In this document: positions 1-64,000 of the stretch, one piece after another | Position numbering within the stretch: the first letter of the stretch is position 1 | Layout of the letters: every line of letters begins with the position of its first letter | Assembly (NCBI GenBank): GCA_963734575.1 | Contig: CAVTHT010000007.1 | Span: 224,549-288,548 of the forward strand | DNA from: an uncultured beta proteobacterium | GTDB taxonomy: Bacteria > Pseudomonadota > Gammaproteobacteria > Burkholderiales > Casimicrobiaceae | Direction: 5' to 3' | Length of the DNA stretch: 64,000 bases | Position numbers and translations under genes: made by a program | Notes under the pieces: generated by a model | Told to the model about the DNA's origin: nothing | Seen by the model: the letters and a program-made list of their open reading frames with translations, nothing else | Databases searched by the model: none

Positions 1-560
1 ATACGCCGCCGATCGGAGCGTAGCCCGCCAGCGCAGTGGGCAGCGGCAACGGCAGCGCGGCATAGCCGATGGAGAGCCACGGAAAGCCGCGAGAACAGCC
101 AGCTCCGCAGCCACTCGAACAGTGACCATGCGGCCGCCGCAGCGACGAGCCGCGCCGCGCTTCCGGCCGGTGCGACACGAGCGGCGACGTACCCGGTGAA
201 TGCCGGGAACAGTGCGAGGTACAGACAGAAAAGCGCGGTGCCGAGCCCGGCAAGCAGCGCATCCATCTCGCCGAACGTGTTGAGCGCGACGTACACCCAG
301 GACACGCCCGCGAGGAAGAAGCCTGCGCCGAACGCAAAGCCCGAGCGCAGCGCATCGCGCGGCGAGGCTCGACGCCACGGCAGGAAGAGCAGCGCGAGCG
401 TGACGATCGGAAGGAAAGGAAGGCGGAAGGGCGCGAACGCGAACACCGTCGCGATGCCGGCGACGAGCGCAAGCAGCAACGGGGCGCGCTGCTCCGCCGG
501 GGCCAGCCGGGTCACCCAGCGCCCGCGGCGACGAGGATGCGGCGGGGACGCGGCGCTCAC
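1..560 (-). CDS. lnt: apolipoprotein N-acyltransferase Lnt, N-terminal ~185 codons (gene runs off window start); apparent frameshift near nt ~90
   Basis: Reverse-complement translation from GTG at 560 gives VSAASPP..LLLALVAGIATVFAFAPFRLPFLPIVTLALLFL..SWVYVALNTFGEMDALLAGLGTALFCLYLALFPAF.., typical of the Lnt N-terminal membrane region. The GTG overlaps the corC stop (GTGA) and the ybeZ-ybeY-corC-lnt order is conserved. It is absent from the ORF track because there is no in-window stop. Confidence 0.6.
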   Translation of the reverse strand, partial: MSAASPPHPRRRGRWVTRLAPAEQRAPLLLALVAGIATVFAFAPFRLPFLPIVTLALLFLPWRRASPRDALRSGFAFGAGFFLAGVSWVYVALNTFGEMDALLAGLGTALFCLYLALFPAFTGYVAARVAPAGSAARLVAAAAAWSLFEWLRSWLFSRLSVALHRLCRAAVAAAHCAGGLRSDRRR

Positions 561-1441
561 CGGTGCGCGGGGCGGGCGGCGATTTCGCCGTTGCCGCCGG
601 GCGCGGGCCGGAGCGGTTCGAGGTGGAGCGTGTAGAGACGACGGCTGTCGGCGCGAATCACCCGGAAACGGAAGTCGCCGATGGTCACGGCTTCGCCGCG
701 CTTCGGCAGACGGCCGAAGGCCTGCAGCACGAGTCCGCCGACCGTGTCGAACTCGTCATCGGCGAAGTCGGCGCCGAAGCGGGTATTGAAGTCGGCGATC
801 TCCGTCTGGGCCTTGACGCGATAGCGCCCGTTGGCCTCCGCGATGATGTTGTCCTCGCTCTCGTCGAAGTCGTACTCGTCCTCGATGTCGCCGACGATCT
901 GCTCCAGCACGTCCTCGATCGTGACGAGTCCCGACACCCCGCCGTACTCGTCGACGACGATCGCGATGTGGTTGCGATTGGCGCGAAAGTCGCGCAGCAG
1001 CACGTTGAGGCGCTTCGACTCGGGCACGAACACCGCGGGACGCAGCGTGTCGCGCAGGTTGAACCCCTCGGGATTCGCGTAATAGTTGAGGAGCTCCTTC
1101 GCGAGCAGGATGCCGACGATGTCGTCCTTGTTCTCGCCGATCACCGGGAAGCGCGAGTGGCGCGTCTCGAGCACGAGCGGGATGAAGTCCTCCGGATCGT
1201 CCTCGAGCGAGACGACGTCCATCTGGGCGCGCGGGATCATGATGTCGCGCACCGTCATCTCGGACACCGACATCACGCCCTCGATCATCGACAGCGCGTC
1301 CGCGTCGAGGAGCTTGCGCTCGAACGCCCCGTGCAGGAGCTCGAGCAGCTCCTCGCGGTCTTCCGGCTCGCGCGTCAGGAAGGCCGAGAGCCGCTCGATG
1401 AGGGTCGGGCGCGATTCGGGCTTGGCGTCGTCGACGGCCAT
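557..1441 (-). CDS. corC: CorC/HlyC-family Mg2+/Co2+ efflux-associated protein (CBS pair + transporter-associated domain), YbeX-like
   Basis: 294-aa ORF with two CBS domains and a C-terminal CorC_HlyC domain (..GILLAKELLNYY..LVTIEDVLEQIVGDIEDEYD..). Conserved position after ybeY. Confidence 0.85.
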   Translation of the reverse strand: MAVDDAKPESRPTLIERLSAFLTREPEDREELLELLHGAFERKLLDADALSMIEGVMSVSEMTVRDIMIPRAQMDVVSLEDDPEDFIPLVLETRHSRFPVIGENKDDIVGILLAKELLNYYANPEGFNLRDTLRPAVFVPESKRLNVLLRDFRANRNHIAIVVDEYGGVSGLVTIEDVLEQIVGDIEDEYDFDESEDNIIAEANGRYRVKAQTEIADFNTRFGADFADDEFDTVGGLVLQAFGRLPKRGEAVTIGDFRFRVIRADSRRLYTLHLEPLRPAPGGNGEIAARPAHR

Positions 1442-1447
1442 GTCGGT

Positions 1448-1927
1448 TCAGGCGCGCTGCGCCCGCGCCCGCTCTGGCGCGGACGCGGCGTACGGATCGG
1501 CCACGCCGAGGCCGGCGAGGATGCACGTCTCGCGCGCTTCCATGCGCTGCGCGTCGCGGTCGTGCTCGTGATCGTAGCCCTGCAGGTGCAGCATGCCGTG
1601 GACGACGAGGTGGGCGCAGTGATCGATCAAGGGCTTGCCCTGCAGGCGCGATTCGCGCCGCAGCACCGGCACGCACAGCACGAGGTCGCCGGCGAGGAGG
1701 GCGACATCATCGTACACGAAGGTCAGGACGTTGGTCGCCGAGGGCTTGCCGCGGTAGGCGGCGTTGAGGCGGCGCCCCTCGGCTTCACCGACGAAGCGCA
1801 CCGTGACGTCGACATCGCGCTCGACGGCCGCGCGTGCCCAGCGGCGGACGCTGGCCGCGGTCGGCAGCGACGCGGCGCTCACGGCGTACTGGACCCGCAG
1901 GACCAGGCGCGCCTGCCTCCGCGCGGC
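1448..1927 (-). CDS. ybeY: rRNA maturation endoribonuclease YbeY (start codon uncertain, no ATG; probably GTG/CTG near 1905-1930)
   Basis: ..[60 protein letters not shown].. matches the YbeY H3xH5xH zinc motif. It lies between phoH and corC as in the E. coli ybeZYX operon. Confidence 0.8.
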
Positions 1928-1940
1928 GCCGCCGGTGCCG

Positions 1941-2948
1941 CTAGCGATCGCTGGTGCCCGCGCCCTTTTGGGCTTCGATGTCGCGCTCGTAGGCGTTGAT
2001 GATCTTCTGGACGAGGGGATGGCGCACGACGTCGGCGCTCGTGAAGCGGGTGAAGGCGATGCCGCGCACGCCGGCGAGGATCCGATCGGCCTCGATGAGC
2101 CCACTCTTCTGGCCGCGCGCGAGATCGATCTGCGTGACGTCGCCGGTGATCACGGCCTTGGTGCCGAAGCCGATGCGCGTGAGGAACATCTTCATCTGCT
2201 CGGGCGTGGTGTTCTGCGCCTCGTCGAGGATGATGAAGGAGTGATTCAGCGTGCGGCCGCGCATGTAGGCGAGCGGGGCGATCTCGATGGTGCCGCGCTC
2301 GAAGAGCTTGCCGGTCTTGTCGAAGCCCATGAGGTCGTACAGCGCGTCGTACAGCGGGCGCAGGTACGGATCGACCTTCTGGGCGAGGTCGCCGGGCAGG
2401 AAGCCGAGGCGCTCGCCCGCTTCGACCGCGGGCCGCACTAGCACGAGGCGCTTCACGGCGTCGCGCTCGAGGGCATCCACCGCGCAGGCGACGGCGAGGT
2501 AGGTCTTGCCCGTCCCGGCGGGGCCGATGCCGAAGGTGATGTCGTGATCCTGGATGTGACGCAGGTAGACGTTCTGGTTCGGCGTGCGTCCGTGCAGGTC
2601 GGCGCGGCGCGTACGCAGCAACGGCAGGCCCTCCGCGTCGGACGGTGGCGGCGCAGAGGGCGCGAGCGCCGGCGCCTGCGTCGAGAGCTCGATGACGCCG
2701 AGCTGGATGTCGTCGACGGACAACGGCTTCTCCGCCATGGCGTAGAAGCGCTGCAGGGCCTCGGCCGCAAGTGCGGTCTGCGATGGCGTGCCGGTCAGCA
2801 CGAAATCACCGCCGCGGTGGGCGATGGTTACGTCGAGCGCGGCCTCGATCTGGCGGAGGTTCGCCTCGAGCGGCCCGCACAGGTTGGCGAGCGCGCGATT
2901 GTCCAGAGGGTCGAACGAGAGCTCGACCTGTTCGCGGGGAGCAGGCAT
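1941..2948 (-). CDS. ybeZ: PhoH-like ATPase (YbeZ)
   Basis: 335-aa ORF with Walker [15 protein letters not shown] and PhoH family signature. Intact. Confidence 0.85.
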
Positions 2949-3028
2949 GGAGGCCGATTATGGCATCCAGCCGTGCTCCCGGCTCCGGTCGGGCGCGGCG
3001 GGGTTCTCCGCGCCCGGCTGTACGCGAG

Positions 3029-5805
3029 CTAAACGCCCGGACGCACGATGGGCGCGCGGATGGCCTCGTCGAGCGTGGCGTAGCTCTCCGCGAGATGCGC
3101 CCGGGCCTCCTTCGAGAACCATGACTTGTTCTGCGCCGCGAGGATCTCGCCGCGCAGCTCGCGCGCCTCTTCACGCAGCAGCGCGCGCGCATCGGCGGGC
3201 ATCGACGCGGCCGGCCGGACCAGCGCTGCCGCGATGCGGCCCACGTGCTCGCGCTGGAGATTGCGCCGGAAGAGATTGATGTCGCGGCGCGTCGCGAGCT
3301 CGCTCCAGATGGACTTCTGCAGCGCGTCGTACAGCTCGGACAGGCGCAGCACCTGCTCGGGGTTGCCGACCTTCGACTCGGAGTCGAGGAGCCGCGCCGC
3401 GACCGAGGCGTCCATCAGCTGGCCGAGCGCGCCGGATTGCAGCGCCAGCACGCGGCTGGTGAGGCTGAAGTCCGGATTCGTGGGCCACTGCGCCATCAGG
3501 TAGTCGACGCCCATGCGCTGCATGAACTCGGGATCGAACCGGAAGCTGTCCGCCGAGAAGATGCTGTCCGTCAGGAGCTTCAGCGCCGCACGCTGCTTGT
3601 CGGCCGACACCGGGGTGAGCGGATTGCGCCCCGTGCCTGCATAGTCGCGCACGTACGACACGCCGGAGATGTACTTGGATGCGACCTGCGCGGCGCGCAG
3701 CGTCTGGCGCAGGCCGGAGTCGAAGCTGCGCCGGAGCACGTCGTAGGGTTGCCCGACCGACAGGCTCTTGCCCTGCAGGCGCGTCCACAGCTCGTCGGTG
3801 AGCCGGAAGCGACGTTGCAGGTAGGCGAGGGAATCGCTGCCGAAATCGAACTGGCTCGCGGCCGGATCCACGCCGGAAACCGACTCCTCGTCGGACGAGA
3901 ACGCGAGCTCCGGCTCGGAGGAGCCCCGTGCCGCGATCTTGCCGAGCTCCGCCTTCTCGACCGCCGGGTCGAGCGGCTTGTAGGCGTACTCGATTGCCCA
4001 GTAGTCGTACGGTCCCAGCGTGGACTGATGGAACTCGCCCTGCGGCTCGCCCTTGGGCGCGATGTTCACCGGCGCGTAATCCATCACCGATCCGGCGAGG
4101 CCGTGCGTGGCAGTGAAGCCGCGATCGGAGAGCTTCTCGAGCGGGTAGGCGGTGGAACCGCGGAAGTTGTGACGCAATCCCAGCGCGTGCCCGACCTCGT
4201 GCATCACGACGTCCTTGAGCGCTCCCATCACGAACGCCTCGACCTCGGGGCCGTCGGCGTCGATGTCGCCCCGTTCCTCCAGGAGATCGAGGCCGAACTG
4301 CGTTTCGTCGAGCGCCGCGGCGGCGTAATCGCAGAAGCGGTCGTTGCGCGACCGGTGCTCCTGCGCCGCTGCAGCGGCATGCGCTGCCGGCCACGCTGCC
4401 GTGCCAACGTCCTCGCGCAGGAAGCGGCGGTCGCCGCGGGCCCAGTTTTCGGGGATCGCGACGTCCGCATCGAGGATCTCGCCGGTGCGCGGGTCGACGT
4501 CGCTCGGCCCGATGGCGAAGCCGACGTCGGTGCCGGAGAACCAGCGGACGGTCGCATGGCGGGCGTCGGCCGTCTCGAACTCGGCGTCGTCGGGCTGCTG
4601 CTCCACCACGATGGCATTGCGGAAGCCGATGCGCTCGAACGCCTTGTTCCATTCGAGAATGCCCTCGCGCACTGCGGCGCGGTACTTCCCGGGCACGTTG
4701 CGGTCGATCCAGAACGTGATGGGCTTCACGGGCTCGGACAGCGCCGCCGCCGGGTCCTTCTTCTCCAGGCGCCAGCGATCCACGTAGTGCTTGCGTGCGG
4801 TGTAGTGCAGGTCGTCGGTGAAGTCCCACACCTCGGACGCGAAATGCCCGACGCGCGGATCCGCGGTGCGCGGCGGTCATCGGCGGCGGGAGCTCGGCGA
4901 AGCTGTACTGGATGCCGAGGAAGAGGCTGCGCGCATCCGGCAGGTTCTCGAACGCCGCGCCGGCCGGCCCGCCGCGCGCCACCCTTGCCGCTGCTGTAAT
5001 GGGCGAGGATCAGGAACGAGCTCTCCTCCGCGTTCCCGTACGCCTTCTCGATGCTCGAGTTGCGCGGATCGAACGAATAGCCGCGCTTGTATACCCCCTC
5101 CGCGAACCGCGACACCGCCGGCAGGTCGTTCAGCAGCAGCATGTTGGCTTCGACGAGGATCGACTTGCGCGTGGGATGCGGCTGGCTCAGCACGGGCGCG
5201 TACGACAGCAGGCTGTCGGAGAAGCTCTCCTGCACCATGCGCGCCATCGGCGTGCCTTCCTTGGCGATGAACTGGGTGTTGCGCGCGATGAGCTGCACGT
5301 TGTTGCCGACGCGCTTGAACCGCGCCACCTGACTGAAGCCCATCATCCCGCCGTACACGCCCTTCTCGCCGATCCCGCGGACATGATTGAGCTGGAACAG
5401 GAACGGCACGTTGAGCTGGTCCTCCGCGATCTCGATCAGGACCTTCTCGTCCTTCTGCCACATGCGGAAATAGCCGGGGATCTCCTTCGCGTCCTTGACG
5501 ACATCGGCGAAGGGCCGCGGCTGGCCCTGCGAGACGGCGGCCGCAGCAGCCGCGGCAGCCGCAGCAGCCGCCGGCGGCATCGCCTGGGTGCTGCCGCTGG
5601 GATTGTTGGTGCTGCGTGCGTTGGTTGCGGCCTGGGCCGCGGCGATGCCCGTCTTCGCCGCGTCGGCGGCGTCGCCGTTCGAGGCCGACAGCAGGTGGTC
5701 GATCGGAATCGACGCGCAGCCGGAGAGAAGCGAGCCTGCGGCGATCAGCGCGAGCGCGGAGCGGCGCAGGCGAAACGGGATGAAGCGGGCGGGGAAGCTC
5801 TGCAT
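3029..5805 (-). CDS. secreted zinc-dependent metalloprotease ([13 protein letters not shown] motif; DUF4953/DUF5117-like), lipoprotein signal (LLSGC); reading frame broken twice near 4975 and 4880 (possible pseudogene or indel errors)
   Basis: The N-terminal part lies in the 4726..6183 ORF frame from M at 5805 ([19 protein letters not shown].., poly-Ala tract). It continues in a third frame (..[24 protein letters not shown]..) and then in the 3029..4831 ORF (..[32 protein letters not shown]..). The joined reading gives one ~925-aa protease. Confidence 0.7.
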
Positions 5806-5932
5806 GTCGTGACCTCGACGATGGTCGGCGTCCCGGTTGGGCGGGTACCGAAGGTGGCAAGGATTCGCCGCACGGCTCTGGTCACAGTCGGCCGTTTTCC
5901 ACGGGCTGATGTCATCTCCCTCATCAGCCTGC

Positions 5933-7274
5933 TCATGCGGTGGGATGGAACAACTCGCCGCGGAGCGAGTGCGGGAGGGCAGCCGTGATCGCGACGTCGA
6001 CGTAGCGATGCACGAGGTCGCGGGCCCCCGCGAAGTTGACGACGCGGTTGTTCGCCGTCCGCGCGGCGAGCTCCGTCTTGTCCTTGGCCGCCGCGCCCGT
6101 GACGAGCACGCGCTGGCGGGAACCGACCATCGCCTCGCTGTACGCGCGGTATTGCGCGTCGAGAAGCGCCTGCAGACGCGCAAGGCGCGCCTGCTGGACG
6201 GCCGGGGGAATCTGGTCGGACATCTCGGCGGCGGGTGTGCCCGGCCGCGAGCTGTACGCGAAACTGAAGGCGCCGTCGAAGCGGACGTCCTCCACGAGGC
6301 GCAGCGTGGCCTCGAAATCCGCCTCCGTCTCGCCGGGGAACCCGACGATGAAGTCGGAGGTCAGCGAGAGATCGGCGCGTTGTGCCCGCAGGCGGCGCAC
6401 GATGGATTTGTACTCGAGTGCGGTGTAGCCGCGTTTCATCGCCGCGAGCATGCGGTCGGCGCCCGACTGCACGGGCAGGTGCAGGTGCCCCACGAGCTTG
6501 TCGAGGCGGCCGTACAGCGCGATCAGGCGCGGCGTCATTTCCTTCGGATGCGACGTCGTGTACCGGATCCGCTCGATGCCCGGGATCTCGGCGACCGTCT
6601 CGACCAGCGTTGCGAAGTCCATGACCTCGGCTGCGCCGCGCGTGGCCGGTCCGCGATACGCATTGACGTTCTGGCCGAGCAGCGTGACCTCCTGCACGCC
6701 CTGGTCCGCGAGATCGGCGATCTCCGTCAGGACGTCGTCGAAGCGGGCGGGAGACTTCCTCGCCGCGGGTGTAGGGCACGACACAGAAGGAGCAATACTT
6801 GCTGCAGCCTTCCATGATGGACACGAACGCACTGGCACCCTCGACCGTGGGCGGCGGCAGGTGATCGAACTTCTCGACCTCGGGGAAGCTGATGTCGACC
6901 TGCGGGGTCCCGCTGGAGCGGCGCTCGCGGATGAGCTCTGGCAGCCGATGCAGCGTCTGCGGACCGAACACGACGTCGACGTAGGGCGCGCGGCGGACGA
7001 TCGCCGCGCCTTCCTGGCTCGCCACGCAGCCGCCGACGCCGATGATGAGATCGGGCCGCTCCTGCTTGAGCGCACGCACGCGGCCGAGGTCGTGGAACAC
7101 GCGCTCCTGCGCCTTCTCGCGCACGGAACAGGTATTGAACAGGATGACATCGGCGTCCTCGGGCTGGTCGGTGAGCGACAGACCATCGGACGCGCCGAGC
7201 ACCTCGGCCATCTTGGCCGAGTCATACTCGTTCATCTGGCACCCGAAGGTGCGGATGTAAAGCTTGCGGTTCAC
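5933..7274 (-). CDS. miaB: tRNA-i6A37 methylthiotransferase MiaB; +1 frameshift near 6757 in a CCCGC run
   Basis: N-terminus ..[40 protein letters not shown] is in the 7421 frame with a GTG start at 7274. The C-terminus ..[35 protein letters not shown] domain is in the 7225 frame. The two halves align colinearly to E. coli MiaB. Confidence 0.85.
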
Positions 7275-7444
7275 GGCGACCGCCACTGTCCGGGGCAGAC
7301 AGACGACGTCAATACAGGGGTCGCCGAGTGTACTCGAATGTCGCACCAGCGTCTGTCGGTCGCGCGTCGTTTCGAATCGACCATTTGTCTGATCACATAC
7401 CCGACCAAAGTGCGGGGTCATCGCACGAGCGCGCCGAGTAAGCG

Positions 7445-7640
7445 ACGCGGCTGCGCTAAGATTCGTGCAGCAGGTGTCCGCCGCACGTTCCGGTGCGGCG
7501 GGTGAAACGGGAATGCGGTGCTGCGCGATTCATCGCGCCAAGCCGCGGCTGCCCCCGCAACGGTAGGCCAGTGTGGGACGTCCACGCGCCACTGTCGCTA
7601 CGCCGGAAGGTGAACGCGATGGGAAGGCGGGCGTCCAGGA
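7445..7640 (+). ncRNA. cobalamin (AdoCbl) riboswitch in the btuB leader
   Basis: Conserved elements are present in canonical order: ..GGGAAtgcGGTGc.., GCTGCCCCCGCAACGGTAG, and the B12 box GCCACTG followed by GGGAAGGCG. It sits directly upstream of a TonB-dependent receptor on the same strand. Confidence 0.7.
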
Positions 7641-7775
7641 CTGGCGAGCCCGGAGACCGGCCTGCGCCCGGCCGCTGCTCGCGCGGCGTGCCGGTCCACG
7701 CGGACGGCCCGCTCTCTGCGCCATCCGCTCCACGCCAATTTGCCGTGCGGGGTCGCATGGCTTGTGGAGTGCAGC

Positions 7776-9655
7776 ATGTCCCGTTCCTTCGCCTCGCAGT
7801 GCGTCGCGCCCGCCTGCGCGTGCGCATTCGCGGTTGTCGTGCCTGTTCGCCGCTCCCGTTCGTGCGCAGCCCGTCGCCGACAAGCCGATGATTCCGCCGG
7901 TGATCGTCACGGCAACCCGATCGCCCGCAACAGGCCGGGGACGCCCTCGCCGACATCACCGTCATCGAGCGCGACGAGATCGAGCGCGCCGGACCGAACG
8001 GCCTCGCGGCGCTGCTGCAGCGTCAACCCGGCGTCGAGATCACGCGCAACGGCGGGCCCGGCGGCGTGTCCGGCATCTTCCTGCGCGGCACCAACCGCGG
8101 CCAGGCCATCGTGCTGATCGATGGCGTGCGCGTGATGTCGGCCAGCAGCGGCGCTGCCACGGTGGAAGCCATTCCGCTGGACGAGATCGATCACATCGAG
8201 ATCCTGCGCGGCCCCGCCTCCGGACTCTATGGCGCCGATGCCATCGGCGGCGTGATCCAGGTATTCACCCGCCGGGGTGGTTCGAGCACGACCGGTGCCG
8301 TTCGCGCCGGGTATGGCACGTACGACACGCGCGAGGCATCGGGGAGCATCGCCGGGGCGGCGGGTCCGGTGCGCTTCGCCGTATCGGGATCGCATCGCGC
8401 CAGCCGGGGCTTCAATGCAGTGAGCGATCCCGCCGACTTCAATTTCGACCCGGACCGCGACGGCTACCTGTGCGGACGCCGGCACCGCCAATGCGCAATG
8501 GACGTGGGCGCCCGGGCAGGTGCTGGACGGCACGTACCTGCGCAGCCGGCTCGACGCGCAATACGATGCAGGGCCCGGACACGACGATCGCACGATCACG
8601 GTCGTCGAGACCGCGCAGGTTGCGAGCAGACAACCGGCTCGCGCGCAACTGGCTGTCCCGCCTCACCGTCGGGCCAGAGCACCGACGACAGCGTGTCGCG
8701 CACGGGCTTCGGCGACTTCCCGTTCCGCACGCGCGAGCGGCAATACGCTTGGCTGCAACGACCTGACGCTGCCCGCGGCGCACTCACGCTCGGGCTCGAG
8801 CGTCGCGAGGAGCGCATCGCCGCCGATGCAGGCTTTGCGGTGACTGCGCGCGACACCAATGCAGCGCTGGCGCTGTATCAGTGGCGCGGCGGACCGCACG
8901 CGCTGCAGGCCAACGTGCGGCGCGATGACTCGTCGCAATTCGGCGGACGCAACACCGGCGGCGGCCGGTATGCCTTCCAGCTTTCACGGGAGCTGGAGGT
9001 GTCGGCGTCGGCCGGCACGGCGTTCAAGGCGCCTTCGTTCAACGACCTGTACTTTCCCGGCTTCTCGAATCCCGCGCTGCGTCCGGAGACTTCGCGCAAT
9101 GTCGAGGCCGGCGTGACGTGGCGCGCCAGCACGGTGGCCGGCACCGTGCCGATCGCGTGGGAGGCGACGGGCGTCGCGTATCGCAATCTCGTGCGCGACC
9201 TGATCGTGTTCCAGTGCGATGCGCAGTTCGCGTGCGCACCGCAGAACGTGTCCGATGCGACGCTCGCGGGCGTCACGTTCGGCCTCGATGCCCGTCGCGG
9301 GGATACATCGCTGACCGCGTCGCTCGACCTGCAGGACCCACGCGACGAGCGCACCGATCACCTGCTGCCACGTCGCGCGCGCCGCCACGGCGCGATCAAC
9401 GTGGCGCAGCGATGGGGCGCGGTGATCCTCACTGCCGAGTTCGTCGCTTCCTCGGCGCGCTACGACGACGTCGACAACCTGCGGCGTCTCGCCGGCTACG
9501 GCATCGTGAACATGACGGCGCAGTGGACGCTCGCGCCCGGCTGGTCGTTGCTCGTGCGTGCCGACAACGTCTTCGACAAGCCGTACGAGCTCGCCGCGAA
9601 CTACGCGACCGGCGGGGCGATGCTGTTCGCGGCGCTGCGCTGGCAGTCGCGATGA
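7776..9655 (+). CDS. btuB: TonB-dependent vitamin B12 outer-membrane receptor BtuB; at least one frameshift near 7925 in the plug domain, signal-peptide region also frame-broken
   Basis: ..VIVTATRS then PQQAGDALADITVIERDEIERAGPNGLAALLQRQPGVEITRNGGPGGVSGIFLRGTNRGQ.. gives a TonB box and plug. The C-terminal beta-barrel ends in the terminal aromatic (..LRWQSR). It lies downstream of the cobalamin riboswitch. Confidence 0.75.
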
Positions 9656-10545
9656 TCGGGCACGCATTCGCCGTGCTCGTCCTGGCCATCGCCGCGTCGC
9701 TGGCAGGCGCCGCCGGCCCGACGATGACTGGCGATGCCGGCGCCACCGTCGCGCTCGCGCGACCGCCGCAGCGCGTCGTGAGCCTCGCGCCGAACGTGAC
9801 GGAGATGGTTTATGCGGCTGGCGGCGGTGCGCGCATCGTCGCCACCGTGGCGAGCTCGGATTACCCGCCGCCGGCGCGTGCGCTGCCGCGCGTCGGCGAT
9901 GCGATGACCCTCGACATCGAGCGCATCCTGGCGTTGCAACCCGACCTCATCGTGACCTGGCCCTTCACCGTGCCGGCGCAACTCGCCCCGCTGCGCGCGC
10001 GCGGCATCCCGATCGTGGTCATCGATCCGCATTCCGTGCAGGATATCGCCACCGACCTCGAACGGTTGGGCGCGCTGCTCGGCACGTCGGCGGTGGCAGC
10101 ACCCGCGGCGGCGGCGATCCGCGATCGCGCCGCGGCCCTGCAGGCGCGGTACGCCGCACGCGCGCCGGTACGCGTCTTCTACGAGGTGTGGCCTGCGCCG
10201 CTCGTCACGCTGGGTGGTCCGCACCTCGTGACGCGTGCGCTGGAAACCTGCGGCGGACGCAACGTCTTCGCAGCGCTCGACCTGCCGGCGCCGAACGTGA
10301 GCATCGAGGCGGTGCTGGAGGCGCGCCCGGAAGCGATCGTGGCCGGCGCGGATGGCGGCCGTCGCCCGCCGTGGCTGGACGAATGGCGGCGCTGGGTCGC
10401 GCTTCCGGCCGTGGTGCACGGCAATCTCTTCGCCGCGAGCGCCGATCTGCTGCACCGGCCCGGTCCGCGCTTCGTCGACGGCGTCGCGGAGCTCTGCGAG
10501 ATCCTCGAGCGCGCCCGCGCGAACCGGGCGCGGGTTGCGAATTGA
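9652..10545 (+). CDS. btuF: vitamin B12 ABC transporter periplasmic binding protein BtuF
   Basis: ATG overlaps the btuB stop (ATGA). RVVSLAPNVTEMVYAAG..SDYPPPA..LQPDLIV.. aligns with E. coli BtuF. Confidence 0.7.
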   Translation: MIGHAFAVLVLAIAASLAGAAGPTMTGDAGATVALARPPQRVVSLAPNVTEMVYAAGGGARIVATVASSDYPPPARALPRVGDAMTLDIERILALQPDLIVTWPFTVPAQLAPLRARGIPIVVIDPHSVQDIATDLERLGALLGTSAVAAPAAAAIRDRAAALQARYAARAPVRVFYEVWPAPLVTLGGPHLVTRALETCGGRNVFAALDLPAPNVSIEAVLEARPEAIVAGADGGRRPPWLDEWRRWVALPAVVHGNLFAASADLLHRPGPRFVDGVAELCEILERARANRARVAN

Positions 10546-10552
10546 GGAACGC

Positions 10553-11389
10553 TCAGGCGGGAAGCAGTGTGCGATGCAACGCGTCGCCGACCGACACCAG
10601 CGGCTGGTCGAAGAGCTCCGACATGCGGCTCGCCGTCAGCACTTCCGTGGCGGCGCCGAAGCACGCGCGGCCGTGGCCGATGGCGATGGCCGTGTCGGCG
10701 TAGCGCAGCGCGAGATGCAGGTCATGCAGCACGAGCACGAGCGCCGCGCCCCGCTCGCGCTTGTAGCTCGCGAGCAGGTCGAGAATCGCGATCTGATGGC
10801 GCAGATCGAGGTGCGCGGTGGGCTCGTCGAGGAGGAGGAGCGGCGCATCCTGCGCGAGGACGCAGGCGATGGCGACGCGTCTGCGCTCGCCGCCGGAGAG
10901 CGTCGCGACCTCGCGCGATTCGAGGCCGCCGAGGTCGACGCTCGCCAACGCAGCGCGCGCGGTGGCCATGTCGTGCGCGGACTCCCAGCGCCACGGCTTC
11001 ACGTGCGGATGCCGGCCGACCAGCACCGTCTCGAGCACCGTCGCCGGGAAAGCATCGTGATCGTATTGCGGCAGCCACGCCCGCTGTCGTGCGCGCTGCC
11101 GCGGGTCGAGCCCTTCGATGGGCTGACCGTTGTACGCGATGCGGCCGTGCGACGGAGCGCGCAGTCCTGCGAGGGCGGCAAGCAGCGTGGTCTTGCCCGC
11201 GCCGTTCGGACCGACGATCACGGCGCATTCGCCCGGCGCAATCGCAAAGTCGAGCTGCTCGCAGAACCGGCGACCCGCGATGCCGACCGCGAGCTCCGTC
11301 ACACCGAGGCGCGACGCAGCGCTCGTCGTTTCACCCGCGCTTACGACGTTGCGGGCCGTCGTGTGCGCATCGTGGCCCGCATCGCTCAT
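10553..11389 (-). CDS. btuD: ABC transporter ATP-binding protein (BtuD/FecE-type)
   Basis: MSDAGHDAH..VGPNGAGKTTLLAALAG..LSGGERRRVAIACVLAQDAPLLLLDEPTAHLD.. The start overlaps the btuC stop. Confidence 0.75.
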   Translation of the reverse strand: MSDAGHDAHTTARNVVSAGETTSAASRLGVTELAVGIAGRRFCEQLDFAIAPGECAVIVGPNGAGKTTLLAALAGLRAPSHGRIAYNGQPIEGLDPRQRARQRAWLPQYDHDAFPATVLETVLVGRHPHVKPWRWESAHDMATARAALASVDLGGLESREVATLSGGERRRVAIACVLAQDAPLLLLDEPTAHLDLRHQIAILDLLASYKRERGAALVLVLHDLHLALRYADTAIAIGHGRACFGAATEVLTASRMSELFDQPLVSVGDALHRTLLPA

Positions 11390-12385
11390 CGCCGGCCCAG
11401 TAGCCACAGGAACACCGGCACGCCGATGAGCGCCGTCACCACGCCGACCGGCAACTGGACCGGGGCCAGCACGCTGCGCGCGATGGTGTCGGCGACCACC
11501 AGCAGCGCACCGCCGGCCAGCGCGCACGCGGGGAGCAGCACGCGCTGATCGTTGCCGATCACGAGCCGCAGCGCGTGCGGCACGACGAGGCCGACGAAGC
11601 CGATGCTGCCGGCGGTCGTGACGGCAGCGGCGGTCGCGAGCGCCGCGAGCGCGTGCAGCACCGTGGTCACGCGGGCGCTCGACACACCGAGACTCGTTGC
11701 CACGTCCGCCCCGCGCATCAGCACGTTGAGGTCGCCCGCCAGCGCGAGTCCGCCGGCGATCACGATCACGAGGATCACGAATGCCGGCAAAGCGGGCCCC
11801 GCGGACGAGAGATCGCCGATCAGCCAGAAGAGCATGCCGCGCAACTGCACTTCCGGCGCGAGCGAGAGCAGCAGCGCGATGAGCGCACCCCAGCCCGATG
11901 CGATGACGATGCCGGTGAGCAGGAGGCGATTCGCGGTCCACGGCGCCTGCTGCGCGCCGCGGCGCGCGAGGCCGAACACGAGGATCGTCGACAGCACGGC
12001 CCCACCGAACGCCGCGGGGCTCGCCCACGCGGCGTACCCGCCGGCGATCGCCGTCAGCGCCGCGACCGCTGCACCACCGGAGAGGCCCAGCACGTACGGA
12101 TCGGCGAGAGGATTGCGCAGCAGCACCTGCATGAATGCGCCGGCGAGGGCGAGCAACGCGCCGGTGGCGAATGCGGCGAGTGCGCGCGGCAGACGCAGGT
12201 CGCGCACGATCGCGGACTCCATGTCGGTAGCACCGCCGAACACGCCCTCGATGATGCGGCCAGGCGGCAGGTGCACGCTTCCCACGGACGAGCGCCAGCG
12301 CCACGGCAAGCGCGGCGAGGGCGGTCAGCCCGAGCAGGAGGACAATGACGGCTGCCGGCGTGCGCAGAACGGGGCGCAGGATCAT
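11386..12385 (-). CDS. btuC: ABC transporter permease (FecCD/BtuC family); frameshift near 12280
   Basis: N-terminus MILRPVLRTPAAVIVLLLGLTALAALAVALALV (12385 frame) continues as ..VHLPPGRIIEGVFGG..RLPRALAAF..NPLADPYVLGLSGGAA..VGLVVPHALRLVIGNDQRVLLPACALAGGALLVVADTIAR in the 12309 frame. It is colinear with E. coli BtuC. Confidence 0.75.
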
Positions 12386-12447
12386 GGACGTCGTCGGGAT
12401 GAACGCACGCGGCGGGGCGGTGTCATTATAGGGGCCGCACTACGCGC

Positions 12448-13059
12448 GTGCCGCAGACCATGAGCAAGGCATTCACCAGGGAAACCGACGACGCCCTCGA
12501 GGACGACGATCTCGAGCAGGCCGCGCCGTTGCCTTCCGGGGCGCGCAACTACATGACACCCGGCACCTTCGCGCGCCTGAAGGCCGAGCTCGAGCGCCTG
12601 GTGCAGAAGGATCGTCCCGAGCTCGTCGCCACGATCGCGTGGGCCGCGTCCAACGGCGATCGTTCCGAGAACGGCGACTACATCTACGGCAAGCGGCGGT
12701 TGCGGGAGATCGACCGCCGGATCCGCTTTCTCATTCGCCGCCTCGATCTCGCCGAGGTCGTCGATCCGGTGACGCGTCGCGACGCCGACGACGAGGATCG
12801 CGTGTTCTTCGGCGCAACGGTCACCACCGCGAACGCCCGCGGCGAGGAGCGAACCGTGAGCATCGTCGGCGTCGACGAGATCGACACCACGCGCGGCTAC
12901 ATCAGCTGGGTGTCGCCGATGGCGCGCGCGCTCCTCAAGGCGCGCGAAGGCGACACCGTCGTGCTGCGCACGCCGGGTGGAACCGAGGAGCTCGATGTCC
13001 TGTCGGTGCGCTACGTGCCACTGGCAACCGGGGCGGCCGATGCTGCCGCGGATGGTTGA
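12448..13059 (+). CDS. greB: transcript cleavage factor GreB
   Basis: WAASNGDRSENGDYIYGKRRLREIDRRIRFL..YISWVSPMARALLKAREGDTVVLRTPGG aligns closely to E. coli GreB. Confidence 0.8.
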   Translation: MPQTMSKAFTRETDDALEDDDLEQAAPLPSGARNYMTPGTFARLKAELERLVQKDRPELVATIAWAASNGDRSENGDYIYGKRRLREIDRRIRFLIRRLDLAEVVDPVTRRDADDEDRVFFGATVTTANARGEERTVSIVGVDEIDTTRGYISWVSPMARALLKAREGDTVVLRTPGGTEELDVLSVRYVPLATGAADAAADG

Positions 13060-13092
13060 CGCCACGCCGAGCCAACACCTATAGTCGCCTGC

Positions 13093-13335
13093 ATGGCTTC
13101 CCTCTTTCCATCCGACGACGGCGTGCCGCAAAACGTCGCGTCGGAGCTCGAAGGTCTCGAGCGCAAGCTCGCGTCGCTGATCAGCCACGTGCGCGCGCTG
13201 CGCGCCGCGAACGAGGCGCTGCGGCGCGATCTCGCCACGGCGCAGACCCGCAACCGCGCACTCGCGGAAAGGGTGGTCGAGGCCACCGCGCGGATCGACG
13301 CGCTCCTCGCGAAGCTGCCGGAGGTCGCCGAATGA
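13093..13335 (+). CDS. zapB: small coiled-coil protein, ZapB-like cell-division factor
   Basis: 80-aa heptad-repeat protein immediately upstream of zapA, with its stop overlapping the zapA ATG. Confidence 0.5.
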   Translation: MASLFPSDDGVPQNVASELEGLERKLASLISHVRALRAANEALRRDLATAQTRNRALAERVVEATARIDALLAKLPEVAE

Positions 13336-13673
13336 ATGCGCGGGCCGCAGCGGATGCCGATCACGCGATCACGCTCGACGTCACGGTGCTCGGGCGCGAG
13401 TACAAGGTCGCGTGTCGCGAGGAGGAGCGTGCGGACCTCGCCGACGCCGTGGCGTTCCTCGACCGCCGCATGCGGGAGATCCGCGATTCCGGCCGCATCG
13501 CCGGCATCGAGCGCATCGCCGTCATGGCGGCGCTCAACATCGCCAACGACCTTCTGCGCCTGCGCCGCGAACCACCGGGCGGATCCGCAGTCTCAGGTTT
13601 GGACGAAGCCGCGATGCAGCGTAGAATCGATTCCATGAAAGACGCGATCGACCAGGTGCTCGCCGGCGCGTGA
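13332..13673 (+). CDS. zapA: cell division protein ZapA
   Basis: MNARAAADADHAITLDVTVLGREYKVACREEERADLADAVAFLDRRMREIR..IAVMAALNIANDLL shows the ZapA fold signature. A zapA-ssrS arrangement follows. Confidence 0.75.
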   Translation: MNARAAADADHAITLDVTVLGREYKVACREEERADLADAVAFLDRRMREIRDSGRIAGIERIAVMAALNIANDLLRLRREPPGGSAVSGLDEAAMQRRIDSMKDAIDQVLAGA

Positions 13674-13709
13674 TTCCATCCCGCCGCCGCAACCGATGCG
13701 GTGGCGCCC

Positions 13710-13897
13710 ATCAATGTTCCCTGCGGTGTTCGAGTCGTCCATACACTCTTTGAACCAATGCTAACTTAGCGAGGTTGCCGAGCCATTTCGAGCTGGTGTG
13801 CGCTCCCAAGCGGAAGTGCCTTAAGGCTCTGGCAGGTGACCACTCTTGAACCTCGGTTCAAGATGACGGACGGTACGGCACAGGTGGGGAACACCCT
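13710..13897 (+). ncRNA. ssrS: 6S RNA (SsrS) candidate
   Basis: A ~190-nt ORF-free region directly downstream of zapA, which is the conserved 6S locus. The 3' part CCACUCUUGAACCUCGGUUCAAGAUGACGGACGGUACGGCACAGG resembles E. coli 6S CACCUUGAACCAAGGGUUCAAGGGUUACAGCCUGCGGCGGC. The central GCCUUAAGG element is present. The 5' GUUCCC and 3' GGGGAAC ends can pair into a closing stem. Confidence 0.6.
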
Positions 13898-14051
13898 TCA
13901 GAAGCGCGCCCGCGACGGCGGGCGCGCAGTGCGGCAAGGCAGCACGGTGCGCGGCGGGCACATGCCTGGCGTGCATCATCCACGTTCAAGCGCCGTGCAG
14001 CGGCGTTGTGCGCGCGCTGCGATTCGTGGGCTCGAGAGACGATCGATCGCC

Positions 14052-14519
14052 ATGGCCTACTGGCTGATGAAGTCCGAGCCCGACGAGTTCTCCATCGACG
14101 ATCTCGCCGCGGCGCCCGGCAAGACCACCGCGTGGTTCGGCGTGCGCAACTATCAGGCGCGCAACTTCATGCGGGACGTGATGCGCGTCGGCGATCGTGC
14201 CTTCTTCTATCACTCGAGCTGCCCCGAGCCCGGCATCGCCGGGATCTGCGAGGTGAGCGCGCCGGCCTATCCGGACGCGACGCAGTTCGACCCCTCGAGT
14301 CCCTATCACGATCCGCATTCGCCGCGCGATGCGCCGCGCTGGGTCAACGTCGAGGTCCGCTTCGTCAAGAAGACGCGGCTCGTCGCTCTGTCCGAGCTGC
14401 GGGCGGAGCCGCGTCTCGCGCACATGCGCATCCTGCAGCGCGGCAACCGGCTCTCCATCACGCCCGTCGATCCTGCCGAGTGGACGGTCGTGCTGGAGCT
14501 CGCCGCGCGCAAAGTCTGA
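14052..14519 (+). CDS. EVE (PUA-like) domain protein
   Basis: MAYWLMKSEPDEFSIDDL..WFGVRNYQARNFMRDVMRVGDRAFFYHSS.. is the EVE domain signature. Confidence 0.7.
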   Translation: MAYWLMKSEPDEFSIDDLAAAPGKTTAWFGVRNYQARNFMRDVMRVGDRAFFYHSSCPEPGIAGICEVSAPAYPDATQFDPSSPYHDPHSPRDAPRWVNVEVRFVKKTRLVALSELRAEPRLAHMRILQRGNRLSITPVDPAEWTVVLELAARKV

Positions 14520-14523
14520 TTCA

Positions 14524-15330
14524 GTGCACCCGGAGCTGCTGCTGACGCTCGTGGTGCTCGGTGCCGCGGTCGGGTTCCTGGCGGGGCTGCTCGGGATCGG
14601 CGGCGGGCTCACGATGGTCCCGCTCCTGACCCTGCTCTTCGCGCGCGATGGTTTTCCGGCGGATCACGTCGTGCACGCAGCCGTGGCCACCGCGACGGGC
14701 GCGATGGTGTTCACGTCGATGTCGTCGGCCCGCGAGCATCACCGTCACGGCGCGGTGCTCTGGCCCGTGGTGGCGGCGCTCGCGCCCGGCGTCATCGTGG
14801 CGTCCATCGCGGGACCGCAGCTCGTGAAGGGACTTTCGACGGCGGCGTTCGCGGTGTTCTTCGGCGTGTTCGTGGCGCTGATGGCGACGCAGATCCTCGT
14901 CGATCGCAAGCCGCGGCCCACGCGGTCCTTGCCGGGGAAACCGGCGCTCGCCGCGGTCGGGGCCGGTATCGGGCTCGTCTCCAGCATGGTCGGCGCAGGC
15001 GGCGCCTTCCTGAGCGTGCCGTTCATGGTGTGGTGCAACGTTCACCTGCGCAGCGCCGTATCGACGGCGGCGGCCATCGGACTGCCGATCGCCGTGGCGG
15101 GCACCGTGGGCTTCATCATCGCCGGACGCGACGCCACCGACATGCCGCCTTACAGCCTCGGTTACATCTACCTTCCGGCGCTCGGCGCGATCGTCGTGGG
15201 CAGCGTGCTGCTCGCACCGGTCGGCGCCCGTCTCACGCATCGCTGGCCCGTGCGCACCCTGCGCCGCGCGTTTGCCTGCCTCCTCTACGTGTTGGCCGGC
15301 ACGATGGTGTGGAAGGCGTTGCGCCTGTAA
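14524..15330 (+). CDS. TauE/SafE-family sulfite/anion exporter membrane protein
   Basis: GTG start immediately after the EVE stop. Multi-pass membrane protein with the repeated GxGGG(x)F motif of TauE/SafE (LGIGGGLTMVP.., VGAGGAFLSVP..). Confidence 0.7.
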   Translation: MHPELLLTLVVLGAAVGFLAGLLGIGGGLTMVPLLTLLFARDGFPADHVVHAAVATATGAMVFTSMSSAREHHRHGAVLWPVVAALAPGVIVASIAGPQLVKGLSTAAFAVFFGVFVALMATQILVDRKPRPTRSLPGKPALAAVGAGIGLVSSMVGAGGAFLSVPFMVWCNVHLRSAVSTAAAIGLPIAVAGTVGFIIAGRDATDMPPYSLGYIYLPALGAIVVGSVLLAPVGARLTHRWPVRTLRRAFACLLYVLAGTMVWKALRL

Positions 15331-15343
15331 CGCGGCCGGCGCG

Positions 15344-16348
15344 TTATCGTGCTTCGCGCCGCCGCGCGGCCGGAGCCGGCTTCGGCCGCGCCGCTTTCGC
15401 GTCCGGCCGCTCGCGCCGCGCGCCGCCCGGCTCGATGCCGGTGATCTGGCGGATGAGCGCGCCGCCGGAGGTCATCAGGAACTCGCGGAATGCCTGCGCC
15501 ACCGGCGGCAGGCGCTTGTTGCGCCGATGCACGAGATACCAGTTCAGCATCAGCGGGAAGCCCTGCACATCCAGAACGGCGAGGCTGCCCATCGCGAGCT
15601 CCAGGCTGATGGTGTGCGCCGAGAGGAACGTAAGGCCCATCCCGGCGATGACGGCCTGCTTGATCGTCTCCGCGCTGCGAAGCTCCATCACCACGTTGAG
15701 CGCGCGGAGCTCGTCGCCGAAAGCTTCGCCCATCGAATTCCACGTGTCCGACCCCTGCTCGCGCACCACGAACGGTTCGCGCAGGATCGCGCTGAGCGGA
15801 ATGCGCCTCTTGCCGACCAGGGGATGCTGCGGTGGTGCGACGATGACGTACGGATGCGGCGCGAACGGCTCGTTGATGGTGTCCAGATCCAGAGGAGGCC
15901 GCACCATGACCGCGAGGTCCGTGCGGTTCTCCAGCAGTTCGCGCAGGAGTGCCTCCCGGTTGTGCACCTGCAGGTTGAGGATCACGCCCGGATGCCGGTG
16001 GGTGAACTCGGCCAGGAGACGCGGGAAGAAGTAATCGCCCGCGCTGATCACGGCCACGTTGAGCGTGCCCCCCGCGACGCCCTTGAGCTGCGCCATCGCG
16101 GCCTCGGCATCGTGGAACTGCTGGATGATCGCGCGGCTGTAGTGCAGCATCTCGCGGCCCGCCGGCGTGAGATAGATCTTCTTCCCGAGCTGCTCGAAAA
16201 GCGGGAGTCCGGCGTGCTGCTCGAGCTGCTTCACCTGCGCCGACACCGCGGGCTGGGTGAGATGCAGTTCCTCGGCGGCGCGGGAGAAGCTCAGACGCCG
16301 GGCGACGGCCTCGAAGACCTTGAGCTGGCGCAGCGTGGCATTCTTCAT
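15344..16348 (-). CDS. LysR-family transcriptional regulator, CbbR-like
   Basis: MKNATLRQLKVFEAVARRLSFSRAAEELHLTQPAVSAQVKQLE.. HTH followed by the LysR substrate-binding domain. Transcribed divergently from a small ORF and the tctCBA genes. Confidence 0.85.
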   Translation of the reverse strand: MKNATLRQLKVFEAVARRLSFSRAAEELHLTQPAVSAQVKQLEQHAGLPLFEQLGKKIYLTPAGREMLHYSRAIIQQFHDAEAAMAQLKGVAGGTLNVAVISAGDYFFPRLLAEFTHRHPGVILNLQVHNREALLRELLENRTDLAVMVRPPLDLDTINEPFAPHPYVIVAPPQHPLVGKRRIPLSAILREPFVVREQGSDTWNSMGEAFGDELRALNVVMELRSAETIKQAVIAGMGLTFLSAHTISLELAMGSLAVLDVQGFPLMLNWYLVHRRNKRLPPVAQAFREFLMTSGGALIRQITGIEPGGARRERPDAKAARPKPAPAARRREAR

Positions 16349-16363
16349 GGCGTGGTCGTCGGG

Positions 16364-16391
16364 TCGATAACCTTATCATTATGGTATCGAT
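16364..16391. promoter_or_regulatory. AT-rich near-perfect palindrome TCGATAACCTTATCATTATGGTATCGAT in the divergent lysR/tct promoter region (candidate LysR box, T-N11-A type)
   Basis: The inverted repeat ATCGATAACC / GGT(T)ATCGAT sits 16 bp upstream of the LysR start codon. It is strikingly AT-rich in a ~70% GC background. Confidence 0.45.
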
Positions 16392-16481
16392 CAAAAAGTT
16401 TGACTATCTCTTATGGTCTCCGCAATTTAATGTCTCGCCATCGAGTGCCGCCAGCGGCGGCCACCAGGGTGCGAGGCAGCG

Positions 16482-16820
16482 ATGGGATCACAGCACGGAC
16501 CGGATCACCTGCAGGAAGCAGAGGCCGACGGCCTCGAGCGCGACGCGTTCAACGCCGCGTTCCGCGAGCTCGGCCTGCGCTGGCACTGGGACGCGGCGCA
16601 GTTCCGCTCACTGAAGAGCAGCGCCACGGATGCGGAGCGCGTTCGCACGTACCTCGAGACGCGCGAGCCGCACCTGCTCAAGGCCTACGACGCATCGTTC
16701 CTGGTCGAGGCAGTGTGCGCGGCGAAGGCCGAAGCGTTCCGCCGCGATGCGCCTTCGTCGGCGCGGCCCGGTCGTTGCGCCGACTGCGCTGATTACGCCA
16801 CGGGGCAGACGGGCTTCTGA
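16482..16820 (+). CDS. hypothetical small protein (112 aa)
   Basis: ORF with host-like codon usage, divergent from the LysR gene. No family recognised. Confidence 0.35.
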   Translation: MGSQHGPDHLQEAEADGLERDAFNAAFRELGLRWHWDAAQFRSLKSSATDAERVRTYLETREPHLLKAYDASFLVEAVCAAKAEAFRRDAPSSARPGRCADCADYATGQTGF

Positions 16821-17075
16821 CAGCCGGCGCACTCGCGCCGCCCACCGTCGCACTCGTTCGTTGCGCTGCGCAATGCAGCGCAACGTGTTCGCACGTCCGC
16901 TCGTCGCGCACCGCTCCGGACCGCGACGAAAACTCCCTGCAATTTCACTCGCGCGCATCTTGACGCGAGTCCTTCCGAACAGGTACAAGACCGCGGTAGT
17001 GACTGGCACTTGGGAGCCAATGCAGAGCCGCAGCAGCGGTCGCCCGTCACATCTCAAGTCACCTCTGGAGGAACC

Positions 17076-18086
17076 GTGTCCATCAAGTCTGCATTGCAGC
17101 GCTCGGCTGTCGCCGTCGCTGCCGGAACGCTCGTAGTTGCCGCCATCCCCGCGTTCGCGTGGGAGCCCACGAAGCCGGTGGAATTCATCGTGCCCGCCGG
17201 TACGGGTGGCGGCGCCGACCAGATGGCGCGCCTGCTGCAAGGCGTCATCTCCAAGAACAACCTGATGAAGCAGCCGCTCATCGTGGTCAACAAGTCCGGC
17301 GGCGCCGGCGCAGAAGGCTTCCTCGACGTGAAGGGTTCGAAGGGCGACCCGCACAAGATCATCATCACGCTGTCGAACCTGTTCACGACGCCGCTCGCGA
17401 CGGGCGTGCCGTTCAGCTACAAGGACCTCACCCCGGTCGCGATGCTCGCGCTCGACAACTTCGTGCTGTGGGTCAACGCCGAAACGCCGTACCAGAGCGC
17501 CAAGCAGTACGTCGACGCGGTGAAGACGGGTGGCGCGAACAAGTTCAAGATGGGCGGCACGGGCTCGAAGCAGGAAGACCAGATCATCACGGTCGCGCTC
17601 GAGAAGGCCACGGGCGTCAAGATGACCTACATCCCGTTCAAGGGAGGCGGCGACGTCGCGGTGCAACTCGTCGGCAAGCACATCGACTCGTCGGTCAACA
17701 ATCCGATCGAGGCGGTTGCGCAGTGGCGCGCCGGCGCGCTGCGGCCGCTGTGCGTGTTCGGCGCCGAGCGCATGCCGTACAAGAACAAGGTGACGGACAA
17801 GATGTCCTGGAACGACATCCCGACCTGCAAGGAAGCAGGCGTGCCGATCGACTACGAGATGCTGCGCGGCATCTTCATGTCGCCGGGCGTCAGCCCCGAC
17901 CAGGTGGCCTACTACGTCGACCTGTTCAAGAAGGTGCGGGAGACGCCCGACTGGAAGAAGTTCATGGAAGACGGCGCGTTCACCCAGACGTTCATGACGG
18001 GGCCGGAGTACCTGAAGTGGGTCGAGAAGGCCGAAGGTACGCACCGTGAACTGATGAAGGAGGCCGGTTTCCTGGCCAAGCAGTAG
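17076..18086 (+). CDS. tctC: tripartite tricarboxylate transporter substrate-binding protein TctC (Bug family)
   Basis: GTG start after GGAGGAA. Signal peptide ..AAIPAFA. EPTKPVEFIVPAGTGGGADQMARLL.. is the Bug/TctC signature. Confidence 0.85.
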   Translation: MSIKSALQRSAVAVAAGTLVVAAIPAFAWEPTKPVEFIVPAGTGGGADQMARLLQGVISKNNLMKQPLIVVNKSGGAGAEGFLDVKGSKGDPHKIIITLSNLFTTPLATGVPFSYKDLTPVAMLALDNFVLWVNAETPYQSAKQYVDAVKTGGANKFKMGGTGSKQEDQIITVALEKATGVKMTYIPFKGGGDVAVQLVGKHIDSSVNNPIEAVAQWRAGALRPLCVFGAERMPYKNKVTDKMSWNDIPTCKEAGVPIDYEMLRGIFMSPGVSPDQVAYYVDLFKKVRETPDWKKFMEDGAFTQTFMTGPEYLKWVEKAEGTHRELMKEAGFLAKQ

Positions 18087-18094
18087 CTTTCCTT

Positions 18095-18133
18095 CGCGAG
18101 GGCCGCGCGGGCATCGTCCCGGCGGCCCTCGCG
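18095..18133 (+). terminator. GC-rich stem-loop between tctC and tctB (CGCGAGGGCCGC..GCGGCCCTCGCG), possible intra-operon attenuator/partial terminator
   Basis: 12-bp perfect inverted repeat followed by CTTTCCC. No strong U-tract. Confidence 0.3.
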
Positions 18134-18180
18134 CTTTCCCGGCGTCCGTCACGGGCGCATCGCAACCTCCAATCACGCTC

Positions 18181-18696
18181 ATGAACGAACAACCGCATGT
18201 CGCGCACGAAGGCGGCGTCTCCGCCCGCACGGTCGAGCTCGTCGTCGCGCTGCTGATCTTCGCGCTGGGAATGCTGGTCCTCGTGGACAGCTACCGGCTC
18301 GGCTCGAAGTGGGGCGCCGACGGCCCGCAGTCCGGATACTTCCCGTTCTACATCGGCGTGCTGCTGTGCATCGCGAGCGGCATCATCTTCGTCCAGGGCC
18401 TCGCCAACTCGGCGATGAAGGGCGAGCTCTTCGTCACGTGGGGACCGTTGAAGCTCGTGCTGACGGTGCTGATCCCAGCGGCGGTCTACGTGCTCGCGGT
18501 GCAGTACATCGGGCTCTACATCGCGTCCGCCATCTACATCACGGTCTTCATGGTCTGGCTGGGCCACTACTCCTGGCTGCGCAGCCTGGCGGTGGGCATC
18601 GGTGTCAACGTCGCGCTGTTCCTGATGTTCGAAGTCTGGTTCAAGGTGCCGTTGTTCAAGGGCGAGCTCAACCCGCTCGGCTTCCTGGGCTACTGA
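18181..18696 (+). CDS. tctB: tripartite tricarboxylate transporter small permease TctB
   Basis: 171-aa 4-TM protein directly between tctC and tctA. Confidence 0.8.
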   Translation: MNEQPHVAHEGGVSARTVELVVALLIFALGMLVLVDSYRLGSKWGADGPQSGYFPFYIGVLLCIASGIIFVQGLANSAMKGELFVTWGPLKLVLTVLIPAAVYVLAVQYIGLYIASAIYITVFMVWLGHYSWLRSLAVGIGVNVALFLMFEVWFKVPLFKGELNPLGFLGY

Positions 18697-18720
18697 TCCC
18701 ACCCGCCGCTAGGAGACGCA

Positions 18721-20232
18721 GTGGTAGAACTCAGCGCACTTTTCCAGGGATTCTCGGTAGTCCTGACGCCGTTCAACATGCTGCTGATGATGATCGGCAT
18801 CGTGCTGGGCGTGATCATCGGCGTGCTCCCCGGCCTCGGCGGCGCGAACGGCGTCGCCATCCTGCTGCCGCTCACGTTCACGATGCCGCCGACGTCGGCG
18901 ATCATCATGCTGTCGTGCATCTATTGGGGCGCGCTGTTCGGCGGCGCCATCACGTCGGTGCTCTTCAACATTCCCGGCGAGCCCTGGTCGGTCGCGACCA
19001 CCTTCGACGGCTATCCCATGGCGCAACAGGGCCGCGCGGGCGAGGCGCTGACGGCGGCATTCACCTCGTCGTTCGTCGGCGCGTTCGTCGCGGTCGTGAT
19101 GATCACGTTCCTCGCGCCCATGGTCGCGAAGTTCGCGCTGCGCTTCGGTCCACCGGAGTTCTTCTCGGTGTACCTGCTCACGTTCTGCAGCTTCATCGGG
19201 ATGGGCAAGGGCTCGCCGTGGAAGACGCTCGCGTCCATGATGCTCGGCTTCGCGCTGGCGGCCGTCGGCATGGATACGGTGACGGGGCAGCTGCGGCTCA
19301 TCTTCGGCTTCACCGAGCTCATGCGCGGCTTCGACTTCCTGATCGCCGTCATCGGTCTTTTCGGCATCGGCGAAATCCTGCTCTCGATGGAGGAAGGACT
19401 GTCCTTCACCGGCAAGACCGCCAAGATCGATCCGAAGGTCGTGCTGCAGACGTGGGCGAAGCTGCCGCATTACTGGATGACCTCGCTGCGCAGCTGCCTC
19501 ATCGGCTGCTGGATGGGCATCACGCCCGGTGGTGCGACGCCGGCCTCGTTCATGAGCTACGGCGTCGCCAAGCGCATGTCGCGCGACGGCGCCAAGTTCG
19601 GCACCGGGCAGATCGAAGGCGTCGTGGCGCCGGAAACCGCGGCGCATGCGGCGGGCACGTCGGCACTCCTGCCGATGATCGCGCTCGGTATCCCGGGCTC
19701 GCCGACGGCTGCGGTGCTGCTCGGCGGCCTGCTGATCTGGGGCCTGCAGCCGGGCCCGCTGCTCTTCGTCGAACAGAAGGAGTTCGTCTGGGGGCTGATC
19801 GCGAGCATGTACCTCGGCAACATCGCCGGCCTCATCATCGTGCTCACCTGCGTACCGCTGTTCGCCGCGATCCTGCGCATCCCGTTCTCGATCATCGCGC
19901 CGATCATCGTGGTGATCTGCGCCATCGGCGCGTACACCGTGCACAACGCGATGCTCGACATCTGGCTCATGATCCTCTTCGGCGTCATCGGCTACGTGTT
20001 CAAGAAGCTGGAATATCCGCTCGCGCCACTGGTGCTCGCGCTCGTCCTCGGCGACCGCGCGGAGGATTCGTTCCGCCAGTCGATGCTCATCTCGCAGGGC
20101 GACATGAGCATCTTCTTCTCGAACGGGCTGGTCGGCGGCATCACGGCGCTGGCCCTCGTGCTGCTCGTCTGGCCGCTGGTGTCGCACGTCATCGCAAGGC
20201 TGCGCGCCGGCACGCCCGAAATCGCCACGTAG
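18721..20232 (+). CDS. tctA: tripartite tricarboxylate transporter large permease TctA
   Basis: 503-aa polytopic membrane protein with the TctA signature (GxLPGLGGANGVAILLPLTF..). Intact. Confidence 0.85.
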   Translation: MVELSALFQGFSVVLTPFNMLLMMIGIVLGVIIGVLPGLGGANGVAILLPLTFTMPPTSAIIMLSCIYWGALFGGAITSVLFNIPGEPWSVATTFDGYPMAQQGRAGEALTAAFTSSFVGAFVAVVMITFLAPMVAKFALRFGPPEFFSVYLLTFCSFIGMGKGSPWKTLASMMLGFALAAVGMDTVTGQLRLIFGFTELMRGFDFLIAVIGLFGIGEILLSMEEGLSFTGKTAKIDPKVVLQTWAKLPHYWMTSLRSCLIGCWMGITPGGATPASFMSYGVAKRMSRDGAKFGTGQIEGVVAPETAAHAAGTSALLPMIALGIPGSPTAAVLLGGLLIWGLQPGPLLFVEQKEFVWGLIASMYLGNIAGLIIVLTCVPLFAAILRIPFSIIAPIIVVICAIGAYTVHNAMLDIWLMILFGVIGYVFKKLEYPLAPLVLALVLGDRAEDSFRQSMLISQGDMSIFFSNGLVGGITALALVLLVWPLVSHVIARLRAGTPEIAT

Positions 20233-20254
20233 CGCTTGCCGACTGGGTGCAGAC

Positions 20255-21094
20255 ATGACCGTCATCGCAATGTCGCAGGAAATGGGCACGCTGGGCCGGG
20301 ACGTCGCCTCCGGCGTGGCGCAGGCGCTGGGTCTCAAGCTCGTGCGCCACGAGATCGGCGACGCCGCGGCCGATCGGATGCGCGTGAAGAAGAGCCTGAT
20401 CAGGCGCTTCCGGGAAGGCCAGGTCGGCTGGTTCGAGAAGCGCCGCGTCGACGAAAGCAGCCTTGCGCTCTTCACGACCGAGCAGGTCTACGAGCACGCG
20501 CTCGAAGGCGACGTCCTGATCCGCGGCTGGGGCGCGACGGTGCTCCTCTACGGTGTGCGGCACGTGCCGTGCATTCGCGTCTGCGCGCCCATGGAGAACC
20601 GGGTGCGCTGGCTGATGGAGCGTCTCGACACTGACGACCCGCAGGTGGCGCGCGACGAGATCGACCGCTCCGATGCCGCCCACGCGGCCCGGATCCAGCA
20701 CGTCTTCGGCGTCACCCTCGGCGACCCGCTGCTGTACGACATGGTGCTGAACACGGGACGTGTCTCCATCGCGGGCTGCATCGAACAGGTGGTCGAGCTG
20801 GCGCGCCGACCCGAGTTCCAGCCGACGGCGGAAAGCGTCGCGGGCCTGCACAATCTCGCGCTGCAGGCGCGCATCCAGACCGCCTTGCGAGCGCACGATC
20901 CCGAAGCCCATATTGCCATCACGCCGGAGGTCGACGGCGGGCGCGTCATCCTGCGCGGTGTCGTCGTCAACGACGCCGAGCGCCAGGTGGCGCTGACGGT
21001 GGCGCGCGCGGTGCCCGGCGTGCAGAGTGTGGAGAGCGAGCTGCGCACGATGCGCACGACGCATCGCTATCGCGAGGCCGGCGGCGAAGACTGA
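20255..21094 (+). CDS. cytidylate-kinase-like (AAA/NTP-binding) family protein with C-terminal BON domain
   Basis: N-terminal P-loop-like MSQEMGTLGRDVASGVA..; C-terminal ..ITPEVDGGRVILRGVVVNDAERQVALTVARAVPGVQSVESEL is a BON domain. Confidence 0.6.
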   Translation: MTVIAMSQEMGTLGRDVASGVAQALGLKLVRHEIGDAAADRMRVKKSLIRRFREGQVGWFEKRRVDESSLALFTTEQVYEHALEGDVLIRGWGATVLLYGVRHVPCIRVCAPMENRVRWLMERLDTDDPQVARDEIDRSDAAHAARIQHVFGVTLGDPLLYDMVLNTGRVSIAGCIEQVVELARRPEFQPTAESVAGLHNLALQARIQTALRAHDPEAHIAITPEVDGGRVILRGVVVNDAERQVALTVARAVPGVQSVESELRTMRTTHRYREAGGED

Positions 21095-21134
21095 ACGCGC
21101 GCCGCGCGACGGCGGACGAGGGTGCATCGGCGAA

Positions 21135-21186
21135 CCATAATCGATTGCTTATCGTCATCATCGGAAGTTCTGATTAGTCGTTATGG
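21135..21186. promoter_or_regulatory. AT-rich element CCATAATCGATTGCTTATCGTCATCATCGG..CGTTATGG upstream of frc, sharing CTTATCRTYAT and ATCGAT with the lysR/tct palindrome
   Basis: The only AT-rich patch in the 570-bp frc leader. Motif similarity to 16364..16391 seen by eye. Confidence 0.3.
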
Positions 21187-21668
21187 TGCGCCGCGCAGTA
21201 CCCTTGGGATCGGGCTGCTCGCCACGGCGCCCGGGTGTTTCGATCAAACGAGCGTGGGATGCGATCCTCGTAATCCGGCCGATTCGCACGCACCATCCTC
21301 CCGCGACAGCCGATCCTGGTCGCTGCCCGCGCTGGTCCCGCGCATCGCCCTGTCGATTCAAAAAACCCGCATCACAACCTTCTGCCTTGCCGGCCAATCA
21401 CCGCTGGGGGGCACCGCAAGTGTTCGCGTCACCGACAAAAACTACGCACTGCACGGAAATCTGCGGCGGCGCTCAACATCCTCGCGGCCCTGCTCGCGTG
21501 GTTCGTGCTTCGCCCGATGCGGCGCGCACTGATCGAGAACAGCAAGACCGAGGCGCCCGCCGGCAGTGTCCCGCAGCCGGCATGACATGCAACACGGGCG
21601 ATCGGGCCCATGGAACGGAACGACGCGGCGGCCACGCCGCGTCGTGTGATCGCAAAAAAGGAGACGAG

Positions 21669-22946
21669 ATGAAAGCGTTGTCGGGTATCCGCATTCTAGA
21701 CATGACCCATGTGCAGGCCGGGCCCACGGCATCGCAACTCATGGCGTGGATGGGGGCGGACGTGATCAAGTTCGAGAACCCGGTCGGCGATGCCACGCGC
21801 GCGCAGCTGCGTGACGTGCCGAATGCAGACAGCCTCTATTTCACGATGCTCAACTGCAACAAGCGCTCGATCACCGTGAACATGAAGAATGCCGAAGGCA
21901 AGAAGGTCTTCGTCGAGCTCCTGAAGAAGTGCGACATCATCATGGAGAACTTCGGACCGGGCGTGCTCGACCGCTTCGGCTTCACCTGGGAAAAGATCCA
22001 CGAGATCAACCCGCGCATCATCATGGGCTCGATCAAGGGCTTCGGCTCGAACGGCCCGTACTCCGATTTCAAGGCGTACGAGAACGTCGCGCAGGCCATG
22101 GGCGGCGCAATGAGCACCACCGGCGTGCCGGAAGGCCCGCCGTTCGTGACCGGGGCGCAGATCGGCGACTCCGGCACGGGCCTGCATCTGGTCATCGGCC
22201 TCCTCGCGGCGCTGCAGCATCGGCACCAGTCGGGAGAAGGTCAGTACGTCGAAGTGGCCATGATGGACGCGGTGATGAACCTGTGCCGCGTCAAGTTCCG
22301 CGATCACCAGCGCCTGTTCCACGGCCCGCTCGCCGAGTATTCGGTGGGAACGCACCAGGGCATGGGCGCGGTGCCGCGCGCCGGCAACGATTCAGGCGGC
22401 GGCCAGCTCGGCAACGCCATCCGCTGCAAGCCGGGCGGCCCGAACGACTTCCTGTACATCGTCGTGCAGGAGGTCGTGTGGGCCGATCTGGCCAAGCGCA
22501 TCGGCCAGGAGCTCGGCCTGCCGGACCTCGTCAACGATCCGCGCTTCGCGACCATCGCCGAGCGGCGCAACCACCAGAACGACATGTGGGAGCTGATCGG
22601 CGAGCTCGCGCTCAAGTACACGAAGCGCGAGTTCATGGCGATCCTGAACGAGCTCGACGTGCCGTGCGGCCCGATCATGTCCACCGAGGACCTCTTCAGC
22701 GACGAGCACGTGCTCGGCCGGCAGATGATGGTCGAGCTCGATCATCCGCAGCGTGGCAAGTGGTACAACGTCGGCATGCCCATCAAGCTGTCGGCATCCC
22801 CCGCGGAGATCCGGCGCTCGCCCACGCTTGGCGAGCATACCGACGAGATCCTGCGCGAGGTGCTCGGCACGCCCCAGGCCGACATCGACCGCATGCGCGA
22901 CGCCGGCGCGTTCTCGAAGGACGCCCCGAAGAAGGTGGCGGCCTGA
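21669..22946 (+). CDS. frc: formyl-CoA:oxalate CoA-transferase
   Basis: MKALSGIRILDMTHVQAGPTASQLMAWMGADVIKFE..SLYFTMLNCNKRSI..aligns along its full length with Oxalobacter formigenes Frc. Intact. Confidence 0.9.
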   Translation: MKALSGIRILDMTHVQAGPTASQLMAWMGADVIKFENPVGDATRAQLRDVPNADSLYFTMLNCNKRSITVNMKNAEGKKVFVELLKKCDIIMENFGPGVLDRFGFTWEKIHEINPRIIMGSIKGFGSNGPYSDFKAYENVAQAMGGAMSTTGVPEGPPFVTGAQIGDSGTGLHLVIGLLAALQHRHQSGEGQYVEVAMMDAVMNLCRVKFRDHQRLFHGPLAEYSVGTHQGMGAVPRAGNDSGGGQLGNAIRCKPGGPNDFLYIVVQEVVWADLAKRIGQELGLPDLVNDPRFATIAERRNHQNDMWELIGELALKYTKREFMAILNELDVPCGPIMSTEDLFSDEHVLGRQMMVELDHPQRGKWYNVGMPIKLSASPAEIRRSPTLGEHTDEILREVLGTPQADIDRMRDAGAFSKDAPKKVAA

Positions 22947-22992
22947 CGCGCTGCACCAGCGCAGGCACCGGGTACGTGTCGATGGAGACGCA

Positions 22993-24708
22993 TTGAGCTC
23001 ACCGATTGCAACGCGACAAGGCGTGATCCCGATCGCCAGCACCGGCCGCCGGCAGGGGCCGAAGGTGCGCGCGACGGCGAAGGGACGCGTCGTCGACCCG
23101 GCGGCGGCGGAGGAAGTGCGTGCGCTGCTCGGGGATGTGCCGCGGCGCCGCGACCTCCTCATCGAGCACCTGCACCGCATCCAGGACGCCTACGGCTACC
23201 TGCCGGCGACGCACCTCGTGGCGCTCGCGGCCGAGATGCGCCTGCCCATGACCGAGGTGTACGAGGTCGCCACGTTCTATCATCACTTCGACGTGGTGAA
23301 GGAAGGCGAGCGCGCGCCGCCGAAGCACACCGTCCGGGTGTGCGAGTCGCTGTCGTGTGCAATGGCCGGCGCGCACGAGCTCCTCGATGCGCTGCCCGCG
23401 CAGCTCGGCGCCGACGTGCGCGTGGTGCCTGCACCCTGCGTGGGCCGCTGCCATGCGGCGCCCGTCGCGCTGGTCGGGTGGAACCCGGTCGACAACGCGA
23501 CCGTGGCCTCGGTGCGCGACGTCGTGGCGAGCGGTGCATTCCGTCCGGCCGTGGCGCCCTACATCGACTACCGGCAATACCGCGCGGAGGGTGGCTACCG
23601 CACGCTCGTGCAGTGTGTATCCGGACAGCGGCCGCTCGAGGACGTGCTCGCAACCATGGAAAGCTCGGCCCTGCGGGGCCTGGGCGGGGCGGGATTCCCG
23701 ACCGGGCGCAAGTGGCGCATCGTGCGTGCCGAGGCGGCACCGCGTCTACTCGCCGTCAACATCGACGAGGGCGAGCCCGGCACGTTCAAGGACCGTTTCT
23801 ATCTCGAGCGCGATCCCCACCGGTTCCTCGAGGGCATGCTGATCGCTGCGTGGGCGGTCGACATCGCCGAGATCTACATCTACCTGCGCGACGAGTACGC
23901 CGCGTGTCGCGAGCTCCTCACCCGCGAGCTCGAGGCGCTGGCCGCGGATCCGCCGTGTCCGCTGCCGGTCATTCACCTGCGGCGCGGCGCCGGAGCATAC
24001 ATCTGCGGTGAAGAGTCCGCGATGATCGAGTCGATCGAGGGCAAGCGGGGCATGCCGCGCCTGCGCCCGCCGTACGTCGCGCAGGTCGGGCTTTTCGGCC
24101 GGCCGACCCTCGAGCAGAACATGGAAACGCTCTTCTGGGTGCGCGACATCCTGGAAAAGGGCGCGCCGTGGTTCGCGGACCAGGGCCGCAATGGACGCAA
24201 GGGACTGCGCTCGTTCTCGGTGTCCGGTCGCGTGCGCAAGCCCGGCGTGCATCTCGCGCCGGCGGGCATCACCGTGCGACAGCTGATCGACGAATACTGC
24301 GGCGGCATGCTGCCGGGCCACGAGCTCTACGCGTACCTGCCGGGCGGCGCTTCGGGAGGCATCCTGCCGGCGAGCATGGCGGACATCCCGCTCGACTTCG
24401 ACACCCTGAACGCGCATGGCTGCTTCATCGGTTCGGCAGCGGTCATGGTGCTGTCGCAGCACGATCGCGCGCGCGATGCCGCGGTCAACGTAATGGAGTT
24501 CTTCGCCGAGGAATCGTGCGGCAAGTGCACGCCGTGTCGCGTGGGCACGGCGAAGGCCGTCGGCCTGCTGCAGGCGCCGCGCTGGGACCAGCCGCTGCTC
24601 GAGGAGCTTGCCCAGGCGATGGCGGATGCATCCATCTGCGGCCTCGGGCAGGCGGCGCCGAACCCGATCCGCTGCGTGATGAAGTACTTCCCGCACGAGA
24701 TCGCCTGA
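22993..24708 (+). CDS. fdsB: NAD-dependent formate dehydrogenase beta subunit with fused N-terminal NuoE-like gamma domain (FdsG-FdsB fusion, FDH1 Fdh1B-type); TTG start assumed
   Basis: NuoE-like 2Fe-2S part (..VRALLGDVPRRRDLLIEHLHRIQDAYGYL..TFYHHFDV..VCESLSCAMAG..) is continuous with the NuoF-like NAD/FMN/4Fe-4S part (..GLGGAGFPTGRKWRIV..ICGEESAMIESIEGKRG..ESCGKCTPCR..). SD GGAGA lies 5 nt upstream of TTG 22993. Confidence 0.8.
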   Translation: MSSPIATRQGVIPIASTGRRQGPKVRATAKGRVVDPAAAEEVRALLGDVPRRRDLLIEHLHRIQDAYGYLPATHLVALAAEMRLPMTEVYEVATFYHHFDVVKEGERAPPKHTVRVCESLSCAMAGAHELLDALPAQLGADVRVVPAPCVGRCHAAPVALVGWNPVDNATVASVRDVVASGAFRPAVAPYIDYRQYRAEGGYRTLVQCVSGQRPLEDVLATMESSALRGLGGAGFPTGRKWRIVRAEAAPRLLAVNIDEGEPGTFKDRFYLERDPHRFLEGMLIAAWAVDIAEIYIYLRDEYAACRELLTRELEALAADPPCPLPVIHLRRGAGAYICGEESAMIESIEGKRGMPRLRPPYVAQVGLFGRPTLEQNMETLFWVRDILEKGAPWFADQGRNGRKGLRSFSVSGRVRKPGVHLAPAGITVRQLIDEYCGGMLPGHELYAYLPGGASGGILPASMADIPLDFDTLNAHGCFIGSAAVMVLSQHDRARDAAVNVMEFFAEESCGKCTPCRVGTAKAVGLLQAPRWDQPLLEELAQAMADASICGLGQAAPNPIRCVMKYFPHEIA

Positions 24709-24735
24709 CGGCGGGCGCTGGCCAAGGATGGCGAA

Positions 24736-27548
24736 ATGAATCTGATGGTGGACATTGCGGCAGAGCAGGCGGCGGTACCGTTCACGCTGAACGGCAAGGC
24801 GGTCAGCGCGCAGCCGGGCGAGACGATCATCCAGGCTGCGGCGCGTCACGGCGTGGACATCCCGCATCTCTGCTACGCGGAGAACATGCGCCCGGACGGC
24901 AATTGCCGTGCGTGCGTGGTGGAGATCGAGGGCGAGCGCGTGCTCGCCCCGTCGTGCTGCCGCGCGCCGAGCGCAGGCATGGTGGTGTCGAGCGTCAGTG
25001 CGCGCGCCCTGCATTCGCAGCGGATGGTGCTGGAGCTGCTGCAATCGGACATGCCGCCGCGCGACTACAAGCTCGATTCCGAGCTGCAGCACTACGTGCG
25101 CGAGCTCGAGGTCGGCAAGCCGCGGTTCGAGCCGCGCATGTCGCCGGGGGCGGATCTCTCGCATCCGGCGATTGCGGTGAACCTCGATGCGTGCATCCAG
25201 TGCACGCGCTGCGTGCGCGCCTGCCGCGAGGTGCAGGTCAACGACGTCATCGGCTACGCGTTCCGCGGCAACCGTTCGCTGCCGGTGTTCGATCTCGACG
25301 ACCCCATGGGTGCTTCGACGTGCGTCGCGTGCGGCGAGTGCGTGCAGGCGTGTCCCACCGGCGCGCTGATGCCGGCGCGCGATGCTGGATCTCGTCGAGG
25401 CCGACAGGACGGTGGATTCCGTGTGCCCGTACTGCGGTGTCGGTTGCCAGCTGACCTATCACGTGAAGGACAACCGCATCGTGCGCGTGGAGGGCCGCGA
25501 CGGCCCGGCCAATCACGGCCGGTTGTGCGTGAAGGGCCGCTACGGCTTCGACTACGTGCATCACAAGCAACGGCTCACGAAGCCCCTGATCCGCCGCGAA
25601 GGCGCGCCGAAGTCCGCCGACTTCACGATGGATCCGGAAGACGTGATGCGCGTGTTCCGCGAGGCGACGTGGGAGGAGGCCCTGGAGCTCGCGGGCGGGA
25701 AGCTGCGCCGGGTGCGCGACGAGCACGGTCCGGGCGCACTCGCCGGCTTCGGCTCCGCCAAGGGCAGCAACGAGGAGGCGTATCTCTTCCAGAAGCTCGT
25801 GCGGACCGGGTTTCGCAGCAACAACGTCGATCACTGCACGCGACTGTGTCACGCGTCGAGCGTTGCGGCGCTCATGGAGGGCATCGGATCCGGTGCCGTG
25901 TCCAATCCGGTCATGGACGTGCTCAAGGCCGACGTCGTGCTCCTGATCGGCGCCAATCCGATCGTGAACCATCCGGTCGCCGCGACGTGGATCAAGAACG
26001 CCACGAAGCAGGGCACGAAGCTCGTGCTCGCCGACCCGCGCCGTTCGGAACTGGCGCGCCACGCGGCGTACTACCTGCAGTTCAAGCCCGACACCGACGT
26101 CGCGCTGCTCAACGCGATGATGCACACGATCGTCACGGAAGGGCTCGTGGACGAAGCCTTCGTCGCCGATCGCACCAACGGCTACGACGAGCTGCGCCGC
26201 AACGTCGAAGGCTACAGCGCCGAGGCGATGGCGCCGATCTGCGGCATTCCCGCCGGCGACGATCCGGGAAGTGGCGCGTCTCTTCGCGACGTCGCGCGCC
26301 TCGATGATCCTGTGGGGAATGGGCATCTCGCAGCACGTGCACGGTACCGACAATGCACGCTGCCTGATCGCGCTGTCGATGATCACCGGCCAGATCGGCC
26401 GGCCCGGCACGGGCCTGCACCCGCTGCGCGGCCAGAACAACGTGCAGGGCGCGTCCGACTCGGGACTGATCCCGATGGTGTTCCCCGACTACCAGCGCGT
26501 CGACAATCCCGAAGCGCGCGCCCGGTTCGAGAAGCTTTGGAACACGCCGCTCGACCCGCGGCCCGGCCTCACCGTCGTCGAGATCATGGATGCCGTGCAT
26601 GCCGGCGCCATCCGCGGGATGTACATCATGGGCGAGAACCCCGCGATGTCCGACCCCGACGTGAACCACGCGCGCGGCGCGCTCGCGAAGCTCGAGCACC
26701 TCGTGGTGCAGGACATCTTCCTCACGGAGACCTGCTACCTCGCCGACGTGATCCTGCCCGCCACGGCATTCCCGGAGAAGACGGGCACCTTCACCAATAC
26801 CGACCGCCTGGTGCAGCTCGGCCGCAAGGCGCTCGACGCTCCCGGCGAGGCCAAGCCGGACCTGTGGATCATCCAGGAGATTGCGCGGCGCCTCGGGCTC
26901 GACTGGAACTACACCGAGCCGTCGCAGGTGTTCAACGAGATGCGCAAGGCCATGCCTTCGATCGCCGGCATCACGTGGGCGCGTCTCGAAAGCGAATCCG
27001 CGGTGACCTATCCGTGCGTGAACGAAGGCGATCCCGGGGACCCGGTCGTGTTCACCGAGGATTTCCCGACGCCGACGCATCGCGCGCGCCTCGTGCCCGC
27101 CGACCTCATTCCGGCCAACGAGCGGCCCGACGCCGATTACCCGATGGTGCTGATCACCGGGCGTCAGCTGGAGCACTGGCACACGGGCAGCATGACGCGC
27201 CGCGCTTCGGTGCTGGACGCCATCGAGCCCGAGCCGGTGGCGTCGCTCAACTCCGGCGACATCACGCGCCTCGGCCTGCGTCCGGGCGATGTCGTCACCG
27301 TGGAATCGCGTCGCGGCCGCATCGCGCTCTACGCGCGCGCCGACGAGGGCACGCCGCCGGGTGCCGTATTCATTCCGTTCTGCTATTACGAGGCAGCGGC
27401 GAACAAGCTCACCAATCCCGCGCTCGATCCGTTCGGCAAGATTCCGGAGTTCAAGTACTGCGCCGTGCGCGTGCGTGCGGGCGGCGACGTCGCGGAGCAC
27501 TTGAGCTTCGGCGGCGGGCAGGTATTGCCGGAAGAGCAGACGGCGTGA
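24736..27548 (+). CDS. fdsA: formate dehydrogenase catalytic (alpha) subunit, molybdopterin/tungstopterin, NAD-linked type; two single-base frameshifts near 25385 and 26255
   Basis: N-terminal 2Fe-2S/4Fe-4S ferredoxin-like region (CYAENMRPDGNCRACVVEIEGERVLAPSC.., CIQCTRCVRACREVQ.., CVACGECVQACPTGAL). It continues in a second frame (..VDSVCPYCGVGCQLTYHVKDNRIVRVEGRDGPANHGRLCVKGR..) and a third (..REVARLFATSRASMILWGMGISQHVHGTDNARCLIAL..KYCAVRVRA). The three pieces are colinear with Cupriavidus FdsA. Confidence 0.85.
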
Positions 27549-27661
27549 GCGCGCCGGCGGGATTCGCAGGGGCGGCTGCCGCCCCGCACGACTGACGCGG
27601 GGCGACAGGCCCCGCCCACGGGTCCGCGGCCACGCCGCGGGCCGCACCAGGAGACAGGCCA

Positions 27662-29824
27662 ATGGCGGACGACAAGATGCATTCAGGGGGAACGATGACG
27701 CAGAACAAGACGGCAGTCCGGCAGATTCTCGACAAGGTCAAGGCGGACGGACGCACCTCGCTCACCGCGCCCGAAGGCAAGCTCGTCTGCGACGCCTACG
27801 GCATTCCCGTGCCGCGCGAAGGCGTGGCGACGTCGCGGCAGGAGGCGGCGCAGCTCGCGGCCGGCATGGGCTTCCCGGTGGTGCTCAAGATCGTGTCGCC
27901 GGAGATCCTGCACAAGACGGAAGCCGGCGGCGTGCTGGTCGGCGTCAAGTCCGCGCAGGAAGCGGAGCAGGGCTTCGACACCATCATGGCCAACGCGAAG
28001 AAGTACGACGCGAAGGCGAACCTCCTCGGCGTCCAGGTGCAGCAGATGCTGAAGGGCGGTCAGGAAGTGATCGTCGGCGCCGTCACCGACCCGTCGTTCG
28101 GCAAGCTCGTCGCGTTCGGCCTCGGCGGCGTGCTCGTCGAGGTGCTGAAGGACATCACGTTCCGTCTCGCGCCGGCGACGCGCGAGGACGCGCTGTCGAT
28201 GCTCGACGGCGTGCAGGCGGCGGAGATCCTCAAGGGCGTGCGGGGCGGCGACGCGGTGAACCGCGACGCGCTCGCGTCGCTCATCGAGAGCGTGTCGCGC
28301 CTCGTCTCCGACTTCCCCGAGATCGCCGAGATGGACCTCAACCCCGTGTTCGCCACCAAGGAGGGCGCCACGGCGGCGGACGTGCGCATCGTGGTGGACT
28401 GGAATCCCGCGCCCGCGCGGTTCCGGCCGAAGCACGAGGACATCGTGCGCGACATGAACCGCATCATGAAGCCCGATGCGGTGGCGGTGATCGGCGCGTC
28501 CAACGAGGCCGGCAAGATCGGCAACTCGGTGATGAAGAACCTGATCAACGGCGGCTACCAGGGCGAGATCTATCCCATCCATCCGTCCGCGGACGAGATC
28601 ATGGGGCGCAAGGCGTACAAGAGCGTCAAGGACGTGCCCGGCAAGATCGACGTCGCGGTGTTCGCGATCCCGGCCAAGTTCGTGGCGCAGGCCCTCACCG
28701 AGGTCGGCGAGAAGAAGATCCCCGGCGCGGTGCTCATCCCGTCGGGCTTCGCGGAAACCGGCAACGTCGAGGGGCAGAAGGAGATCCAGGAGATCGGGCG
28801 CAAGTACGGCGTGCGCTTGATGGGACCGAACATCTACGGCTTCTACTACACGTGGAAGAATCTCTGCGCGACGTTCTGCACGGCGTACGACGTCAAGGGC
28901 CACGCGGCGCTGTCGTCGCAGTCGGGCGGCATCGGCATGGCGATCATCGGCTTCTCGCGCTCGGCCAAGATGGGCGTGTCGGCGATCGTCGGACTCGGCA
29001 ACAAGTCCGACATCGACGAGGACGATCTCCTCACCTTCTTCGAGCAGGACGACAACACGCACATCATCGCGCAGCACTGCGAGGACCTGAAGGACGGGCG
29101 CGCCTTCGCGGAAGTTGCGAAGCGCGTGTCGAAAAAGAAGCCGGTCGTGGTGCTGAAGGCGGGCCGCACCAGCATGGGGGCGCGCGCCGCGAGCTCGCAC
29201 ACCGGTGCGCTCGCCGGCAACGACAAGATCTACGAGGACGTGCTCAAGCAGTCCGGCGTGATCCGCGCGCGCAGCTTGCGCGACCTGCTGGAATTCGCGC
29301 GGGCGATTCCCGTGCTGCCGACGCCGAAGGGCGAGAACGTGGTGATCATCACCGGCGCCGGCGGCTCCGGCGTGCTGCTGTCGGATGCCTGCGTCGACAA
29401 CAACCTGCAGCTCATGACGATGCCGCCGGATCTCGACACGGCGTTCAAGAAGTTCATCCCGCCGTTCGGGGCTTCCGGCAACCCGGTGGACATCACCGGC
29501 GGCGAGCCGCCGAAGACGTATCAGAACACGATCCGGCTCGGTCTCGAGGACCCGCGCATCCACGCGCTGATCCTCGGTTACTGGCACACGATCATCACCC
29601 CGCCGATGGTGTTCGCGAAACTCGTCGCCGAAGTCGTCGAGGAGTTCCGAGCCAAGGGCATCTCGAAGCCGATCGTCGCCTCGCTCGCGGGCGACGTCGA
29701 GGTCGAGGAAGCCGCGGAGTATCTGTTCGATCACGGCGTTCCGGCGTACCCCTACTCGACCGAGATGCCCGTCGCCGTGCTCGGCGCGAAGTACAAATGG
29801 GCGCGTGGCGCGGGAATAATCTGA
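27662..29824 (+). CDS. ADP(NDP)-forming acyl-CoA synthetase, fused ATP-grasp + CoA-binding/ligase-CoA domains (acetate--CoA ligase family)
   Basis: 720-aa intact ORF. N-terminal ATP-grasp (..LTAPEGKLVCDAYGIPVPREG..), CoA-binding (..AVIGASNEAGKIGNSVMKNL..) and succinyl-CoA-synthetase-like CoA-ligase domain (..VGLGNKSDIDEDD..HTGALAG..). Confidence 0.8.
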   Translation: MADDKMHSGGTMTQNKTAVRQILDKVKADGRTSLTAPEGKLVCDAYGIPVPREGVATSRQEAAQLAAGMGFPVVLKIVSPEILHKTEAGGVLVGVKSAQEAEQGFDTIMANAKKYDAKANLLGVQVQQMLKGGQEVIVGAVTDPSFGKLVAFGLGGVLVEVLKDITFRLAPATREDALSMLDGVQAAEILKGVRGGDAVNRDALASLIESVSRLVSDFPEIAEMDLNPVFATKEGATAADVRIVVDWNPAPARFRPKHEDIVRDMNRIMKPDAVAVIGASNEAGKIGNSVMKNLINGGYQGEIYPIHPSADEIMGRKAYKSVKDVPGKIDVAVFAIPAKFVAQALTEVGEKKIPGAVLIPSGFAETGNVEGQKEIQEIGRKYGVRLMGPNIYGFYYTWKNLCATFCTAYDVKGHAALSSQSGGIGMAIIGFSRSAKMGVSAIVGLGNKSDIDEDDLLTFFEQDDNTHIIAQHCEDLKDGRAFAEVAKRVSKKKPVVVLKAGRTSMGARAASSHTGALAGNDKIYEDVLKQSGVIRARSLRDLLEFARAIPVLPTPKGENVVIITGAGGSGVLLSDACVDNNLQLMTMPPDLDTAFKKFIPPFGASGNPVDITGGEPPKTYQNTIRLGLEDPRIHALILGYWHTIITPPMVFAKLVAEVVEEFRAKGISKPIVASLAGDVEVEEAAEYLFDHGVPAYPYSTEMPVAVLGAKYKWARGAGII

Positions 29825-29832
29825 CGCGACAC

Positions 29833-29866
29833 GAGATGTGGCCGATCAGAGTCGCGGCCACATCTC
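29833..29866 (+). terminator. 12-bp perfect hairpin (GAGATGTGGCCG-loop-CGGCCACATCTC) between the acyl-CoA synthetase gene and oxc
   Basis: Perfect inverted repeat with a 10-nt loop. No U-tract, so it may be a processing or stability element rather than a terminator. Confidence 0.3.
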
Positions 29867-29930
29867 GAACGACTACAGGAGCCACCATGGACACTGACCA
29901 GCGACGCGCAAGGAACCGGCCCCGGCCGGA

Positions 29931-31690
29931 ATGCAGGCGACCCAGGACATGACGAGCGGCGGCCAAGCCAATGCCAGCGCCGAAGCGCAGGAAACCACCG
30001 GCTTCAATCTCGTCATCGAGGCCCTGAAGCTCAACGGCATCGACACGATCTTCGGCCTCCCCGGCATTCCGATCACGGACCTCACGCGCAAGGCACAGGC
30101 CGCCGGCCTGCGCGTGATCTCGTTCCGGCACGAGCAGAACGCCGGCTATGCCGCGTCGATCGCGGGCTTCCTGACGCAGAAGCCGGGCATCTGCCTGACC
30201 GTGTCGGCGCCGGGGTTCCTCAATGGCCTGACGGCCCTCGCCAATGCCACCACCAACTGCTTTCCGATGATCCTCATCAGCGGCTCCAGCGAGCGCGAGG
30301 TCGTCGACCTGCAGCAGGGCGACTACGAGGAAATGGACCAACTCGCGATCGCCAAGCCGTTGTGCAAGGCCGCGTTCCGCGTGCTGCACGCCGAGGACAT
30401 CGGCGTCGGAATCGCGCGTGCCATCCGCGCCGCGGTGTCCGGGCGTCCGGGCGGCGTCTACCTCGATCTTCCGGCCAAGCTGTTCCCGCAGGGCGTGGAT
30501 GCGGAAGCCGGCAAGCAGTCGCTCATCAAAGTGGTCGATCCGGCACCGCGCCAGATCCCCGCGCAGGATGCCGTGCAGCGTGCGGTCGACCTGCTGAAGA
30601 GCGCCAAGCGGCCGCTCATCATTCTCGGCAAGGGCGCCGCCTACGCCCAGGCCGACGACGACATTCGTGCGCTGGTCGAGAAGACCGGCATCCCGTACCT
30701 GCCCATGTCGATGGCGAAGGGCCTGCTGCCCGACAACCACGAGCAATCCGCTGCGGCCGCGCGCTCGTACGTGCTGCCCGAGGCCGACGTGGTGATGCTG
30801 ATCGGTGCGCGCCTCAACTGGCTGCTCTCGCACGGCAAGGGCAAGACATGGGGCGGCAGAGAGCACCAAGGCGTGGGGCGGTCAGAAATTCGTGCAGATC
30901 GACATCTCGCCGCAGGAGGCCGACAGCAACGTTCGCATCGATGCGCCCGTGGTCGGCGACATCGGTTCGTGCGTCGCCGCGCTGCTCGGCACGATCGGAA
31001 ACCAGTGGCCCAAGCCGCCGTCGGACTGGCTCGACGCGATCGCCGAGCGCAAGACCAAGAACGTCGCGCAAGATGGCCGAGACGCTCGCCAGGAATCCGT
31101 CGCCGATGAATTTCCACAGCGCGCTCAACGTGGTGCGCGACATCGTCAAGGCGAATCCCGATGCCATGCTGGTCAACGAAGGCGCCAATGCGCTCGACTT
31201 CACCCGCAGCATCGTCGACATGTACAAGCCGCGGCGGCGCGTCGACGTCGGCACCTGGGGCGTGATGGGCATCGGGATGGGCTTCTCCGTGGCGGCAGCG
31301 GTGGTCACGGGCCAGCCGGTGATCGCGATCGAAGGGGACAGCGCGTTCGGCTTCTCCGGGATGGAGTGCGAGACCATCTGCCGCTACAACCTGCCGGTGT
31401 GCGTCGTCATCATGAACAACAACGGCGTCTACCGCGGGGACGAGGTCAATCCTACGGGCGGCTCCGACCCTTCACCGCTGGTGTTCGTCAAGGACGCGCG
31501 TTACGAGAAGCTGATGGAGGCCTTCGGCGGCGTCGGCGTGCATGCGACGACGCCGGCTGAATTGCGCAAGGCGATGGAAGAAGCCGTCCGCTTGCGCAGG
31601 CCGACGCTCATCAATGCGGTGATCGACGAGGCCGCCGGCACCGAAAGCGGTCGCATCACGAGCCTCAATCCGACCGCGAAGAAGAAATGA
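29931..31690 (+). CDS. oxc: oxalyl-CoA decarboxylase (ThDP-dependent); two single-base frameshifts near 30860 and 31075
   Basis: ..[72 protein letters not shown].. then ..[22 protein letters not shown].. then ..[64 protein letters not shown]. Colinear with O. formigenes Oxc across three frames. Confidence 0.9.
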
Positions 31691-31793
31691 GCCGAAGGCG
31701 TTGCACACCTGCGGTGCAGTCGTAAGCTCCCCCTCCTGGTAGACAGCGATGACTGGACTTTTCTGGCAGGATTTTGCCTGGAGGGAGGGTCCA

Positions 31794-32060
31794 ATGAAGA
31801 AGTCCCGATTCACGGAGTCGCAGATCGTCGCGATTCTCAAAGAGGGAGAAGCCGGCGTCGCCGTCGCCCAGCTCACCCGGAAGCACGGGATCAGTGCCGC
31901 TACGTACTACCACTGGAAATCGAAATACGGTGGAGCTGCCGTGTCGGAGCTAAAGCGCCTGCGCGAACTCGAGGCCGAGAACGCGAAGCTCAAGCGCATG
32001 TATGCCGACCTGGCGCTCGAGAACACTGCGATCAAGGACGTGCTCAGCCGAAAAATCTGA
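31794..32060 (+). CDS. IS3-family transposase OrfA (HTH)
   Basis: MKKSRFTESQIVAILKEGEAGVAVAQLTRKHGISAATYYHWKSKYGG..leucine zipper. Confidence 0.8.
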   Translation: MKKSRFTESQIVAILKEGEAGVAVAQLTRKHGISAATYYHWKSKYGGAAVSELKRLRELEAENAKLKRMYADLALENTAIKDVLSRKI

Positions 32061-32896
32061 CGCCGTCAGCCAAGCGCGAAGTGATCCGGATCATGACCGC
32101 GGAACACGATCTGCCGATCGTTCGCGCTTGCCAGATTGCCCGGCTATCGCGGGCGGCGTACTACAAGCCGGGCGTCGACCGAATGGCGCGCGATGCCGAG
32201 GTGATCGTGGCCTTGCAGGCGATCGTCGTCGAAGAGCAGCGCTGGGGCTTCTGGAAGTGCCATGACCGGCTGCGTGCGCAAGGCTACGGCTGGAACCACA
32301 AGCGCGTGTGGCGGGTGTACTGCCAGCTTCGGCTTAACCTGCCGCGCCGCACCAAGCGACGTGTTCCCCAACGCGAACGGCAACCGCTGATCGTCGAGCC
32401 GCGTATGAATGCAGTCTGGGCGCTCGATTTCATGCGCGACACGCTCTACAGCGGTCGGGTGTTCCGAACCCTCAACGTCATCGACGAAGCCAACCGTGGT
32501 GCGCTGGGCATCGACATCGCCGTGAGCATCCCCGCGGCGCGCGTCATCACGTTTCTGGCGCAAATGATCGATCTGCACGGCCGCCCGGCAGCCATTCGCT
32601 GTGATAACGGCCCGGAGCTCACCAGCCAGACCTTCACCGACTGGTGCAAGGAGCAGGACATCGAGCTGCGCTTCATCCAGCCCGGCAAGCCAGACCAGAA
32701 CGCCTACATCGAACGATTCAACCGGACGTATCGCGAGGAGGTCCTGAGCGCCTACCTGTTCGACTCACTCGACGAGGTGCGTGAGATCACAGCGGACTGG
32801 ATCGAGCGCTACAACGAGATCCGTCCACACGACGCGCTGGGCAGCCTGCCGCCAGCGCGCTACCGCGAGCGTTTGCTCGGCGGAACTCCAGTTTAG
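32057..32896 (+). CDS. IS3-family transposase OrfB (DDE integrase core), expressed by -1 frameshift from OrfA
   Basis: ..WALDFMRDTLYSGRVFRTLNVIDEANRGALGI..IRCDNGPELTS..QPGKPDQNAYIERFNRTYREE.. is the rve domain. The -1 frame is continuous from ..NLTPSAKREVIRIMTAEHDL. Confidence 0.85.
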   Translation: MTPSAKREVIRIMTAEHDLPIVRACQIARLSRAAYYKPGVDRMARDAEVIVALQAIVVEEQRWGFWKCHDRLRAQGYGWNHKRVWRVYCQLRLNLPRRTKRRVPQRERQPLIVEPRMNAVWALDFMRDTLYSGRVFRTLNVIDEANRGALGIDIAVSIPAARVITFLAQMIDLHGRPAAIRCDNGPELTSQTFTDWCKEQDIELRFIQPGKPDQNAYIERFNRTYREEVLSAYLFDSLDEVREITADWIERYNEIRPHDALGSLPPARYRERLLGGTPV

Positions 32897-33746
32897 AACT
32901 GTCTACTTGACGGGGGAGCTTCAACCCATTTCATTCTGGTCTTTCCTTTGCGTCAGTGCGTCGCCCGGGTCGCAAGACGATGATGTACCTAATGGCCACA
33001 CTCACCATCGAGATTGGAACTGTTTACGCATTACCATCCGCGCCGGGCGAGGACGGGGTTGTTAGTCAACTCAGGATTGTTAAATGCCTTGCCGAGCGCA
33101 TGCACGTTGTTTTTTTCCAGTTCAGTCCACGCGTGGATCCGTTCCTCGGGCAGGTAGCGCCGGCCACGAAGCCCTTCCATCCGAGCGTCCCCAAACCGTT
33201 TTGAAACCAGCACGAATTGGATATAGATCTGTGGGGTAGTATGCCTGTCACGATTCAACATTACCGCCCGCGCTTCGTGAACGTGATTGATTTGGGTCAA
33301 TGAGGTTGATAATCCGCATGGACCTTGCGTGCATCCGTCGCGACAGTAGCACTCGTATCCGGATTTCCGACGGCACCCACCTTAAGAGTGTCCGGCGGCG
33401 GCTTTTCGATGCGGGGCTCGGCGCTAGCTGCGCTGCAAATTGGGAGGCGCCGGTCCCAACCACGTGGTCGAATCGTATTCAGTATCCGAATGAAACGAAA
33501 TCTGCGCTGAGTGTGTTGTCGTCAAGGCAGCGTGCAGGCGGTAACGACATGCGGCGTGCTTGACCGGGGCGTCAGCGAGGTATTAATGTTGGCGGCAAGA
33601 ACGCTTAGCGTGATGAGACTCAAGACACCATGCCAGGCGCGACAATCAACCGCGTTTGTCAAGCCAATCATATCGCTGACGAAACAGGAAAGTAGTCCCG
33701 AAACGTGGATGACGTTTGGCACGTCCGATTCTCACTGGAGCAAAGA

Positions 33747-34286
33747 ATGCGATTAGCCCTTATCACCGCGTTGTTGGTGATCGGAACCTGCACCGGCGCT
33801 GGCTCGGCGAGCGCGCAAACCGGGCAGCTCTTTAGTTGCATTCAAGGACCCGTTGGCGTGCCTACCATCGTAATTGCGCCGCCATCGCCTGATACCAATC
33901 AAGCGATATCAATCACAGTTTCGGCAGGCGACCACAGCTCGTCCCCGAATCAGGTTGTGGGCACTTCAGTCGCGGCGACGGTGAATGGCCAATCCATCGA
34001 CGTCACGATGAACGGGGCACTATTCAGTCCTGCGCCGCCTCACCTCACCGGCATGTGCGGACTGGTCACGCTGACAGCGTTGCCCGCTGGAACGTACACG
34101 ATCAACTTCTTGTTGGCCCTTCACCTCCCGGACCCGCCGGTTCTTGCAGCTTCCAGTACGCTGGTGGTATCGAACCAAGGAACATCCAGCCCACCGAACC
34201 CCATCCCCTCGTCCAATCCAATTTCGATTGCTGTTCTCGTTGGTATTCTCCTGCTCGTTGCTAGAAGTAGCCTGCGCACGCGGTGA
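33747..34286 (+). CDS. secreted hypothetical protein with C-terminal sorting-signal-like tail, encoded in a low-GC insert
   Basis: Signal peptide MRLALITALLVIGTCTGAGSASA/QTG. Ser/Thr/Pro-rich body. C-terminus ..NPIPSSNPISIAVLVGILLLVARSSLRTR is a motif, hydrophobic helix and basic cluster, reminiscent of PEP-CTERM / IPTL-CTERM sorting domains. Gene GC is ~55% versus ~70% in the host. Confidence 0.45.
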   Translation: MRLALITALLVIGTCTGAGSASAQTGQLFSCIQGPVGVPTIVIAPPSPDTNQAISITVSAGDHSSSPNQVVGTSVAATVNGQSIDVTMNGALFSPAPPHLTGMCGLVTLTALPAGTYTINFLLALHLPDPPVLAASSTLVVSNQGTSSPPNPIPSSNPISIAVLVGILLLVARSSLRTR

Positions 34287-34296
34287 GCATGATGCA

Positions 34297-34574
34297 GAGA
34301 GCGCGCCCGCCATCTGGCGCCGCCAAGACCTGCCGGGGAGCGTCGTCATCATGAACAACAACGGCGTCTACCGCGGCGACGAGGTCAATCCTACGGGCGG
34401 CTCCGACCCTTCACCGCTGGTGTTCGTCAAGGACGCGCGTTACGAGAAGCTGATGGAGGCCTTCGGCGGCGTCGGCGTGCATGCGACGACGCCGGCTGAC
34501 TTGCGCAAGGCGATGGAAGAAGCCATCCGCTCGCGCAGGCCGACGCTCATCAATGCGGTGATCGATGAGGCGGC
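34297..34574 (+). pseudogene. 3' fragment of a second, diverged oxalyl-CoA decarboxylase copy (oxc'), truncated upstream by the low-GC insert and interrupted downstream by an IS21-family element
   Basis: ~96% nucleotide identity to oxc 31395..31650 (..[78 protein letters not shown]). It ends exactly at the IS21 left terminus TGTCAGTGGG. Confidence 0.7.
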
Positions 34575-34649
34575 TGTCAGTGGGAATCCAATAATCCCCA
34601 GCTGTAGGAATTGAATTTTCCTCACCCATCCTCGATCAGGAGATCGCAG

Positions 34650-35966
34650 ATGGAAGGGACGCAAGAAGTGGCAGTGGAGGTCGCCGGTATCGTCGCCGTG
34701 CCCGAGGTGGGCGCGGAGATGCCGGTGATCAGCAAAGAACGGTGGGAGCAATTGCGGCGACTGCACGCGCTGGGGCAGTCGATCTCGCAGATCGCCCGCA
34801 CGGCGGGTTTGGACCGCAAGACGGTGCGCGCTGGCCTGCGTAAGCTCGAATGGGTGCCATACCAGCGGGCGCCGGTGGCTGAGACGCTGCTTTCGATCCA
34901 CCACGGGTGGCTAGTCGAGCGTGCTCCGCAGGTGAATTACTCGGCGCGGATTCTGTTCCAGGAACTGCGCGCGACGCGCGGCTACCAGGGCGGCTATGAC
35001 ACCGTGCGCAATGCCGTGCGCCCGCTGCGCCGGGAAGCCGCGGCGGCGTCGCTCACCCAGTGTCGGTTCGAGACGGAGCCGGGCGAGCAAGGCCAGGTGG
35101 ATTGGGGCCAGGTGCGTGTGCAATTCGCCAACGGTCCGGCGACGGTGCATGTGTTCGTGCTGACGCTTGGCTACTCGCGTCGAGCGTGGGCGGAGGGCTA
35201 CGAGAACGAGCGCATGGGTTCACTTCTGGCAGCGCACGAACACGCCTTCTCGCATTTCGGTGGTCGTCCCGCGGAGCTGCTCTACGACCGGATGCGCACC
35301 GTGACCATGAAGCCCGCCGCGGAGAAGGCGAAGTGGAATCCGACCTTCGAGAGCTTCTTCCGCCACTGGGGCTTCGAGCCGAGCGCTGTGCCGGCCGTAC
35401 CGGGCCCAGACCAAGGGCAAGGTCGAGTCGGGCGTGAAGTATGTCAAGCGCAACTTCATCCCGGCCGGGTGTTCGTCGATCTCGCCGACTTCAACGACCA
35501 ACTGGCGACCTGGCTCGGCGAGGTCGCCGACGTGCGCGTGCACGGCACCACGCATGAGCGGCCGATCGACCGCTTTGCGCGCGAAGCCGGCGCCCTGGTG
35601 CGCACCATCGACCAGCCAGCGTTCTTCCGGCGCTACAGCGGGAGCGGTGGTGGCCGACGACTGGCTGGTCAGCCATCGACGCCAACCGCTACTCGGTACC
35701 GTGGCGGCTCATTGGCAAGACGGTCGAGCGTGGTGCGGGTGGGCTCGAGCTGGCAGATCTCCCACGGCGGCGCGGTCGGTGGCCGAGCATCCGGTGCTCA
35801 CCGGTCGCGCATCAGGTGCTGGTCGATCCTGCCCACGGCCCCGGTGCAGTGGCGCGCAACGCTCGCACCCGCTTCAGTGCACCGCTCACCGGTTCATGCG
35901 GCCAACGACGTGCAGCGCAGTCGAAGTGCGCGACCTCGACGTCTATGAACAGCTGCTGGAGGTCGC

Positions 35967-35970
<4 letters not shown>
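34650..35970 (+). CDS. IS21 transposase IstA, at least 3-4 frameshifts
   Basis: HTH ..ISQIARTAGLDRKTVRAGL.. and DDE region ..GEQGQVDWGQVRVQFANGPATVHVFVLTLGYSRRAWAEGYENERMGSLLAAHEHAF.., then ..KGKVESGVKYVKRNFIP.., ..VHGTTHERPIDRF.. and ..VEVRDLDVYEQLLEVA are spread over three frames. Confidence 0.75.
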
Positions 35971-36749
<779 letters not shown>

Positions 36750-36808
36750 ACCGGGGTGAGGAGATTTCGATTCCTATGTCTGGGGAAATCTGGATTCCTG
36801 TTGACACG

Positions 36809-36867
36809 CGGCCGGCACCGAAAGCGGTCGCATCACGAGCCTCAATCCGAGCGCGAAGAAGAAGTAG
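36809..36867 (+). pseudogene. last ~19 codons of oxc' (..[18 protein letters not shown]) displaced by the IS21 insertion
   Basis: CGGCCGGCACCGAAAGCGGTCGCATCACGAGCCTCAATCCGAGCGCGAAGAAGAAGTAG matches the oxc 3' end with 3 substitutions. It continues the fragment that stops at 34574. Confidence 0.7.
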
Positions 36868-36905
36868 CTACGGCGGGCGGACGATCGCCCTTCGCGCTGT
36901 CGTGG

Positions 36906-37079
36906 GTCAGGCTTCAGCCTGACATGGGGCCGGCCGATGTCAGGCTGAAGCCTGACCCACAGCGCAATCCTCCGTTCGTGGTCAGGCTGAAGCCTGACTA
37001 CAGCGCTTGGCCGTTCGGCGTCAGGCTGAAGCCTGACCTACAGCGCATTCGGCCGTTCGTCGTCAGGCCGAAGCCCGAC
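36906..37079. repeat. tandem array of about four 41-bp units, each carrying the 17-bp palindrome TCAGGCTGAAGCCTGAC (5 hairpins, last degenerate); REP/BIME-like
   Basis: Hairpins at 36906-36923, 36940-36956, 36982-36998, 37021-37037 and 37063-37079. Inter-hairpin segments are mutually similar (YACAGCGCnnnnnnCCGTTCGnnG), so this is a tandem repeat, not CRISPR. The last unit overlaps the 3' end of the convergent qor gene. Confidence 0.8.
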
Positions 37080-38098
37080 CCACAGCCGGCTTCACCTCGA
37101 GCATGATCTTGCCGATGTGCTCGGACGATTCCATCAGCGCGTGTGCGGCCGCAGCCTCTTCAAGCGGGTAGACGCGGAAGATGACGGGCTTGAGGCGACC
37201 GGACGGAAAGAGCGGCCAGACGTGCTCGCGCAACGCCGCGGCGATCGCGACCTTCCGCGCAGCGGGGCTCGCGCGCAGCGTCGAGCCGGTCACCGTCAGG
37301 CGCTTCATCATGATGAAACGCCAGTCTGCCTCGACCTTGCTTCCCTGCAGGAAGGCGATGATGACGAGCCGGCCTTCGAGCGCGAGGCACTTGAGGTTCT
37401 TCTCGATGTAGTCGCCGCCGACCATGTCGAGGATGACGTTGACTCCCGCCTTGTCGGTGAGACGCGCCATCTCCTTCGCGAAGTCGCTCTGCCGGTAGTT
37501 GATGACATGGTCCGCGCCCATGCTGCGGCAGAACGCGGCCTTGTCGTCCTTGCCGACGGTCGTGTACACCGTCGCGCCCCACGCCTTCGCGAGCTGGATC
37601 GCGGTGAGACCGATGCCGCTCGAGCCGCCGTGGATCAGGATGCTCTCGCCGGGGGCGAGGCGTCCGCGCTCGAACACGTTGTGCCAGACGGTGAAGTAGT
37701 TCTCCGGCAGGCTCGCGGCTTCGAGCATCGAGAGCCCGTCGGGCAGCGGCAGGCAGAAGCCGGCCGGCGTCGTGCAGTACTCGGCATAGCCGCCGCCGGG
37801 AACGAGCGCGCACACCGCATCGCCGACGCGCCATTGCGTCACGTCGTCGCCGAGCGCGGCGATCGGTGCCTGCGACCTCGAGTCCGATCACGGGTGACGC
37901 GTCCGGCGGCGGCGGATAACCGCCGGCGCGCTGGATGCAATCCGGCCGATTCACGCCCGCATAGCGCACGGCGATCAGCACCTCTCCGGCGCGCGGCCGC
38001 GGCACCGGCATCTCCGCGAGCGCCAGCACGTCCGGTGGACCGGACTCGCGCGCGGCGATATAGCGCATCGTGGTCGGCAGTTCCTGCATCGCATTCAT
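37063..38098 (-). CDS. qor: NADPH:quinone oxidoreductase / zeta-crystallin-like Zn-independent MDR family; frameshift near 37860
   Basis: N-terminus MRYIAARESGPPDVLALAEMPVPRPRAGEVLIAVRYAGVNRPDCIQRAGGYPPPPDASPVIGLE (38098 frame). The remainder ..TQWRVGDAVCALVPGGGYAEYCTTPAG..GESILIHGGSSGIGLTAIQLAKAWGATVYTT.. is in the 37842 frame. Confidence 0.8.
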
Positions 38099-38351
38099 GA
38101 CATCGCTTCCCTGTTTACATCGCGCCAGCGATTGTACCGAGCGCTCGGCGGCCTCCCGGCAACGGCTCTGCGACTTCGCGCCGCGGTTGCAGCGCGCCCC
38201 GCTTGACAGCGGTCAACGCGTATGTTGCAGTGCAGCATCAGAATTCAGCAAGGCGTGAGCCAACGGGCGTGCGACCGACCGGGCACCGGTCTTGCGACGC
38301 ACAAAACACGGCGGGGGCCGCGACCGCCCGCGACCGACGAGGGAGCCGCAC

Positions 38352-39330
38352 ATGAAGATCGCGATCATCGGAGCTGGAGCCATCGGCGGATACGTCGGCG
38401 CGAAGCTCTCGCTCGCTGGCGATGAGGTGACGTTCGTTGCGCGTGGCGCCAATCTCGATGCGTTGCGCCTGCACGGAATGCGCCTGATCGAGGACGGCAA
38501 CGAGCGCGTGGCCAGGGACATCCGCGCGGTGGAACGGTGTGCCGCGGCGGGACCGCAGGACCTCGTGATCCTCGCCGTGAAGGCGCACCAGCTCGACGCG
38601 ATCGCGCCGGACGTCGTGCACCTGCTCGGGCGCGACACCGCGGTCGTCACCATGCAGAACGGCATCCCGTTCTGGTATTTCCATCGCCACGGTGGCGTGC
38701 TCGAAGGCACGCAGGTGCGCAGCGTGGATCCGACAGGGATGCTCGGCCGCCACGTCCCGCCGCAGCGCGTGATCGGCTGCGTGGTCTATCCCGCCTGCGA
38801 GCTCGCAGCGCCCGGTGTCGTCCGCCACGTGGAGGGCAACCGGTTCCCGCTCGGTGAGCTCGACGGCACCGTAACGGCGCGCGTGACGCGCATCGCGGAC
38901 GCGTTCACGGCCGCCGGCCTCAAGGCGCCGGTGCTGCGAGAACATCCGCGCCGAGATCTGGCTCAAGCTCTGGGGCAACCTGAGCTTCAACCCGATCAGC
39001 GCGCTCACGCGTTCCACGCTCGTGGACATCTGCCGCGACCCGCTGACGCGGGAGCTGACGCACGCGATGATGACGGAAGCCCAGGCGGTCGCGGGCAAGC
39101 TGGGCATCACGTTCCGCGTGCCCATCGACAAGCGCATCGCGGGCGCCGAAAAGGTCGGCGCCCACAAGACGTCGATGCTGCAGGACGTGGAAGCCGGACG
39201 CGAGCCGGAGATCGACGCGCTGCTCGGATCGGTGGTCGAGCTTGCGCGCCTCACCGAAACGCCGACGCCGCACCTCGACGCGGTGTTCGCGCTGACCAGG
39301 CGCCTTGCCGATGCTCTGGGCGAGATCGCA
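38352..39330 (+). CDS. panE: 2-dehydropantoate 2-reductase (ketopantoate reductase, PanE/ApbA family); frameshift near 38945; 3' boundary uncertain
   Basis: MKIAIIGAGAIGGYVGAKLSLAGDEVTFVARGANLDALRLHGMRLI..AVKAHQL.. then ..NIRAEIWLKLWGNLSFNPISALTRSTLVDI..KTSMLQDVEAGREPEIDALLGSVVELARL.. are colinear with PanE. Confidence 0.7.
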
Positions 39331-39431
39331 CGCACATCGGCCGGCGTGATCGATCTCGCAGCCGCACGGACCGCACCGGGAAACGGCGCGCGCCGCAGCG
39401 CTGCCGGTGCGCCGCACGAGACGACAGCGCG

Positions 39432-40931
39432 TCAGCCGCCGGACGCGCACTGGCTACGTAGCACGTTCTTCTGCACCTTGCCCATCGCGTTGCGCGGCAG
39501 CTCGTCGACGAACACCACGCGCTTGGGCACCTTGAAGCTCGCGATCTCCGCCTTGAGCGCGACGATGATGTCGCGCTCCGACAGCTCGCATCCCGCCTTC
39601 GGCACCACGACCGCGGTGACCGCTTCGCCGAAGTCCGGGTCCGGAACGCCGATCACGGCGCTCTCGGCGACGCCGGGCAGCGCGTCGATGTGCTCCTCGA
39701 TTTCCTTCGGATACACGTTGAGGCCGCCGGTGATGATGAGGTCCTTGGCGCGTCCCACGATCTGCACGTAACCCTCGGCGCTCCACGTGCCCATGTCGCC
39801 GGTGCGGAAGAAGCCGTCGGCCGTGAACTCCTCCTTCGTCTTCTCGGGCATGCGCCAGTAGCCCGGGAACACGTTCGGTCCCTTCACCTCGATGGCCCCC
39901 ACGGTGCCCGCGGCGCACGCGTGCCCTTCGTCGTCGACGATGCGCAGCTCCACGCCGGGTAGCGGGCGGCCGACGGTGCCGGCCACGCGCGGTCCGTCGA
40001 GCGGATTGGACGTGTTCATGCCCGTCTCGGTCATGCCGTAGCGCTCGAGGATGCGCTGACCCGTGCGCGCCTCGAACTCGGTGAACGTCTCCGGCAGCAG
40101 GGGCGCCGAGCCCGAGACGAAGAGGCGGATGGTGCTGCATGCGTTGCGATCGAACGTCGGCTCCGCGAGCAGGCGCGTGTAGAACGTGGGCACGCCCATC
40201 ATCACGGTGGCGCGCGGCAGGAGCGCCATCACTTCGGCCGCATCGAACTTGGGCAGCCAGAGCATGCGCGCGCCCGAGAGCAGCACGCAGTGGATCGCGA
40301 CGAAGAGCCCGTGCACGTGATAGATGGGCAGCGCGTGCAGCAGCACGTCGCCGCGCACGAAACCCCATTCCTCGACCAGGGCGAGCGCGTTCGACGCGAG
40401 GTTGCGGTGCGTCAGCATCGCGCCCTTCGAGCGCCCCGTCGTCCCCGACGTGTAGAGGATCGCGGCGAGGTCATCGGGTGCCGAGGTGACCGTCGGGAAC
40501 GTCGGGTCCTGTCCCCGCGCGTGCTCGTCCAGCGATCCGCCGGCGGCGCCGAGGGTGAGCACCTTCGCCCGCGGTGCGAGGGGCGCGAGCACGCCCTCCG
40601 CCTCGGGCCGGCACACGATCACCCGCGGCTCCGCATTGTCGAAGAAGTAGCTGAGCTCGCCGCGCTGGTAGCCCGTGTTGAGCGGCAGGTACACGCAGCC
40701 GGCGCGCAGGCACCCGAGGTAGAGCGCGATCACCTGCCAGTGCTTGTCGGTCTGCACGGCCACGCGATCGCCGGGCTGGCAGCCGGCGTCACGCAGGGCA
40801 TGCGCATAGCGCGCCGACAGCGCCGCGAGGTCGTCGTAATGGATCACCGGGCCGTCCGGGATCAGCACGCAGGGCTGCTCGGGCTCGTCGCCGAAGTGGC
40901 TCGCGAAAAGGGAATAGAGGTTCGCGTTCAT
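39432..40931 (-). CDS. matB: malonyl-CoA synthetase (AMP-forming, MatB-type)
   Basis: Aligns along its length to Rhizobium MatB (..LAAILYTSGTTGRSKGAMLTH..IYHVHGLF..MGVPTFYTRLL..LFVSGSAPLL..ILERYGMTETGMNTSNP..GDMG..GRAKDLIITGGLNVYPKEIE..PRNAMGKVQKNVLR). Intact. Confidence 0.85.
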   Translation of the reverse strand: MNANLYSLFASHFGDEPEQPCVLIPDGPVIHYDDLAALSARYAHALRDAGCQPGDRVAVQTDKHWQVIALYLGCLRAGCVYLPLNTGYQRGELSYFFDNAEPRVIVCRPEAEGVLAPLAPRAKVLTLGAAGGSLDEHARGQDPTFPTVTSAPDDLAAILYTSGTTGRSKGAMLTHRNLASNALALVEEWGFVRGDVLLHALPIYHVHGLFVAIHCVLLSGARMLWLPKFDAAEVMALLPRATVMMGVPTFYTRLLAEPTFDRNACSTIRLFVSGSAPLLPETFTEFEARTGQRILERYGMTETGMNTSNPLDGPRVAGTVGRPLPGVELRIVDDEGHACAAGTVGAIEVKGPNVFPGYWRMPEKTKEEFTADGFFRTGDMGTWSAEGYVQIVGRAKDLIITGGLNVYPKEIEEHIDALPGVAESAVIGVPDPDFGEAVTAVVVPKAGCELSERDIIVALKAEIASFKVPKRVVFVDELPRNAMGKVQKNVLRSQCASGG

Positions 40932-41126
40932 GAAGGACCGGGACGGGCGCGCAAGCACGACGGTCGGGCATTATTTCACAGGGGTGCGGAACGCCCGGTG
41001 CCCGGCAAAGCGCGGCCGCCGCGTGGCTTGCGCTCCGACGGCGCATGCCACTAAGGTGTCGGCACAACAAGAGGCAGGACGCATGCCATTCTCGCGCCGC
41101 ATGCCGGCGCCACTTTCGGAGGAAAC

Positions 41127-42150
41127 ATGAACATCCATCGACGCCGGCTGGTCGCCGGAGCACTCGCGACCGTTCCCCTCGCCCTCGCGGGTTCGCGCAC
41201 GTTCGCGCAGGGCACCGGAAACCTCAAGATCTCGCACCAGTTTCCCGGCGGCACGATCGACAAGGGCGATTTTCGCGACCGCCTCTGCCGCCGCTTCGCG
41301 CAGGACGTCGAGAAGCGCACGAATGGCGCGCTCAAGTTCGACATCTATCCCAACTCGTCGCTGGTGAAGGTCAACTCGCAGTTCAGTGCGCTGCGGCGCG
41401 GCGCGCTCGATCTGTCGCTGGTGCCGATCTCGTATTCCGGCGGCGAAGTTCCGGAGACCAACATCGGCCTGCTGCCGGCGCTGGTGCCGTCCTACGAGGT
41501 GGGCGCGCCGCTGGAAGGATGCGGAGGTCGGCAAGCTCGTCAGCGCCATGCTGGCCGAGAAGGGCATCGTGATGGTCTCGTGGATCTGGCAGGCGGGCGG
41601 CGTGGCGAGCCGGTCGAAGCCGCTCGTGCAACCCGACGATGCGAAGGGCATGAAGATCCGCGGCGGCAGCCGCGAGATGGACATGATGTTCAAGAACGCG
41701 GGAGCGTCGGTGCTGTCGCTGCCGTCCAACGAGATCTATGCCGCGATGCAGACCGGCGCGATGGACGCGGCGCTGACGTCGTCCACCAGCCTCATCTCCT
41801 TCCGCCTCGAGGAAGTGTCGAAGCACCTCACGAGCGGCCGCGGCCGCTCGTACTGGTTCATGCTGGAGCCGCTCATCATGTCGAAGCAGATCTTCGACAA
41901 GCTGCCGAAGGCGCAGCAGGACGCGATCATGGCGGTCGGCGCGGACATGGAGAAGTTCGCGGTGGAAAGCGCGAAGGCCGACGACATCGCCGTCGCCGAC
42001 GTGTACACCAAGGCCGGCGCGAAGGTGTACGACCTCGACGATGCCACGCTGCGCAAGTGGCAGGCGCTCGCCGGTCCGGTGTGGAAGGACTACGCCGACA
42101 AGAACGAAGGCTGCGCGAAGCTTCTTGCGGCTGCCCAGAAGCTGCTGTGA
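41127..42150 (+). CDS. dctP: TRAP transporter substrate-binding protein (DctP family); frameshift near 41515
   Basis: Tat/Sec signal MNIHRRRLVAGALATVPLALAGSRTFA. NLKISHQFPGG.. then ..WKDAEVGKLVSAMLAEKGIVMVSWIWQAG..AKGMKIRGGSREMDMMFKNAGASVLSLPSNEIYAAMQTGAMDAALTS.. is the DctP signature. Confidence 0.8.
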
Positions 42151-42233
42151 CCGGTGCGGGTGAGTCGCCCGGGCTGACCAGCGCCGAGCCCACGCCTCAT
42201 GCCGGCGGCCTGCTCGGCGCCGGCGACCGCGCG

Positions 42234-42707
42234 ATGCTGTGGATCAATCGCGCGGTGCTGTTCGTGAGCATGCTGGCGCTCGTCGCCGCGGCGCTGGTGC
42301 TCACCTACAGCGTGCTGTCGCGCTATTTCTTCCACGCCAACACCGACTGGCAGGACGAGGCGGCCGTGTTCTGCCTCGTCGGTGCGACGTTCCTCTGCGG
42401 TGCATGGGTGCAGGGGCAGCGCGGGCACATCGGCATCGAGGCGGTGGCGAGCATCCTCCCGCGCCGCGTCAATCGTGTCCGCCAGGTGATCGTGGACGTG
42501 CTGACGCTGGCGTTCTGCGCGTTCTTCGCGTGGAAGTCGTGGACGCTGTTCCACGAGGCATGGGTGGACAACCAGACGACGTCGTCGACGTGGGCGCCGC
42601 CGCTCGCGATTCCCTACGGCCTCATGTCGTTCGGGATGACCCTGCTCGTGCTGCAGCTGCTGCTGCAATGCGTCGGGCACGCCGTCGGGCGGCGCGCGCC
42701 ACGATGA
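42234..42707 (+). CDS. dctQ: TRAP transporter small permease (DctQ family)
   Basis: 157-aa 4-TM protein between dctP and dctM. Its stop overlaps the dctM ATG. Confidence 0.75.
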   Translation: MLWINRAVLFVSMLALVAAALVLTYSVLSRYFFHANTDWQDEAAVFCLVGATFLCGAWVQGQRGHIGIEAVASILPRRVNRVRQVIVDVLTLAFCAFFAWKSWTLFHEAWVDNQTTSSTWAPPLAIPYGLMSFGMTLLVLQLLLQCVGHAVGRRAPR

Positions 42708-44057
42708 GCATGCTCGCACTCGGCCTGCTGTTCACGGCCGTGACCCTGGTCGTGATGTTCTCCGGCATGCCGATCTCGTTCGCGCTCGGCACGGTCGCCG
42801 TGGGCTTCATGTATTTCTTCATGCCGGCGTCCTCGCTCGACACCGTGACGCAGAACGTCTACGAGGAGATGGCGAGCATCACCCTGCTCTCGATCCCGCT
42901 GTTCATCCTCAAGGGCGCAGCGATCGGCCGGTCCGATGCCGGGCGCGATCTCTACCTCGCGATGCACGCGTGGATGCAGCGCGTGCCGGGCGGCCTCGGC
43001 ATCGCCAACGTGTTCACCTGCGCGCTGTTCGCCGCGATGGCCGGGTCGAGCCCCGCCACGTGCTCGGCCATCGGCAGCGCCGGCATCCCCGAGATGCGCA
43101 AGCGCGGCTACTCGCCGGGGTTCGCGGCGGGGATCATCGCCGCCGGCGGCACCTCGGGCATCCTGCTGCCGCCATCGATCACGATGATCCTCTACGCAGT
43201 CGCCGCGGAGGTGTCGCTCGGCCGCCTCTTCCTCGCGGGGATCGGCCCCGGGCTCCTGCTCGTCGCGCTGTTCGCGGGGTACGCGATGTACCGGTTCCGC
43301 AAGGAATACGCCGCGGCGGATCTCGCCTTCCGCGAGCACGGGCACGCCTCGGCCTACCTCGGCGAAAAGCGCTACACGATGCGCGAGCGCGTCGAGATGC
43401 TGCCGCGCGTGCTGCCGTTCGTGATCCTGCTGATCGGCGTCATGGCGGCGCTCTACGGCGGCTATGCCACGCCGTCGGAGACCGCCGGCCTCGGCGCCGT
43501 CCTGGCGCTGCTCCTCATCGCGTTCGTCTACGGCGTGTGGCGACCGCGCGACCTCAAGCCCATCCTCGGGGCAACGCTCAAGGAATCGACGATGCTGATG
43601 TTCATCATCGGCATGTCGCTCCTGTTCTCCTACGTGATGAGCTACCTGCACATCAGCCAGTCGGCGGCGCAGGCGATCGTCGCGATGCACCTGTCGAAGT
43701 GGCTGCTGCTCACGGCGATCCTGCTGCTCGTCGTCGTGCTCGGGTTCTTCCTGCCGCCGGTGAGCATCATCCTGATGACGGCGCCGATCATCCTGCCGCC
43801 GCTGCGCGCGGCCGGCTTCGACCTGATCTGGTTCGGCGATCCTGATGACCATCGTGATGGAGATGGGCCTCATCCATCCACCGGTGGGGCTCAACATCTT
43901 CGTCATCAAGAACATCGCGCCCGACATACCGCTGCGCGACGTGATCTACGGGGTGCTGCCGTTCGTCGCGCTGATGTTCGTCGCCATCGTGCTGATCTGC
44001 ATCTTCCCCGGCATCGCCGTCGCGTTCCCGAACTGGATCATGGGTGCCGGAAAATGA
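42704..44057 (+). CDS. dctM: TRAP transporter large permease (DctM family); frameshift near 43840
   Basis: MSMLALGLLFTAVTLVVMFSGMPISFALG.. 12-TM DctM signature. C-terminus ..LMTIVMEMGLIHPPVGLNIFVIK..FPNWIMGAGK is in a second frame. Confidence 0.8.
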
Positions 44058-44131
44058 GCGCCGCATTCGGTCGGGGTTCGGTTCCCGAGGGGCGTGGAGT
44101 GGCGCGAAGCCCGCGCGGCCGGGAGTAGCGC

Positions 44132-45497
44132 GTGGCGCAGCCGCTCGCGTCGCGCACGCCCGCGCAACGCATCGAGGCGCTGGCCGATCCCGGCACGGCG
44201 CGCGCGATCGACCCGTTCGACGCGCCCAGGCCGAGCCCGCATCTCGCCCGCTGGGGCATCGCGCCGCGCGACGACGATGGCGTCGTCATCCGCGGGGGTG
44301 AGCTTCTTGGCCGCAGCGTGCTGTTCGCTGCGCAGGACGCAACGTTCCTCGGCGGCGCGGTGGGCGAGCGTCAGGCGGCCGCGCTGCAGGAGCTGTTCGC
44401 GCATGCGCAGCGCGAGCGTCCCGCCGCCGTCGTGCTCCTCGCTGCATCCGGCGGCGTGCGCCTGCACGAGGCCAATCCGGCGGAGCTCGCCCTCGCGCAC
44501 GCGCTGCGCGCGCTCCTCGATCTGCGCGCGGCCGGCGTGCCGGTGCTCGCGCTCGCGTGCGGCGACGTGTTCGGCGGCGCGTCGGTCCTCACCTGTGCGG
44601 CCGACCGCGTCGGCATGCTGCCCTCCGCACGCCTCGGGTTGTCGGGTCCGAAAGTGATCGCCACCGCGCGCGGCGATGCCGAGCTCGACCCGACGGATCG
44701 TGCTGCCATCGATGCAATCTTCGGCGCCGCGGCACGACTCGCGCGCCGCCAGGCGGATCTCGTCGCCGACGACGCGGACGCGTTGCGCGGCTGGCTCACC
44801 GCGGTGATTGCAGCGCGTGAACCGTTTCCCGCGGCGATCGCCACGCAGCACGCAGCGCTGTCCGCACAGCTCGCGCGCGCGGTTGCGCCCGGCGCTATCG
44901 AGTGGAGCTTGCCCGCGGCGTGGCGCGACCTCGTCGTTCCGGTCGACGCGGCGCGCGGCCTGTTCCGGTCACGCACGGGTGGCGCATGGATCGCCGCCGC
45001 GGCGGGTCGGCATCACGTCGGTCCGGAACGCGTGCACGCACTCGACTCCGCATTGCTGGAGCACGTTGCCGGCACGGCGAAACCCGGCGACGTGCTGCTG
45101 CTCGTCGAGGATTCGCTCGGCCACGAAGTGTCGCGCAGTGCGGAAGAGCGCTGTCTCTCGCGCTTCCTCGCCCACCACGCCGCCGTGCTCGCGCTCCTGC
45201 GCCACGGTGGCGTGGAAGTGCGCGGGCTGTTGGCGGGATGCGGTCACAGCGCGGCATTCTTCTCGCACGCGCTGCAGGCGACGCGCCTCCTTGCGTTGCG
45301 GGAGGCTCGTGTCGTCGCGATGGAACGGCAGGCGGTGGCGCGCGTGACGGGGCTCGACGCCGATGCGCTCGCAGCGTGCATCGAGACCGATCCGGTGCTT
45401 GGCCATGCTGGCGACCGCCTTCGCGCACTGGGGCGGCGTCGAAGCGTTGCTGGATGCGCCGGACGCCGCCGCGCTGGAGACGCTCCTCAGACGTTAG
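44132..45497 (+). CDS. fused malonate-decarboxylase beta (MdcD) and gamma (MdcE) carboxyltransferase subunits; C-terminal frameshift near 45390
   Basis: N-terminal half ..RTPAQRIEALADPGTARAIDPFD..DDGVVIRGGELLGRSVLFAAQDATFLGGAVGE..LLAASGGVRLHEANPAE..LGLSGPKVIATARG.. aligns to Klebsiella MdcD. C-terminal half ..PGDVLLLVEDSLGHEVSRSAEERCLSRFLAHHAAVLALLRHGGVEVRGLLAGCGHSAAFFSHALQATRLLAL.. aligns to MdcE. There is no stop between the halves. The natural end ..AMLATAFAHWGGVEALLDAPDAAALETLLRR* is in the +1 frame. Confidence 0.7.
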
Positions 45498-46643
45498 CGG
45501 ACTCGCGCCGCTGCCCACAGTCGCGCGACCTGCTCCGCACGGTCCGCAAGCAGGGCGTCGGCGCGCGCGAGCGCTGTGTCGAGCGTCATGGGTGCATCCG
45601 GCAACGCAAAGCAGCCGGCAAAGACGGTGGACAGCGCGGGCAGGGCCTCGAGCGTCGACCGCGCCGGCGATCAGCGTCGCCGGCACGTGCGCACGGCGCG
45701 CCCGCGACGCGGCAATCCACGGCGCCTTGCCGGCCGAGCGTCTGCTCATCGGTGCGTCCTTCACCGGTGATCAGCCAGTCGGCCCCCGCCAGGGCACCAT
45801 CGAGGTCGATCAGATCGGCGACCACTTCCGCGCCGGGCCGCAGCGCTGGCGCCGAGCAGCAGCAGCGCGAAGCCGAGTCCGCCCGCGGCTCCCGCACCCG
45901 GCAACGCTGCGACGGATTTTCCGAAGGCCTGCTCCGCGCACGCGCCGAAATGGGCGAGCGTGGCATCGATGCTCTTCACCTCCTCCGCGCCGACGCCCTT
46001 TTGCGGGCCGAACACCGCCGTCGCGCCGCGCGGACCGGTCAGCGGATTGTCGACATCCGACAGCACCGTGATCGAGCACTCGCGGATGCGTGGATCGATC
46101 GTTGACGCATCCACGCGCGCCAGTCGCGTCAACCCCTGCGGGGTCGGCTCGACGGCAGCGCCATGTTCGTCGAGGAGCTGCGCGCCGAGCGCAGCGAGGA
46201 GCCCGGCGCCGCCATCGTTCGTGCTGCTGCCGCCCAGGCCCACCATGAAACGGCGGATGCCGCGGTCCATGAGCGCGCGCATGATCTCGCCCATGCCGCG
46301 CGTGCTGCGTGCATGGACGGGAGCATGCATGCCGTCGCGATCGGTGATGCCGACGACGCTGGCCGCCTCGATGACGCCCAGCTCGCCCTGCCCATCGCGC
46401 AGCACGCCATAGGGCAGCGGGCGACGCTCTGCCTTCCGCACCCGATGCGGCGTGCGTGCAGCGCTCGCCGCCACTCCCCGCCAGAAGCGCGTCGAGCGTG
46501 CCGTCGCCGCCGTCCGCCATCGGCCGGGAACGCACCTCGGCATCCGGCCACACGCGCAGGAGGCCGCGCGCGATCGCTGCGCAAACCTCTTGTGCGGTGA
46601 GCGAGCCCTTGAACTTGTCGGGAGCGAGAACGATGACCGTCAT
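45490..46643 (-). CDS. glxK: glycerate kinase (GlxK/GarK family); at least 3 frameshifts
   Basis: MTVIVLAPDKFKGSLTAQEVCAAIARGL..ADGGDGTLDALL.. (46643 frame). ..GMGEIMRALMDRGIRRFMVGLGGSSTNDGGAGLLAALGA..FGPQKGVGAEEVKSIDATLAHF..GAGAAGGLGFALLLLGA.. (46543 frame). ..PGAEVVADLIDLDGALAGADWLITGEGRTDEQTL.. (45966 frame). ..AGKAPWIAAS.. (45764 frame). Confidence 0.65.
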
Positions 46644-46733
46644 GGCGGTTTGCGCTTGAGCGTCGGTGCAGTTTAACGTAGCCGATATTGCACCCCGGCC
46701 GATCCCCGGCCGCGATCACCCATCGGAGGCCGC

Positions 46734-47491
46734 TTGCGCCTGTTGCGCCCGCTCGTCGCTCTCGCATTCTTCGCTGCAGGATTCGCCTACGCGCAGCCGC
46801 GCATCGATTACGCCCGCGAGGAGCGACTCGCGCAGGAGATCCTGCCGGCCCTCATGACCGGTGACGCCGTGTATCTGCGCACACCGTCGCGCGCCCGCGT
46901 CCTCGCGCTGGAGACGCGTCCGTCCGGCACGGCCAAGGGGGCCGTGGTCATCGTGCACGGCCTGGGCGTGCATCCGGACTTCGGCATGATCGGCACGTTG
47001 CGCGGGCTCCTCGCCGACGCCGGGCTACGTCACGCTGGCCGTGCAGATGCCCGTGCTTCCCGCCGACGCGCCGCGCGACGAGTACGCCACCACCTTCGAT
47101 GCAGCGGGCGAGCGCCTGGCTGCGGCGGTCGCGCACCTGCGCGATGCGGGAGCCCGGCGCGTGGCGATCGTCGCCCACAGCATGGGCGCGAGCATGACCG
47201 ACGCGTACCTTGCCCGGCCGACCGCAGCGCGCATCGACGCGTGGGTGCCCGTCGGCATGCTCGTGCCGTTTTCCGTCGCGCCGCGCGAGCCCGTGCTCGA
47301 CGTGATCGCCGAGCGCGACCTGCCAGCCCGTGGTGGAAACCAGTCCGGCGCGGAAGAAAGCGTTGCCGCCGGACCGCTGCTCCGGCCAGGTGCACGTCGC
47401 CGGCGCGGATCACTACTTCGATGGCACCGAGAAGCTCCTCGCGCAGGAGATCGTGCGCTTTCTCGATCGTGTCGCAGCGGGCGGCTGCTGA
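46734..47491 (+). CDS. secreted alpha/beta-fold hydrolase-like protein (DUF3530-like); 2 frameshifts
   Basis: Signal MRLLRPLVALAFFAAGFAYA. ..GAVVIVHGLGVHPD.. then ..VAIVAHSMGASMTDAYL.. (GxSxG) then ..VHVAGADHYFDGTEKLLAQEIVRFLDRVAAGGC* spread over three frames. Confidence 0.4.
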
Positions 47492-47511
47492 CGACGCCCG
47501 CTGGAAGTACC

Positions 47512-48504
47512 CTAGTCCATGTCTTCGATGTCGTCCGCAGCGGCGGCGTGCGTCGCCCGCTGCAGGCGATCGCGCACCGGCAGCCATGCGTCCTCGGCGG
47601 GCGGCTGCTCGATCACGATCTCGTCCACCCCCGCAGCGTCGAGGGCGCGCAGGTTCGCATAAAGCGCATGCGCGTAACCCGCGGCGTCGCGCGGCGCCGC
47701 GAGCCAGGTGCCGGCAAAGGCCGACGGTTCCGCGAGGGTTCGCGCGAGCACGCCGCGCCGGACGGCCGGGGGCCCGCCGGCGAGCGCCTGCAACTCGGTC
47801 GTGCTCACGAGCCGCGCCGGCGTCCGCGGCGCGTAATGCGACGCGAGCGTGCCGGATGCCCGCGGCGCCTGTGCGTCGGGAAGACCGGGCGTACGGCCCA
47901 GCACGCGCTCGAGCGCTTCCACGCTCACGCCGCCCGGGCGCAGCAGCACCGGTCGTTCGTCGACGCAGGCGACGATCGTGGACTCGATGCCTACGTCGCA
48001 CGCGCCGCCGTCGAGGATCAGCGCGACGCGGTCGCCGAGATCCTCCGCGACGTGCGCCGCGGTCGTCGGACTGATGCGCCCGAACCGGTTCGCCGACGGT
48101 CCGGCAATGCCGCCGCCGAAGGCTCGCAGCAGCGCTTGGGCCACGGGATGTGCGGGCACGCGCAAACCGACGGTGTCCTGCCCGCCGGTGACCGCATCGC
48201 TCACGCCCGCTGCGCGCGGGACGATCAGCGTCAGCGGCCCGGGCCAGAAGGCAGCGGCGAGGAGCCGCGCCGATGAGGGCACGTGCGCGGCCCAGTCCGG
48301 CAGCTCCGCGGCGCTCGCGAGATGCACGATCACCGGATGATCGGCGGGGCGACCTTTGGCCGCGAAGATCGCCCGCACGGCGTCGGCGTTGCGCGCATCG
48401 GCGCCGAGTCCGTAGACGGTCTCGGTGGGGAACGCGACGAGCTCGCCGCGGCGCAGCAGCGCAACGGCGCGCGCGAGGGCTTCGTCGCCGGCCGCGGTGA
48501 TCAT
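47512..48504 (-). CDS. tsaC: L-threonylcarbamoyladenylate synthase (Sua5/YwlC long form, YrdC + Sua5 domains)
   Basis: ..LRRGELVAFPTETVYGLGADARNADAVRAIFAAKGRPADHPVIVH..GPLTLIVPR..GVRVPAHPVAQALL..GPSANRFGRISPTTAAHV..plus the C-terminal Sua5 domain. Start at the internal M (MITAAGDEAL). Confidence 0.8.
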   Translation of the reverse strand: MITAAGDEALARAVALLRRGELVAFPTETVYGLGADARNADAVRAIFAAKGRPADHPVIVHLASAAELPDWAAHVPSSARLLAAAFWPGPLTLIVPRAAGVSDAVTGGQDTVGLRVPAHPVAQALLRAFGGGIAGPSANRFGRISPTTAAHVAEDLGDRVALILDGGACDVGIESTIVACVDERPVLLRPGGVSVEALERVLGRTPGLPDAQAPRASGTLASHYAPRTPARLVSTTELQALAGGPPAVRRGVLARTLAEPSAFAGTWLAAPRDAAGYAHALYANLRALDAAGVDEIVIEQPPAEDAWLPVRDRLQRATHAAAADDIEDMD

Positions 48505-48722
48505 GCCGCGGGTTTGGAGAAGCGTGCCGCGCGTGGCCGTCGCGCGGCCAAGTGGCTCATCGGGCGCATCCGGCCGGAGCATCCGGGCCCCCCGGGCGAG
48601 CGGGGGCCGTCTGCTAGAATCGCCCACCTCGTGCGCACGTCCGACGACGCCGCGCAACAAGCCATCAGCCGACACACCAGCCAGAGGGCGCGGATCGATA
48701 CGCGCCAGGCGAAAGGGAGAGC

Positions 48723-49901
48723 ATGAGCGATTTTCTGTTCACGTCCGAATCGGTCTCGGAAGGTCATCCGGACAAGGTGGCCGACCAGATCTCGGACGCG
48801 GTGCTGGACGCGATCATAGAACAAGACCCGCATGCGCGCGTCGCCGCGGAGACGCTCGTCTCGACGGGACTCGTCGTGATGTCGGGCGAGATCACGACGC
48901 ACGTGGGACACGATTACGCGCGCATCGCGCGAGAAACCATCCGGAAGATCGGCTACAGCGATCCCGAGCTGCGCTTCGACGCCGACGGCTGCGCAGTGAT
49001 GGTGTGCTACGGCCGGCAGTCGCCCGACATCGCCCGCGGCGTCGATCACGCGTCCGACGAGTACCTCAACCAGGGCGCCGGTGACCAGGGCCTGATGTTC
49101 GGCTACGCCTGCGACGAGACGCCGGCGCTCATGCCGTTCCCGATCTACTACGCGCACCGGCTGGTGCAGCGGCAGAGCGAAGTGCGCAAGGACGGTCGCC
49201 TGCCGTGGCTGCGGCCCGACGCGAAGTCGCAGGTCACGGTGCGTTACGAAAACGGCAAGCCGGCGGCCATCGACACCGTCGTGCTGTCGACGCAGCATCA
49301 CCCCAGCATGAACGAGCGGCAGCAGCAGCTCGCGGAAGCGGTGATCGAGGAGATCATCAAGCCGGTGCTGCCGGCGCGTATGCTCACGGGCACCAAATAC
49401 CTCGTCAATCCGACGGGCCGGTTCGAGATCGGCGGCCCGCACGGCGACGCCGGGCTGACCGGACGCAAGATCATCGTCGACACGTATGGCGGCGCAGCGC
49501 CGCACGGCGGCGGCGCATTCTCGGGGAAGGATCCGTCGAAGGTCGACCGCAGCGCGGCCTATGCCGCGCGTTACGTGGCCAAGAATATCGTCGCAGCCGG
49601 CCTCGCACGCCAATGCCAGGTCCAGCTGTCGTACGCCATCGGCGTCGCGCGCCCGATCAACGTCACGGTGTACACCGAAGGCACGGGGAAGCTGCCGGAC
49701 GAGAAGCTGGCGAAGCTGGTCACCGAGCACTTCGACCTGCGGCCCAAGGGCATCATCCAGATGCTGAATCTGCTCCGCCCGATCTATCTCAAGACCGCGG
49801 CCTACGGCCATTTTGGTCGGGACGAGCCGGAATTCAGCTGGGAAGCCACGGACAAGACCGAGATCCTGCGCGCCGAGATCCGCACCCCGGCCACCGCGTG
49901 A
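48723..49901 (+). CDS. metK: S-adenosylmethionine synthetase
   Basis: Full-length, frame-intact MetK (..[60 protein letters not shown]..). Confidence 0.95.
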
Positions 49902-49908
49902 CCGCCGC

Positions 49909-50408
49909 ATGACCGACGCGGCGGACCCCCGTCCGTGGCTGCGGCGGCTCGCTGCGCGGTTCGATCCGTCGTGCTGGACGGGACTCGTCGTGCGGGTGGT
50001 CTCCGCGGCGGTGATCGAGGGCGAGGCCGCCGTCGTGCATACGCCGGATCACTACCTCGGCGCGGCGTGGCCGCCGGTCGCCGATGGTCTCGCCCGCTGG
50101 CCCGACATCGTGGTGATCGGGTCGCCCGCCGCGGACAATGCGCTGGCCGAGCTCTTCGTCCATCTCCCGTCCTCCGCGCGCCTCTATCTCGCGGATCTCG
50201 ACCAGGTGGATGGCGCACTCGCCGCGCAGATCCTGCGCGACGGCGATCGCAACCTCGAGCCGTACCAGCGCGCGGGCATCGATGCGTTCATCGCGGCTGA
50301 GCGCGAGCGCCAGGTCGCGCATGATCCGCGGCGCGCTTCACCGACCGCGACGCGGGCTTCGAACGCTTCCGGCACGTGGTGTTGTCCGGCGCGCACGACG
50401 ACCGCTGA
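49909..50408 (+). CDS. conserved hypothetical protein (~165 aa); C-terminal frameshift near 50330
   Basis: MTDAADPRPWLRRLAARFD..WPDIVVIGSPAADNALAELF... The probable true C-terminus ..RFTDRDAGFERFRHVVLSGAHDDR* is in the +2 frame. No family assigned. Confidence 0.35.
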
Positions 50409-50426
50409 TCCGAGCCTGCTTACTGC

Positions 50427-51582
50427 ATGTCCGCCCTGTTCGAGCCACTCCGCGCTGCGCGACCTCACGCTGCGCAACCGCATCGTCGTGTCGCCGATGT
50501 GCCAGTACTCCGCGGTCGATGGCTGCGCGACCGACTGGCACCTTGTGCACTGGGGCCAGCTGCTGCAATCCGGCGCCGGCCTCGTGTGCATCGAGGCCAC
50601 GGCCGTGAACGCGGAAGGCCGGATCTCTCCCGCCGACCTCGGGCTCTACGACGAGGCGTGCGAAACCGCGCTGGGCGATCGCCTGGCGCGCGCGCGGCGG
50701 CAGGCGCCTGCCGCCGCGGTCGGCCTGCAGCTCGCCCATGCCGGCCGCAAAGGCTCGTCGCGGCCGCCGTGGGAGACGGGATCGCTGGTGCCGCCGGAGG
50801 AAGGCGGTTGGATGCCTGTCGCGCCGTCGGCGGTGCCGCACGGCGAGGGTGAGCCCTCACCTGCGGCGCTGGACGAGCCCGGGCTGGCGCGGATCCGCGC
50901 GGATTTCGCCGCGACAGCGCGCCGCGCGGAGCGGATCGGCATCGATGCGCTCGAGATCCACATGGCGCACGGCTACCTCCTGCATCAGTTCCTGTCGCCC
51001 CTCGCGAACCGGCGCCACGATCGCTACGGCGGCGATTTCGAGAACCGGGTGCGCTTCCCGCTCGAGGTGTTCGATGCGGTGCGCGCTGCCTGGCCCGAGC
51101 GGCGTCCGCTCGGCGTCCGGGTGTCGGCCACCGACTGGGTCGACGGCGGCTGGACCCTCGAGGAAACGATCGAACTCGCGCAGCGCCTCAAGGCGCGCGG
51201 CTGCGACTGGATCGACGTGTCGAGCGGCGGCGTCTCGCCGCGTCAGAAGATTCCGGTCGGGCCCGGATACCAGCTGCCCTTCGCCCGGGAGATCCGCCAG
51301 CGTACGGGCATGACGACGATGGCCGTCGGCCTCATCACCGAGCCCATCCAGGCGGAAACGATCGTCGCCACTGGAGAAGCGGATCTCGTGGCCATGGCCC
51401 GGGCATTTCTCTGGGATCCGCGGTGGGCGTGGCATGCGGCCGCCGCACTCCGGGGTACCGTCGCCGCGCCGCGCCAGTATTGGCGGGCGTTGCCGCGCAA
51501 CGCCGCCGGCGCTTTCGGCGACACGACGACCGGCCGAGCGATGAATCCAGCCGGACTACCGGCGGGCAGCAAAACGCGTTAA
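50427..51582 (+). CDS. NADH:flavin oxidoreductase, Old Yellow Enzyme family (NemA/YqjM-like); frameshift at codon ~9
   Basis: MSALFEPL then LRDLTLRNRIVVSPMCQYSAVDGCATDWHLVHWGQLLQSGAGLVCIEATAV..HMAHGYLLHQFLSPLANRRHDRYGG..is the OYE TIM barrel. Confidence 0.8.
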
Positions 51583-51620
51583 AATCCAATACTTTCCCAC
51601 GTCGTCGCACCGGAGCCCGC

Positions 51621-51749
51621 ATGGCCGAACGCACCCGTACCCGCCGCAACACGCTCGAGCGCCGCTGCCTCGGCAAGTCGTACAAGCGCCTCTTCAACGG
51701 CTCCCCGAAGGGCATCTTCAAGATGCTCGAGAAGATCAAGAAGATCTGA
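51621..51749 (+). CDS. small basic hypothetical protein (42 aa, MAERTRTRRNTLERRCLGKSYKRLFNGSPKGIFKMLEKIKKI)
   Basis: Short ORF with an AT-rich leader (GTTAAAATCCAATACTTTCCCA). Its 3' third has atypically low GC. No recognisable family, and it could be non-coding. Confidence 0.25.
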   Translation: MAERTRTRRNTLERRCLGKSYKRLFNGSPKGIFKMLEKIKKI

Positions 51750-51862
51750 CGGCATCGCAGTCGTCGCATCGGGGCCGCGCGAGCGGCCCTCGTCGTTTCG
51801 GGAGTGCGGTGGCGCGTCCTGTGCGCGATCTTCGCGCCGCGCGGGCTGTCTGAGACCGGACC

Positions 51863-52435
51863 ATGCCGTTCGCGTACTACGGGCGCCTCTCTGCCGTGCA
51901 GCGCCGCATCTACCGCCGCAGCGACGCCCTCACGCCGCCCGAGCTGCCGCCGCACGTCGCCGCCGGCGACCTCGTGAGTGCGATCGCACGCGCGCTCGCA
52001 TCCGCCGATCGCCTTGACCTGCAGCGCGCGTGCCAGGCGCTGGTCGACCGGCTCGTCGACGCCTTTCGCGTGCCGCCGATCCGCGTGCGCGTGCTCGCGC
52101 GCCGACCGAGCGACGATTACGGCGAGCTGCATGGTCTTTACGAACCGGGCGAGGGCCGGCGGCGCGCGCACATCACCGTCTGGATGCGTACCGCGAAGCG
52201 CGCGCAGGTCGTCGCCTTTCGCTCGTTCCTGCGCACGCTGATCCACGAGATCGGCCACCACCTCGACTACGAGCTGTTCATGCTCGAGGAGACCTTCCAC
52301 ACGGAAGGCTTCTACAAGCGCGAATCGAGTCTGACCAACGCGTTGCTGGCGCAGCACGCGTCCGCCGCCGCGCCGGGAAATCCTGATCCCGGCGCTGCAA
52401 AGGCGCCGTCGCGCGGCAGCAGCGGGATCGAGTAG
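51863..52435 (+). CDS. putative zinc-dependent hydrolase with HExxH motif (LIHEIGHHLDYE), family unresolved
   Basis: 190-aa ORF with host-like codon usage, HEIGHH and a downstream E. A minimal metallopeptidase-like fold is plausible. Confidence 0.5.
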   Translation: MPFAYYGRLSAVQRRIYRRSDALTPPELPPHVAAGDLVSAIARALASADRLDLQRACQALVDRLVDAFRVPPIRVRVLARRPSDDYGELHGLYEPGEGRRRAHITVWMRTAKRAQVVAFRSFLRTLIHEIGHHLDYELFMLEETFHTEGFYKRESSLTNALLAQHASAAAPGNPDPGAAKAPSRGSSGIE

Positions 52436-52449
52436 AATTCCGTTCCCAT

Positions 52450-52522
52450 CGGCTCCGAGGAGCGCTGCAATCCGGACCTTCCGGACCAGGCTCGGGGCCT
52501 CGCTTCCGCAACGGCGCTCGTT
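52450..52522 (+). ncRNA. SAH (S-adenosylhomocysteine) riboswitch in the ahcY leader
   Basis: GCUCCGAGGAGCGCUGCAA..AGGCUCGG..CAACGGCGCUCG matches the SAH-riboswitch core (CCGAGGAGCGCUGCAAC..GGCUCGG..CAACGGCGCUCA). It lies ~70 nt upstream of the ahcY ATG on the same strand. Confidence 0.7.
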
Positions 52523-52594
52523 AACCGTGACCGCTCACGGGACAACGGGCCTTCCTGCCGTTGCCAGCACGGCGGTCACCAACGAGGAGACTCG

Positions 52595-54013
<1,419 letters not shown>

Positions 54014-54077
54014 GCGCGCTGACGGGTCCGGGGCGCGAGCTTCGGCCCGAGGCTTATTGCAACATCGGGAGGCAAGC

Positions 54078-54998
54078 ATGCGCGTCGCAGTGATGGGCTC
54101 GGGCGGCGTGGGCGGATACTTCGGCGCGCGGCTCGCCCAGCGGGCCACGACGTCACGTTCATCGCCCGCGGCCGACATCTCGCGGCGATGCGCGAGCGCG
54201 GTCTGCGGTGCGCAGCGCACCGGCGACGTTCATCTCAGCCCACCCAGTGCGACCGACGATCCGTCGGCGCTCGCGGCATCGACGTGGTGCTGTTCGCGGT
54301 GAAGCTGTGGGACACCGACGCCGCGGTGCGCAGAATCGCGCCACTCGTGGCGCACGGGGCCTCGGTCATCCCGTTCCAGAACGGCGTCGAGAGCATGGAG
54401 CGCATCGGCTGCGGTGGTGGGACGCGAGCGCGTCCTCGGCGGCACCGCGCACATCGCCGCGTCGATCGGCGAGCCGGGCGTGATCGTGCACACTCGGCAC
54501 GATGCAGCGCATCCGCGTCGGCGCGGCCGCAGGCGATCCGCCGCCAGTCGCGCGGAGCTGATCGCCGCCTTGAAGGCGGCCGGTGCCGATGCCGATATCG
54601 GCCGCGACATCGTGCGGGCGCTGTGGGAGAAGTTCGGGTTCCTGGTGGCGCTTTCCGGCATGACCACGGCGACGCGCCACCCGTGGGCGTCGATCCGTGC
54701 GGACCCGGACATGCGCGCGGTGTTCGAAGCCGCGATCACCGAAGCCTGGCGGTCGGCCGGGCGCGCGGCGTGAAGCTCGCCGACGACTACGTCGCGGCGC
54801 AGATGCGCTTCGCGGACGGCCTGCCGCGCGGAGATGAAGGCGTCGATGCTCCACGACCTCGCGAACGGCAACCGCCTCGAGGCGCCGTGGCTCTCGGGCG
54901 CAGTCGCGCGCATGGGCCGCGAGCTCGGCATCGCGACGCCGGTGCACGCGACGCTCTATGCCGCCGTCAAGCCCTACATCGACGGCGCGCCACGCTGA
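54078..54998 (+). CDS. ketopantoate-reductase-family protein (PanE/ApbA-like paralog); at least 4 frameshifts
   Basis: MRVAVMGSGGVGGYFGARLAQ.. / ..DVHLSP..DDPSAL.. / ..VDVVLFAVKLWDTDAAVRRIAPLVAHGASVIPFQNGVE.. / ..ALWEKFGFLVALSGMTTATRHPWASIRADPDMRAVFEAAITEAW.. / ..LHDLANGNRLEAPWLSGAVARMGRELGIATPVHATLYAAVKPYIDGAPR* spread over several frames. Confidence 0.6.
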
Positions 54999-55007
54999 GG
55001 AGGATCC

Positions 55008-55355
55008 ATGCGCCTGCTGCTCGTCTGGCTCATCAACGCCGTCGCGCTGTTCGCGCTGCCCTACGTGCTGCCGTTCGTGCACGTGCGCGACTTCATGTCG
55101 GCGCTCGTCGCGGCGCTGATCCTCGGACTCATCAACACCCTGATCCGGCCCCTGCTCGTGCTGCTCACGCTGCCCGTGACGGTGCTCACCCTCGGCCTCT
55201 TCATCTTCGTGATCAACGGTCTCCTGTTCTGGGCCGTGGGCACGTGGGTGGAAGGGTTCAGGGTGGACGGCTTCTGGGCCGGCGTGTTCGGCGCGATCGT
55301 GTACAGCATCATCTCGTGGCTGCTGTCGGCCATCCTCCTGCGCAACCGTGATTGA
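55008..55355 (+). CDS. phage-holin-4-family (Phage_holin_4_2 / DUF360) membrane protein
   Basis: 115-aa 3-4 TM protein. Conserved position between ahcY and metF in Burkholderiales. Confidence 0.6.
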   Translation: MRLLLVWLINAVALFALPYVLPFVHVRDFMSALVAALILGLINTLIRPLLVLLTLPVTVLTLGLFIFVINGLLFWAVGTWVEGFRVDGFWAGVFGAIVYSIISWLLSAILLRNRD

Positions 55356-56210
55356 TTCCATCGCCATCGCCCGGCGGCGCGCCCGGCCGCCTCTGCAGCT
55401 TCGAGTTCTTCCCGCCCAAGACGCGCGGAAGGCGCGGGCCAAGCTGCGCGCGACGTGGCGGCAACTCGCCCAGCTGCATCCGGCATTCTTCTCGGTGACC
55501 TACGGCGCAGGCGGGTCGACCCGCGAGGGCACGCTCGCGACGGTGCTGCAGATCCGCGAGGAAGGACTGCCGGCGGCGCCGCACCTCTCGTGCATCGGCT
55601 CGTCGCGCGCGGGCATCAGCGAAGTGCTCGCACAGTATCGCGAGCAGGGCATCCGCCATCTCGTGGCGCTGCGCGGCGACCTGCCGTCGGGCTCGATGGA
55701 TGCCGGCGAGTTCCGTTACGCGAGCGAGCTCGTCGCGTTCATCCGCAGCGAGACCGGCGACTGGTTCCACGTCGACGTCGCCGCGTATCCGGAGGTGCAT
55801 CCGCAGGCGCGCACGGCGCACGAGGACCTCGACGCCTTCCGCCGCAAGGTCGATGCCGGGGCCGATTCCGCGATCACGCAGTACTTCTTCAATCCCGACG
55901 CCTACTGGCAGTTCGTCGACCAGTGCGCGGCGGCGGGCACTTCCATCCCCGTCGTGCCGGGGATCATGCCCATCGGCAGCTTCACGCAAGCTCGCGCGCT
56001 TCTCGGATGCGTGCGGTGCGGAGATACCGCGCTGGATCCGCAAGCGGCTGGAAAGCTTCGGTGACGATGCGGCGTCGATCCGCGCCTTCGGTCTCGACGT
56101 CGTCACCGATCTCTGCGCCGGGCTGCTCGAGCGCGGCGCGCCGGGCCTGCACTTCTACACTCTCAACCAGGCGGCGCTCAGCACGACCATCTGGCAGCGT
56201 CTCGGGCTTT
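55348..56210 (+). CDS. metF: 5,10-methylenetetrahydrofolate reductase; frameshifts near 55400 and 56000; true start unresolved
   Basis: ..SFEFFPPKT.. (alternate frame) / ..KLRATWRQLAQLHPAFFSVTYGAGGSTREGTLATV..APHLSCIGSSRAG..IRHLVALRGD..AAYPEVHPQARTAHEDLDAFRRKVDAGADSAITQYFFN..IPVVPGIMPIGSF / ..TKLARFSDACGAEIPRWIRKRLE..APGLHFYTLNQAALSTTIWQRLGL*. Confidence 0.8.
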
Positions 56211-56265
56211 GAGCCGAGGCGCCGGTCGCTGGCTGGCCGTGCGCGCCCGGGCGTAAGCTGTCCCG

Positions 56266-56649
56266 GTGAAGAACACCCCGACTTATCTCGACCACGTGCT
56301 CGAGCTGATGCGGCCGACCGCGGTCGCAACCACGCGCGCCATGTTCGGCGGGCACGGCGTGTACATCGACGGCCTCATCGTCGCGATCGTCATCGACGAC
56401 GTGCTGTACCTCAAGACGGACGACGAGAACCGCGCCGTATTCGCGGGGCTCGGCCTCGAGCCGTTTCGCTACGTCACCAAGGAAGGCGACGTGCACGTCA
56501 TGAGCTACTACCGCGCACCGGCCGATGCGCTGGAAGGTCCCGCGGACATGGCGCCATGGCTGCAGTCGGCACATGCCGCGGCGCTGCGGCGCAAAGGCGC
56601 ACCGCGCAAGGCGGCGAAGCGTGCCCGCGGCGGCGTCGCGCAGGACTGA
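56266..56649 (+). CDS. TfoX/Sxy N-terminal-domain protein
   Basis: ..FGGHGVYIDGLIVAIVIDDVLYLKTDDENRAVF..is the TfoX_N signature. Confidence 0.6.
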   Translation: MKNTPTYLDHVLELMRPTAVATTRAMFGGHGVYIDGLIVAIVIDDVLYLKTDDENRAVFAGLGLEPFRYVTKEGDVHVMSYYRAPADALEGPADMAPWLQSAHAAALRRKGAPRKAAKRARGGVAQD

Positions 56650-56664
56650 CGCGCGACCGGTCGA

Positions 56665-57384
56665 TCAGCGCGCGGCGGGAGCGTACGCGACGAGCTCGAG
56701 CAGCGCGTGCTGGCTGCGGATCGCCCCGCTGTCGATCTTCCCGGACTTCTCGAAGTACTGGGCTTCCTTCTCTTCGCGCACCACGGCCCTGACCGCCGGC
56801 GCGTACCAGAGGAGATACGTGCAGTCGGTGCGCTCGCGCCAGAACTCCTCGTCGTCGAGGTGCATCACCACGTGCAGCGCGATTGCGTCGAAGGTGCCCG
56901 CGGGCGTGGCGATCTTGCGCCAGCCGCCGACGCTGACGTAGCGGTTGAGGTCGCCCGTGCGCTGCGTCTGCTCGTTGTAATTGCGCACCCACTGGTTCCA
57001 GCGCTTGCCGGGCTCCAGCGGGAACTCGTAGCGACGCAGGTCCTCCTCGAAGCGACGCGTCTCCTCGTCGAACACGGCGCCCACCTTCACGAGGCCCGGC
57101 CCCGTCCACTGCTCCGTGCGCTCGTTGTTGACCGAGGGGCCATGTTGCGTCACGCGCACGGTGACTCGTCCGTCGCCCGCGCTCAATACCTCGCGCGTCT
57201 CTTCCCAGACCATGGGTCGGAGGAACCCATCCTGGGCCCGGTAGACCCAGCGGTCGCCGACCGCGTAGCTGGGTGCGGGCACCGAGGGCCCGTCCTGCCC
57301 GATCGGAAAGGTGCCGCCGCAGCCGGCAACCAGCAGGGCCGCGCCGGCGCACAAGGCGCGACGGATCCTCGAGAACGATGCAGA
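56665..57384 (-). CDS. hypothetical lipoprotein
   Basis: MSASFSRIRRALCAGAALLVAGCGG lipobox, then a 240-aa soluble domain with no recognised family. Confidence 0.45.
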   Translation of the reverse strand, partial: SASFSRIRRALCAGAALLVAGCGGTFPIGQDGPSVPAPSYAVGDRWVYRAQDGFLRPMVWEETREVLSAGDGRVTVRVTQHGPSVNNERTEQWTGPGLVKVGAVFDEETRRFEEDLRRYEFPLEPGKRWNQWVRNYNEQTQRTGDLNRYVSVGGWRKIATPAGTFDAIALHVVMHLDDEEFWRERTDCTYLLWYAPAVRAVVREEKEAQYFEKSGKIDSGAIRSQHALLELVAYAPAAR

Positions 57385-57476
57385 CATGATGCCTCCGGGC
57401 GTGGCTGCGCGCTCTGGCGGCGCGTATGCGGAGGACACCGCGCGCGCCCGGCAGTTCCGGTCGCGTCGCTCCTTGC

Positions 57477-57806
57477 TCACCCCGCGCGCAGGCCTTCGAT
57501 GTTGAGGCCGATGACGCCGATCACGATCAGCACCATGCTGCCGATCTTGAGCGGCGTGAGCGGCTCGCGAAACACGGCGTAGCCGATGAGTGCGATCAGC
57601 GCCATGCCCACGCCCGACCAGATGGCGTAGGAGATGCTCATGTCGATTCGCTTCACGGCGATCGTCATCAGGGCGAACGACAGCGCGTAGAACACGAACA
57701 GCAGGACCGAGGGCACGAGTCGCGTGAAGCCCTGCGACAGCTTCATCGACGTCGTGCCGGCAACCTCGAGCACGATCGCTCCCGCGAGACACAGCCAGTG
57801 CAGCAT
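57477..57806 (-). CDS. SMR-family small multidrug/quaternary-ammonium efflux protein (EmrE/SugE-like)
   Basis: MLHWLCLAGAIVLEVAGTTSMKLSQGF.. 4-TM protein of ~109 aa with the conserved membrane-embedded Glu. Confidence 0.75.
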   Translation of the reverse strand: MLHWLCLAGAIVLEVAGTTSMKLSQGFTRLVPSVLLFVFYALSFALMTIAVKRIDMSISYAIWSGVGMALIALIGYAVFREPLTPLKIGSMVLIVIGVIGLNIEGLRAG

Positions 57807-57820
57807 GGCGTTGCGGGGAT

Positions 57821-58516
57821 TCAGGGCGCCGGTGACACGACGGCGAGCTCGACGTCGTCGAGCCACACCGAGCCGGCGCCGCGCAGCAGGATGCCCACCT
57901 CGACGAGTTCCGCGTCGGGCGGGATGGCGAGCACGACCTCGCGTTGGGTCCAGTCGTGCGAGCCGCGGATGATGTGATCGGCGAGCGTGTTGTACGCGAG
58001 CGGCGAGCCACCCTTCTTGGCCTGCAGCTGCAGCGCCGTTCCCCAGCCCGCCCGGCGGCCGCCGGCATCGCGTGCCTTCACCCAGCCGCGCAGGCGCAGT
58101 GTCTTCCCGGCGAGGCCCGTCACCGGCACCGCCTGGTAGATGGCGCCGAAGGGCTCCGGGCCGATGTTGTCGATGCGCAGGCTATGCCGCCCGCCGTGGC
58201 GCTCGGCTTCGTCGAGCGTGAACAGGTACGACGGCGCGCCCGCATGCTGTCCCGTGACCCAGCCGGGCGGGTCCTCCGTTGTCGGCTTTTCCTCGAAGCC
58301 AGGATTGCGCAGCTTGACGAGGCTGGCGCCGCCCGTCGCCGGGGCCGCTGCGACTGCGGGTGCCCCCGTCTGCTCGGCGCGCGGGCGCAGGGGCACGCGT
58401 CCGGCAGAGGCCGGGGTGTTCACCTGCGACTCGGCCTCCTTCGCCGGCTCGGCTGCGGTAGCCGCGCCCGCCGCGGCGGCGAGCGTGAGTCCCAGGAGCA
58501 GATGCAGCGCGGACCT
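57821..58516 (-). CDS. secreted hypothetical protein (~231 aa); GTG start overlaps the ilvD stop
   Basis: [25 protein letters not shown] signal peptide. C-terminal beta-rich domain (..[33 protein letters not shown]..) resembles a jelly-roll/CBM-like fold. Lies in the same frame as the post-frameshift tail of the long 57821..60199 ORF. Confidence 0.45.
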
Positions 58517-60199
58517 CACGGCGCCGCGTCCGTGATCGCCCCGAGGCTCGCCGTCGACACGAGGCGCATGTACTTCGCGAGCACGCCGCGCTCGAACCGC
58601 GGCGCAGGCGCCTTCCAGCGTGCGCGGCGCCGGGCGATCTCGTCCTCCGCCACGTTGAGCTGGATCAGCAGCCGATGCGCGTCGATGGTGACGGAGTCGC
58701 CTTCCTCCACCAGGGCGATCGAGCCCGCCGACGTAGGCTTCCGGCGCGACGTGGCCGACGACCATTCCCCAGGTGCCGCCGCTGAAGCGCCCATCGGTGA
58801 TGAGCCCCACGGACTCGCCGAGCCCCTGTCCGATCAGGGCCGAAGTGGGCGCCAGCATCTCCTGCATGCCCGGCCCGCCCTTCGGGCCCTCGTAGCGGAT
58901 CACGATCACGTCGCCGGCCTGGATCTTCTTCGCCATGATCGCGTCCATGCACTCGTTCTCGGAGTCGAAGACGCGCGCAGGACCGGTGATCACCGGGTTC
59001 TTGAGCCCCGTGATCTTCGCCACGCAGCCCTCCGGCGCCAGGTTGCCCTTGAGGATCGCGAGATGGCCCTGCGCGTACATCGGGCGGCCCCAGGGCCGGA
59101 TGACTTCCTGGTCGGCGCGCGGTTCGGCGGGCACGCTCGCGAGTTCCTCTGCCATCGTGCGTCCCGTGATGGTCATGCAGTCGCCGTGCAGCAGACCATG
59201 GTCGAGCAGCATGCGCAGCACCTGCGGCACGCCCCCGGCGCGATCGAAATCGACCGCGACGAAGCGTCCCGAGGGCTTCAGATCGCACATGACCGGCACG
59301 CGGCGGCGGATGCGCTCGAAATCGTCGATCGTCCATTCGACCCCGGCCGCGGAGGCGATAGCGAGATAGTGCAGCACCGCATTCGTCGATCCGCCCGTCG
59401 CCATGACGAGGGTGATCGCGTTCTCGATCGACTTGCGCGTGATGATGTCCCGCGGCCGCAGGTTCTTCTTCACCGCCTCGACCAGCACCCGCGCCGATGC
59501 CGCCGCAGAATCCGCTTTCTCGGGATCGGGTGCTGCGAGCTGGGACGAGCCGAGCAGGCTCATGCCGAGCGCCTCGAACGAGGAGGACATCGTGTTGGCC
59601 GTGTACTGCCCGCCGCATGCTCCGACGGTGGGACAGGCGTTGCGCTCGATGCCGTCGTAATCCTCCTTCGACATCTTGCCGGCCGCGAACGCGCCCACCG
59701 CCTCGAAGGGGGACACGATGGTCAGCGCCTGGCCCTTCCAGAAGCCCGGCTTGATCGTCCCGGCGTAGACGAAGATGCCGGGCTGGTTGATGCGCGCGAT
59801 CGCCATCATGCTGCCCGGCATGTTCTTGTCGCAGCCGCCGACACAGAGCACGCCGTCCATCAGCTGGCCGTTCACCGCGACCTCGATGGAATCGGCGATC
59901 ACCTCGCGCGACACCAGCGAGTACTTCATTCCGTCCGTGCCCATGCCGATACCATCGGTGACGGTCGGGAAGCCGAAAACCTGCGGCATCGCGCCGGCGT
60001 CGTGGAGCGCCGCCATCGCGCGATCGACCAGCGGCTGGATGCCGGCATTGCACGGATTCATCGTGCTGTGGCCGTTGGCGACGCCGATGATCGGCTTCTC
60101 GAAATCGCCATCGCCGAAGCCGACGGCGCGCAGCATGGCGCGGTTGGGCGAACGGGCGATGCCCTGGGTGATGAGGTGGGAACGGCGATTGAAGGCCAT
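58516..60199 (-). CDS. ilvD: dihydroxy-acid dehydratase; frameshift near 58745
   Basis: [83 protein letters not shown].., then the C-terminus ..[64 protein letters not shown] in the 58794 frame. Confidence 0.9.
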
Positions 60200-60297
60200 G
60201 CGGGCTCCGGGGGGCGGTGGTCGGCGCTGCGATGGGGGCGGCGCCTTACGATGTCATAATCGAAACGCCCGATTCTAACAACCAACATTGGCGACGC

Positions 60298-61140
60298 ATG
60301 CTGGTCCACCCCGAGTTCGACCCGATCGCGTTCACCATCGGCCCGTTCCACATCGGCTCCGCGACGCTCGCGCTGCCGGTGCGCTGGTACGGGCTCATGT
60401 ACCTCGTGGGCTTCATCCTGTTCGTCGTGCTCGGCAAGCTGCGCGCGCGGCAGAACCTGCTGACCGGCTGGCACCCGCGCGATGTGGACGACATGCTGTG
60501 GTACGGCATCTTCGGCGTGATCCTCGGCGGCCGGCTGGGCTACGTGCTGTTCTACAAGCCGTTCTACTACCTCGAGCACCCGCTCGAGGTGTTCCAGGTA
60601 TGGACGGGGGGCATGAGCTTCCACGGCGGGTTCATCGGCGTGCTGATCGCGCTGTGGCTGTTCGCCCGCAACCGGCGCAAGCGCTGGCTCGCGGTCACCG
60701 ATTTCGTCGCCCCGCTCATCCCGCTGGGGCTGGGGGCGGGTCGCATCGGCAACTTCATCAACGGCGAGCTGTGGGGACGCGTCACGGACGTGCCCTGGGG
60801 GATGGTGTTCCCGTACGCCGGGCCGCAGCCGCGGCATCCGTCGCAGATCTACGAGTTCCTGCTCGAAGGCGTGGTGCTTTTCCTCGTGCTCTGGACCTAC
60901 ACGAGCCGCCGCCGGCCGCTCGGCGCCGCGTCGGGATTGTTTCTCGTGGGCTACGGAACGTGCCGCTTCATCGCCGAGTTCGGTCGCGAGCCCGATAGCT
61001 TCCTCGGTCTGCTCGCGCTCGGCTGGTCGATGGGGCAGTGGCTATCGTTCCCGATGATCGTCGCGGGCCTGACGATGATGGTGTGGGCGTACCGGCGCTC
61101 GGGGAAGGCCCAGCCGACGGTGATCGATCACCTCAAGTGA
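60298..61140 (+). CDS. lgt: phosphatidylglycerol:prolipoprotein diacylglyceryl transferase
   Basis: ..[72 protein letters not shown].. Intact. Confidence 0.9.
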
Positions 61141-61225
61141 GCTAGCAGCGGCGTAAGGCGCGGCGCGATCCGGCCGCGCATCAGCAGCCGGCGCACCACA
61201 CCCGGCCTGCGTGCAATGCGCGCGG

Positions 61226-61624
61226 TCAGTCGAGGCGCCGGAAATCGCCGTCGATGGCGCGCGGGCGCCGCGCCGGCGCCGGAACGGTCTGCGGTCCGTA
61301 GGCGTGGCCGACATTGAGCGGCAGCGCGAGCAGCAGGAGCGCCATCACGTCGCTGACCACGCCGGGCAGGCACAGCAGCAGTCCTGCGAGCACCTTGCGC
61401 CCGCTGTCCACCAGTCCGCGCAGGAGCGATTGCTCGCCATGCATCACTGCCACCGTGGCCGAGCGGAACGCGTTGCGCTCGGCGCGAAGCAGGGAGAAGC
61501 CCGCGAGCGTCGAGCACGCGAGCCAGAGCCATACCGGAATGCCGGTCCAGTGCGCGACTCGCACCGTCGCGTAAAGGTCCGCGACGGGGAAACCCAGTAC
61601 AATCCCGAGCAGGATGTAACGCAT
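61226..61624 (-). CDS. fxsA: FxsA family cytoplasmic membrane protein
   Basis: MRYILLGIVLGFPVADLYATVRVAHWTGIPVWLWL.. is the FxsA signature. The internal M is taken as the start. Confidence 0.6.
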   Translation of the reverse strand: MRYILLGIVLGFPVADLYATVRVAHWTGIPVWLWLACSTLAGFSLLRAERNAFRSATVAVMHGEQSLLRGLVDSGRKVLAGLLLCLPGVVSDVMALLLLALPLNVGHAYGPQTVPAPARRPRAIDGDFRRLD

Positions 61625-61961
61625 GGAACACTCCTTGGCCGGCGAGGCGATCCTGGTCCTGACGCAACTGCCCGACCGCGCCTCGGCCAACACGCTTGCG
61701 CGTGCTCTCGTCGAGGCGAAGATCGCCGCCTGCGTCAACGTCGGCGCGCCCGTCGATTCACTCTATCACTGGCGCGGGCAAATCGAAACTGCAACCGAAG
61801 TACCGGTCATCATCAAGACCCGGCGCGACCGCTACGATGCCGTCGAGTCGGCGATCCGGGCGCGCCATCCGTACGAACTTCCCGAGATCATCGCAGTCCC
61901 GATCACCGATGGCCTGGCGCCTTATCTGCAGTGGATTACGGCCGAGACTTCCGGAACGTGA
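61623..61961 (+). CDS. cutA: divalent-cation tolerance protein CutA
   Basis: 112-aa ORF ..ILVLTQLPDRASANTLARALVEAKIAACVNVGAPVDSLYHWRGQIETATEVPVIIKT.. is the CutA1 fold. Confidence 0.8.
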   Translation: MEHSLAGEAILVLTQLPDRASANTLARALVEAKIAACVNVGAPVDSLYHWRGQIETATEVPVIIKTRRDRYDAVESAIRARHPYELPEIIAVPITDGLAPYLQWITAETSGT

Positions 61962-61986
61962 ACCAGTTCCCGCGCCACGCGGCTTT

Positions 61987-62495
61987 TTGACGGCCCGGCG
62001 GCAGCGCGCCGGCGTCGCGGCGCGCATCGCAGCCTTTGCGCTGCTTTGCGTCGCGGCGATCGCGAGCGGGCAGGCGCCCGACCTCCTCGAGAACGAGCGC
62101 GCGTTCGCCTTCGCGGCGCGGGCCCTCGATCCCGGCACCATCGAGGTGCGGTTCGTGGTCGCGCCGGGCTACTACCTTTATCGCGACAAGCTCCGCTTCG
62201 CCGTCGACCCGGGGATCCTCGGCGCGGCACCGGACCTACCGCGTGGACAAGATGAAGCACGATGAGTTCTTCGGCGACAGCGAAACATACCGCGGCACGT
62301 TGCTCGTGCGCCTTGCGGTGGATCAGGTGCGCGCCGGACAGCCGGTGACGGTCAGCGCCGAATCCCAGGGGTGCGCGGATCTCGGCGTCTGCTATCCCCC
62401 CGCAACGACAGCAGGTCGTGGTCACCGTGCCGCGCCCGCGGGCGCGTGCCGCGGCATTCGTCGAGGCGGCGCCGAAGCACGGGTGGTTCCGATGA
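61987..62495 (+). CDS. DsbD N-terminal (alpha) domain protein only; membrane beta and thioredoxin gamma domains of DsbD absent; 2 frameshifts (near 62245 and in a C6 run at 62396-62401); TTG start assumed
   Basis: Signal MTARRQRAGVAARIAAFALLCVAAIASGQA/ then ..FAFAARALDPGTIEVRFVVAPGYYLYRDKLRFAV.. / ..KHDEFFGDSETYRGTLLVRLAVDQVRAGQPVTVSAESQGCADLGVCYPP.. are colinear with E. coli DsbD residues ~20-145. A stop at 62493 follows in the corrected frame. Confidence 0.6.
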
Positions 62496-62531
62496 CGCCG
62501 CAAACAGGCAACGCGCCGGCGAATCACCGCG

Positions 62532-63063
62532 ATGACCCGGCGCCGCCTTGCGATCGCGGCGACCTTCGCGGTCGCCGCGCTGCTCGCGCTGGTGCTGGGG
62601 TTCCTCGCCGGCACCGGCCGGCTCGGCGACCGCAACGACGCGTCGGCCGAGAGCCTGTTCGCCGTGTCGCTTCCCGGATGGCGAGGGACGCGAGCAGTCG
62701 CTCGCCCAGTGGCGCGGGAAGGTGCTCGTGGTCAACTTCTGGGCGACCTGGTGTGCGCCGTGCCGCGACGAGATGCCGCAATTCGTGCGTGCGCAGGGCG
62801 AGTTCGGCCAGCGCGGCCTCCAGTTCGTCGGCATCGCAGTCGACGAGCCCGCGAAGGTGCGGCAATTCGCCCAGGAGATCGGCCTCAACTACCCCGCGCT
62901 CATCGGCGGGTTCGGCGCGATGGAGCTGTCGAAGGTCTACGGCAACAGGCTGATGGCGCTGCCTTTCACCGTCGTCGTGGATCGCAGTGGCCGGATCGTG
63001 CACACGCAACTGGGGCCGCTCGCGCCCGTGAAGCTGCATTCCATCGTGAAGGAGCTGCTCTAG
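62532..63063 (+). CDS. TlpA/ResA-family periplasmic thiol:disulfide oxidoreductase (membrane-anchored thioredoxin); frameshift near 62685
   Basis: N-terminal anchor MTRRRLAIAATFAVAALLALVLGFLAG. ..WRGKVLVVNFWATWCAPCRDEMPQF..LQFVGIAVDEP..is the TlpA-like thioredoxin fold with its CxxC. Confidence 0.7.
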
Positions 63064-63261
63064 CGGCGAATCGGCAACTTCCGGCAATGCTGGACAAGAT
63101 GGGCCCAATTGCGTCAAACTCCCGCAATTCCGCGTCCGGACTTTGCTGATGGCACATTCGAGCGCCCCCGCTCACGCGGCCGTGCTGACGCCGGCCGACG
63201 CGTTCCTGCAGGCAACTTCGCGCAACTTGGCGCAACGATCCACGCACGGCGCGAGGTGACG

Positions 63262-63709
<448 letters not shown>

Positions 63710-63781
63710 CCGGTCGCGCACCGCCGCGCCGGCCACTGCATCCCGGCTGGCGACGCGCGCCAGCTGACTTCCGCGACTCCC

Positions 63782-64000
63782 TTGGCTACCCGCAATCCCA
63801 ACCAGCTGTTCGGCAAGGTGCTCATCGCCAATCGCGGCGAGATCGCGCTGCGCGTGCAGCGTGCCTGCCGTGAACTCAACATCAAGACGGTCGTGGTGCA
63901 TTCGGAGGCCGACCGCGATGCGAAGTACGTGCGCCTGGCCGACGAGTCGGTGTGCATCGGGCCTGCGTCCTCGGCGCAGAGCTATCTCAACATCCCGGCG
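63782..64000 (+). CDS. accC: acetyl-CoA carboxylase biotin carboxylase, N-terminal fragment (continues beyond window end); start uncertain
   Basis: ..[65 protein letters not shown] aligns to the E. coli AccC N-terminus. Confidence 0.8.

Follow-up and report, generated by a model that had tools for sequence, protein, structure and literature searches.

An ADP-forming acyl-CoA synthetase family protein conserved alongside Frc and Oxc in oxalate-degrading gene clusters

The five-gene block at positions 21669-31690 of the window (the whole 64,000-nucleotide stretch of DNA that was analysed) is a genuine oxalate-degrading cluster, and the NDP(ADP)-forming acyl-CoA synthetase family protein encoded within it (ACD) proved to be conserved in association with frc and oxc when the comparison with other genomes, which the preliminary description had proposed, was carried out. 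With moderate confidence, we infer from these data that ACD, acting as an ADP-forming CoA ligase for oxalate (or formate), refills the thioester pool of an oxalate catabolic cluster; this concerns its substrate, its direction, and its physiological role alike. The host is an aerobic betaproteobacterium with Casimicrobiaceae MAGs as nearest relatives, and an exact-match search for the ACD of the window in public assemblies yielded no match.

All genes of the block lie on the (+) strand in the order frc, fused formate dehydrogenase (FDH) beta subunit gene (fdsGB), fdsA, ACD gene, and oxc, and their content, order, strand, and coordinates as first described were borne out by profile and domain matches. 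The frc gene (21669..22946) carries the Shine-Dalgarno sequence GGAGA 5 nt ahead of its ATG and reaches 567.5 bits with TIGR03253 (oxalate_frc), which is above the equivalog cut-off of 504.2, as well as 582.7 bits with NF003809. Its product shows the class III CoA-transferase fold, whereby CoA_transf_3 (PF02515) extends across residues 4-391, and belongs to a less common subtype that shares 55% identity with Frc from most related clusters (54.7% to that of the related locus L002). The FDH1-type beta subunit gene (about 22993..24708) has an uncertain start, for which TTG 22993 fits the Methylobacterium extorquens protein, and encodes a NuoE-like part (2Fe-2S_thioredx) fused to a NuoF-like part (Complex1_51K, SLBB, NADH_4Fe-4S); residues 14-566 match residues 13-561 of the beta subunit of M. 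extorquens tungsten FDH1 (PDB 7e5z_B) with 755.7 bits, which amounts to a full-length match. The alpha subunit gene fdsA (24736..27548) was identified by TIGR01591 and by tblastn with FdsA of the relative L001, whose intact sequence scores 1304 bits against 7vw6_A versus 599 against the Rhodobacter capsulatus enzyme (6tg9_A). Judged by these matches, the FDH is of the two-subunit M. extorquens tungsten FDH1 type, which agrees with the earlier assignment to FDH1 with the gamma domain fused to beta. As observed earlier, fdsA has no fdsC or fdsD behind it; its distance to the ACD gene is only 113 non-coding bases. In the FdsA translation, read by eye without alignment, a Cys within HCTRLCHASS is predicted at the Sec/Cys ligand position. 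The ACD gene (27662..29824) encodes 720 uninterrupted amino acids. The oxalyl-CoA decarboxylase gene oxc (29887 or 29931..31690) was recognized by tblastn with Oxc of L001 and L002 and by NF006721 in two large pieces (model positions 6-293 with 547 bits and 361-569 with 349.7 bits), whereby the N, M, and C domains of TPP enzymes were all detected; the middle piece of the gene lies in a third frame. As start codon, either ATG 29931 or ATG 29887, which carries an AGGAG Shine-Dalgarno sequence, comes into consideration; according to the N-terminus of the related locus L043, the latter would probably entail an additional indel near 29897.

The gaps along the block measure about 46, 27, 113, and 62-106 nt. 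Internal terminators would have spoken against a common transcription unit, and a search of all intergenic gaps of the block for intrinsic terminators found no consensus terminator. The spacer between the ACD gene and oxc contains a perfect 13-bp hairpin (29832..29867, +), which was revealed by folding of 29815-29940 (-45.2 kcal/mol, z = -3.0); it is not followed by a U-tract, was not called by the terminator search, and was not found to be conserved in related loci. Likewise, no conserved counterpart of the 571-nt region 5' of frc was found in related loci, and the Rfam search returned nothing in or around the oxalate cluster. Rfam matches elsewhere were restricted to cobalamin riboswitches, SAH riboswitches, and 6S RNA.

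In ACD, ATP-grasp_5 (PF13549, residues 26-245) is followed by CoA_binding (270-361, within a CoA-binding subdomain PF02629/PF13380 at 270-394), Succ_CoA_lig (PF13607, 412-548), and Ligase_CoA_2 (PF19045, 560-719). Thus, all five subdomains of the superfamily are present (CoA-binding 1, Succ_CoA_lig 2, ATP-grasp 3 and 4, Ligase_CoA_2 5), in beta-alpha arrangement. The closest solved structures are PDB 8wzu (E = 4e-142), 4xyl, and 9y43, and at the sequence level the match to these ACDs is unambiguous. His513 (SSHTGALAG) and His84 (ILHKTEAGGV) align with MSHTGALMG and IIHKSDAGGV of 8wzu, a solved ADP-forming 4-hydroxybutyrate-CoA ligase, and are invariant within the ACD subfamily; following structure work on ACD1, we take H513 to be the phosphohistidine of the alpha-domain loop and H84 the catalytic residue of the ATP-grasp domain. 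Orthologs show 65-94% identity, after which values drop to about 52%. Among 50%-identity cluster representatives, a single one reaches 1095 bits (69% identity), the next full-length ones 765 bits (52%) and 614 bits (55%), and the rest lie at about 40%; the 55%-identical representative (P0124) is a frameshift-garbled prediction and was left out of the alignment on account of these stretches. Within superfamily motifs, the subfamily has residues of its own (I391 for C, G423 for A, H472 for Y, G565 for N). When the window is compared with L002, no protein of the neighborhood is as well conserved as ACD (88% identity), with Oxc at 83-86% per segment, FdsGB at 75%, MatB at 73%, and Sua5 at 66%. Sequence comparison thus delimits a discrete, strongly constrained subfamily, relatives of which occur in at least 578 species genomes of Proteobacteria, Acidobacteriota, Rokubacteria, and Actinobacteria. 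In the literature searched, neither biochemical or expression data nor a description was found for any of its members.

The association of this subfamily with frc is far beyond chance. In fully flanked loci, for which a species representative offered at least 8 kb of sequence on either side of the ACD gene, frc was located within 10 kb of the ACD ortholog in 54 out of 54 cases. In 58 of 70 loci, frc is the immediate upstream neighbor of the ACD gene on the same strand, and oxc-frc-ACD is the commonest order (30 of 65 typed loci). At the locus L084, whose ACD is 69% identical, the ACD start overlaps the frc stop, and the frc-ACD pair recurs on a Streptomyces plasmid, where it adjoins a transporter gene of the OFA family (oxalate/formate antiporter). 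No such frc context surrounds a 52%-identical homolog, whose domain order is alpha-beta. The third partner is either Oxc or a HACL-like TPP enzyme, which presumably releases formyl-CoA as well. Since the HACL-like enzyme stands in for Oxc in 18 of the 54 fully flanked loci (18 of 65 when typed loci are counted), the common denominator of the ACD loci may be formyl-CoA rather than oxalate. An FDH between frc and the ACD gene was present only in L001, L004, and L043; this placement is therefore lineage-specific and confined to the closest relatives, and it does not hold as a general feature.

In the CoA-recycling cycle, Frc converts oxalate and formyl-CoA to oxalyl-CoA and formate, and Oxc decarboxylates oxalyl-CoA to formyl-CoA and CO2; the tungsten/molybdenum FDH1-type enzyme would oxidize formate to CO2 using NAD+. 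ACD would be the anaplerotic enzyme of this cycle and spend one ATP per new CoA thioester, either directly (oxalate + CoA + ATP to oxalyl-CoA + ADP + Pi) or via formate (formate + CoA + ATP to formyl-CoA, from which Frc transfers CoA to oxalate). It would start the cycle when formyl-CoA is absent, make good thioesters lost by formyl-CoA hydrolysis, and also replace those lost when oxalyl-CoA is withdrawn for assimilation, which costs thioesters because oxalyl-CoA reductase releases free CoA. Priming with oxalate, ATP, and CoA had been suggested before, and it is the reading that the data support best. Comparable steps are known: E. coli YfdE "primes" the same Frc/Oxc cycle, in which formyl-CoA decays with a half-life of 1.9 h (PMC3720670), engineered E. 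coli with OxlT, Oxc, and Frc degraded oxalate only once an oxalyl-CoA synthetase was added (PMC8899768), M. extorquens possesses an AMP-forming oxalyl-CoA synthetase (PMC7154664), and succinyl-CoA synthetase, a member of the ACD superfamily, is listed with oxalate among its side substrates (PMC8085960).

The ligase role is further supported by assimilation genes nearby, namely a glycerate kinase gene and a panE/ApbA-like reductase gene (38343..39449, +; NF005089, 473.5 bits; one frameshift near 38937) 6.6 kb downstream of oxc. The predicted reductase shares 45-54% identity with ApbA from the oxalate cluster of L002 and is a candidate for the oxalyl-CoA reductase of the assimilatory branch; panE-like genes occur within 10 kb of the ACD gene in 25 of the 54 loci. 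The adjoining AMP-forming ligase gene (39450-40934) was considered as an OXS/AAE3-type oxalyl-CoA synthetase and rejected, as its product is of the MatB type (595 bits to 4fuq versus 242 to AAE3). Genes resembling those of YfdE or AAE3 are absent here.

It is also conceivable, if unlikely, that ACD activates another acid (acetate, succinate, glycolate, or glyoxylate) and serves the cycle indirectly by supplying a CoA donor, or that it belongs to a different pathway sharing formyl-CoA chemistry. In the indirect case, acetyl- or succinyl-CoA would be the alternative CoA donor, and acetyl-CoA is indeed the donor of YfdE (PMC3720670). The family models with the best scores are those of acetate-, 3-hydroxypropionate-, and 4-hydroxybutyrate-CoA ligases, the protein appears in RefSeq as "acetate--CoA ligase family protein", and SucCD-like genes adjoin the cluster variants with HACL-like enzyme. 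However, every score against the specific NCBIfam models stays below its cut-off (NF045493 576/1300, NF045494 500/1200, NF045492 456/1300, TIGR02717 470/567), for NF045493 and NF045494 by far, and ACD was rejected as an equivalog of these three ligases. The identity gap to other ACDs (from 69% to about 52-40%) and the differing motif residues also argue against such a substrate, as does the frc linkage, which is universal in the sample, whereas a supply of acetyl- or succinyl-CoA should need no dedicated clustered ligase. The closest characterized enzymes act on acetate, 3-hydroxypropionate, and 4-hydroxybutyrate and not on dicarboxylates, which speaks against the oxalate ligase role.

A different objection concerns the integrity of the locus. 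As compared to L001, fdsA and oxc are each interrupted by two +1 insertions, which are absent from the preliminary description, and as written in the window neither gene is translatable. In fdsA, two isolated insertions of one base each, located at about 25391 and 26254, divide the gene into a piece from 24736 to about 25389, a piece from about 25391 to 26253, and a piece from about 26254 to 27548, each in its own frame. By tblastn, intact L001 FdsA aligns in three segments that follow one another in frames 1, 2, and 3; TIGR01591 matches by model positions 2-264 in one frame and 270-672 in another, and the HoxU/NuoG-like Fe-S N-terminus lies in yet another frame. In oxc, insertions at about 30860 and 31069 delimit frames reaching to about 30859, from about 30860 to 31068, and from about 31069 to 31690, and the L001 and L002 Oxc proteins give segments in frames 3, 1, and 2; the gene is complete only if these insertions are errors. 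It might be that the frameshifts are real, that insertion elements broke the cluster, and that ACD alone is functional. This would fit the four, probably five, frame breaks inside fdsA and oxc, the position of the insertions outside long homopolymers, and the region immediately downstream. There, an IS3-family element (orfA and orfB, 31749..32896, +; NF033516 transpos_IS3, 47 and 219 bits) directly after oxc marks the cluster end, and a second copy of the oxc 3' end (34310..34574, +; 94.7% identity to 31374-31635, 80-84% amino-acid identity to L001/L002 Oxc) is cut off by an IS21 element (34611-36749, IstB matches NF038214); the sequence that stands just after oxc in L004 resumes at 36811-36867 with 98% identity. 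However, at least 15 such breaks occur across the whole window, which was scanned with a codon-usage Viterbi path combined with a stop-codon test in place of a simple GC3 frame plot that was too noisy. They also affect miaB, ilvD, accB, TRAP dctP and dctM, panE, and the genes for quinone oxidoreductase, DUF3530, and glycerate kinase, which cannot all be dead. Long-read MAG relatives are similarly fragmented (L001 frc with about 15 one-base insertions, L004 and L005 likewise broken), the short-read relative L043 gives a single unfragmented match for each of the five genes, and 82-89% amino-acid identity to intact orthologs is retained on either side of every break. Because comparable breaks occur window-wide, sequence errors most likely account for the frameshifts in fdsA and oxc, and locus-specific pseudogenization appears quite improbable. 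For the same reason, the "intact" state of ACD, on which weight had been laid before, carries no signal.

Enzymes of the ACD family work reversibly, and in archaea they are used to make ATP. On this ground, ACD could also work in the opposite direction and conserve the energy of formyl-CoA (or oxalyl-CoA) as ATP (thioester + ADP + Pi to acid + CoA + ATP), i.e., by substrate-level phosphorylation, to which we give little credence. It would fit with the constant partners, presumably formyl-CoA-releasing TPP enzymes (Oxc or HACL-like), with the panE-like genes and an aldehyde dehydrogenase gene in the clusters, and with the proposal that Bradyrhizobium routes arabinose-derived glyoxylate into the Frc/Oxc pathway (PMC5996035). 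On oxalate, however, thioesters would merely be conserved: decarboxylation makes no new thioester, and therefore each formyl-CoA either activates the next oxalate or yields one ATP, which nets zero. In addition, ATP formation from oxalyl-CoA + ADP + Pi is listed as endergonic (+11 +/- 7 kJ/mol; PMC8085960), the invariant neighbor Frc would not be needed, and the presence of oxalate/formate-type MFS transporters in the clusters suggests that the substrate is external oxalate. Thus, a net ATP gain from oxalate was rejected, and neither the substrate-level phosphorylation on oxalate nor the ATP harvest from oxalyl-CoA that had been raised before could be upheld. Net ATP would arise only if the thioester were made oxidatively and not from oxalate. 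One example is glyoxylate + CoA + NAD(P)+ to oxalyl-CoA by a panE-like enzyme or acylating dehydrogenase, followed by Oxc and ACD; another thioester source is 2-hydroxyacyl-CoA cleaved by the HACL-like enzyme. It is very doubtful that the subfamily, acting on formyl-CoA together with a TPP enzyme (Oxc/HACL-like) and an acylating dehydrogenase, forms an undescribed route of this kind, in which glyoxylate, glycolate, or 2-hydroxyacids would pass via oxalyl-CoA or 2-hydroxyacyl-CoA to formyl-CoA and then to formate and ATP.

As an ADP-forming oxalate (or formate) CoA ligase, ACD can be set beside several known systems. By curated models, Frc of the window and the matching pieces of its Oxc are orthologous to those of Oxalobacter formigenes (frc/oxc) and E. 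coli (yfdXWUVE), but in contrast to both systems the window has a predicted NAD-linked FDH within its block. With YfdE, an acetyl-CoA:oxalate CoA-transferase, ACD would share the logic of an accessory enzyme that supplies the first or lost oxalyl-CoA (PMC3720670); YfdE is a class III CoA-transferase that borrows the thioester from acetyl-CoA, whereas ACD is an ATP-grasp NDP-forming ligase and would pay for it with ATP. Oxalate metabolism of M. extorquens (Oxc, Frc, the oxalyl-CoA reductase PanE2, the oxalyl-CoA synthetase OXS, tungsten FDH1) resembles the window in the two-subunit FDH1 type, in the panE-like reductase, which lies near the window cluster, and in the existence of ATP-dependent oxalate activation (PMC7154664), as proposed here for ACD. 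OXS, however, belongs to the AMP-forming adenylate family and consumes two ATP equivalents, whereas ACD comes from the unrelated NDP-forming superfamily and would need one, and the AMP-forming ligase of the window is not of the AAE3/OXS type. Plant and yeast AAE3 (EC 6.2.1.8), which was necessary beside Frc and Oxc in engineered E. coli (PMC8899768), would share the net reaction (oxalate to oxalyl-CoA with ATP spent) and the role upstream of Oxc, but is an AMP-forming adenylate-forming enzyme not homologous to ACD. Candidatus Korarchaeum ACD1 (4xyl) and the Nitrosopumilus 4-hydroxybutyrate-/3-hydroxypropionate-CoA ligases (8wzu, 9y43) share the five subdomains and both histidines, 9y43 also the beta-alpha fusion order, yet they are only about 35-45% identical to ACD, conserved motifs are substituted, and the context of ACD in oxalate/formyl-CoA metabolism differs from theirs. 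Succinyl-CoA synthetase has the superfamily and the phosphohistidine chemistry in common with ACD, but is a two-subunit TCA enzyme that is promiscuous on oxalate and not clustered with frc/oxc.

Oxalotrophy is usually described by two marker enzymes, Frc and Oxc, and an ATP-dependent activation step is not mentioned in two recent reviews. The near-always adjacent third gene would fill a stoichiometric gap, as it would provide net oxalyl-CoA for assimilation and a restart of the cycle in aerobic oxalotrophs. If this holds true, ADP-forming ligation of CoA to oxalate or formate would be new as an enzyme activity, with a cost of one ATP versus two for the known AMP-forming enzymes. This would be relevant for therapeutics that degrade oxalate, for which the addition of a synthetase proved essential (PMC8899768), and for synthetic formyl-CoA-based C1 pathways. 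Moreover, the ACD gene could outperform frc and oxc alone as a genomic marker of assimilatory oxalotrophy.

The region from 21669 to 31690 carries five genes, all on the plus strand, within a window of about 68% G+C. The formyl-CoA transferase gene frc (21669–22946) scored 567.5 bits with the TIGR03253 equivalog model (cut-off 504.2). It is followed by a gene for a fused formate dehydrogenase (FDH) beta subunit, FdsGB (~22993–24708), by fdsA for the matching alpha subunit (24736–27548), by the gene for a 720-aa NDP(ADP)-forming acyl-CoA synthetase, here termed ACD (27662–29824; domain order ATP-grasp_5, CoA_binding, Succ_CoA_lig, Ligase_CoA_2), and by oxc (29931–31690), which matches the equivalog models of oxalyl-CoA decarboxylase (Oxc). 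Family and domain matches thus confirmed the genes and coordinates of the preliminary description, and also its assignment of the FDH to the FDH1 type with gamma fused to beta: FdsGB joins a NuoE-like 2Fe-2S thioredoxin-like part to NuoF-like FMN, SLBB, and 4Fe-4S domains, and its closest solved structure is, over the full length, 7e5z_B (755.7 bits), the beta subunit of the tungsten FDH1 from Methylobacterium extorquens. The intact FdsA ortholog of the syntenic relative L001 scored 1304 bits with 7vw6_A, compared to 599 bits with FdsA of Rhodobacter capsulatus. The gaps within the block measure ~46, 27, 113, and 62–106 nt; a scan for consensus terminators was negative for all of them, and the 113 bases between fdsA and ACD encode no gene. 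Co-transcription of the five genes is plausible. The spacer between ACD and oxc contains a GC-rich hairpin with a perfect 13-bp stem (29832–29867; z = -3.0), which lacks a U-tract, has no counterpart in related loci, and may act in RNA stability or represent a REP-like repeat.

Both fdsA and oxc are split over three reading frames. Compared to L001, which shows 82.7% DNA identity to the window, there are four isolated one-base insertions near 25391, 26254, 30860, and 31069, none of them at a long homopolymer. If oxc begins at the alternative start ATG 29887, which has an AGGAG ribosome-binding site and is followed by the peptide EPAPAGMQ common to L043, a relative sequenced with short reads, there would be a further indel near 29897. 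In order to survey the whole 64 kb, a codon-usage Viterbi path was combined with a stop-codon test, which yielded at least 15 (~15) positions where the frame changes on one strand with no stop codon involved, at ~6743, 12286, 25391, 26254, 30860, 31069, 37863, 38936, 41514, 43837, 46997, 47325, 58726, 62393–62669, and 63561, and also in 45400–46640. According to the translations, these switches split miaB, a quinone oxidoreductase gene, a panE-like gene, TRAP dctP and dctM, a DUF3530 gene, glycerate kinase, ilvD, and accB. Relatives assembled from long-read metagenomes are fragmented alike, with ~15 one-base insertions in frc of L001 and breaks in L004 and L005, whereas in L043 all five genes are single unfragmented matches. 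Since the breaks occur window-wide and recur in long-read relatives but not in L043, we treated them as errors, the pattern agreeing better with a long-read assembly prone to indels than with decaying genes; that the breaks are real and the genes decaying is improbable. With about one break per 4 kb, an unbroken gene of 2.1 kb is unremarkable, and the intactness of ACD, which had been emphasized before, is therefore not informative.

The surroundings of the block were also analyzed. The 571-nt non-coding stretch upstream of frc (21092–21668) gave no sigma-70-like promoter match and no Rfam match and has no conserved counterpart in relatives, and the window lacks the GntR/FCD regulator gene that 47 of 54 related clusters carry. 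In the region 31374–36867, oxc is directly followed by an IS3 element (31749–32896), then by ~1.4 kb of low-GC DNA (59%) and a 193-aa ORF (33705–34286) without a family match, whose N-terminus appears hydrophobic on visual inspection. A second copy of the oxc 3' end (34310–34574; 94.7% identical to 31374–31635) is cut by an IS21 istA/istB element (34611–36749). The sequence found after oxc in L004 picks up again in the window at 36811; the window has no counterpart of the ABC-transporter genes located behind oxc in L001. Located 8 kb downstream of oxc is a malonate-type module (39450–45397) with a MatB-type malonyl-CoA synthetase gene on the minus strand (39450–40934), TRAP transporter genes (41178–44042), and a gene for a fused malonate-decarboxylase beta/gamma-like carboxyltransferase (44129–45397). 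MatB-like genes within 10 kb of ACD occur in many betaproteobacterial loci. A cobalamin riboswitch (7455–7679), a 6S RNA (13715–13894), and an SAH riboswitch (52451–52526) upstream of a coding segment presumed to be ahcY (52589–54010) are unrelated to the oxalate cluster.

In order to find out whether the ligase co-occurs with frc and oxc elsewhere, as had been proposed for a comparative check, ACD neighbors were mapped by tblastn. In all 54 loci that extend at least 8 kb beyond ACD in both directions, frc is present within 10 kb, and among the 70 loci with at least 1.4 kb upstream it is located directly upstream of ACD on the same strand in 58. Thus, ACD is a conserved partner of frc. As to the other neighbors, an Oxc of at least 60% identity was found in 34/54 loci, FDH1-type genes in 20, a panE-like reductase gene in 25, and an MFS transporter gene in 28, while in 18 a protein resembling 2-hydroxyacyl-CoA lyase (HACL-like) is the only TPP enzyme. 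The 65 loci that reach at least 3.5 kb upstream were typed, which gave the order oxc-frc-ACD in 30, HACL-like-frc-ACD in 18, frc, oxc, and gntR divergent from ACD in eight, frc-ACD with the gene upstream of the pair unresolved in four, the window type frc-fdsGB-fdsA-ACD-oxc in two, frc-ACD-oxc in one, and other arrangements in two. Among the loci examined, FDH genes between frc and ACD with oxc last occur elsewhere only in L004, L043, and the metagenome locus L001. The HACL-like protein is a 560-aa TPP enzyme encoded upstream of frc-ACD in place of Oxc (L061:6801-8489 and 17 other loci), and it scored 268 bits with the 2-hydroxyacyl-CoA lyase 7pt3 versus 183 bits with the Oxc 2q27. Such loci (e.g., L042, L045, L047, L066, L068, L080, also L084 and L087) belong to hosts including Caballeronia, Steroidobacteraceae, Inquilinus, Propylenella, and Streptomyces. 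All three annotated ones (L061, L084, L087) carry divergent sucC/sucD-like genes, and L087 also an aldehyde dehydrogenase gene. In L084, the trio is kept at 69% ACD identity, with an overlap between the start of ACD and the stop of frc. No frc/oxc-type neighbors accompany a homolog of 52% identity in which the domain order is alpha-beta. In L002 and L003, ACD is followed by genes for Xsc (sulfoacetaldehyde acetyltransferase; 951 bits, over the cut-off) and a GMC oxidoreductase (L002:12454-15930), and in L001 a TauE-family exporter gene precedes frc (L001:3177-3929); the window has none of these three genes.

Metagenomes of Burkholderiales and Casimicrobiaceae supply abundant public proteins with 88–94% identity to the window ACD. 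Among 50%-identity cluster representatives, one scored 1095 bits (69% identity); the following full-length ones dropped to 765 bits (52% identity) and 614 bits (55%; a prediction garbled by frameshifts), and the remainder lies at ~40%. By these scores, the ACD group is a discrete subfamily within a superfamily of ~39,000 representatives. When one genome was scanned for each GTDB species, at least 578 genomes had an ACD relative; the best 80 have 81–93% identity and come from Betaproteobacteria (Casimicrobiaceae, Burkholderiales, Caballeronia), Alphaproteobacteria (Bradyrhizobium, Inquilinus, Stellaceae, Rhodomicrobium, and others), Gammaproteobacteria (Steroidobacteraceae), Acidobacteriota, and Rokubacteria. 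Replicons of the plasmid collection with ACD come from Cupriavidus metallidurans CH34 (chromid NC_007974.2, 958937–961063), Azospirillum, Paracoccus, and Methylobacterium nodulans (MNOD_RS38320), as well as from Streptomyces and Nonomuraea (65–71% identity), and every annotated protein is called "acetate--CoA ligase family protein". ACD identity among Proteobacteria, Acidobacteriota, and Rokubacteria is 83–86% (L027, L033, L037, L038, L044, L046, and L048 compared with proteobacterial loci). The Acidobacteriota loci are similarly close in frc (86–87%) and oxc (71–79%), and the frc- and oxc-like genes of the Rokubacteria locus L038 are all distant. These values point to a horizontal spread of the module as a whole, to extreme constraint, or to both. 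In a comparison of the window with L002, the protein of this region that is conserved best is ACD (88% identity), compared to 83–86% per segment for Oxc, 75% for FdsGB, 73% for MatB, 66% for Sua5, and 55% for frc, which is of a different subtype in the window.

With all subdomains present, the window ACD is a genuine NDP-forming acyl-CoA synthetase by superfamily membership, and H84 and H513 align with histidines of the solved ADP-forming 4-hydroxybutyrate-CoA ligase 8wzu. Its scores stay far below the cut-offs of all curated models for particular substrates, and several residues in otherwise conserved motifs are specific to the subfamily (I391 for C, C402 for N, G423 for A, G444 for S, H472 for Y, G565 for N, and H634 for D). 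In the cycle, Frc transfers CoA from formyl-CoA to oxalate, releasing formate, and Oxc decarboxylates oxalyl-CoA to formyl-CoA, so that exactly one thioester is conserved per turn. Thioester is lost by hydrolysis of formyl-CoA, which has a half-life of 1.9 h (PMC3720670), and by reduction of oxalyl-CoA to glyoxylate for assimilation, which sets CoA free. Thioester input is needed, since the cycle is "primed" by YfdE in Escherichia coli (PMC3720670), E. coli Nissle with OxlT, Oxc, and Frc degraded oxalate only once an oxalyl-CoA synthetase was added (PMC8899768), and M. extorquens has an AMP-forming oxalyl-CoA synthetase (OXS) with a Km of 9 µM (PMC7154664). No input enzyme of the YfdE or OXS type was seen here, the neighboring AMP-forming ligase being of the MatB type. 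Oxalate activation needs no more driving force than an ADP-forming ligase provides. From this context, we consider it somewhat probable that ACD is an ADP-forming oxalate-CoA ligase or a formate-CoA ligase feeding Frc. That ACD instead forms ATP is very improbable and would be possible only with an oxidatively made thioester, for which oxalyl-CoA from glyoxylate, CoA, and NAD(P)+ or a thioester from 2-hydroxyacyl-CoA are possible sources. Net substrate-level phosphorylation on oxalate, which had been raised earlier, is excluded because decarboxylation creates no new thioester: activation to oxalyl-CoA costs one ATP, and conversion of formyl-CoA to formate returns one, with a net of zero, and with Frc the formyl-CoA is already consumed in activating the next oxalate.

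The pathway (Frc, Oxc, FDH1, PanE-type reductase) and the enzyme superfamily are already known. In the searchable literature, recent reviews included, we found no description of the ACD subfamily, nor one of an ADP-forming ligase that acts on oxalate or formate in oxalotrophy. In a nasT mutant of Bradyrhizobium diazoefficiens, the "conserved hypothetical" gene blr3159 is co-regulated with gcl-hyi-glxR (PMC6759348). It appears to lie next to bll3156 and bll3157 at the place expected for ACD, as a candidate ACD ortholog. As to the ligase reaction itself, activation of formate rather than oxalate would be as compatible with clusters that contain Oxc as with those that contain the HACL-like enzyme.

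Follow-up and report, generated by a model that had tools for sequence, protein, structure and literature searches.

The 64-kb stretch of DNA that we analysed (the window) comes from an uncultured Burkholderiales genome and contains a tctCBA-frc-fdh-acs-oxc cluster, the last gene of which faces a convergent qor gene across a mosaic. From left to right, this region consists of oxc1, a 30-bp spacer, an IS3-family element, low-GC DNA, part A of a second oxc copy (oxc2), an IS21-family element, part B of oxc2, a REP-like array, and qor:

29931-31690, forward strand: oxc1, oxalyl-CoA decarboxylase, full length, in three frames as assembled
31691-31720: spacer of 30 bp between the oxc1 stop codon and the left end of IS3
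about 31721-32923, forward strand: IS3-family insertion sequence, about 1.2 kb, assigned by Pfam/NCBIfam models and the ends of six other copies
32924-34309: low-GC segment, presumably foreign, 1.39 kb, 55-58% GC
33747-34286, forward strand: gene for a secreted 179-aa protein with 25 homologues, the only real gene of the low-GC segment
34310-34574, forward strand: oxc2 part A, corresponding to oxc1 codons of about 473-560, truncated on its 5' side
34570-34574: left copy of the IS21 target duplication, GCGGC, 5 bp
34575-36806, forward strand: IS21-family insertion sequence, 2232 bp, assigned by Pfam/NCBIfam models, with ends TGTCAG...TTGACA as in four intact relatives
36808-36812: right copy of the IS21 target duplication, GCGGC, preceded by an extra C at 36807
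36813-36867, forward strand: oxc2 part B, directly after GCGGC, the last 17 codons plus the TAG stop codon (36865-36867)
36902-37079: five REP-like 18-nt palindromes, GTCAGGCTGAAGCCTGAC, the first inverted and the last overlapping the qor stop codon
37063-37887, reverse strand: qor, NAD(P)H quinone oxidoreductase of the PIG3 family (NCBIfam TIGR02824, 369 bits)

Every component that a preceding sequence-only reading had listed was found, and the repeats are far beyond chance. Likewise, its picture of two unrelated insertion sequences (IS3 and IS21 families) and an AT-richer foreign segment was borne out by profile matches and GC content. For comparison we used the 80 closest oxc loci, one genome per species, from Burkholderiales and other betaproteobacteria, mostly MAGs; the genome that the window comes from is absent from this set.

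Reading frame of oxc1

The two frame switches in oxc1 are +1-nt insertions at positions 30859 and 31069 and are backed by 62-67 related loci. When corrected for these, the gene product reaches 1006 bits on NF006721 and 989 bits on TIGR03254, the NCBIfam equivalog models for oxalyl-CoA decarboxylase. With frc nearby (21675-22943, 565 bits on TIGR03253), the gene is identified as oxc, its open reading frame being interrupted twice as assembled. All frameshifts in those conserved genes of the window that can be aligned to relatives are +1 insertions (five sites called with 8 reference loci each, two sites with only 2), and the background amounts to about 8 single-nt indels in some 35 kb of conserved genes. 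Single-base insertions are carried by oxc1, istA, istB, and several neighbouring genes. Because every other conserved-gene frameshift is also a +1 insertion, those in oxc1 are probably assembly errors. The gene had been called functional; with two +1 frameshifts and no intact reading frame as assembled, function can be neither asserted nor denied. As the single-base insertions look like assembly noise, pseudogene calls or metabolic inferences drawn from this contig, such as a loss of oxalate degradation, would be untrustworthy without polishing.

The IS3-family element

The 30-bp spacer, which is unique within the window and among the fetched loci, places the start of the IS3 element 30 bp past the oxc1 stop codon rather than 25 bp as previously proposed. 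The element itself had been recognized correctly, yet its limits are not 31712-32934; the canonical ends, deduced from six other copies (CGTAAGCTCCCCC...GGGGGAGC(T/A)TACG), set them at about 31721-32923. Both genes are intact: orfA at 31794-32060 (HTH_Tnp_1) and orfB at 32081-32896 (rve, rve_3, HTH_21), the latter in the -1 frame relative to orfA, with an A5 slippery run at 32051-32055 (GAAAAAT, 32050-32056). OrfB scores 219 bits on the NCBIfam model transpos_IS3 (cutoff 160), and its sequence displays the D, D(35)E spacing. The element thus resembles the IS3 family in its size of about 1.2 kb, in the orfA (HTH)/orfB (DDE, rve) arrangement in 0/-1 frames with an A-run slippery site, and in its imperfect terminal inverted repeats of 23-26 nt, whose arms at 31724-31746 and 32899-32921 are 83% complementary. 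The nearest annotated relatives within the family stem from Ralstonia solanacearum (64% on the amino acid level) and Eleftheria terrae (55%).

IS3-family termini are usually TG, whereas those of this element begin with CG. The family also creates target-site duplications of 3-5 bp, but in this copy none was found at any plausible boundary (left flank ...GCAGT, right flank (A)ACCCA...). Furthermore, the left end is canonical, and the right tip reads ...GAGCTTCA in place of ...GAGCTTACG; its last 3 nt are non-canonical and depart from the ...TTACG common to five other copies. Given the +1 insertion noise, this odd tip could be an assembly error. The missing duplication tells something about the past of this copy and leaves its family assignment unaffected. 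The element is 98% identical, with 0 gaps, to copies at two other loci (L083 and L084), and its OrfB falls into a 327-member cluster at 90% identity, which indicates that this type of IS3 is widespread and active; the copy studied here may still be active as well.

The IS21-family element and its target site

An IS21 element had rightly been placed at the split in oxc2, although its right limit is 36806 and not 36808 according to the ends of four intact relatives. Its length of 2.2 kb, the order istA (HTH and rve) then istB (IstB AAA+ helper), and the TGT...ACA termini are those of the IS21 family. It scores 223 bits on the NCBIfam model transpos_IS21 (cutoff 160), and the two IstB fragments reach 121 bits each (profile positions 3-119 and 152-232). 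Both genes are present, but both are frameshifted: in an alignment to intact IstA, the reading frame of istA (34650-35948) is lost over three internal stretches and once more at the C-terminal end, and istB (35971-36749) falls into two frames. Relatives with intact genes are 72-75% identical in IstA and have identical ends; unlike them, the copy described here has both genes broken by single-base indels and an extra base between its right end and the duplication. A DNA alignment to the four intact relatives revealed 13 such indels between 35384 and 36458. This load (13 in 2.2 kb) lies far above the background in the conserved genes and bears out the description of the element as degenerate. 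In view of the +1 insertion noise, part of this decay and the extra C could be assembly errors.

IS21 elements duplicate 4-8 bp of their target, and the 5 bp found here are within that range. The flanks, GAGGCGGC / C GCGGC CGGC, represent a 5-bp duplication plus one extra C. When the IS21 element and one copy of the duplication are removed in silico, the in-frame sequence D-E-A-A-G-T is obtained, as in oxc1. This corroborates the view that the second oxc was split by a clean IS21 insertion. The recommended search for target-site duplications yielded GCGGC at IS21 and none at IS3. It had been suggested that IS21 inserted first and that the 5' truncation followed; the duplication, however, proves only that IS21 entered a target that was locally uninterrupted.

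The low-GC segment

In 300-nt windows, GC content is 55-58% in 32924-34309 and 63-75% elsewhere. A low-GC segment of some 1.4 kb is therefore real, but the figures first given (52-55% against roughly 70%) have to be revised. The segment has no recognizable mobile-element gene and no DNA match to related loci or plasmids. Its cargo is the gene for the 179-aa protein. Besides a signal peptide and two conserved Cys residues, this protein possesses a C-terminal P-I-P-S motif that leads into a hydrophobic helix and a tail rich in Arg. A word-indexed search gave 0 homologues, whereas a full HMMER scan gave 25, the best with 61% identity. Their alignment shows a conserved P-[IV]-P-[TAS] followed by the hydrophobic helix and the Arg-rich tail. 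The open reading frame is a member of a genuine, uncharacterised family without a curated model. The tail resembles a sorting signal of the IPTL- or PEP-CTERM type; Pfam and NCBIfam models give no match. This CTERM-like small-protein family is incidental to the present finding.

The oxc2 relic

Both parts of oxc2 together make up a 320-nt 3' fragment that is 96-97% identical to oxc1. As it covers about 106 of 579 codons and is split by IS21, it is a relic and not a complete coding sequence. The direct repeats pair 31380-31640 with 34319-34579 (95%) and 31631-31686 with 36808-36863 (96%). That a second oxc copy exists and has diverged from the first was confirmed: the last 100 codons differ at 12 of 300 nt, and the copies are not 100% identical. 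The homology starts at 34310, with none upstream, and its first 30 nt or so are degraded (5 substitutions and a 3-nt indel). At this junction we found no IS end, no duplication, and no recognizable recombination site. The proposed truncation by the low-GC insert is not supported.

The designation of oxc2 as the diverged copy could not be upheld. Both oxc1 and oxc2 are 90.5% identical to their closest orthologue (locus L001), and in the comparison with L001 it is oxc1 that is the derived copy at 7 of 11 polarisable sites, a 7:4 split that is not significant. The relic seems no less ancestral than the tail of oxc1. Right after their stop codons, the two copies continue into unrelated sequence, which a simple tandem duplication does not predict.

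The REP-like array resembles REP/BIME elements in being a short GC-rich imperfect palindrome repeated five times, with one copy inverted, in the intergenic space between convergent genes. While REP/BIME elements are dispersed in many intergenic copies genome-wide, the 64-kb window has a single cluster, and the 96 related loci have none; a search with Rfam gave sub-threshold hairpin matches only. Beyond the array, qor is the first gene outside the mosaic that is again syntenic with L001.

Origin of the mosaic

Taken together, the oxc-qor region is real, but it is an ordinary junkyard of insertion sequences and recombination between convergent genes, not a new system. The relic and IS21 are dead, and nothing in the region functions as a system. 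We propose, with a probability of about 0.7, that it was built by four superimposed, well-known and independent kinds of event. The identities, ends, duplication, indels, and synteny are observed, whereas any succession of the events would be tentative. The 3' portion of oxc (the last 106 codons or so) occurs twice, the copies being 3-4% diverged and only the relic keeping the REP array and the qor context. IS21 would have transposed into the relic in the normal way (cut-and-paste or copy-in), creating the 5-bp duplication, and later decayed. An illegitimate junction would connect the 1.4-kb AT-richer foreign segment to the relic where the 5' side of the latter is truncated. The IS3 element, being intact and 98% identical to a copy elsewhere, appears to be the youngest piece, next to the heavily decayed IS21. 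Because its duplication is missing and its right tip is damaged, its flanks were probably joined not by simple insertion but by an IS3-associated rearrangement, in which either two copies recombined or an adjacent deletion took place. Insertions between the convergent oxc and qor genes would cost little, and we infer that the site is neutral.

An alternative that we consider unlikely is recombination within the resident oxc with a donor on which an oxc 3' part was followed by the 30-bp spacer, IS3, and the low-GC DNA, either by Campbell-type single crossover of a circular molecule or by homology-facilitated illegitimate recombination. The imported part would in that case run from the oxc1 3' end through the spacer and IS3 to the low-GC DNA, and oxc2 would be no decayed paralogue but the resident's original 3' tail on its native downstream DNA. 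The layout of repeat, insert, and repeat, with direct oxc repeats bounding the insert, agrees with this, as does the homology ending exactly at different stop codons (TGA and TAG) with unrelated DNA beyond. The last 47 nt of the relic plus TAG are identical to L001, while the oxc1 tail has 4 differences and resembles the allele of another relative (L002). From 31438 on, the relic agrees with L001 at 7 of 9 polarisable sites, but the two such sites at the 5' edge favour oxc1; there are only about 11 informative sites, several of which are polymorphic among outgroups. The mechanism is documented (PMC3240628), and relics of this kind share with our locus the fragment repeats of a resident gene that bracket foreign DNA, and the pairing of one homologous with one illegitimate junction. 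Neither donor nor intermediate was identified here, however, and the donor sequence was not found among related loci and plasmids. Moreover, IS3 has no duplication even inside the supposed donor segment, and classical homology-facilitated illegitimate recombination usually deletes recipient DNA instead of duplicating it. If true, this scenario would mean that an uncultured soil betaproteobacterium bears the natural footprint of an anchor-mediated integration.

Rather improbable, too, and ranked below such an integration, is an artefact in which the contig chains two co-occurring strains that differ by about 4%, the first contributing oxc, IS3, and low-GC DNA and the second oxc::IS21, REP, and qor, or is otherwise mis-joined at the IS or oxc repeats. 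The contig does contain frequent +1 insertion errors, and strains or sister species that are assembled together typically diverge by 3-4%. However, the junction between low-GC DNA and oxc2 at 34310 is not located at a homologous point and is left unexplained by a repeat-guided mis-join, and repeats of 320 nt with 4% divergence are too short and too different to collapse or to mislead a long-read assembler. That both halves of the relic belong together is evident from the IS21 duplication and from the exact restoration of the frame. The repeat-induced collapse raised in the sequence-only reading is unlikely in view of the 4% divergence between the copies and their differing flanks. We give hardly any credence to the further idea that the oxalate cluster is itself a mobile or IS-bounded island. 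Mobile elements do adjoin oxc, and one relative has a tandem duplication at the locus. Yet the cluster has native GC content across 16-31.7 kb, dozens of related Burkholderiales MAGs have its genes in other arrangements, and it is collinear with L001, in which alone the tested order was found, on both sides of the mosaic and beyond. The 64-kb window lacks tRNA and integrase genes as well as any further IS3 or IS21 copy, end, or protein. Nor is there a composite transposon, since no pair of the same IS surrounds a cargo; the two different families occur once each in the window.

Variability of the oxc-qor interval

We favour the superposition of independent events, a common genomic scar that matters little beyond annotation. 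The gains for annotation are two unnamed insertion sequences, of the IS3 and IS21 families, and one pseudogene relic. In addition, the oxc-qor intergenic space is marked as a variable spot in this lineage, because L001, collinear on either side, has three other genes between oxc and qor. Duplications at the oxc locus do occur, as evident from another relative (L007), in which oxc-frc-acs' has been duplicated independently, in tandem and over 3.76 kb, with 97.8% identity between the copies.

The gap between oxc and qor

The mosaic occupies the gap in which the 3′ ends of two genes face each other: oxc, which closes an oxalate/formate cluster, and qor, which encodes a PIG3-type NAD(P)H quinone oxidoreductase. 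All its components that had been read from the sequence alone are present, with coordinates corrected as follows:

upstream of the mosaic, first in the cluster: transporter genes tctC and tctA
21675-22943: frc, formyl-CoA transferase equivalog (565 bits)
between frc and the acyl-CoA synthetase gene: subunits of an NAD-dependent formate dehydrogenase
27662-29824: ADP-forming acyl-CoA synthetase gene
29931-31690, + strand: full-length oxc (oxc1), last in the cluster order
from 31721: IS3-family element
32924-34309: low-GC segment
33747-34286, + strand: 179-aa ORF inside the low-GC segment
34310-34574 and 36808-36867: the two parts of a partial 3′ oxc copy (the relic)
34575-36806: IS21-family element
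36902-37079: 180-bp array in which the 18-nt palindrome GTCAGGCTGAAGCCTGAC occurs five times
37063-37887, − strand: qor, convergent with oxc

For comparison we used the 80 loci that best match the window oxc, taking one genome per species. They belong to Burkholderiales or other betaproteobacteria throughout and are mostly MAGs, the top match reaching 90% amino acid identity. L001, the locus with the closest oxc orthologue, is collinear with the window over 20.3-31.7 kb and then again from 37.1 kb on. Its own oxc-qor gap (L001 11735-14395) contains PAP2-like, DAG-kinase-like and metallophosphoesterase genes, which are unrelated to the mosaic. Since three unrelated genes are found at the same place in L001, the spot is variable within the lineage. 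On the qor side, the 18-nt palindrome has no other occurrence in the 64 kb and none in 96 fetched loci. The last palindrome overlaps the qor stop codon and thereby makes the qor product seven residues longer (...EVKPAVGRASA) than that of L001 (...DVSP). Scans of the region for Rfam families, tRNAs, promoters and terminators returned nothing relevant.

Single-base insertions in oxc1 and other conserved genes

The gene next to the mosaic had been called functional, yet as assembled oxc1 is not an open frame and has to be read in three frames. The switches near 30870 and 31060, backed by 62-67 related loci, correspond to single-base insertions at 30859 and 31069. The other frameshifts that we mapped in conserved genes (25386, 26253, 38936, 45736 and 45846, the last two called from only two reference loci) are likewise all +1 and lie outside homopolymers. 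The genes hit are those for formate dehydrogenase alpha and oxc as well as the genes at 38.4-39.3 kb and 45.7-46.6 kb. Because the pattern is +1 only and spans unrelated housekeeping genes, it resembles consensus error more than mutation, and we therefore class oxc1 as neither functional nor dead. After frame correction it scores about 1000 bits against oxalyl-CoA decarboxylase equivalogs. In-frame stop codons were considered as a sign of real pseudogenes; the matches turned out to be antisense shadow ORFs and were uninformative. The practical lesson of the indel noise is that pseudogene calls from this contig are unreliable. Further single-base interruptions of conserved genes occur at about 6750 and about 46440. 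Several ORFs of L001 are split as well, pointing to similar indel noise in this MAG.

A partial oxc copy split by an IS21-family element

The 3′ end of oxc1 recurs as two direct repeats, 31380-31640 matching 34319-34579 (95%) and 31631-31686 matching 36808-36863 (96%). A base-by-base alignment of oxc1 and the relic gave 12 differences over the last 300 nt. Homology of the relic to oxc1 starts at 34310, where its first 30 nt are degraded, and upstream of this position there is no further similarity to oxc1. That the relic is the diverged copy, as the sequence-only reading had it, is not obvious: oxc1 and the relic each share 90.5% identity with L001, and at 7 of the 11 sites that can be polarised with L001 and L002, another related locus, it is oxc1 that has the derived state. 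One of them replaces Ser by Leu where 25 of 26 orthologues have Ser. The last 47 nt of the relic together with its TAG stop codon are identical to L001; oxc1 ends in ...ACC GCG AAG AAG AAA TGA. An origin by simple tandem duplication was rejected, because the DNA past the two stop codons is unrelated and the 30-bp spacer after oxc1 matches neither the upstream part of the window nor the relatives.

The element that splits the relic has the defining features of the IS21 family. Its ends, TGTCAG...TTGACA, were set from four intact relatives and place it at 34575-36806, where its flanks (GAGGCGGC on the left, C-GCGGC-CGGC on the right) show a 5-bp target-site duplication. When the element and one GCGGC are removed, the sequence again reads GAT GAG GCG GCC GGC ACC (D-E-A-A-G-T), as in oxc1. 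The element is indeed degenerate: 35384-36458 contains 13 single-base indels (10 insertions, 3 deletions), which split istB and leave three internal stretches and the C-terminal end of istA out of frame. This decay goes well beyond the background, for which about 35 kb of conserved sequence gave roughly 8 indels. For IstA, the nearest proteins are metagenomic, with 72-75% identity.

The IS3-family element

Pfam and NCBIfam both assign the second element to the IS3 family, whose defining features it has. To set its ends we aligned six other copies, L083 (98% identity) and L085-L089 (81%). All copies share the termini CGTAAGCTCCCCC...GGGGGAGC(T/A)TACG and diverge immediately outside. The element does lie beside oxc; its canonical left end, however, is at 31721, 30 bp past the oxc stop codon, and not at the coordinate first assigned. 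An alternative placement at 31710-32923 with the 3-bp repeat 'ACC', suggested by distant relatives, was discarded since the closer copies put the left end at 31721. At the right tip, which reads ...GAGCTTCA before ACCC, the last three bases are non-canonical. None of the plausible boundaries shows a target-site duplication of 3-5 bp. The ORFs are intact, with no gaps relative to the 98%-identical copies. OrfB falls into a metagenomic protein cluster with 327 near-identical members, and its nearest annotated relatives are from Ralstonia solanacearum (64%) and Eleftheria terrae (55%).

The 11 nt outside the left end (31710-31720, TGCGGTGCAGT) match 9 of 11 positions of TGCGGAGCATT, the sequence outside the left end of a distant relative in L082, an Eleftheria terrae plasmid. 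The 98%-identical copy L083 does not share this flank, and the likeness may reflect chance or target preference. An IS110-family element (DEDD_Tnp_IS110/Transposase_20) interrupts the L083 copy (2927-5618; ENA ERZ25039554 contig_21949), which also adjoins a further rve fragment; the place is a nested-IS hotspot.

The low-GC segment

The segment at 32924-34309 has a GC content of 55-58%. Its ORFs match no Pfam or NCBIfam family, its DNA has no match in plasmids or related loci, and a plasmid DNA search with the whole mosaic or the segment gave trivial matches or none. We also rejected the possibility that the segment is a known mobile gene or a form of oxc that has diverged, as neither nucleotide nor translated similarity was detected. 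A word-indexed search with the 179-aa ORF found nothing; an exhaustive HMMER scan of 1.84 billion representatives recovered 25 homologues, the best one with 61% identity, equal length and an unrelated genomic context. Members of the family share a signal peptide and a pair of conserved Cys residues in the alignment, and at the C-terminus a P-[IV]-P-[TAS] motif precedes a hydrophobic helix and an Arg-rich tail. Judged by its sequence, this C-terminus resembles exosortase-type sorting signals. The family is small, uncharacterised and outside all Pfam and NCBIfam models. The segment is thus best regarded as a short stretch of foreign DNA that holds one real cargo gene plus about 0.8 kb of unassignable sequence.

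Origin of the mosaic

The most economical reading is that several standard events are superimposed in the mosaic. A second, partial oxc copy would have arisen, and an IS21-family element would have entered it by clean transposition and decayed afterwards. Foreign DNA may have been gained by an illegitimate junction at 34310, and a young IS3-family element was probably placed by an IS3-associated rearrangement, which its missing duplication and damaged tip suggest over simple insertion. The proposed order, with IS21 first and 5′ truncation after it, is not supported. Under anchor-mediated integration, by Campbell or homology-facilitated illegitimate recombination (as outlined in PMC3240628), the 3′ end of oxc1 would instead be imported and the relic native. 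This would fit the repeat-insert-repeat layout, the way in which homology stops at two different stop codons and the relic's resemblance to L001 at its tail. The reading draws on about 11 sites, however, and the searches turned up no donor.

It is also possible that a strain-chimeric metagenome assembly made the mosaic, given the 3-4% divergence between the oxc copies in a noisy contig. Yet the junction at 34310 is non-homologous, and the halves of the relic match across the IS21-family element. The idea that the oxalate cluster is itself a mobile island, raised from the layout of the mosaic directly downstream of oxc, is not supported. The GC content of the cluster is native (window DNA has 63-75%), its synteny is conserved, and the window holds no tRNA, integrase or second copy of either IS; additional IS copies, ends or proteins were absent from the 80 oxc loci, too. 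The mosaic is an ordinary feature, a phenomenon familiar from many genomes.

A related MAG (L007, 10047-17560) carries a 3.76-kb tandem duplication, oxc-frc-acs′, which includes the first 0.7 kb of acs and whose copies are 97.8% identical (77 mismatches, 5 gaps). It is the only tandem duplication at the oxalate locus among the 80 loci and is independent of the partial oxc copy in the window. Duplication at the oxc locus therefore recurs.

Follow-up and report, generated by a model that had tools for sequence, protein, structure and literature searches.

Comparative analysis of a gene from an uncultured beta proteobacterium of the family Casimicrobiaceae suggests, with a probability of roughly 0.65, that it encodes a single-chain, ACP-independent malonyl-CoA decarboxylase derived from the MdcD-MdcE module of malonate decarboxylase. 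In this gene, here termed mdcDE, the counterparts of MdcD and MdcE are fused into one polypeptide. The fusion adjoins a malonyl-CoA synthetase gene, and not carrier-protein partners, in about 50 related genomes, and it is therefore most likely a malonyl-CoA decarboxylase. We infer malonyl-CoA as the substrate and decarboxylation as the direction of the reaction. Our literature search found no paper on fused, MatB-linked MdcDE proteins, nor on malonate use in Casimicrobiaceae.

The mdcDE fusion and its genomic context

The mdcDE gene is located on the forward strand at positions 44132-45497 of the window, i.e., the whole 64-kb stretch of DNA that was analysed. It starts with a GTG at 44132 and is preceded by a ribosome-binding site (GGGAG) 7 nt 5' of this codon. 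MdcD and MdcE had been described in a preliminary description of this DNA as encoded by one reading frame. This is correct for both domains and their junction, which share a single frame over aa 1-426 (44132-45409), but the last 28 codons are frameshifted and the frame as a whole is not intact. Accordingly, the span of 1366 nt is not divisible by three. One additional base near position 45410 (catgct[g]gcgacc) places the last 28 codons, reading ..ATAFAHWGGVEALLDAPDAAALETLLRR, in another frame that ends with the stop codon at 45495-45497, and because of this extra base the literal ORF from 44132 extends to 46105. We also examined whether the fusion itself is a frameshift artefact of two separate genes. 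This was rejected because one frame runs up to aa 426 and because hundreds of homologues have the same architecture: at least 764 homologue clusters (408-553 aa) all combine PF01039 and PF06833 in one chain, and their alignment is unbroken across the linker. The fusion is thus genuine. An opposite-strand gene was discarded as well, as the shadow ORFs at 43949-44968 and 44972-45493, although their GC3 resembles that of coding sequence, gave zero Pfam matches.

The N-terminal, MdcD-like (beta, CoA-binding) crotonase domain spans aa 1-250 (44132..44881, forward strand). Residues 8-251 matched NF005530 (E=1.2e-53; 182 bits over aa 12-251) and PF01039 (E=3.6e-10), and a PDB profile search retrieved the MdcD chain 5vip_B (E=4.5e-36). 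The MdcE-like (gamma) crotonase domain comprises aa 293-454 and the stop codon (45008..45497, forward strand, including the +1 shift near 45410); it matched PF06833 over aa 293-452 (E=8.7e-21, 75 bits), TIGR03134 (E=6.4e-25) and the MdcE chain 5vip_A. Between the two domains, a linker of aa 251-292 (44882..45007, forward strand) replaces the C-terminal helices of MdcD and the N-terminus of MdcE in the joint alignment with canonical MdcD and MdcE, and about 60 canonical residues are absent from this region. The AF2 model is a compact two-domain protein (pLDDT 94.3, pTM 0.94) in which the linker stretch is also modelled with confidence, and its closest solved structure is MdcD (5vip_D, TM 0.80).

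Upstream of the fusion, an intact matB on the reverse strand (39432..40931) encodes a malonyl-CoA synthetase of 499 aa, in agreement with its first description as MatB-type. The protein scored 790.6 bits against the malonyl-CoA synthase model NF005702 (cut-off 558) and is 60.6% identical to MatB of the Sinorhizobium (S.) meliloti matPQMAB locus. The intergenic region between the divergent matB and dctP genes (40932..41126) presumably holds promoters; as a promoter and terminator scan gave zero sigma-70 consensus matches and nothing above chance, we can only infer this function from reading the sequence.

Three TRAP transporter genes separate this region from mdcDE on the forward strand. The solute-binding subunit gene dctP (41127..42150) was recognised by NF037995 (TRAP_S1) and by tblastn with the mdc-linked DctP of Ideonella, which aligned at 65% identity in two different frames (aa 1-128 at 41127-41516, aa 127-328 at 41512-42114); the break near 41512 fits one extra base. 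The small permease gene dctQ (42147..42707) encodes a protein that shares 67% identity with DctQ of Ideonella across aa 1-185. The large permease gene dctM (42704..44057) was identified by TIGR00786 and also matched its Ideonella counterpart in two frames (aa 1-378, 79% identical; aa 378-448, 73% identical), with an extra G near 43836 (ttcggc[g]atcctg). A DctPQM-type TRAP system at 41127-44057, as initially proposed, is consequently present with all three genes, but dctP and dctM are frameshifted. The frameshifts in mdcDE, dctP and dctM were missing from the preliminary description. From the stop codon of dctM to the start of mdcDE there are 74 nt, and dctPQM and mdcDE would form one operon.

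The TRAP proteins of the window are 65-79% identical to those encoded directly upstream of mdcACDEGBH in Ideonella, and similar TRAP systems flank 12 of 33 canonical mdc loci, while DctP shares 37-40% identity with S. meliloti MatP. The canonical partners of MdcD and MdcE, by comparison, were lacking. Searches by tblastn with MdcA, MdcB, MdcC, MdcG and MdcH (Ideonella and Klebsiella queries) and with S. meliloti MatA gave zero matches in the 64-kb window, which extends to the whole window an absence first noted close to the fusion. Queries from S. meliloti and Ideonella did not reveal any GntR-type regulator (MatR, MdcY) in the window. The biotinyl motif EAMKL, sought in all six frames of the window, occurred only in the housekeeping accB at 63593, beside accC and 18 kb away.

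Conservation and gene neighbourhoods of the fused family

The fused proteins and 26 canonical MdcD+MdcE pairs are phylogenetically separated, with the fused family forming a clade of its own; this is the outcome of a phylogeny against ACP-dependent MdcD/E that had been suggested as a check. The separation is also apparent in the NCBIfam scores. The window protein remained below the equivalog cut-offs of NF005530 (182.3 of 228 bits), TIGR03133 (176.5 of 278 bits) and TIGR03134 (88.1 of 237 bits), as did all 36 aligned members of the family, with maxima of about 182, 177 and 97 bits as derived from the best E-values.

Like MdcD-MdcE of Pseudomonas aeruginosa (PDB 5VIP/5VIT/5VJ1) and Acinetobacter (A.) calcoaceticus, the fusion consists of two crotonase-fold, carboxyltransferase-type domains. 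Its N-terminal domain is 34-35% identical to MdcD, and the positions known from the MdcD active site, transferred via the alignment to 5vip_B, are conserved. Val121 and Gly162 of the oxyanion hole correspond to V109 and G149 and are invariant (36/36), and Arg180, which contacts the CoA pyrophosphate, corresponds to R167 and is kept in 33 of 36 members. The position of MdcE Gln100, a residue that matters for activity in Pseudomonas, is His in 36/36 fused proteins (motif DSxGHE) versus Gln in 26/26 canonical ones. Where MdcE has Ser142, 26 of the 36 fused members carry Ser and 10 carry Gly, and A337, F377 and Q382 are new invariant residues. The replacement of Gln100 and, in ten members, of Ser142 suggests that substrate or mechanism of the fused family may differ from those of canonical MdcDE. 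In addition to the C-terminal helices of MdcD, the fused proteins lack MdcE's C-terminal extension, as they stop about 35 residues short of canonical MdcE in the joint alignment. In the holoenzyme, this extension (residues 241-266) docks MdcA, and deletion of residues 242-268 in Pseudomonas breaks the holoenzyme (PMC5534430). A search of plasmids (PLSDB) returned canonical MdcD only and zero fused members.

We compared 48 fused loci with 33 canonical loci and sought partner genes within 10 kb. MatB was encoded in 31/48 fused loci, always upstream and divergent, and was 62-83% identical to MatB of the window. By contrast, mdcA, mdcC, mdcG, mdcB, mdcH and matA were found within 10 kb in none of the 48 fused loci (for MatA, tblastn with the S. 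meliloti query at E<=1e-6). Canonical loci showed the opposite pattern: MdcA was present in 31/33 and MdcC in 32/33 (mdc partner genes overall, 26-32/33), whereas MatB was encoded in 1/33. Fisher tests on these patterns gave p=5e-9 and 2e-20. Two loci, L090 and L091, replicate the gene order of the window, i.e., MatB on the reverse strand followed by DctP-DctQ-DctM-MdcDE; their genes are intact, and 8 bp separate dctM from mdcDE.

MatB was absent within 10 kb in 17/48 fused loci, three of which have <4 kb of upstream sequence and one of which (L042) has none. In the loci without MatB, and in L087-L089, the fusion adjoins an oxalate-type cluster (Tct, an oxc-like TPP enzyme and a SucCD-like ligase). 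The oxc-like TPP enzyme is encoded within 10.5 kb in 21/50 loci, directly upstream of the fusion in L008, L009 and L087, and a glycerate kinase gene adjoins the fusion in 24/48 loci. TctCBA was considered as a dedicated partner of the fusion and rejected, since synteny with the oxalate (frc-oxc-FDH) cluster nearby accounts better for its position.

Alternative readings

The gene could be an ordinary beta-gamma component of malonate decarboxylase that acts on malonyl-S-ACP, with MdcA/C/B/G/H encoded elsewhere. The clear homology to MdcD and MdcE agrees with such a role, and fusion alone is compatible with it, as mdcD and mdcE share one frame within a canonical mdcA-mdcC operon at one locus (L059). 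However, the complete lack of mdc partners within 10 kb in the 48 fused loci, as compared to MdcA or MdcC in 31 or 32 of 33 canonical ones, the separate clade with scores under the equivalog cut-offs, the missing MdcE extension that holoenzyme assembly needs, and the conservation of MatB as neighbour instead make this role highly improbable. An activity on another carboxy-acyl-CoA, for instance methylmalonyl-CoA or hydroxymalonyl-CoA (tartronyl-CoA), that a promiscuous MatB-type ligase would supply, or a role linked to oxalate or glycerate, would be in line with the exchange of Gln100 for His and the new invariant residues A337, F377 and Q382, as well as with the recurrent oxc-like and glycerate kinase genes; MatB enzymes also accept substituted malonates. 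We nevertheless consider it unlikely. MatB of the window exceeds the cut-off for malonyl-CoA synthase by far and shares 60% identity with a characterised rhizobial MatB, and the TRAP transporter belongs to a type that accompanies canonical malonate decarboxylase operons. The oxalate genes are neighbours and not consistent operon partners, and, by chemical reasoning, decarboxylation of oxalyl-CoA via a thioester enolate is impossible.

Independent of the function of the family, the locus might be decaying in the source genome, in which case mdcDE, dctP and dctM would carry true frameshift mutations and the pathway would be dead in this organism. Three +1 frameshifts within the four-gene transporter-decarboxylase unit, and IS3-type and IS21 elements together with a duplicated oxc fragment within 10 kb, point in this direction. 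Yet insertion-only frameshifts also occur in glxK (4), a DUF3530 gene (2), Zn-ADH, a panE-like gene and oxc, and the translation of ilvD likewise looks frameshifted. Moreover, the 28 codons past the shift in mdcDE still fit the family consensus (FAxWGG..), and the same kind of breaks is found in related long-read MAG loci (L039, L047, L053, L056 and L064). One-base insertions in dctP, dctM and many other genes of the window indicate that the assembly is probably noisy. The frameshifts are hence better explained as sequence errors than as real mutations, and decay of the locus appears distinctly unlikely.

A proposed malonate route and its implications

The favoured reading, a malonyl-CoA decarboxylase, places the fusion at the end of a short route. 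Malonate would be imported by the DctPQM-type TRAP transporter and joined to CoA by MatB, which spends ATP. The N-terminal domain of the fusion would then bind the CoA moiety, with the thioester polarised by backbone amides equivalent to those of MdcD Val121 and Gly162, while the C-terminal domain would grip the malonyl carboxylate; CO2 and acetyl-CoA would be released. Canonical MdcD-MdcE of P. aeruginosa and A. calcoaceticus decarboxylates free malonyl-CoA in vitro (K0.5 100 µM, kcat 2.3 per s; PMC5534430), and comparative evidence therefore gives good support to the route proposed initially, from TRAP via MatB to MdcDE. This route is further in accordance with the conserved family, the linkage to MatB, the gene order of L090 and L091, the similarity of the TRAP proteins to mdc-linked ones and the loss of the MdcA-docking extension.

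In such a route, the fusion would fill the place of the unrelated MatA in the matABC loci of rhizobia and in matPQMAB of S. meliloti. Both genes lie beside MatB, in S. meliloti also beside a TRAP malonate transporter, and the proposed reaction, malonyl-CoA to acetyl-CoA and CO2, is the same. However, the fusion has no sequence relationship to MatA (null result in tblastn, and Pfam content of the fusion limited to Carboxyl_trans and MdcE), and the window differs from matPQMAB in the lack of MatA and of a GntR match and in the low identity of DctP to MatP.

A single polypeptide with a CoA-binding crotonase domain at its N-terminus and another crotonase domain behind it is also known from transcarboxylase 12S, PccB/AccD5, MmdA and GcdA. 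Structural superposition with these single-chain carboxyltransferases by Foldseek covered about 500 columns at 16-20% identity with an rmsd of 17-20 Å, which indicates a different domain arrangement. In these enzymes, CO2 is passed to or taken from the biotin of a carrier protein, and the active sites form across a dimer. MadC-MadD of Malonomonas rubra is homologous to MdcD and MdcE and likewise has a malonyl thioester as substrate. This biotin-dependent, sodium-pumping system requires the biotin carrier MadF, the membrane decarboxylase MadB and the ACP MadE, and no counterparts of these three were present in the Pfam-annotated neighbourhoods of the fused loci. The biotin_lipoyl and OAD_beta families were absent from the Pfam tables of these loci, too.

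Taken as a family, the MatB-linked fused MdcDE proteins probably make up a third family of enzymes with malonyl-CoA decarboxylation as their physiological role, one that has so far gone unrecognised, is non-homologous to MatA/MCD and is independent of MdcA and MdcC. With MatB and a carboxylate transporter, these proteins would constitute a distinct malonate route, widespread among uncultured Betaproteobacteria of soil and wastewater (Casimicrobiaceae and relatives), and its decarboxylase would at present be wrongly annotated as 'malonate decarboxylase subunit beta/gamma'. In the study of the MdcD-MdcE crystal structure, weak malonyl-CoA decarboxylase activity was shown in vitro and its physiological relevance was left open (PMC5534430). 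The fused family offers a natural case in which this side activity seems to have turned into the principal function, as the gene is fused, the docking element is lost and the locus is wired to MatB. If true, the annotation of hundreds of proteins would be corrected, and a non-orthologous replacement of MatA would enter the models of how abundant but uncultured bacteria of soil and activated sludge metabolise malonate. The family would also provide a compact single-gene malonyl-CoA decarboxylase usable for engineering malonyl-CoA pools.

Reading frame of the fused gene

The gene encoding MdcD and MdcE in a single chain (mdcDE) begins on the plus strand with a GTG at 44132, 74 nt past the dctM stop and with a ribosome-binding site (GGGAG) 7 nt 5' of it, and ends with a stop at 45495-45497. 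Its product joins an N-terminal MdcD-like carboxyltransferase domain (aa 12-251 by NF005530, E=1.2e-53; PF01039, E=3.6e-10) to a C-terminal MdcE-like domain (aa 293-452 by PF06833, E=8.7e-21; TIGR03134, E=6.4e-25). G+C content of the window is about 70%, and the opposite-strand ORFs overlapping mdcDE had no family match. The preliminary description was right about the gene and its end coordinate, but not about an intact frame: 44132-45497 spans 1366 nt, i.e., 455 codons plus one base, and, set against its homologues, the gene carries one surplus base at catgct[g]gcgacc, near 45410. A single frame covers amino acids 1-426 and with them the junction of the fusion and the greater part of each domain; the uncorrected ORF extends to 46105, and it is another frame that encodes the conserved C-terminal residues (..ATAFAHWGGVEALLDAPDAAALETLLRR) and holds the stop.

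Every frameshift in the window that could be located by homologue comparison behaves as a one-base insertion and none as a deletion (one each in dctP, dctM, mdcDE, a Zn-dependent alcohol dehydrogenase gene, a panE-like gene and oxc, two in a DUF3530 gene, four in glxK; sites 37864, 38880, 41512, 43836, 45410, 45515-46640, 46740-47488 and elsewhere). The translation of ilvD also looks frameshifted; matB and metK are free of frameshifts. This insertion-only profile suggests systematic sequencing or assembly error, which makes ORF-based gene calls in the window unreliable. The breaks could also reflect real decay of the locus in this genome, which we consider improbable: the 28 codons beyond the mdcDE shift still agree with the family consensus, several fused genes are similarly broken in the closest relatives, which are long-read soil MAGs (L039, L047, L053, L056, L064), and two loci with the same gene order (L090, L091) have every gene intact. 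Together with the insertion-only kind of the shifts, this argues that they are probably assembly errors.

A family distinct from canonical MdcD and MdcE

At least 764 clusters of fused homologues were recovered when 5.8 billion proteins were searched. The best 120 of these are 408-553 aa long, all have both Pfam domains and are at most 62% identical to the window protein. As an alignment of 36 members is also unbroken across the linker, the fusion is not a frameshift artefact, a concern raised in the preliminary description. Hosts among species-representative genomes are uncultured Betaproteobacteria, mostly labelled Casimicrobiaceae, plus one Rudaea MAG; source databases name the proteins 'malonate decarboxylase subunit beta' or 'gamma'. 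The Casimicrobiaceae MAG DATBOK01 has two fused paralogues (L008 and L038), which share 54% and 49% identity with the window protein; MatB adjoins one of them, and the other is directly downstream of an oxc-like gene.

In a neighbour-joining tree, the 36 fused proteins separated cleanly from 26 canonical MdcD+MdcE pairs, and none of the 36 reached the NCBIfam equivalog cut-offs set for MdcD or MdcE. AlphaFold2 confidently predicts a compact two-domain protein (pLDDT 94.3, pTM 0.94). Among solved structures, P. aeruginosa MdcD (5vip_D, TM 0.80) matches this model best; two-domain carboxyltransferases come next, with large rmsd. By tree, scores and model, the fused family is distinct from canonical MdcD/MdcE. 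Fusion alone is not diagnostic and arose more than once, as an independent fusion of mdcD and mdcE, in one 638-codon open frame (2548-4464), is present in a Chthoniobacterales MAG (L059); it belongs to a canonical operon, downstream of mdcA and mdcC, and groups with the canonical sequences.

In the Pseudomonas holoenzyme structure, the oxyanion hole is built from the backbone amides of MdcD Val121 and Gly162, MdcD Arg180 is close to the CoA pyrophosphate, and on the malonyl side lie MdcE Gln100, Tyr102 and Ser142; MdcA docks onto MdcE residues 241-266, and deletion of 242-268 abolishes the hetero-tetramer (PMC5534430). We carried these residues via PDB alignments onto a joint alignment of the 36 fused and 26 canonical sequences. 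Val121 and Gly162 are conserved in all members of both groups, and Arg180 in 33/36 fused and 26/26 canonical sequences. Gln100, present in 26/26 canonical sequences, is His in 36/36 fused ones (motif DSxGHE), and Ser142, likewise invariant in the canonical group (26/26), is Ser in 26 and Gly in 10 of the fused proteins. The latter have no MdcE C-terminal extension (~35 residues), MdcD C-terminal helices or MdcE N-terminus. Judged from the alignment, the family has kept the CoA-binding, thioester-polarising half of the site, with altered malonyl-side chemistry and loss of the element required for joining MdcA.

Gene neighbourhoods

The neighbours and absences recognised in the preliminary description are real. 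matB (39432-40931, minus strand) is intact, scores 790 bits against the NF005702 malonyl-CoA synthase model (cut-off 558) and shares 60.6% identity with S. meliloti MatB. The TRAP genes dctP (41127-42150, +1 shift near 41512), dctQ (42147-42707) and dctM (42704-44057, +1 shift near 43836), all on the plus strand, encode proteins that resemble the mdc-linked TRAP of Ideonella (65-79% identity) more closely than S. meliloti MatP (37-40%). No mdc partner or matA was found by tblastn in the window, and no regulator was identified for the locus of the fused gene. A panE/ApbA-family 2-dehydropantoate-reductase-like gene (38350-39330, plus strand; NF005089, 470 bits once frameshift-corrected) lies between the alcohol dehydrogenase gene and matB, and genes of this family are also neighbours of MatB in several related loci (L006, L026, L039, L064, L087).

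Reference proteins from an Ideonella plasmid (dctPQM then mdcACDEGBH), Klebsiella and S. meliloti pSymA (matPQMAB) were compared by tblastn with the flanks, ~10 kb either way, of 48 fused and 33 canonical loci. MatB occurred in 31/48 fused loci, always upstream and divergent, versus 1/33 canonical loci (Fisher exact p = 5e-9), and MdcA in 0/48 versus 31/33 (p = 2e-20). MdcC, MdcG, MdcB and MdcH were likewise found in none of the 48 fused loci, versus 32, 27, 29 and 26 of the 33 canonical ones; MatA was found in neither set (0/48, 0/33), and mdc-type TRAP in 7/48 and 12/33. The sole canonical locus with MatB nearby, from a Geobacter sp. MAG (L084), combines an mdcA-C-D-E-G-B-H operon and TRAP system with a MatB homologue of 60% identity encoded 3.2 kb upstream. 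A MatB-type ligase is also divergent from the fused gene on the Pfam-annotated contig L001. In L090 and L091 the order is ADH(-), MatB(-), DctP, DctQ, DctM, MdcDE, with an 8-bp dctM-mdcDE gap. Downstream synteny (glxK, DUF3530, Sua5, MetK, OYE, AhcY) is common to the lineage, which places the fused gene at a fixed chromosomal position.

In the 17/48 fused loci without MatB within 10 kb, and in three soil contigs (L087-L089), the fused gene abuts oxalate-type cluster genes (TctCBA, SucCD-like ligase, oxc-like TPP enzyme); in 21/50 related loci an oxc orthologue is no more than 10.5 kb away from the fused gene. The window's own oxalate-catabolism-type cluster (15347-31690) is 13-27 kb upstream of the fused gene and comprises a LysR regulator (minus strand), tctCBA (16821-20229), formyl-CoA transferase frc (about 21670-22943; NF003809, 583 bits), NAD-dependent formate dehydrogenase (22729-27545), an ADP-forming acyl-CoA ligase (27596-29821) and the frameshifted oxalyl-CoA decarboxylase gene oxc (29931-31690). 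On L087-L089, genes for SucC-like, SucD-like and oxc-like proteins are co-directional with MdcDE, which comes last after a 29-bp gap (2944-8338), with the genes for MatB and an ApbA-family reductase upstream in the divergent orientation. This layout is a hint of a wider island in which small dicarboxylates would be activated and decarboxylated by way of CoA.

An IS3-type transposase pair (31749-32896) follows oxc, and G+C falls to 55-63% across 32.7-34.3 kb. The oxc 3' end (31380-31686) is duplicated in two pieces (261 nt at 95% identity, 34319-34579; 56 nt at 96%, 36808-36863) that flank an IS21 element (istA/istB, 34608-36746), whose apparent insertion site was thus another, incomplete oxc copy. 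Two tandem 71-nt repeats (36928-37079, 85% identical) between IS21 and the alcohol dehydrogenase gene each hold a palindrome, GTCAGGCTGAAGCCTGAC, resembling REP elements.

Predicted function

Domain content, residue conservation, docking loss and gene linkage are observed; from these we infer the substrate, the physiological role and the operon structure, in which dctPQM and mdcDE would be one unit. The TRAP transporter would import malonate, MatB would ligate it to CoA in an ATP-dependent reaction, and the fused enzyme would decarboxylate free malonyl-CoA to acetyl-CoA via the enolate-stabilising oxyanion hole of its MdcD-like domain. The prosthetic group of MdcC is a dephospho-CoA derivative. 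Canonical MdcD-MdcE of two species turned over malonyl-CoA (K0.5 100 µM, kcat 2.3 per s; PMC5534430). Given both, the change from carrier-bound to free substrate would be a small step. This three-step route, proposed in the preliminary description, gains support from the neighbourhoods, residue conservation, docking loss and in vitro precedent, and we put the probability that the fused protein is a malonyl-CoA decarboxylase at roughly 0.65. The 17 fused loci with no MatB nearby, the oxalate-type neighbours and the failure to identify a regulator weaken the case. The altered malonyl-side residues are also consistent with a substituted malonyl-CoA, on which the family may, with lower probability, act instead; this chemistry would not plausibly extend to oxalyl-CoA.

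As a malonyl-CoA decarboxylase, the fused protein would share its predicted reaction with the unrelated rhizobial MatA. It is homologous to canonical MdcD/MdcE but departs from several of that family's defining features: it scores below the curated cut-offs and has no Gln100, no extension for docking MdcA and no operon partners. A literature search found no description of such a fused, MatB-linked system. Since the in vitro activity was already known, malonyl-CoA decarboxylation by this family would not be a surprising new principle; it is a functional prediction that is well supported and can be tested.
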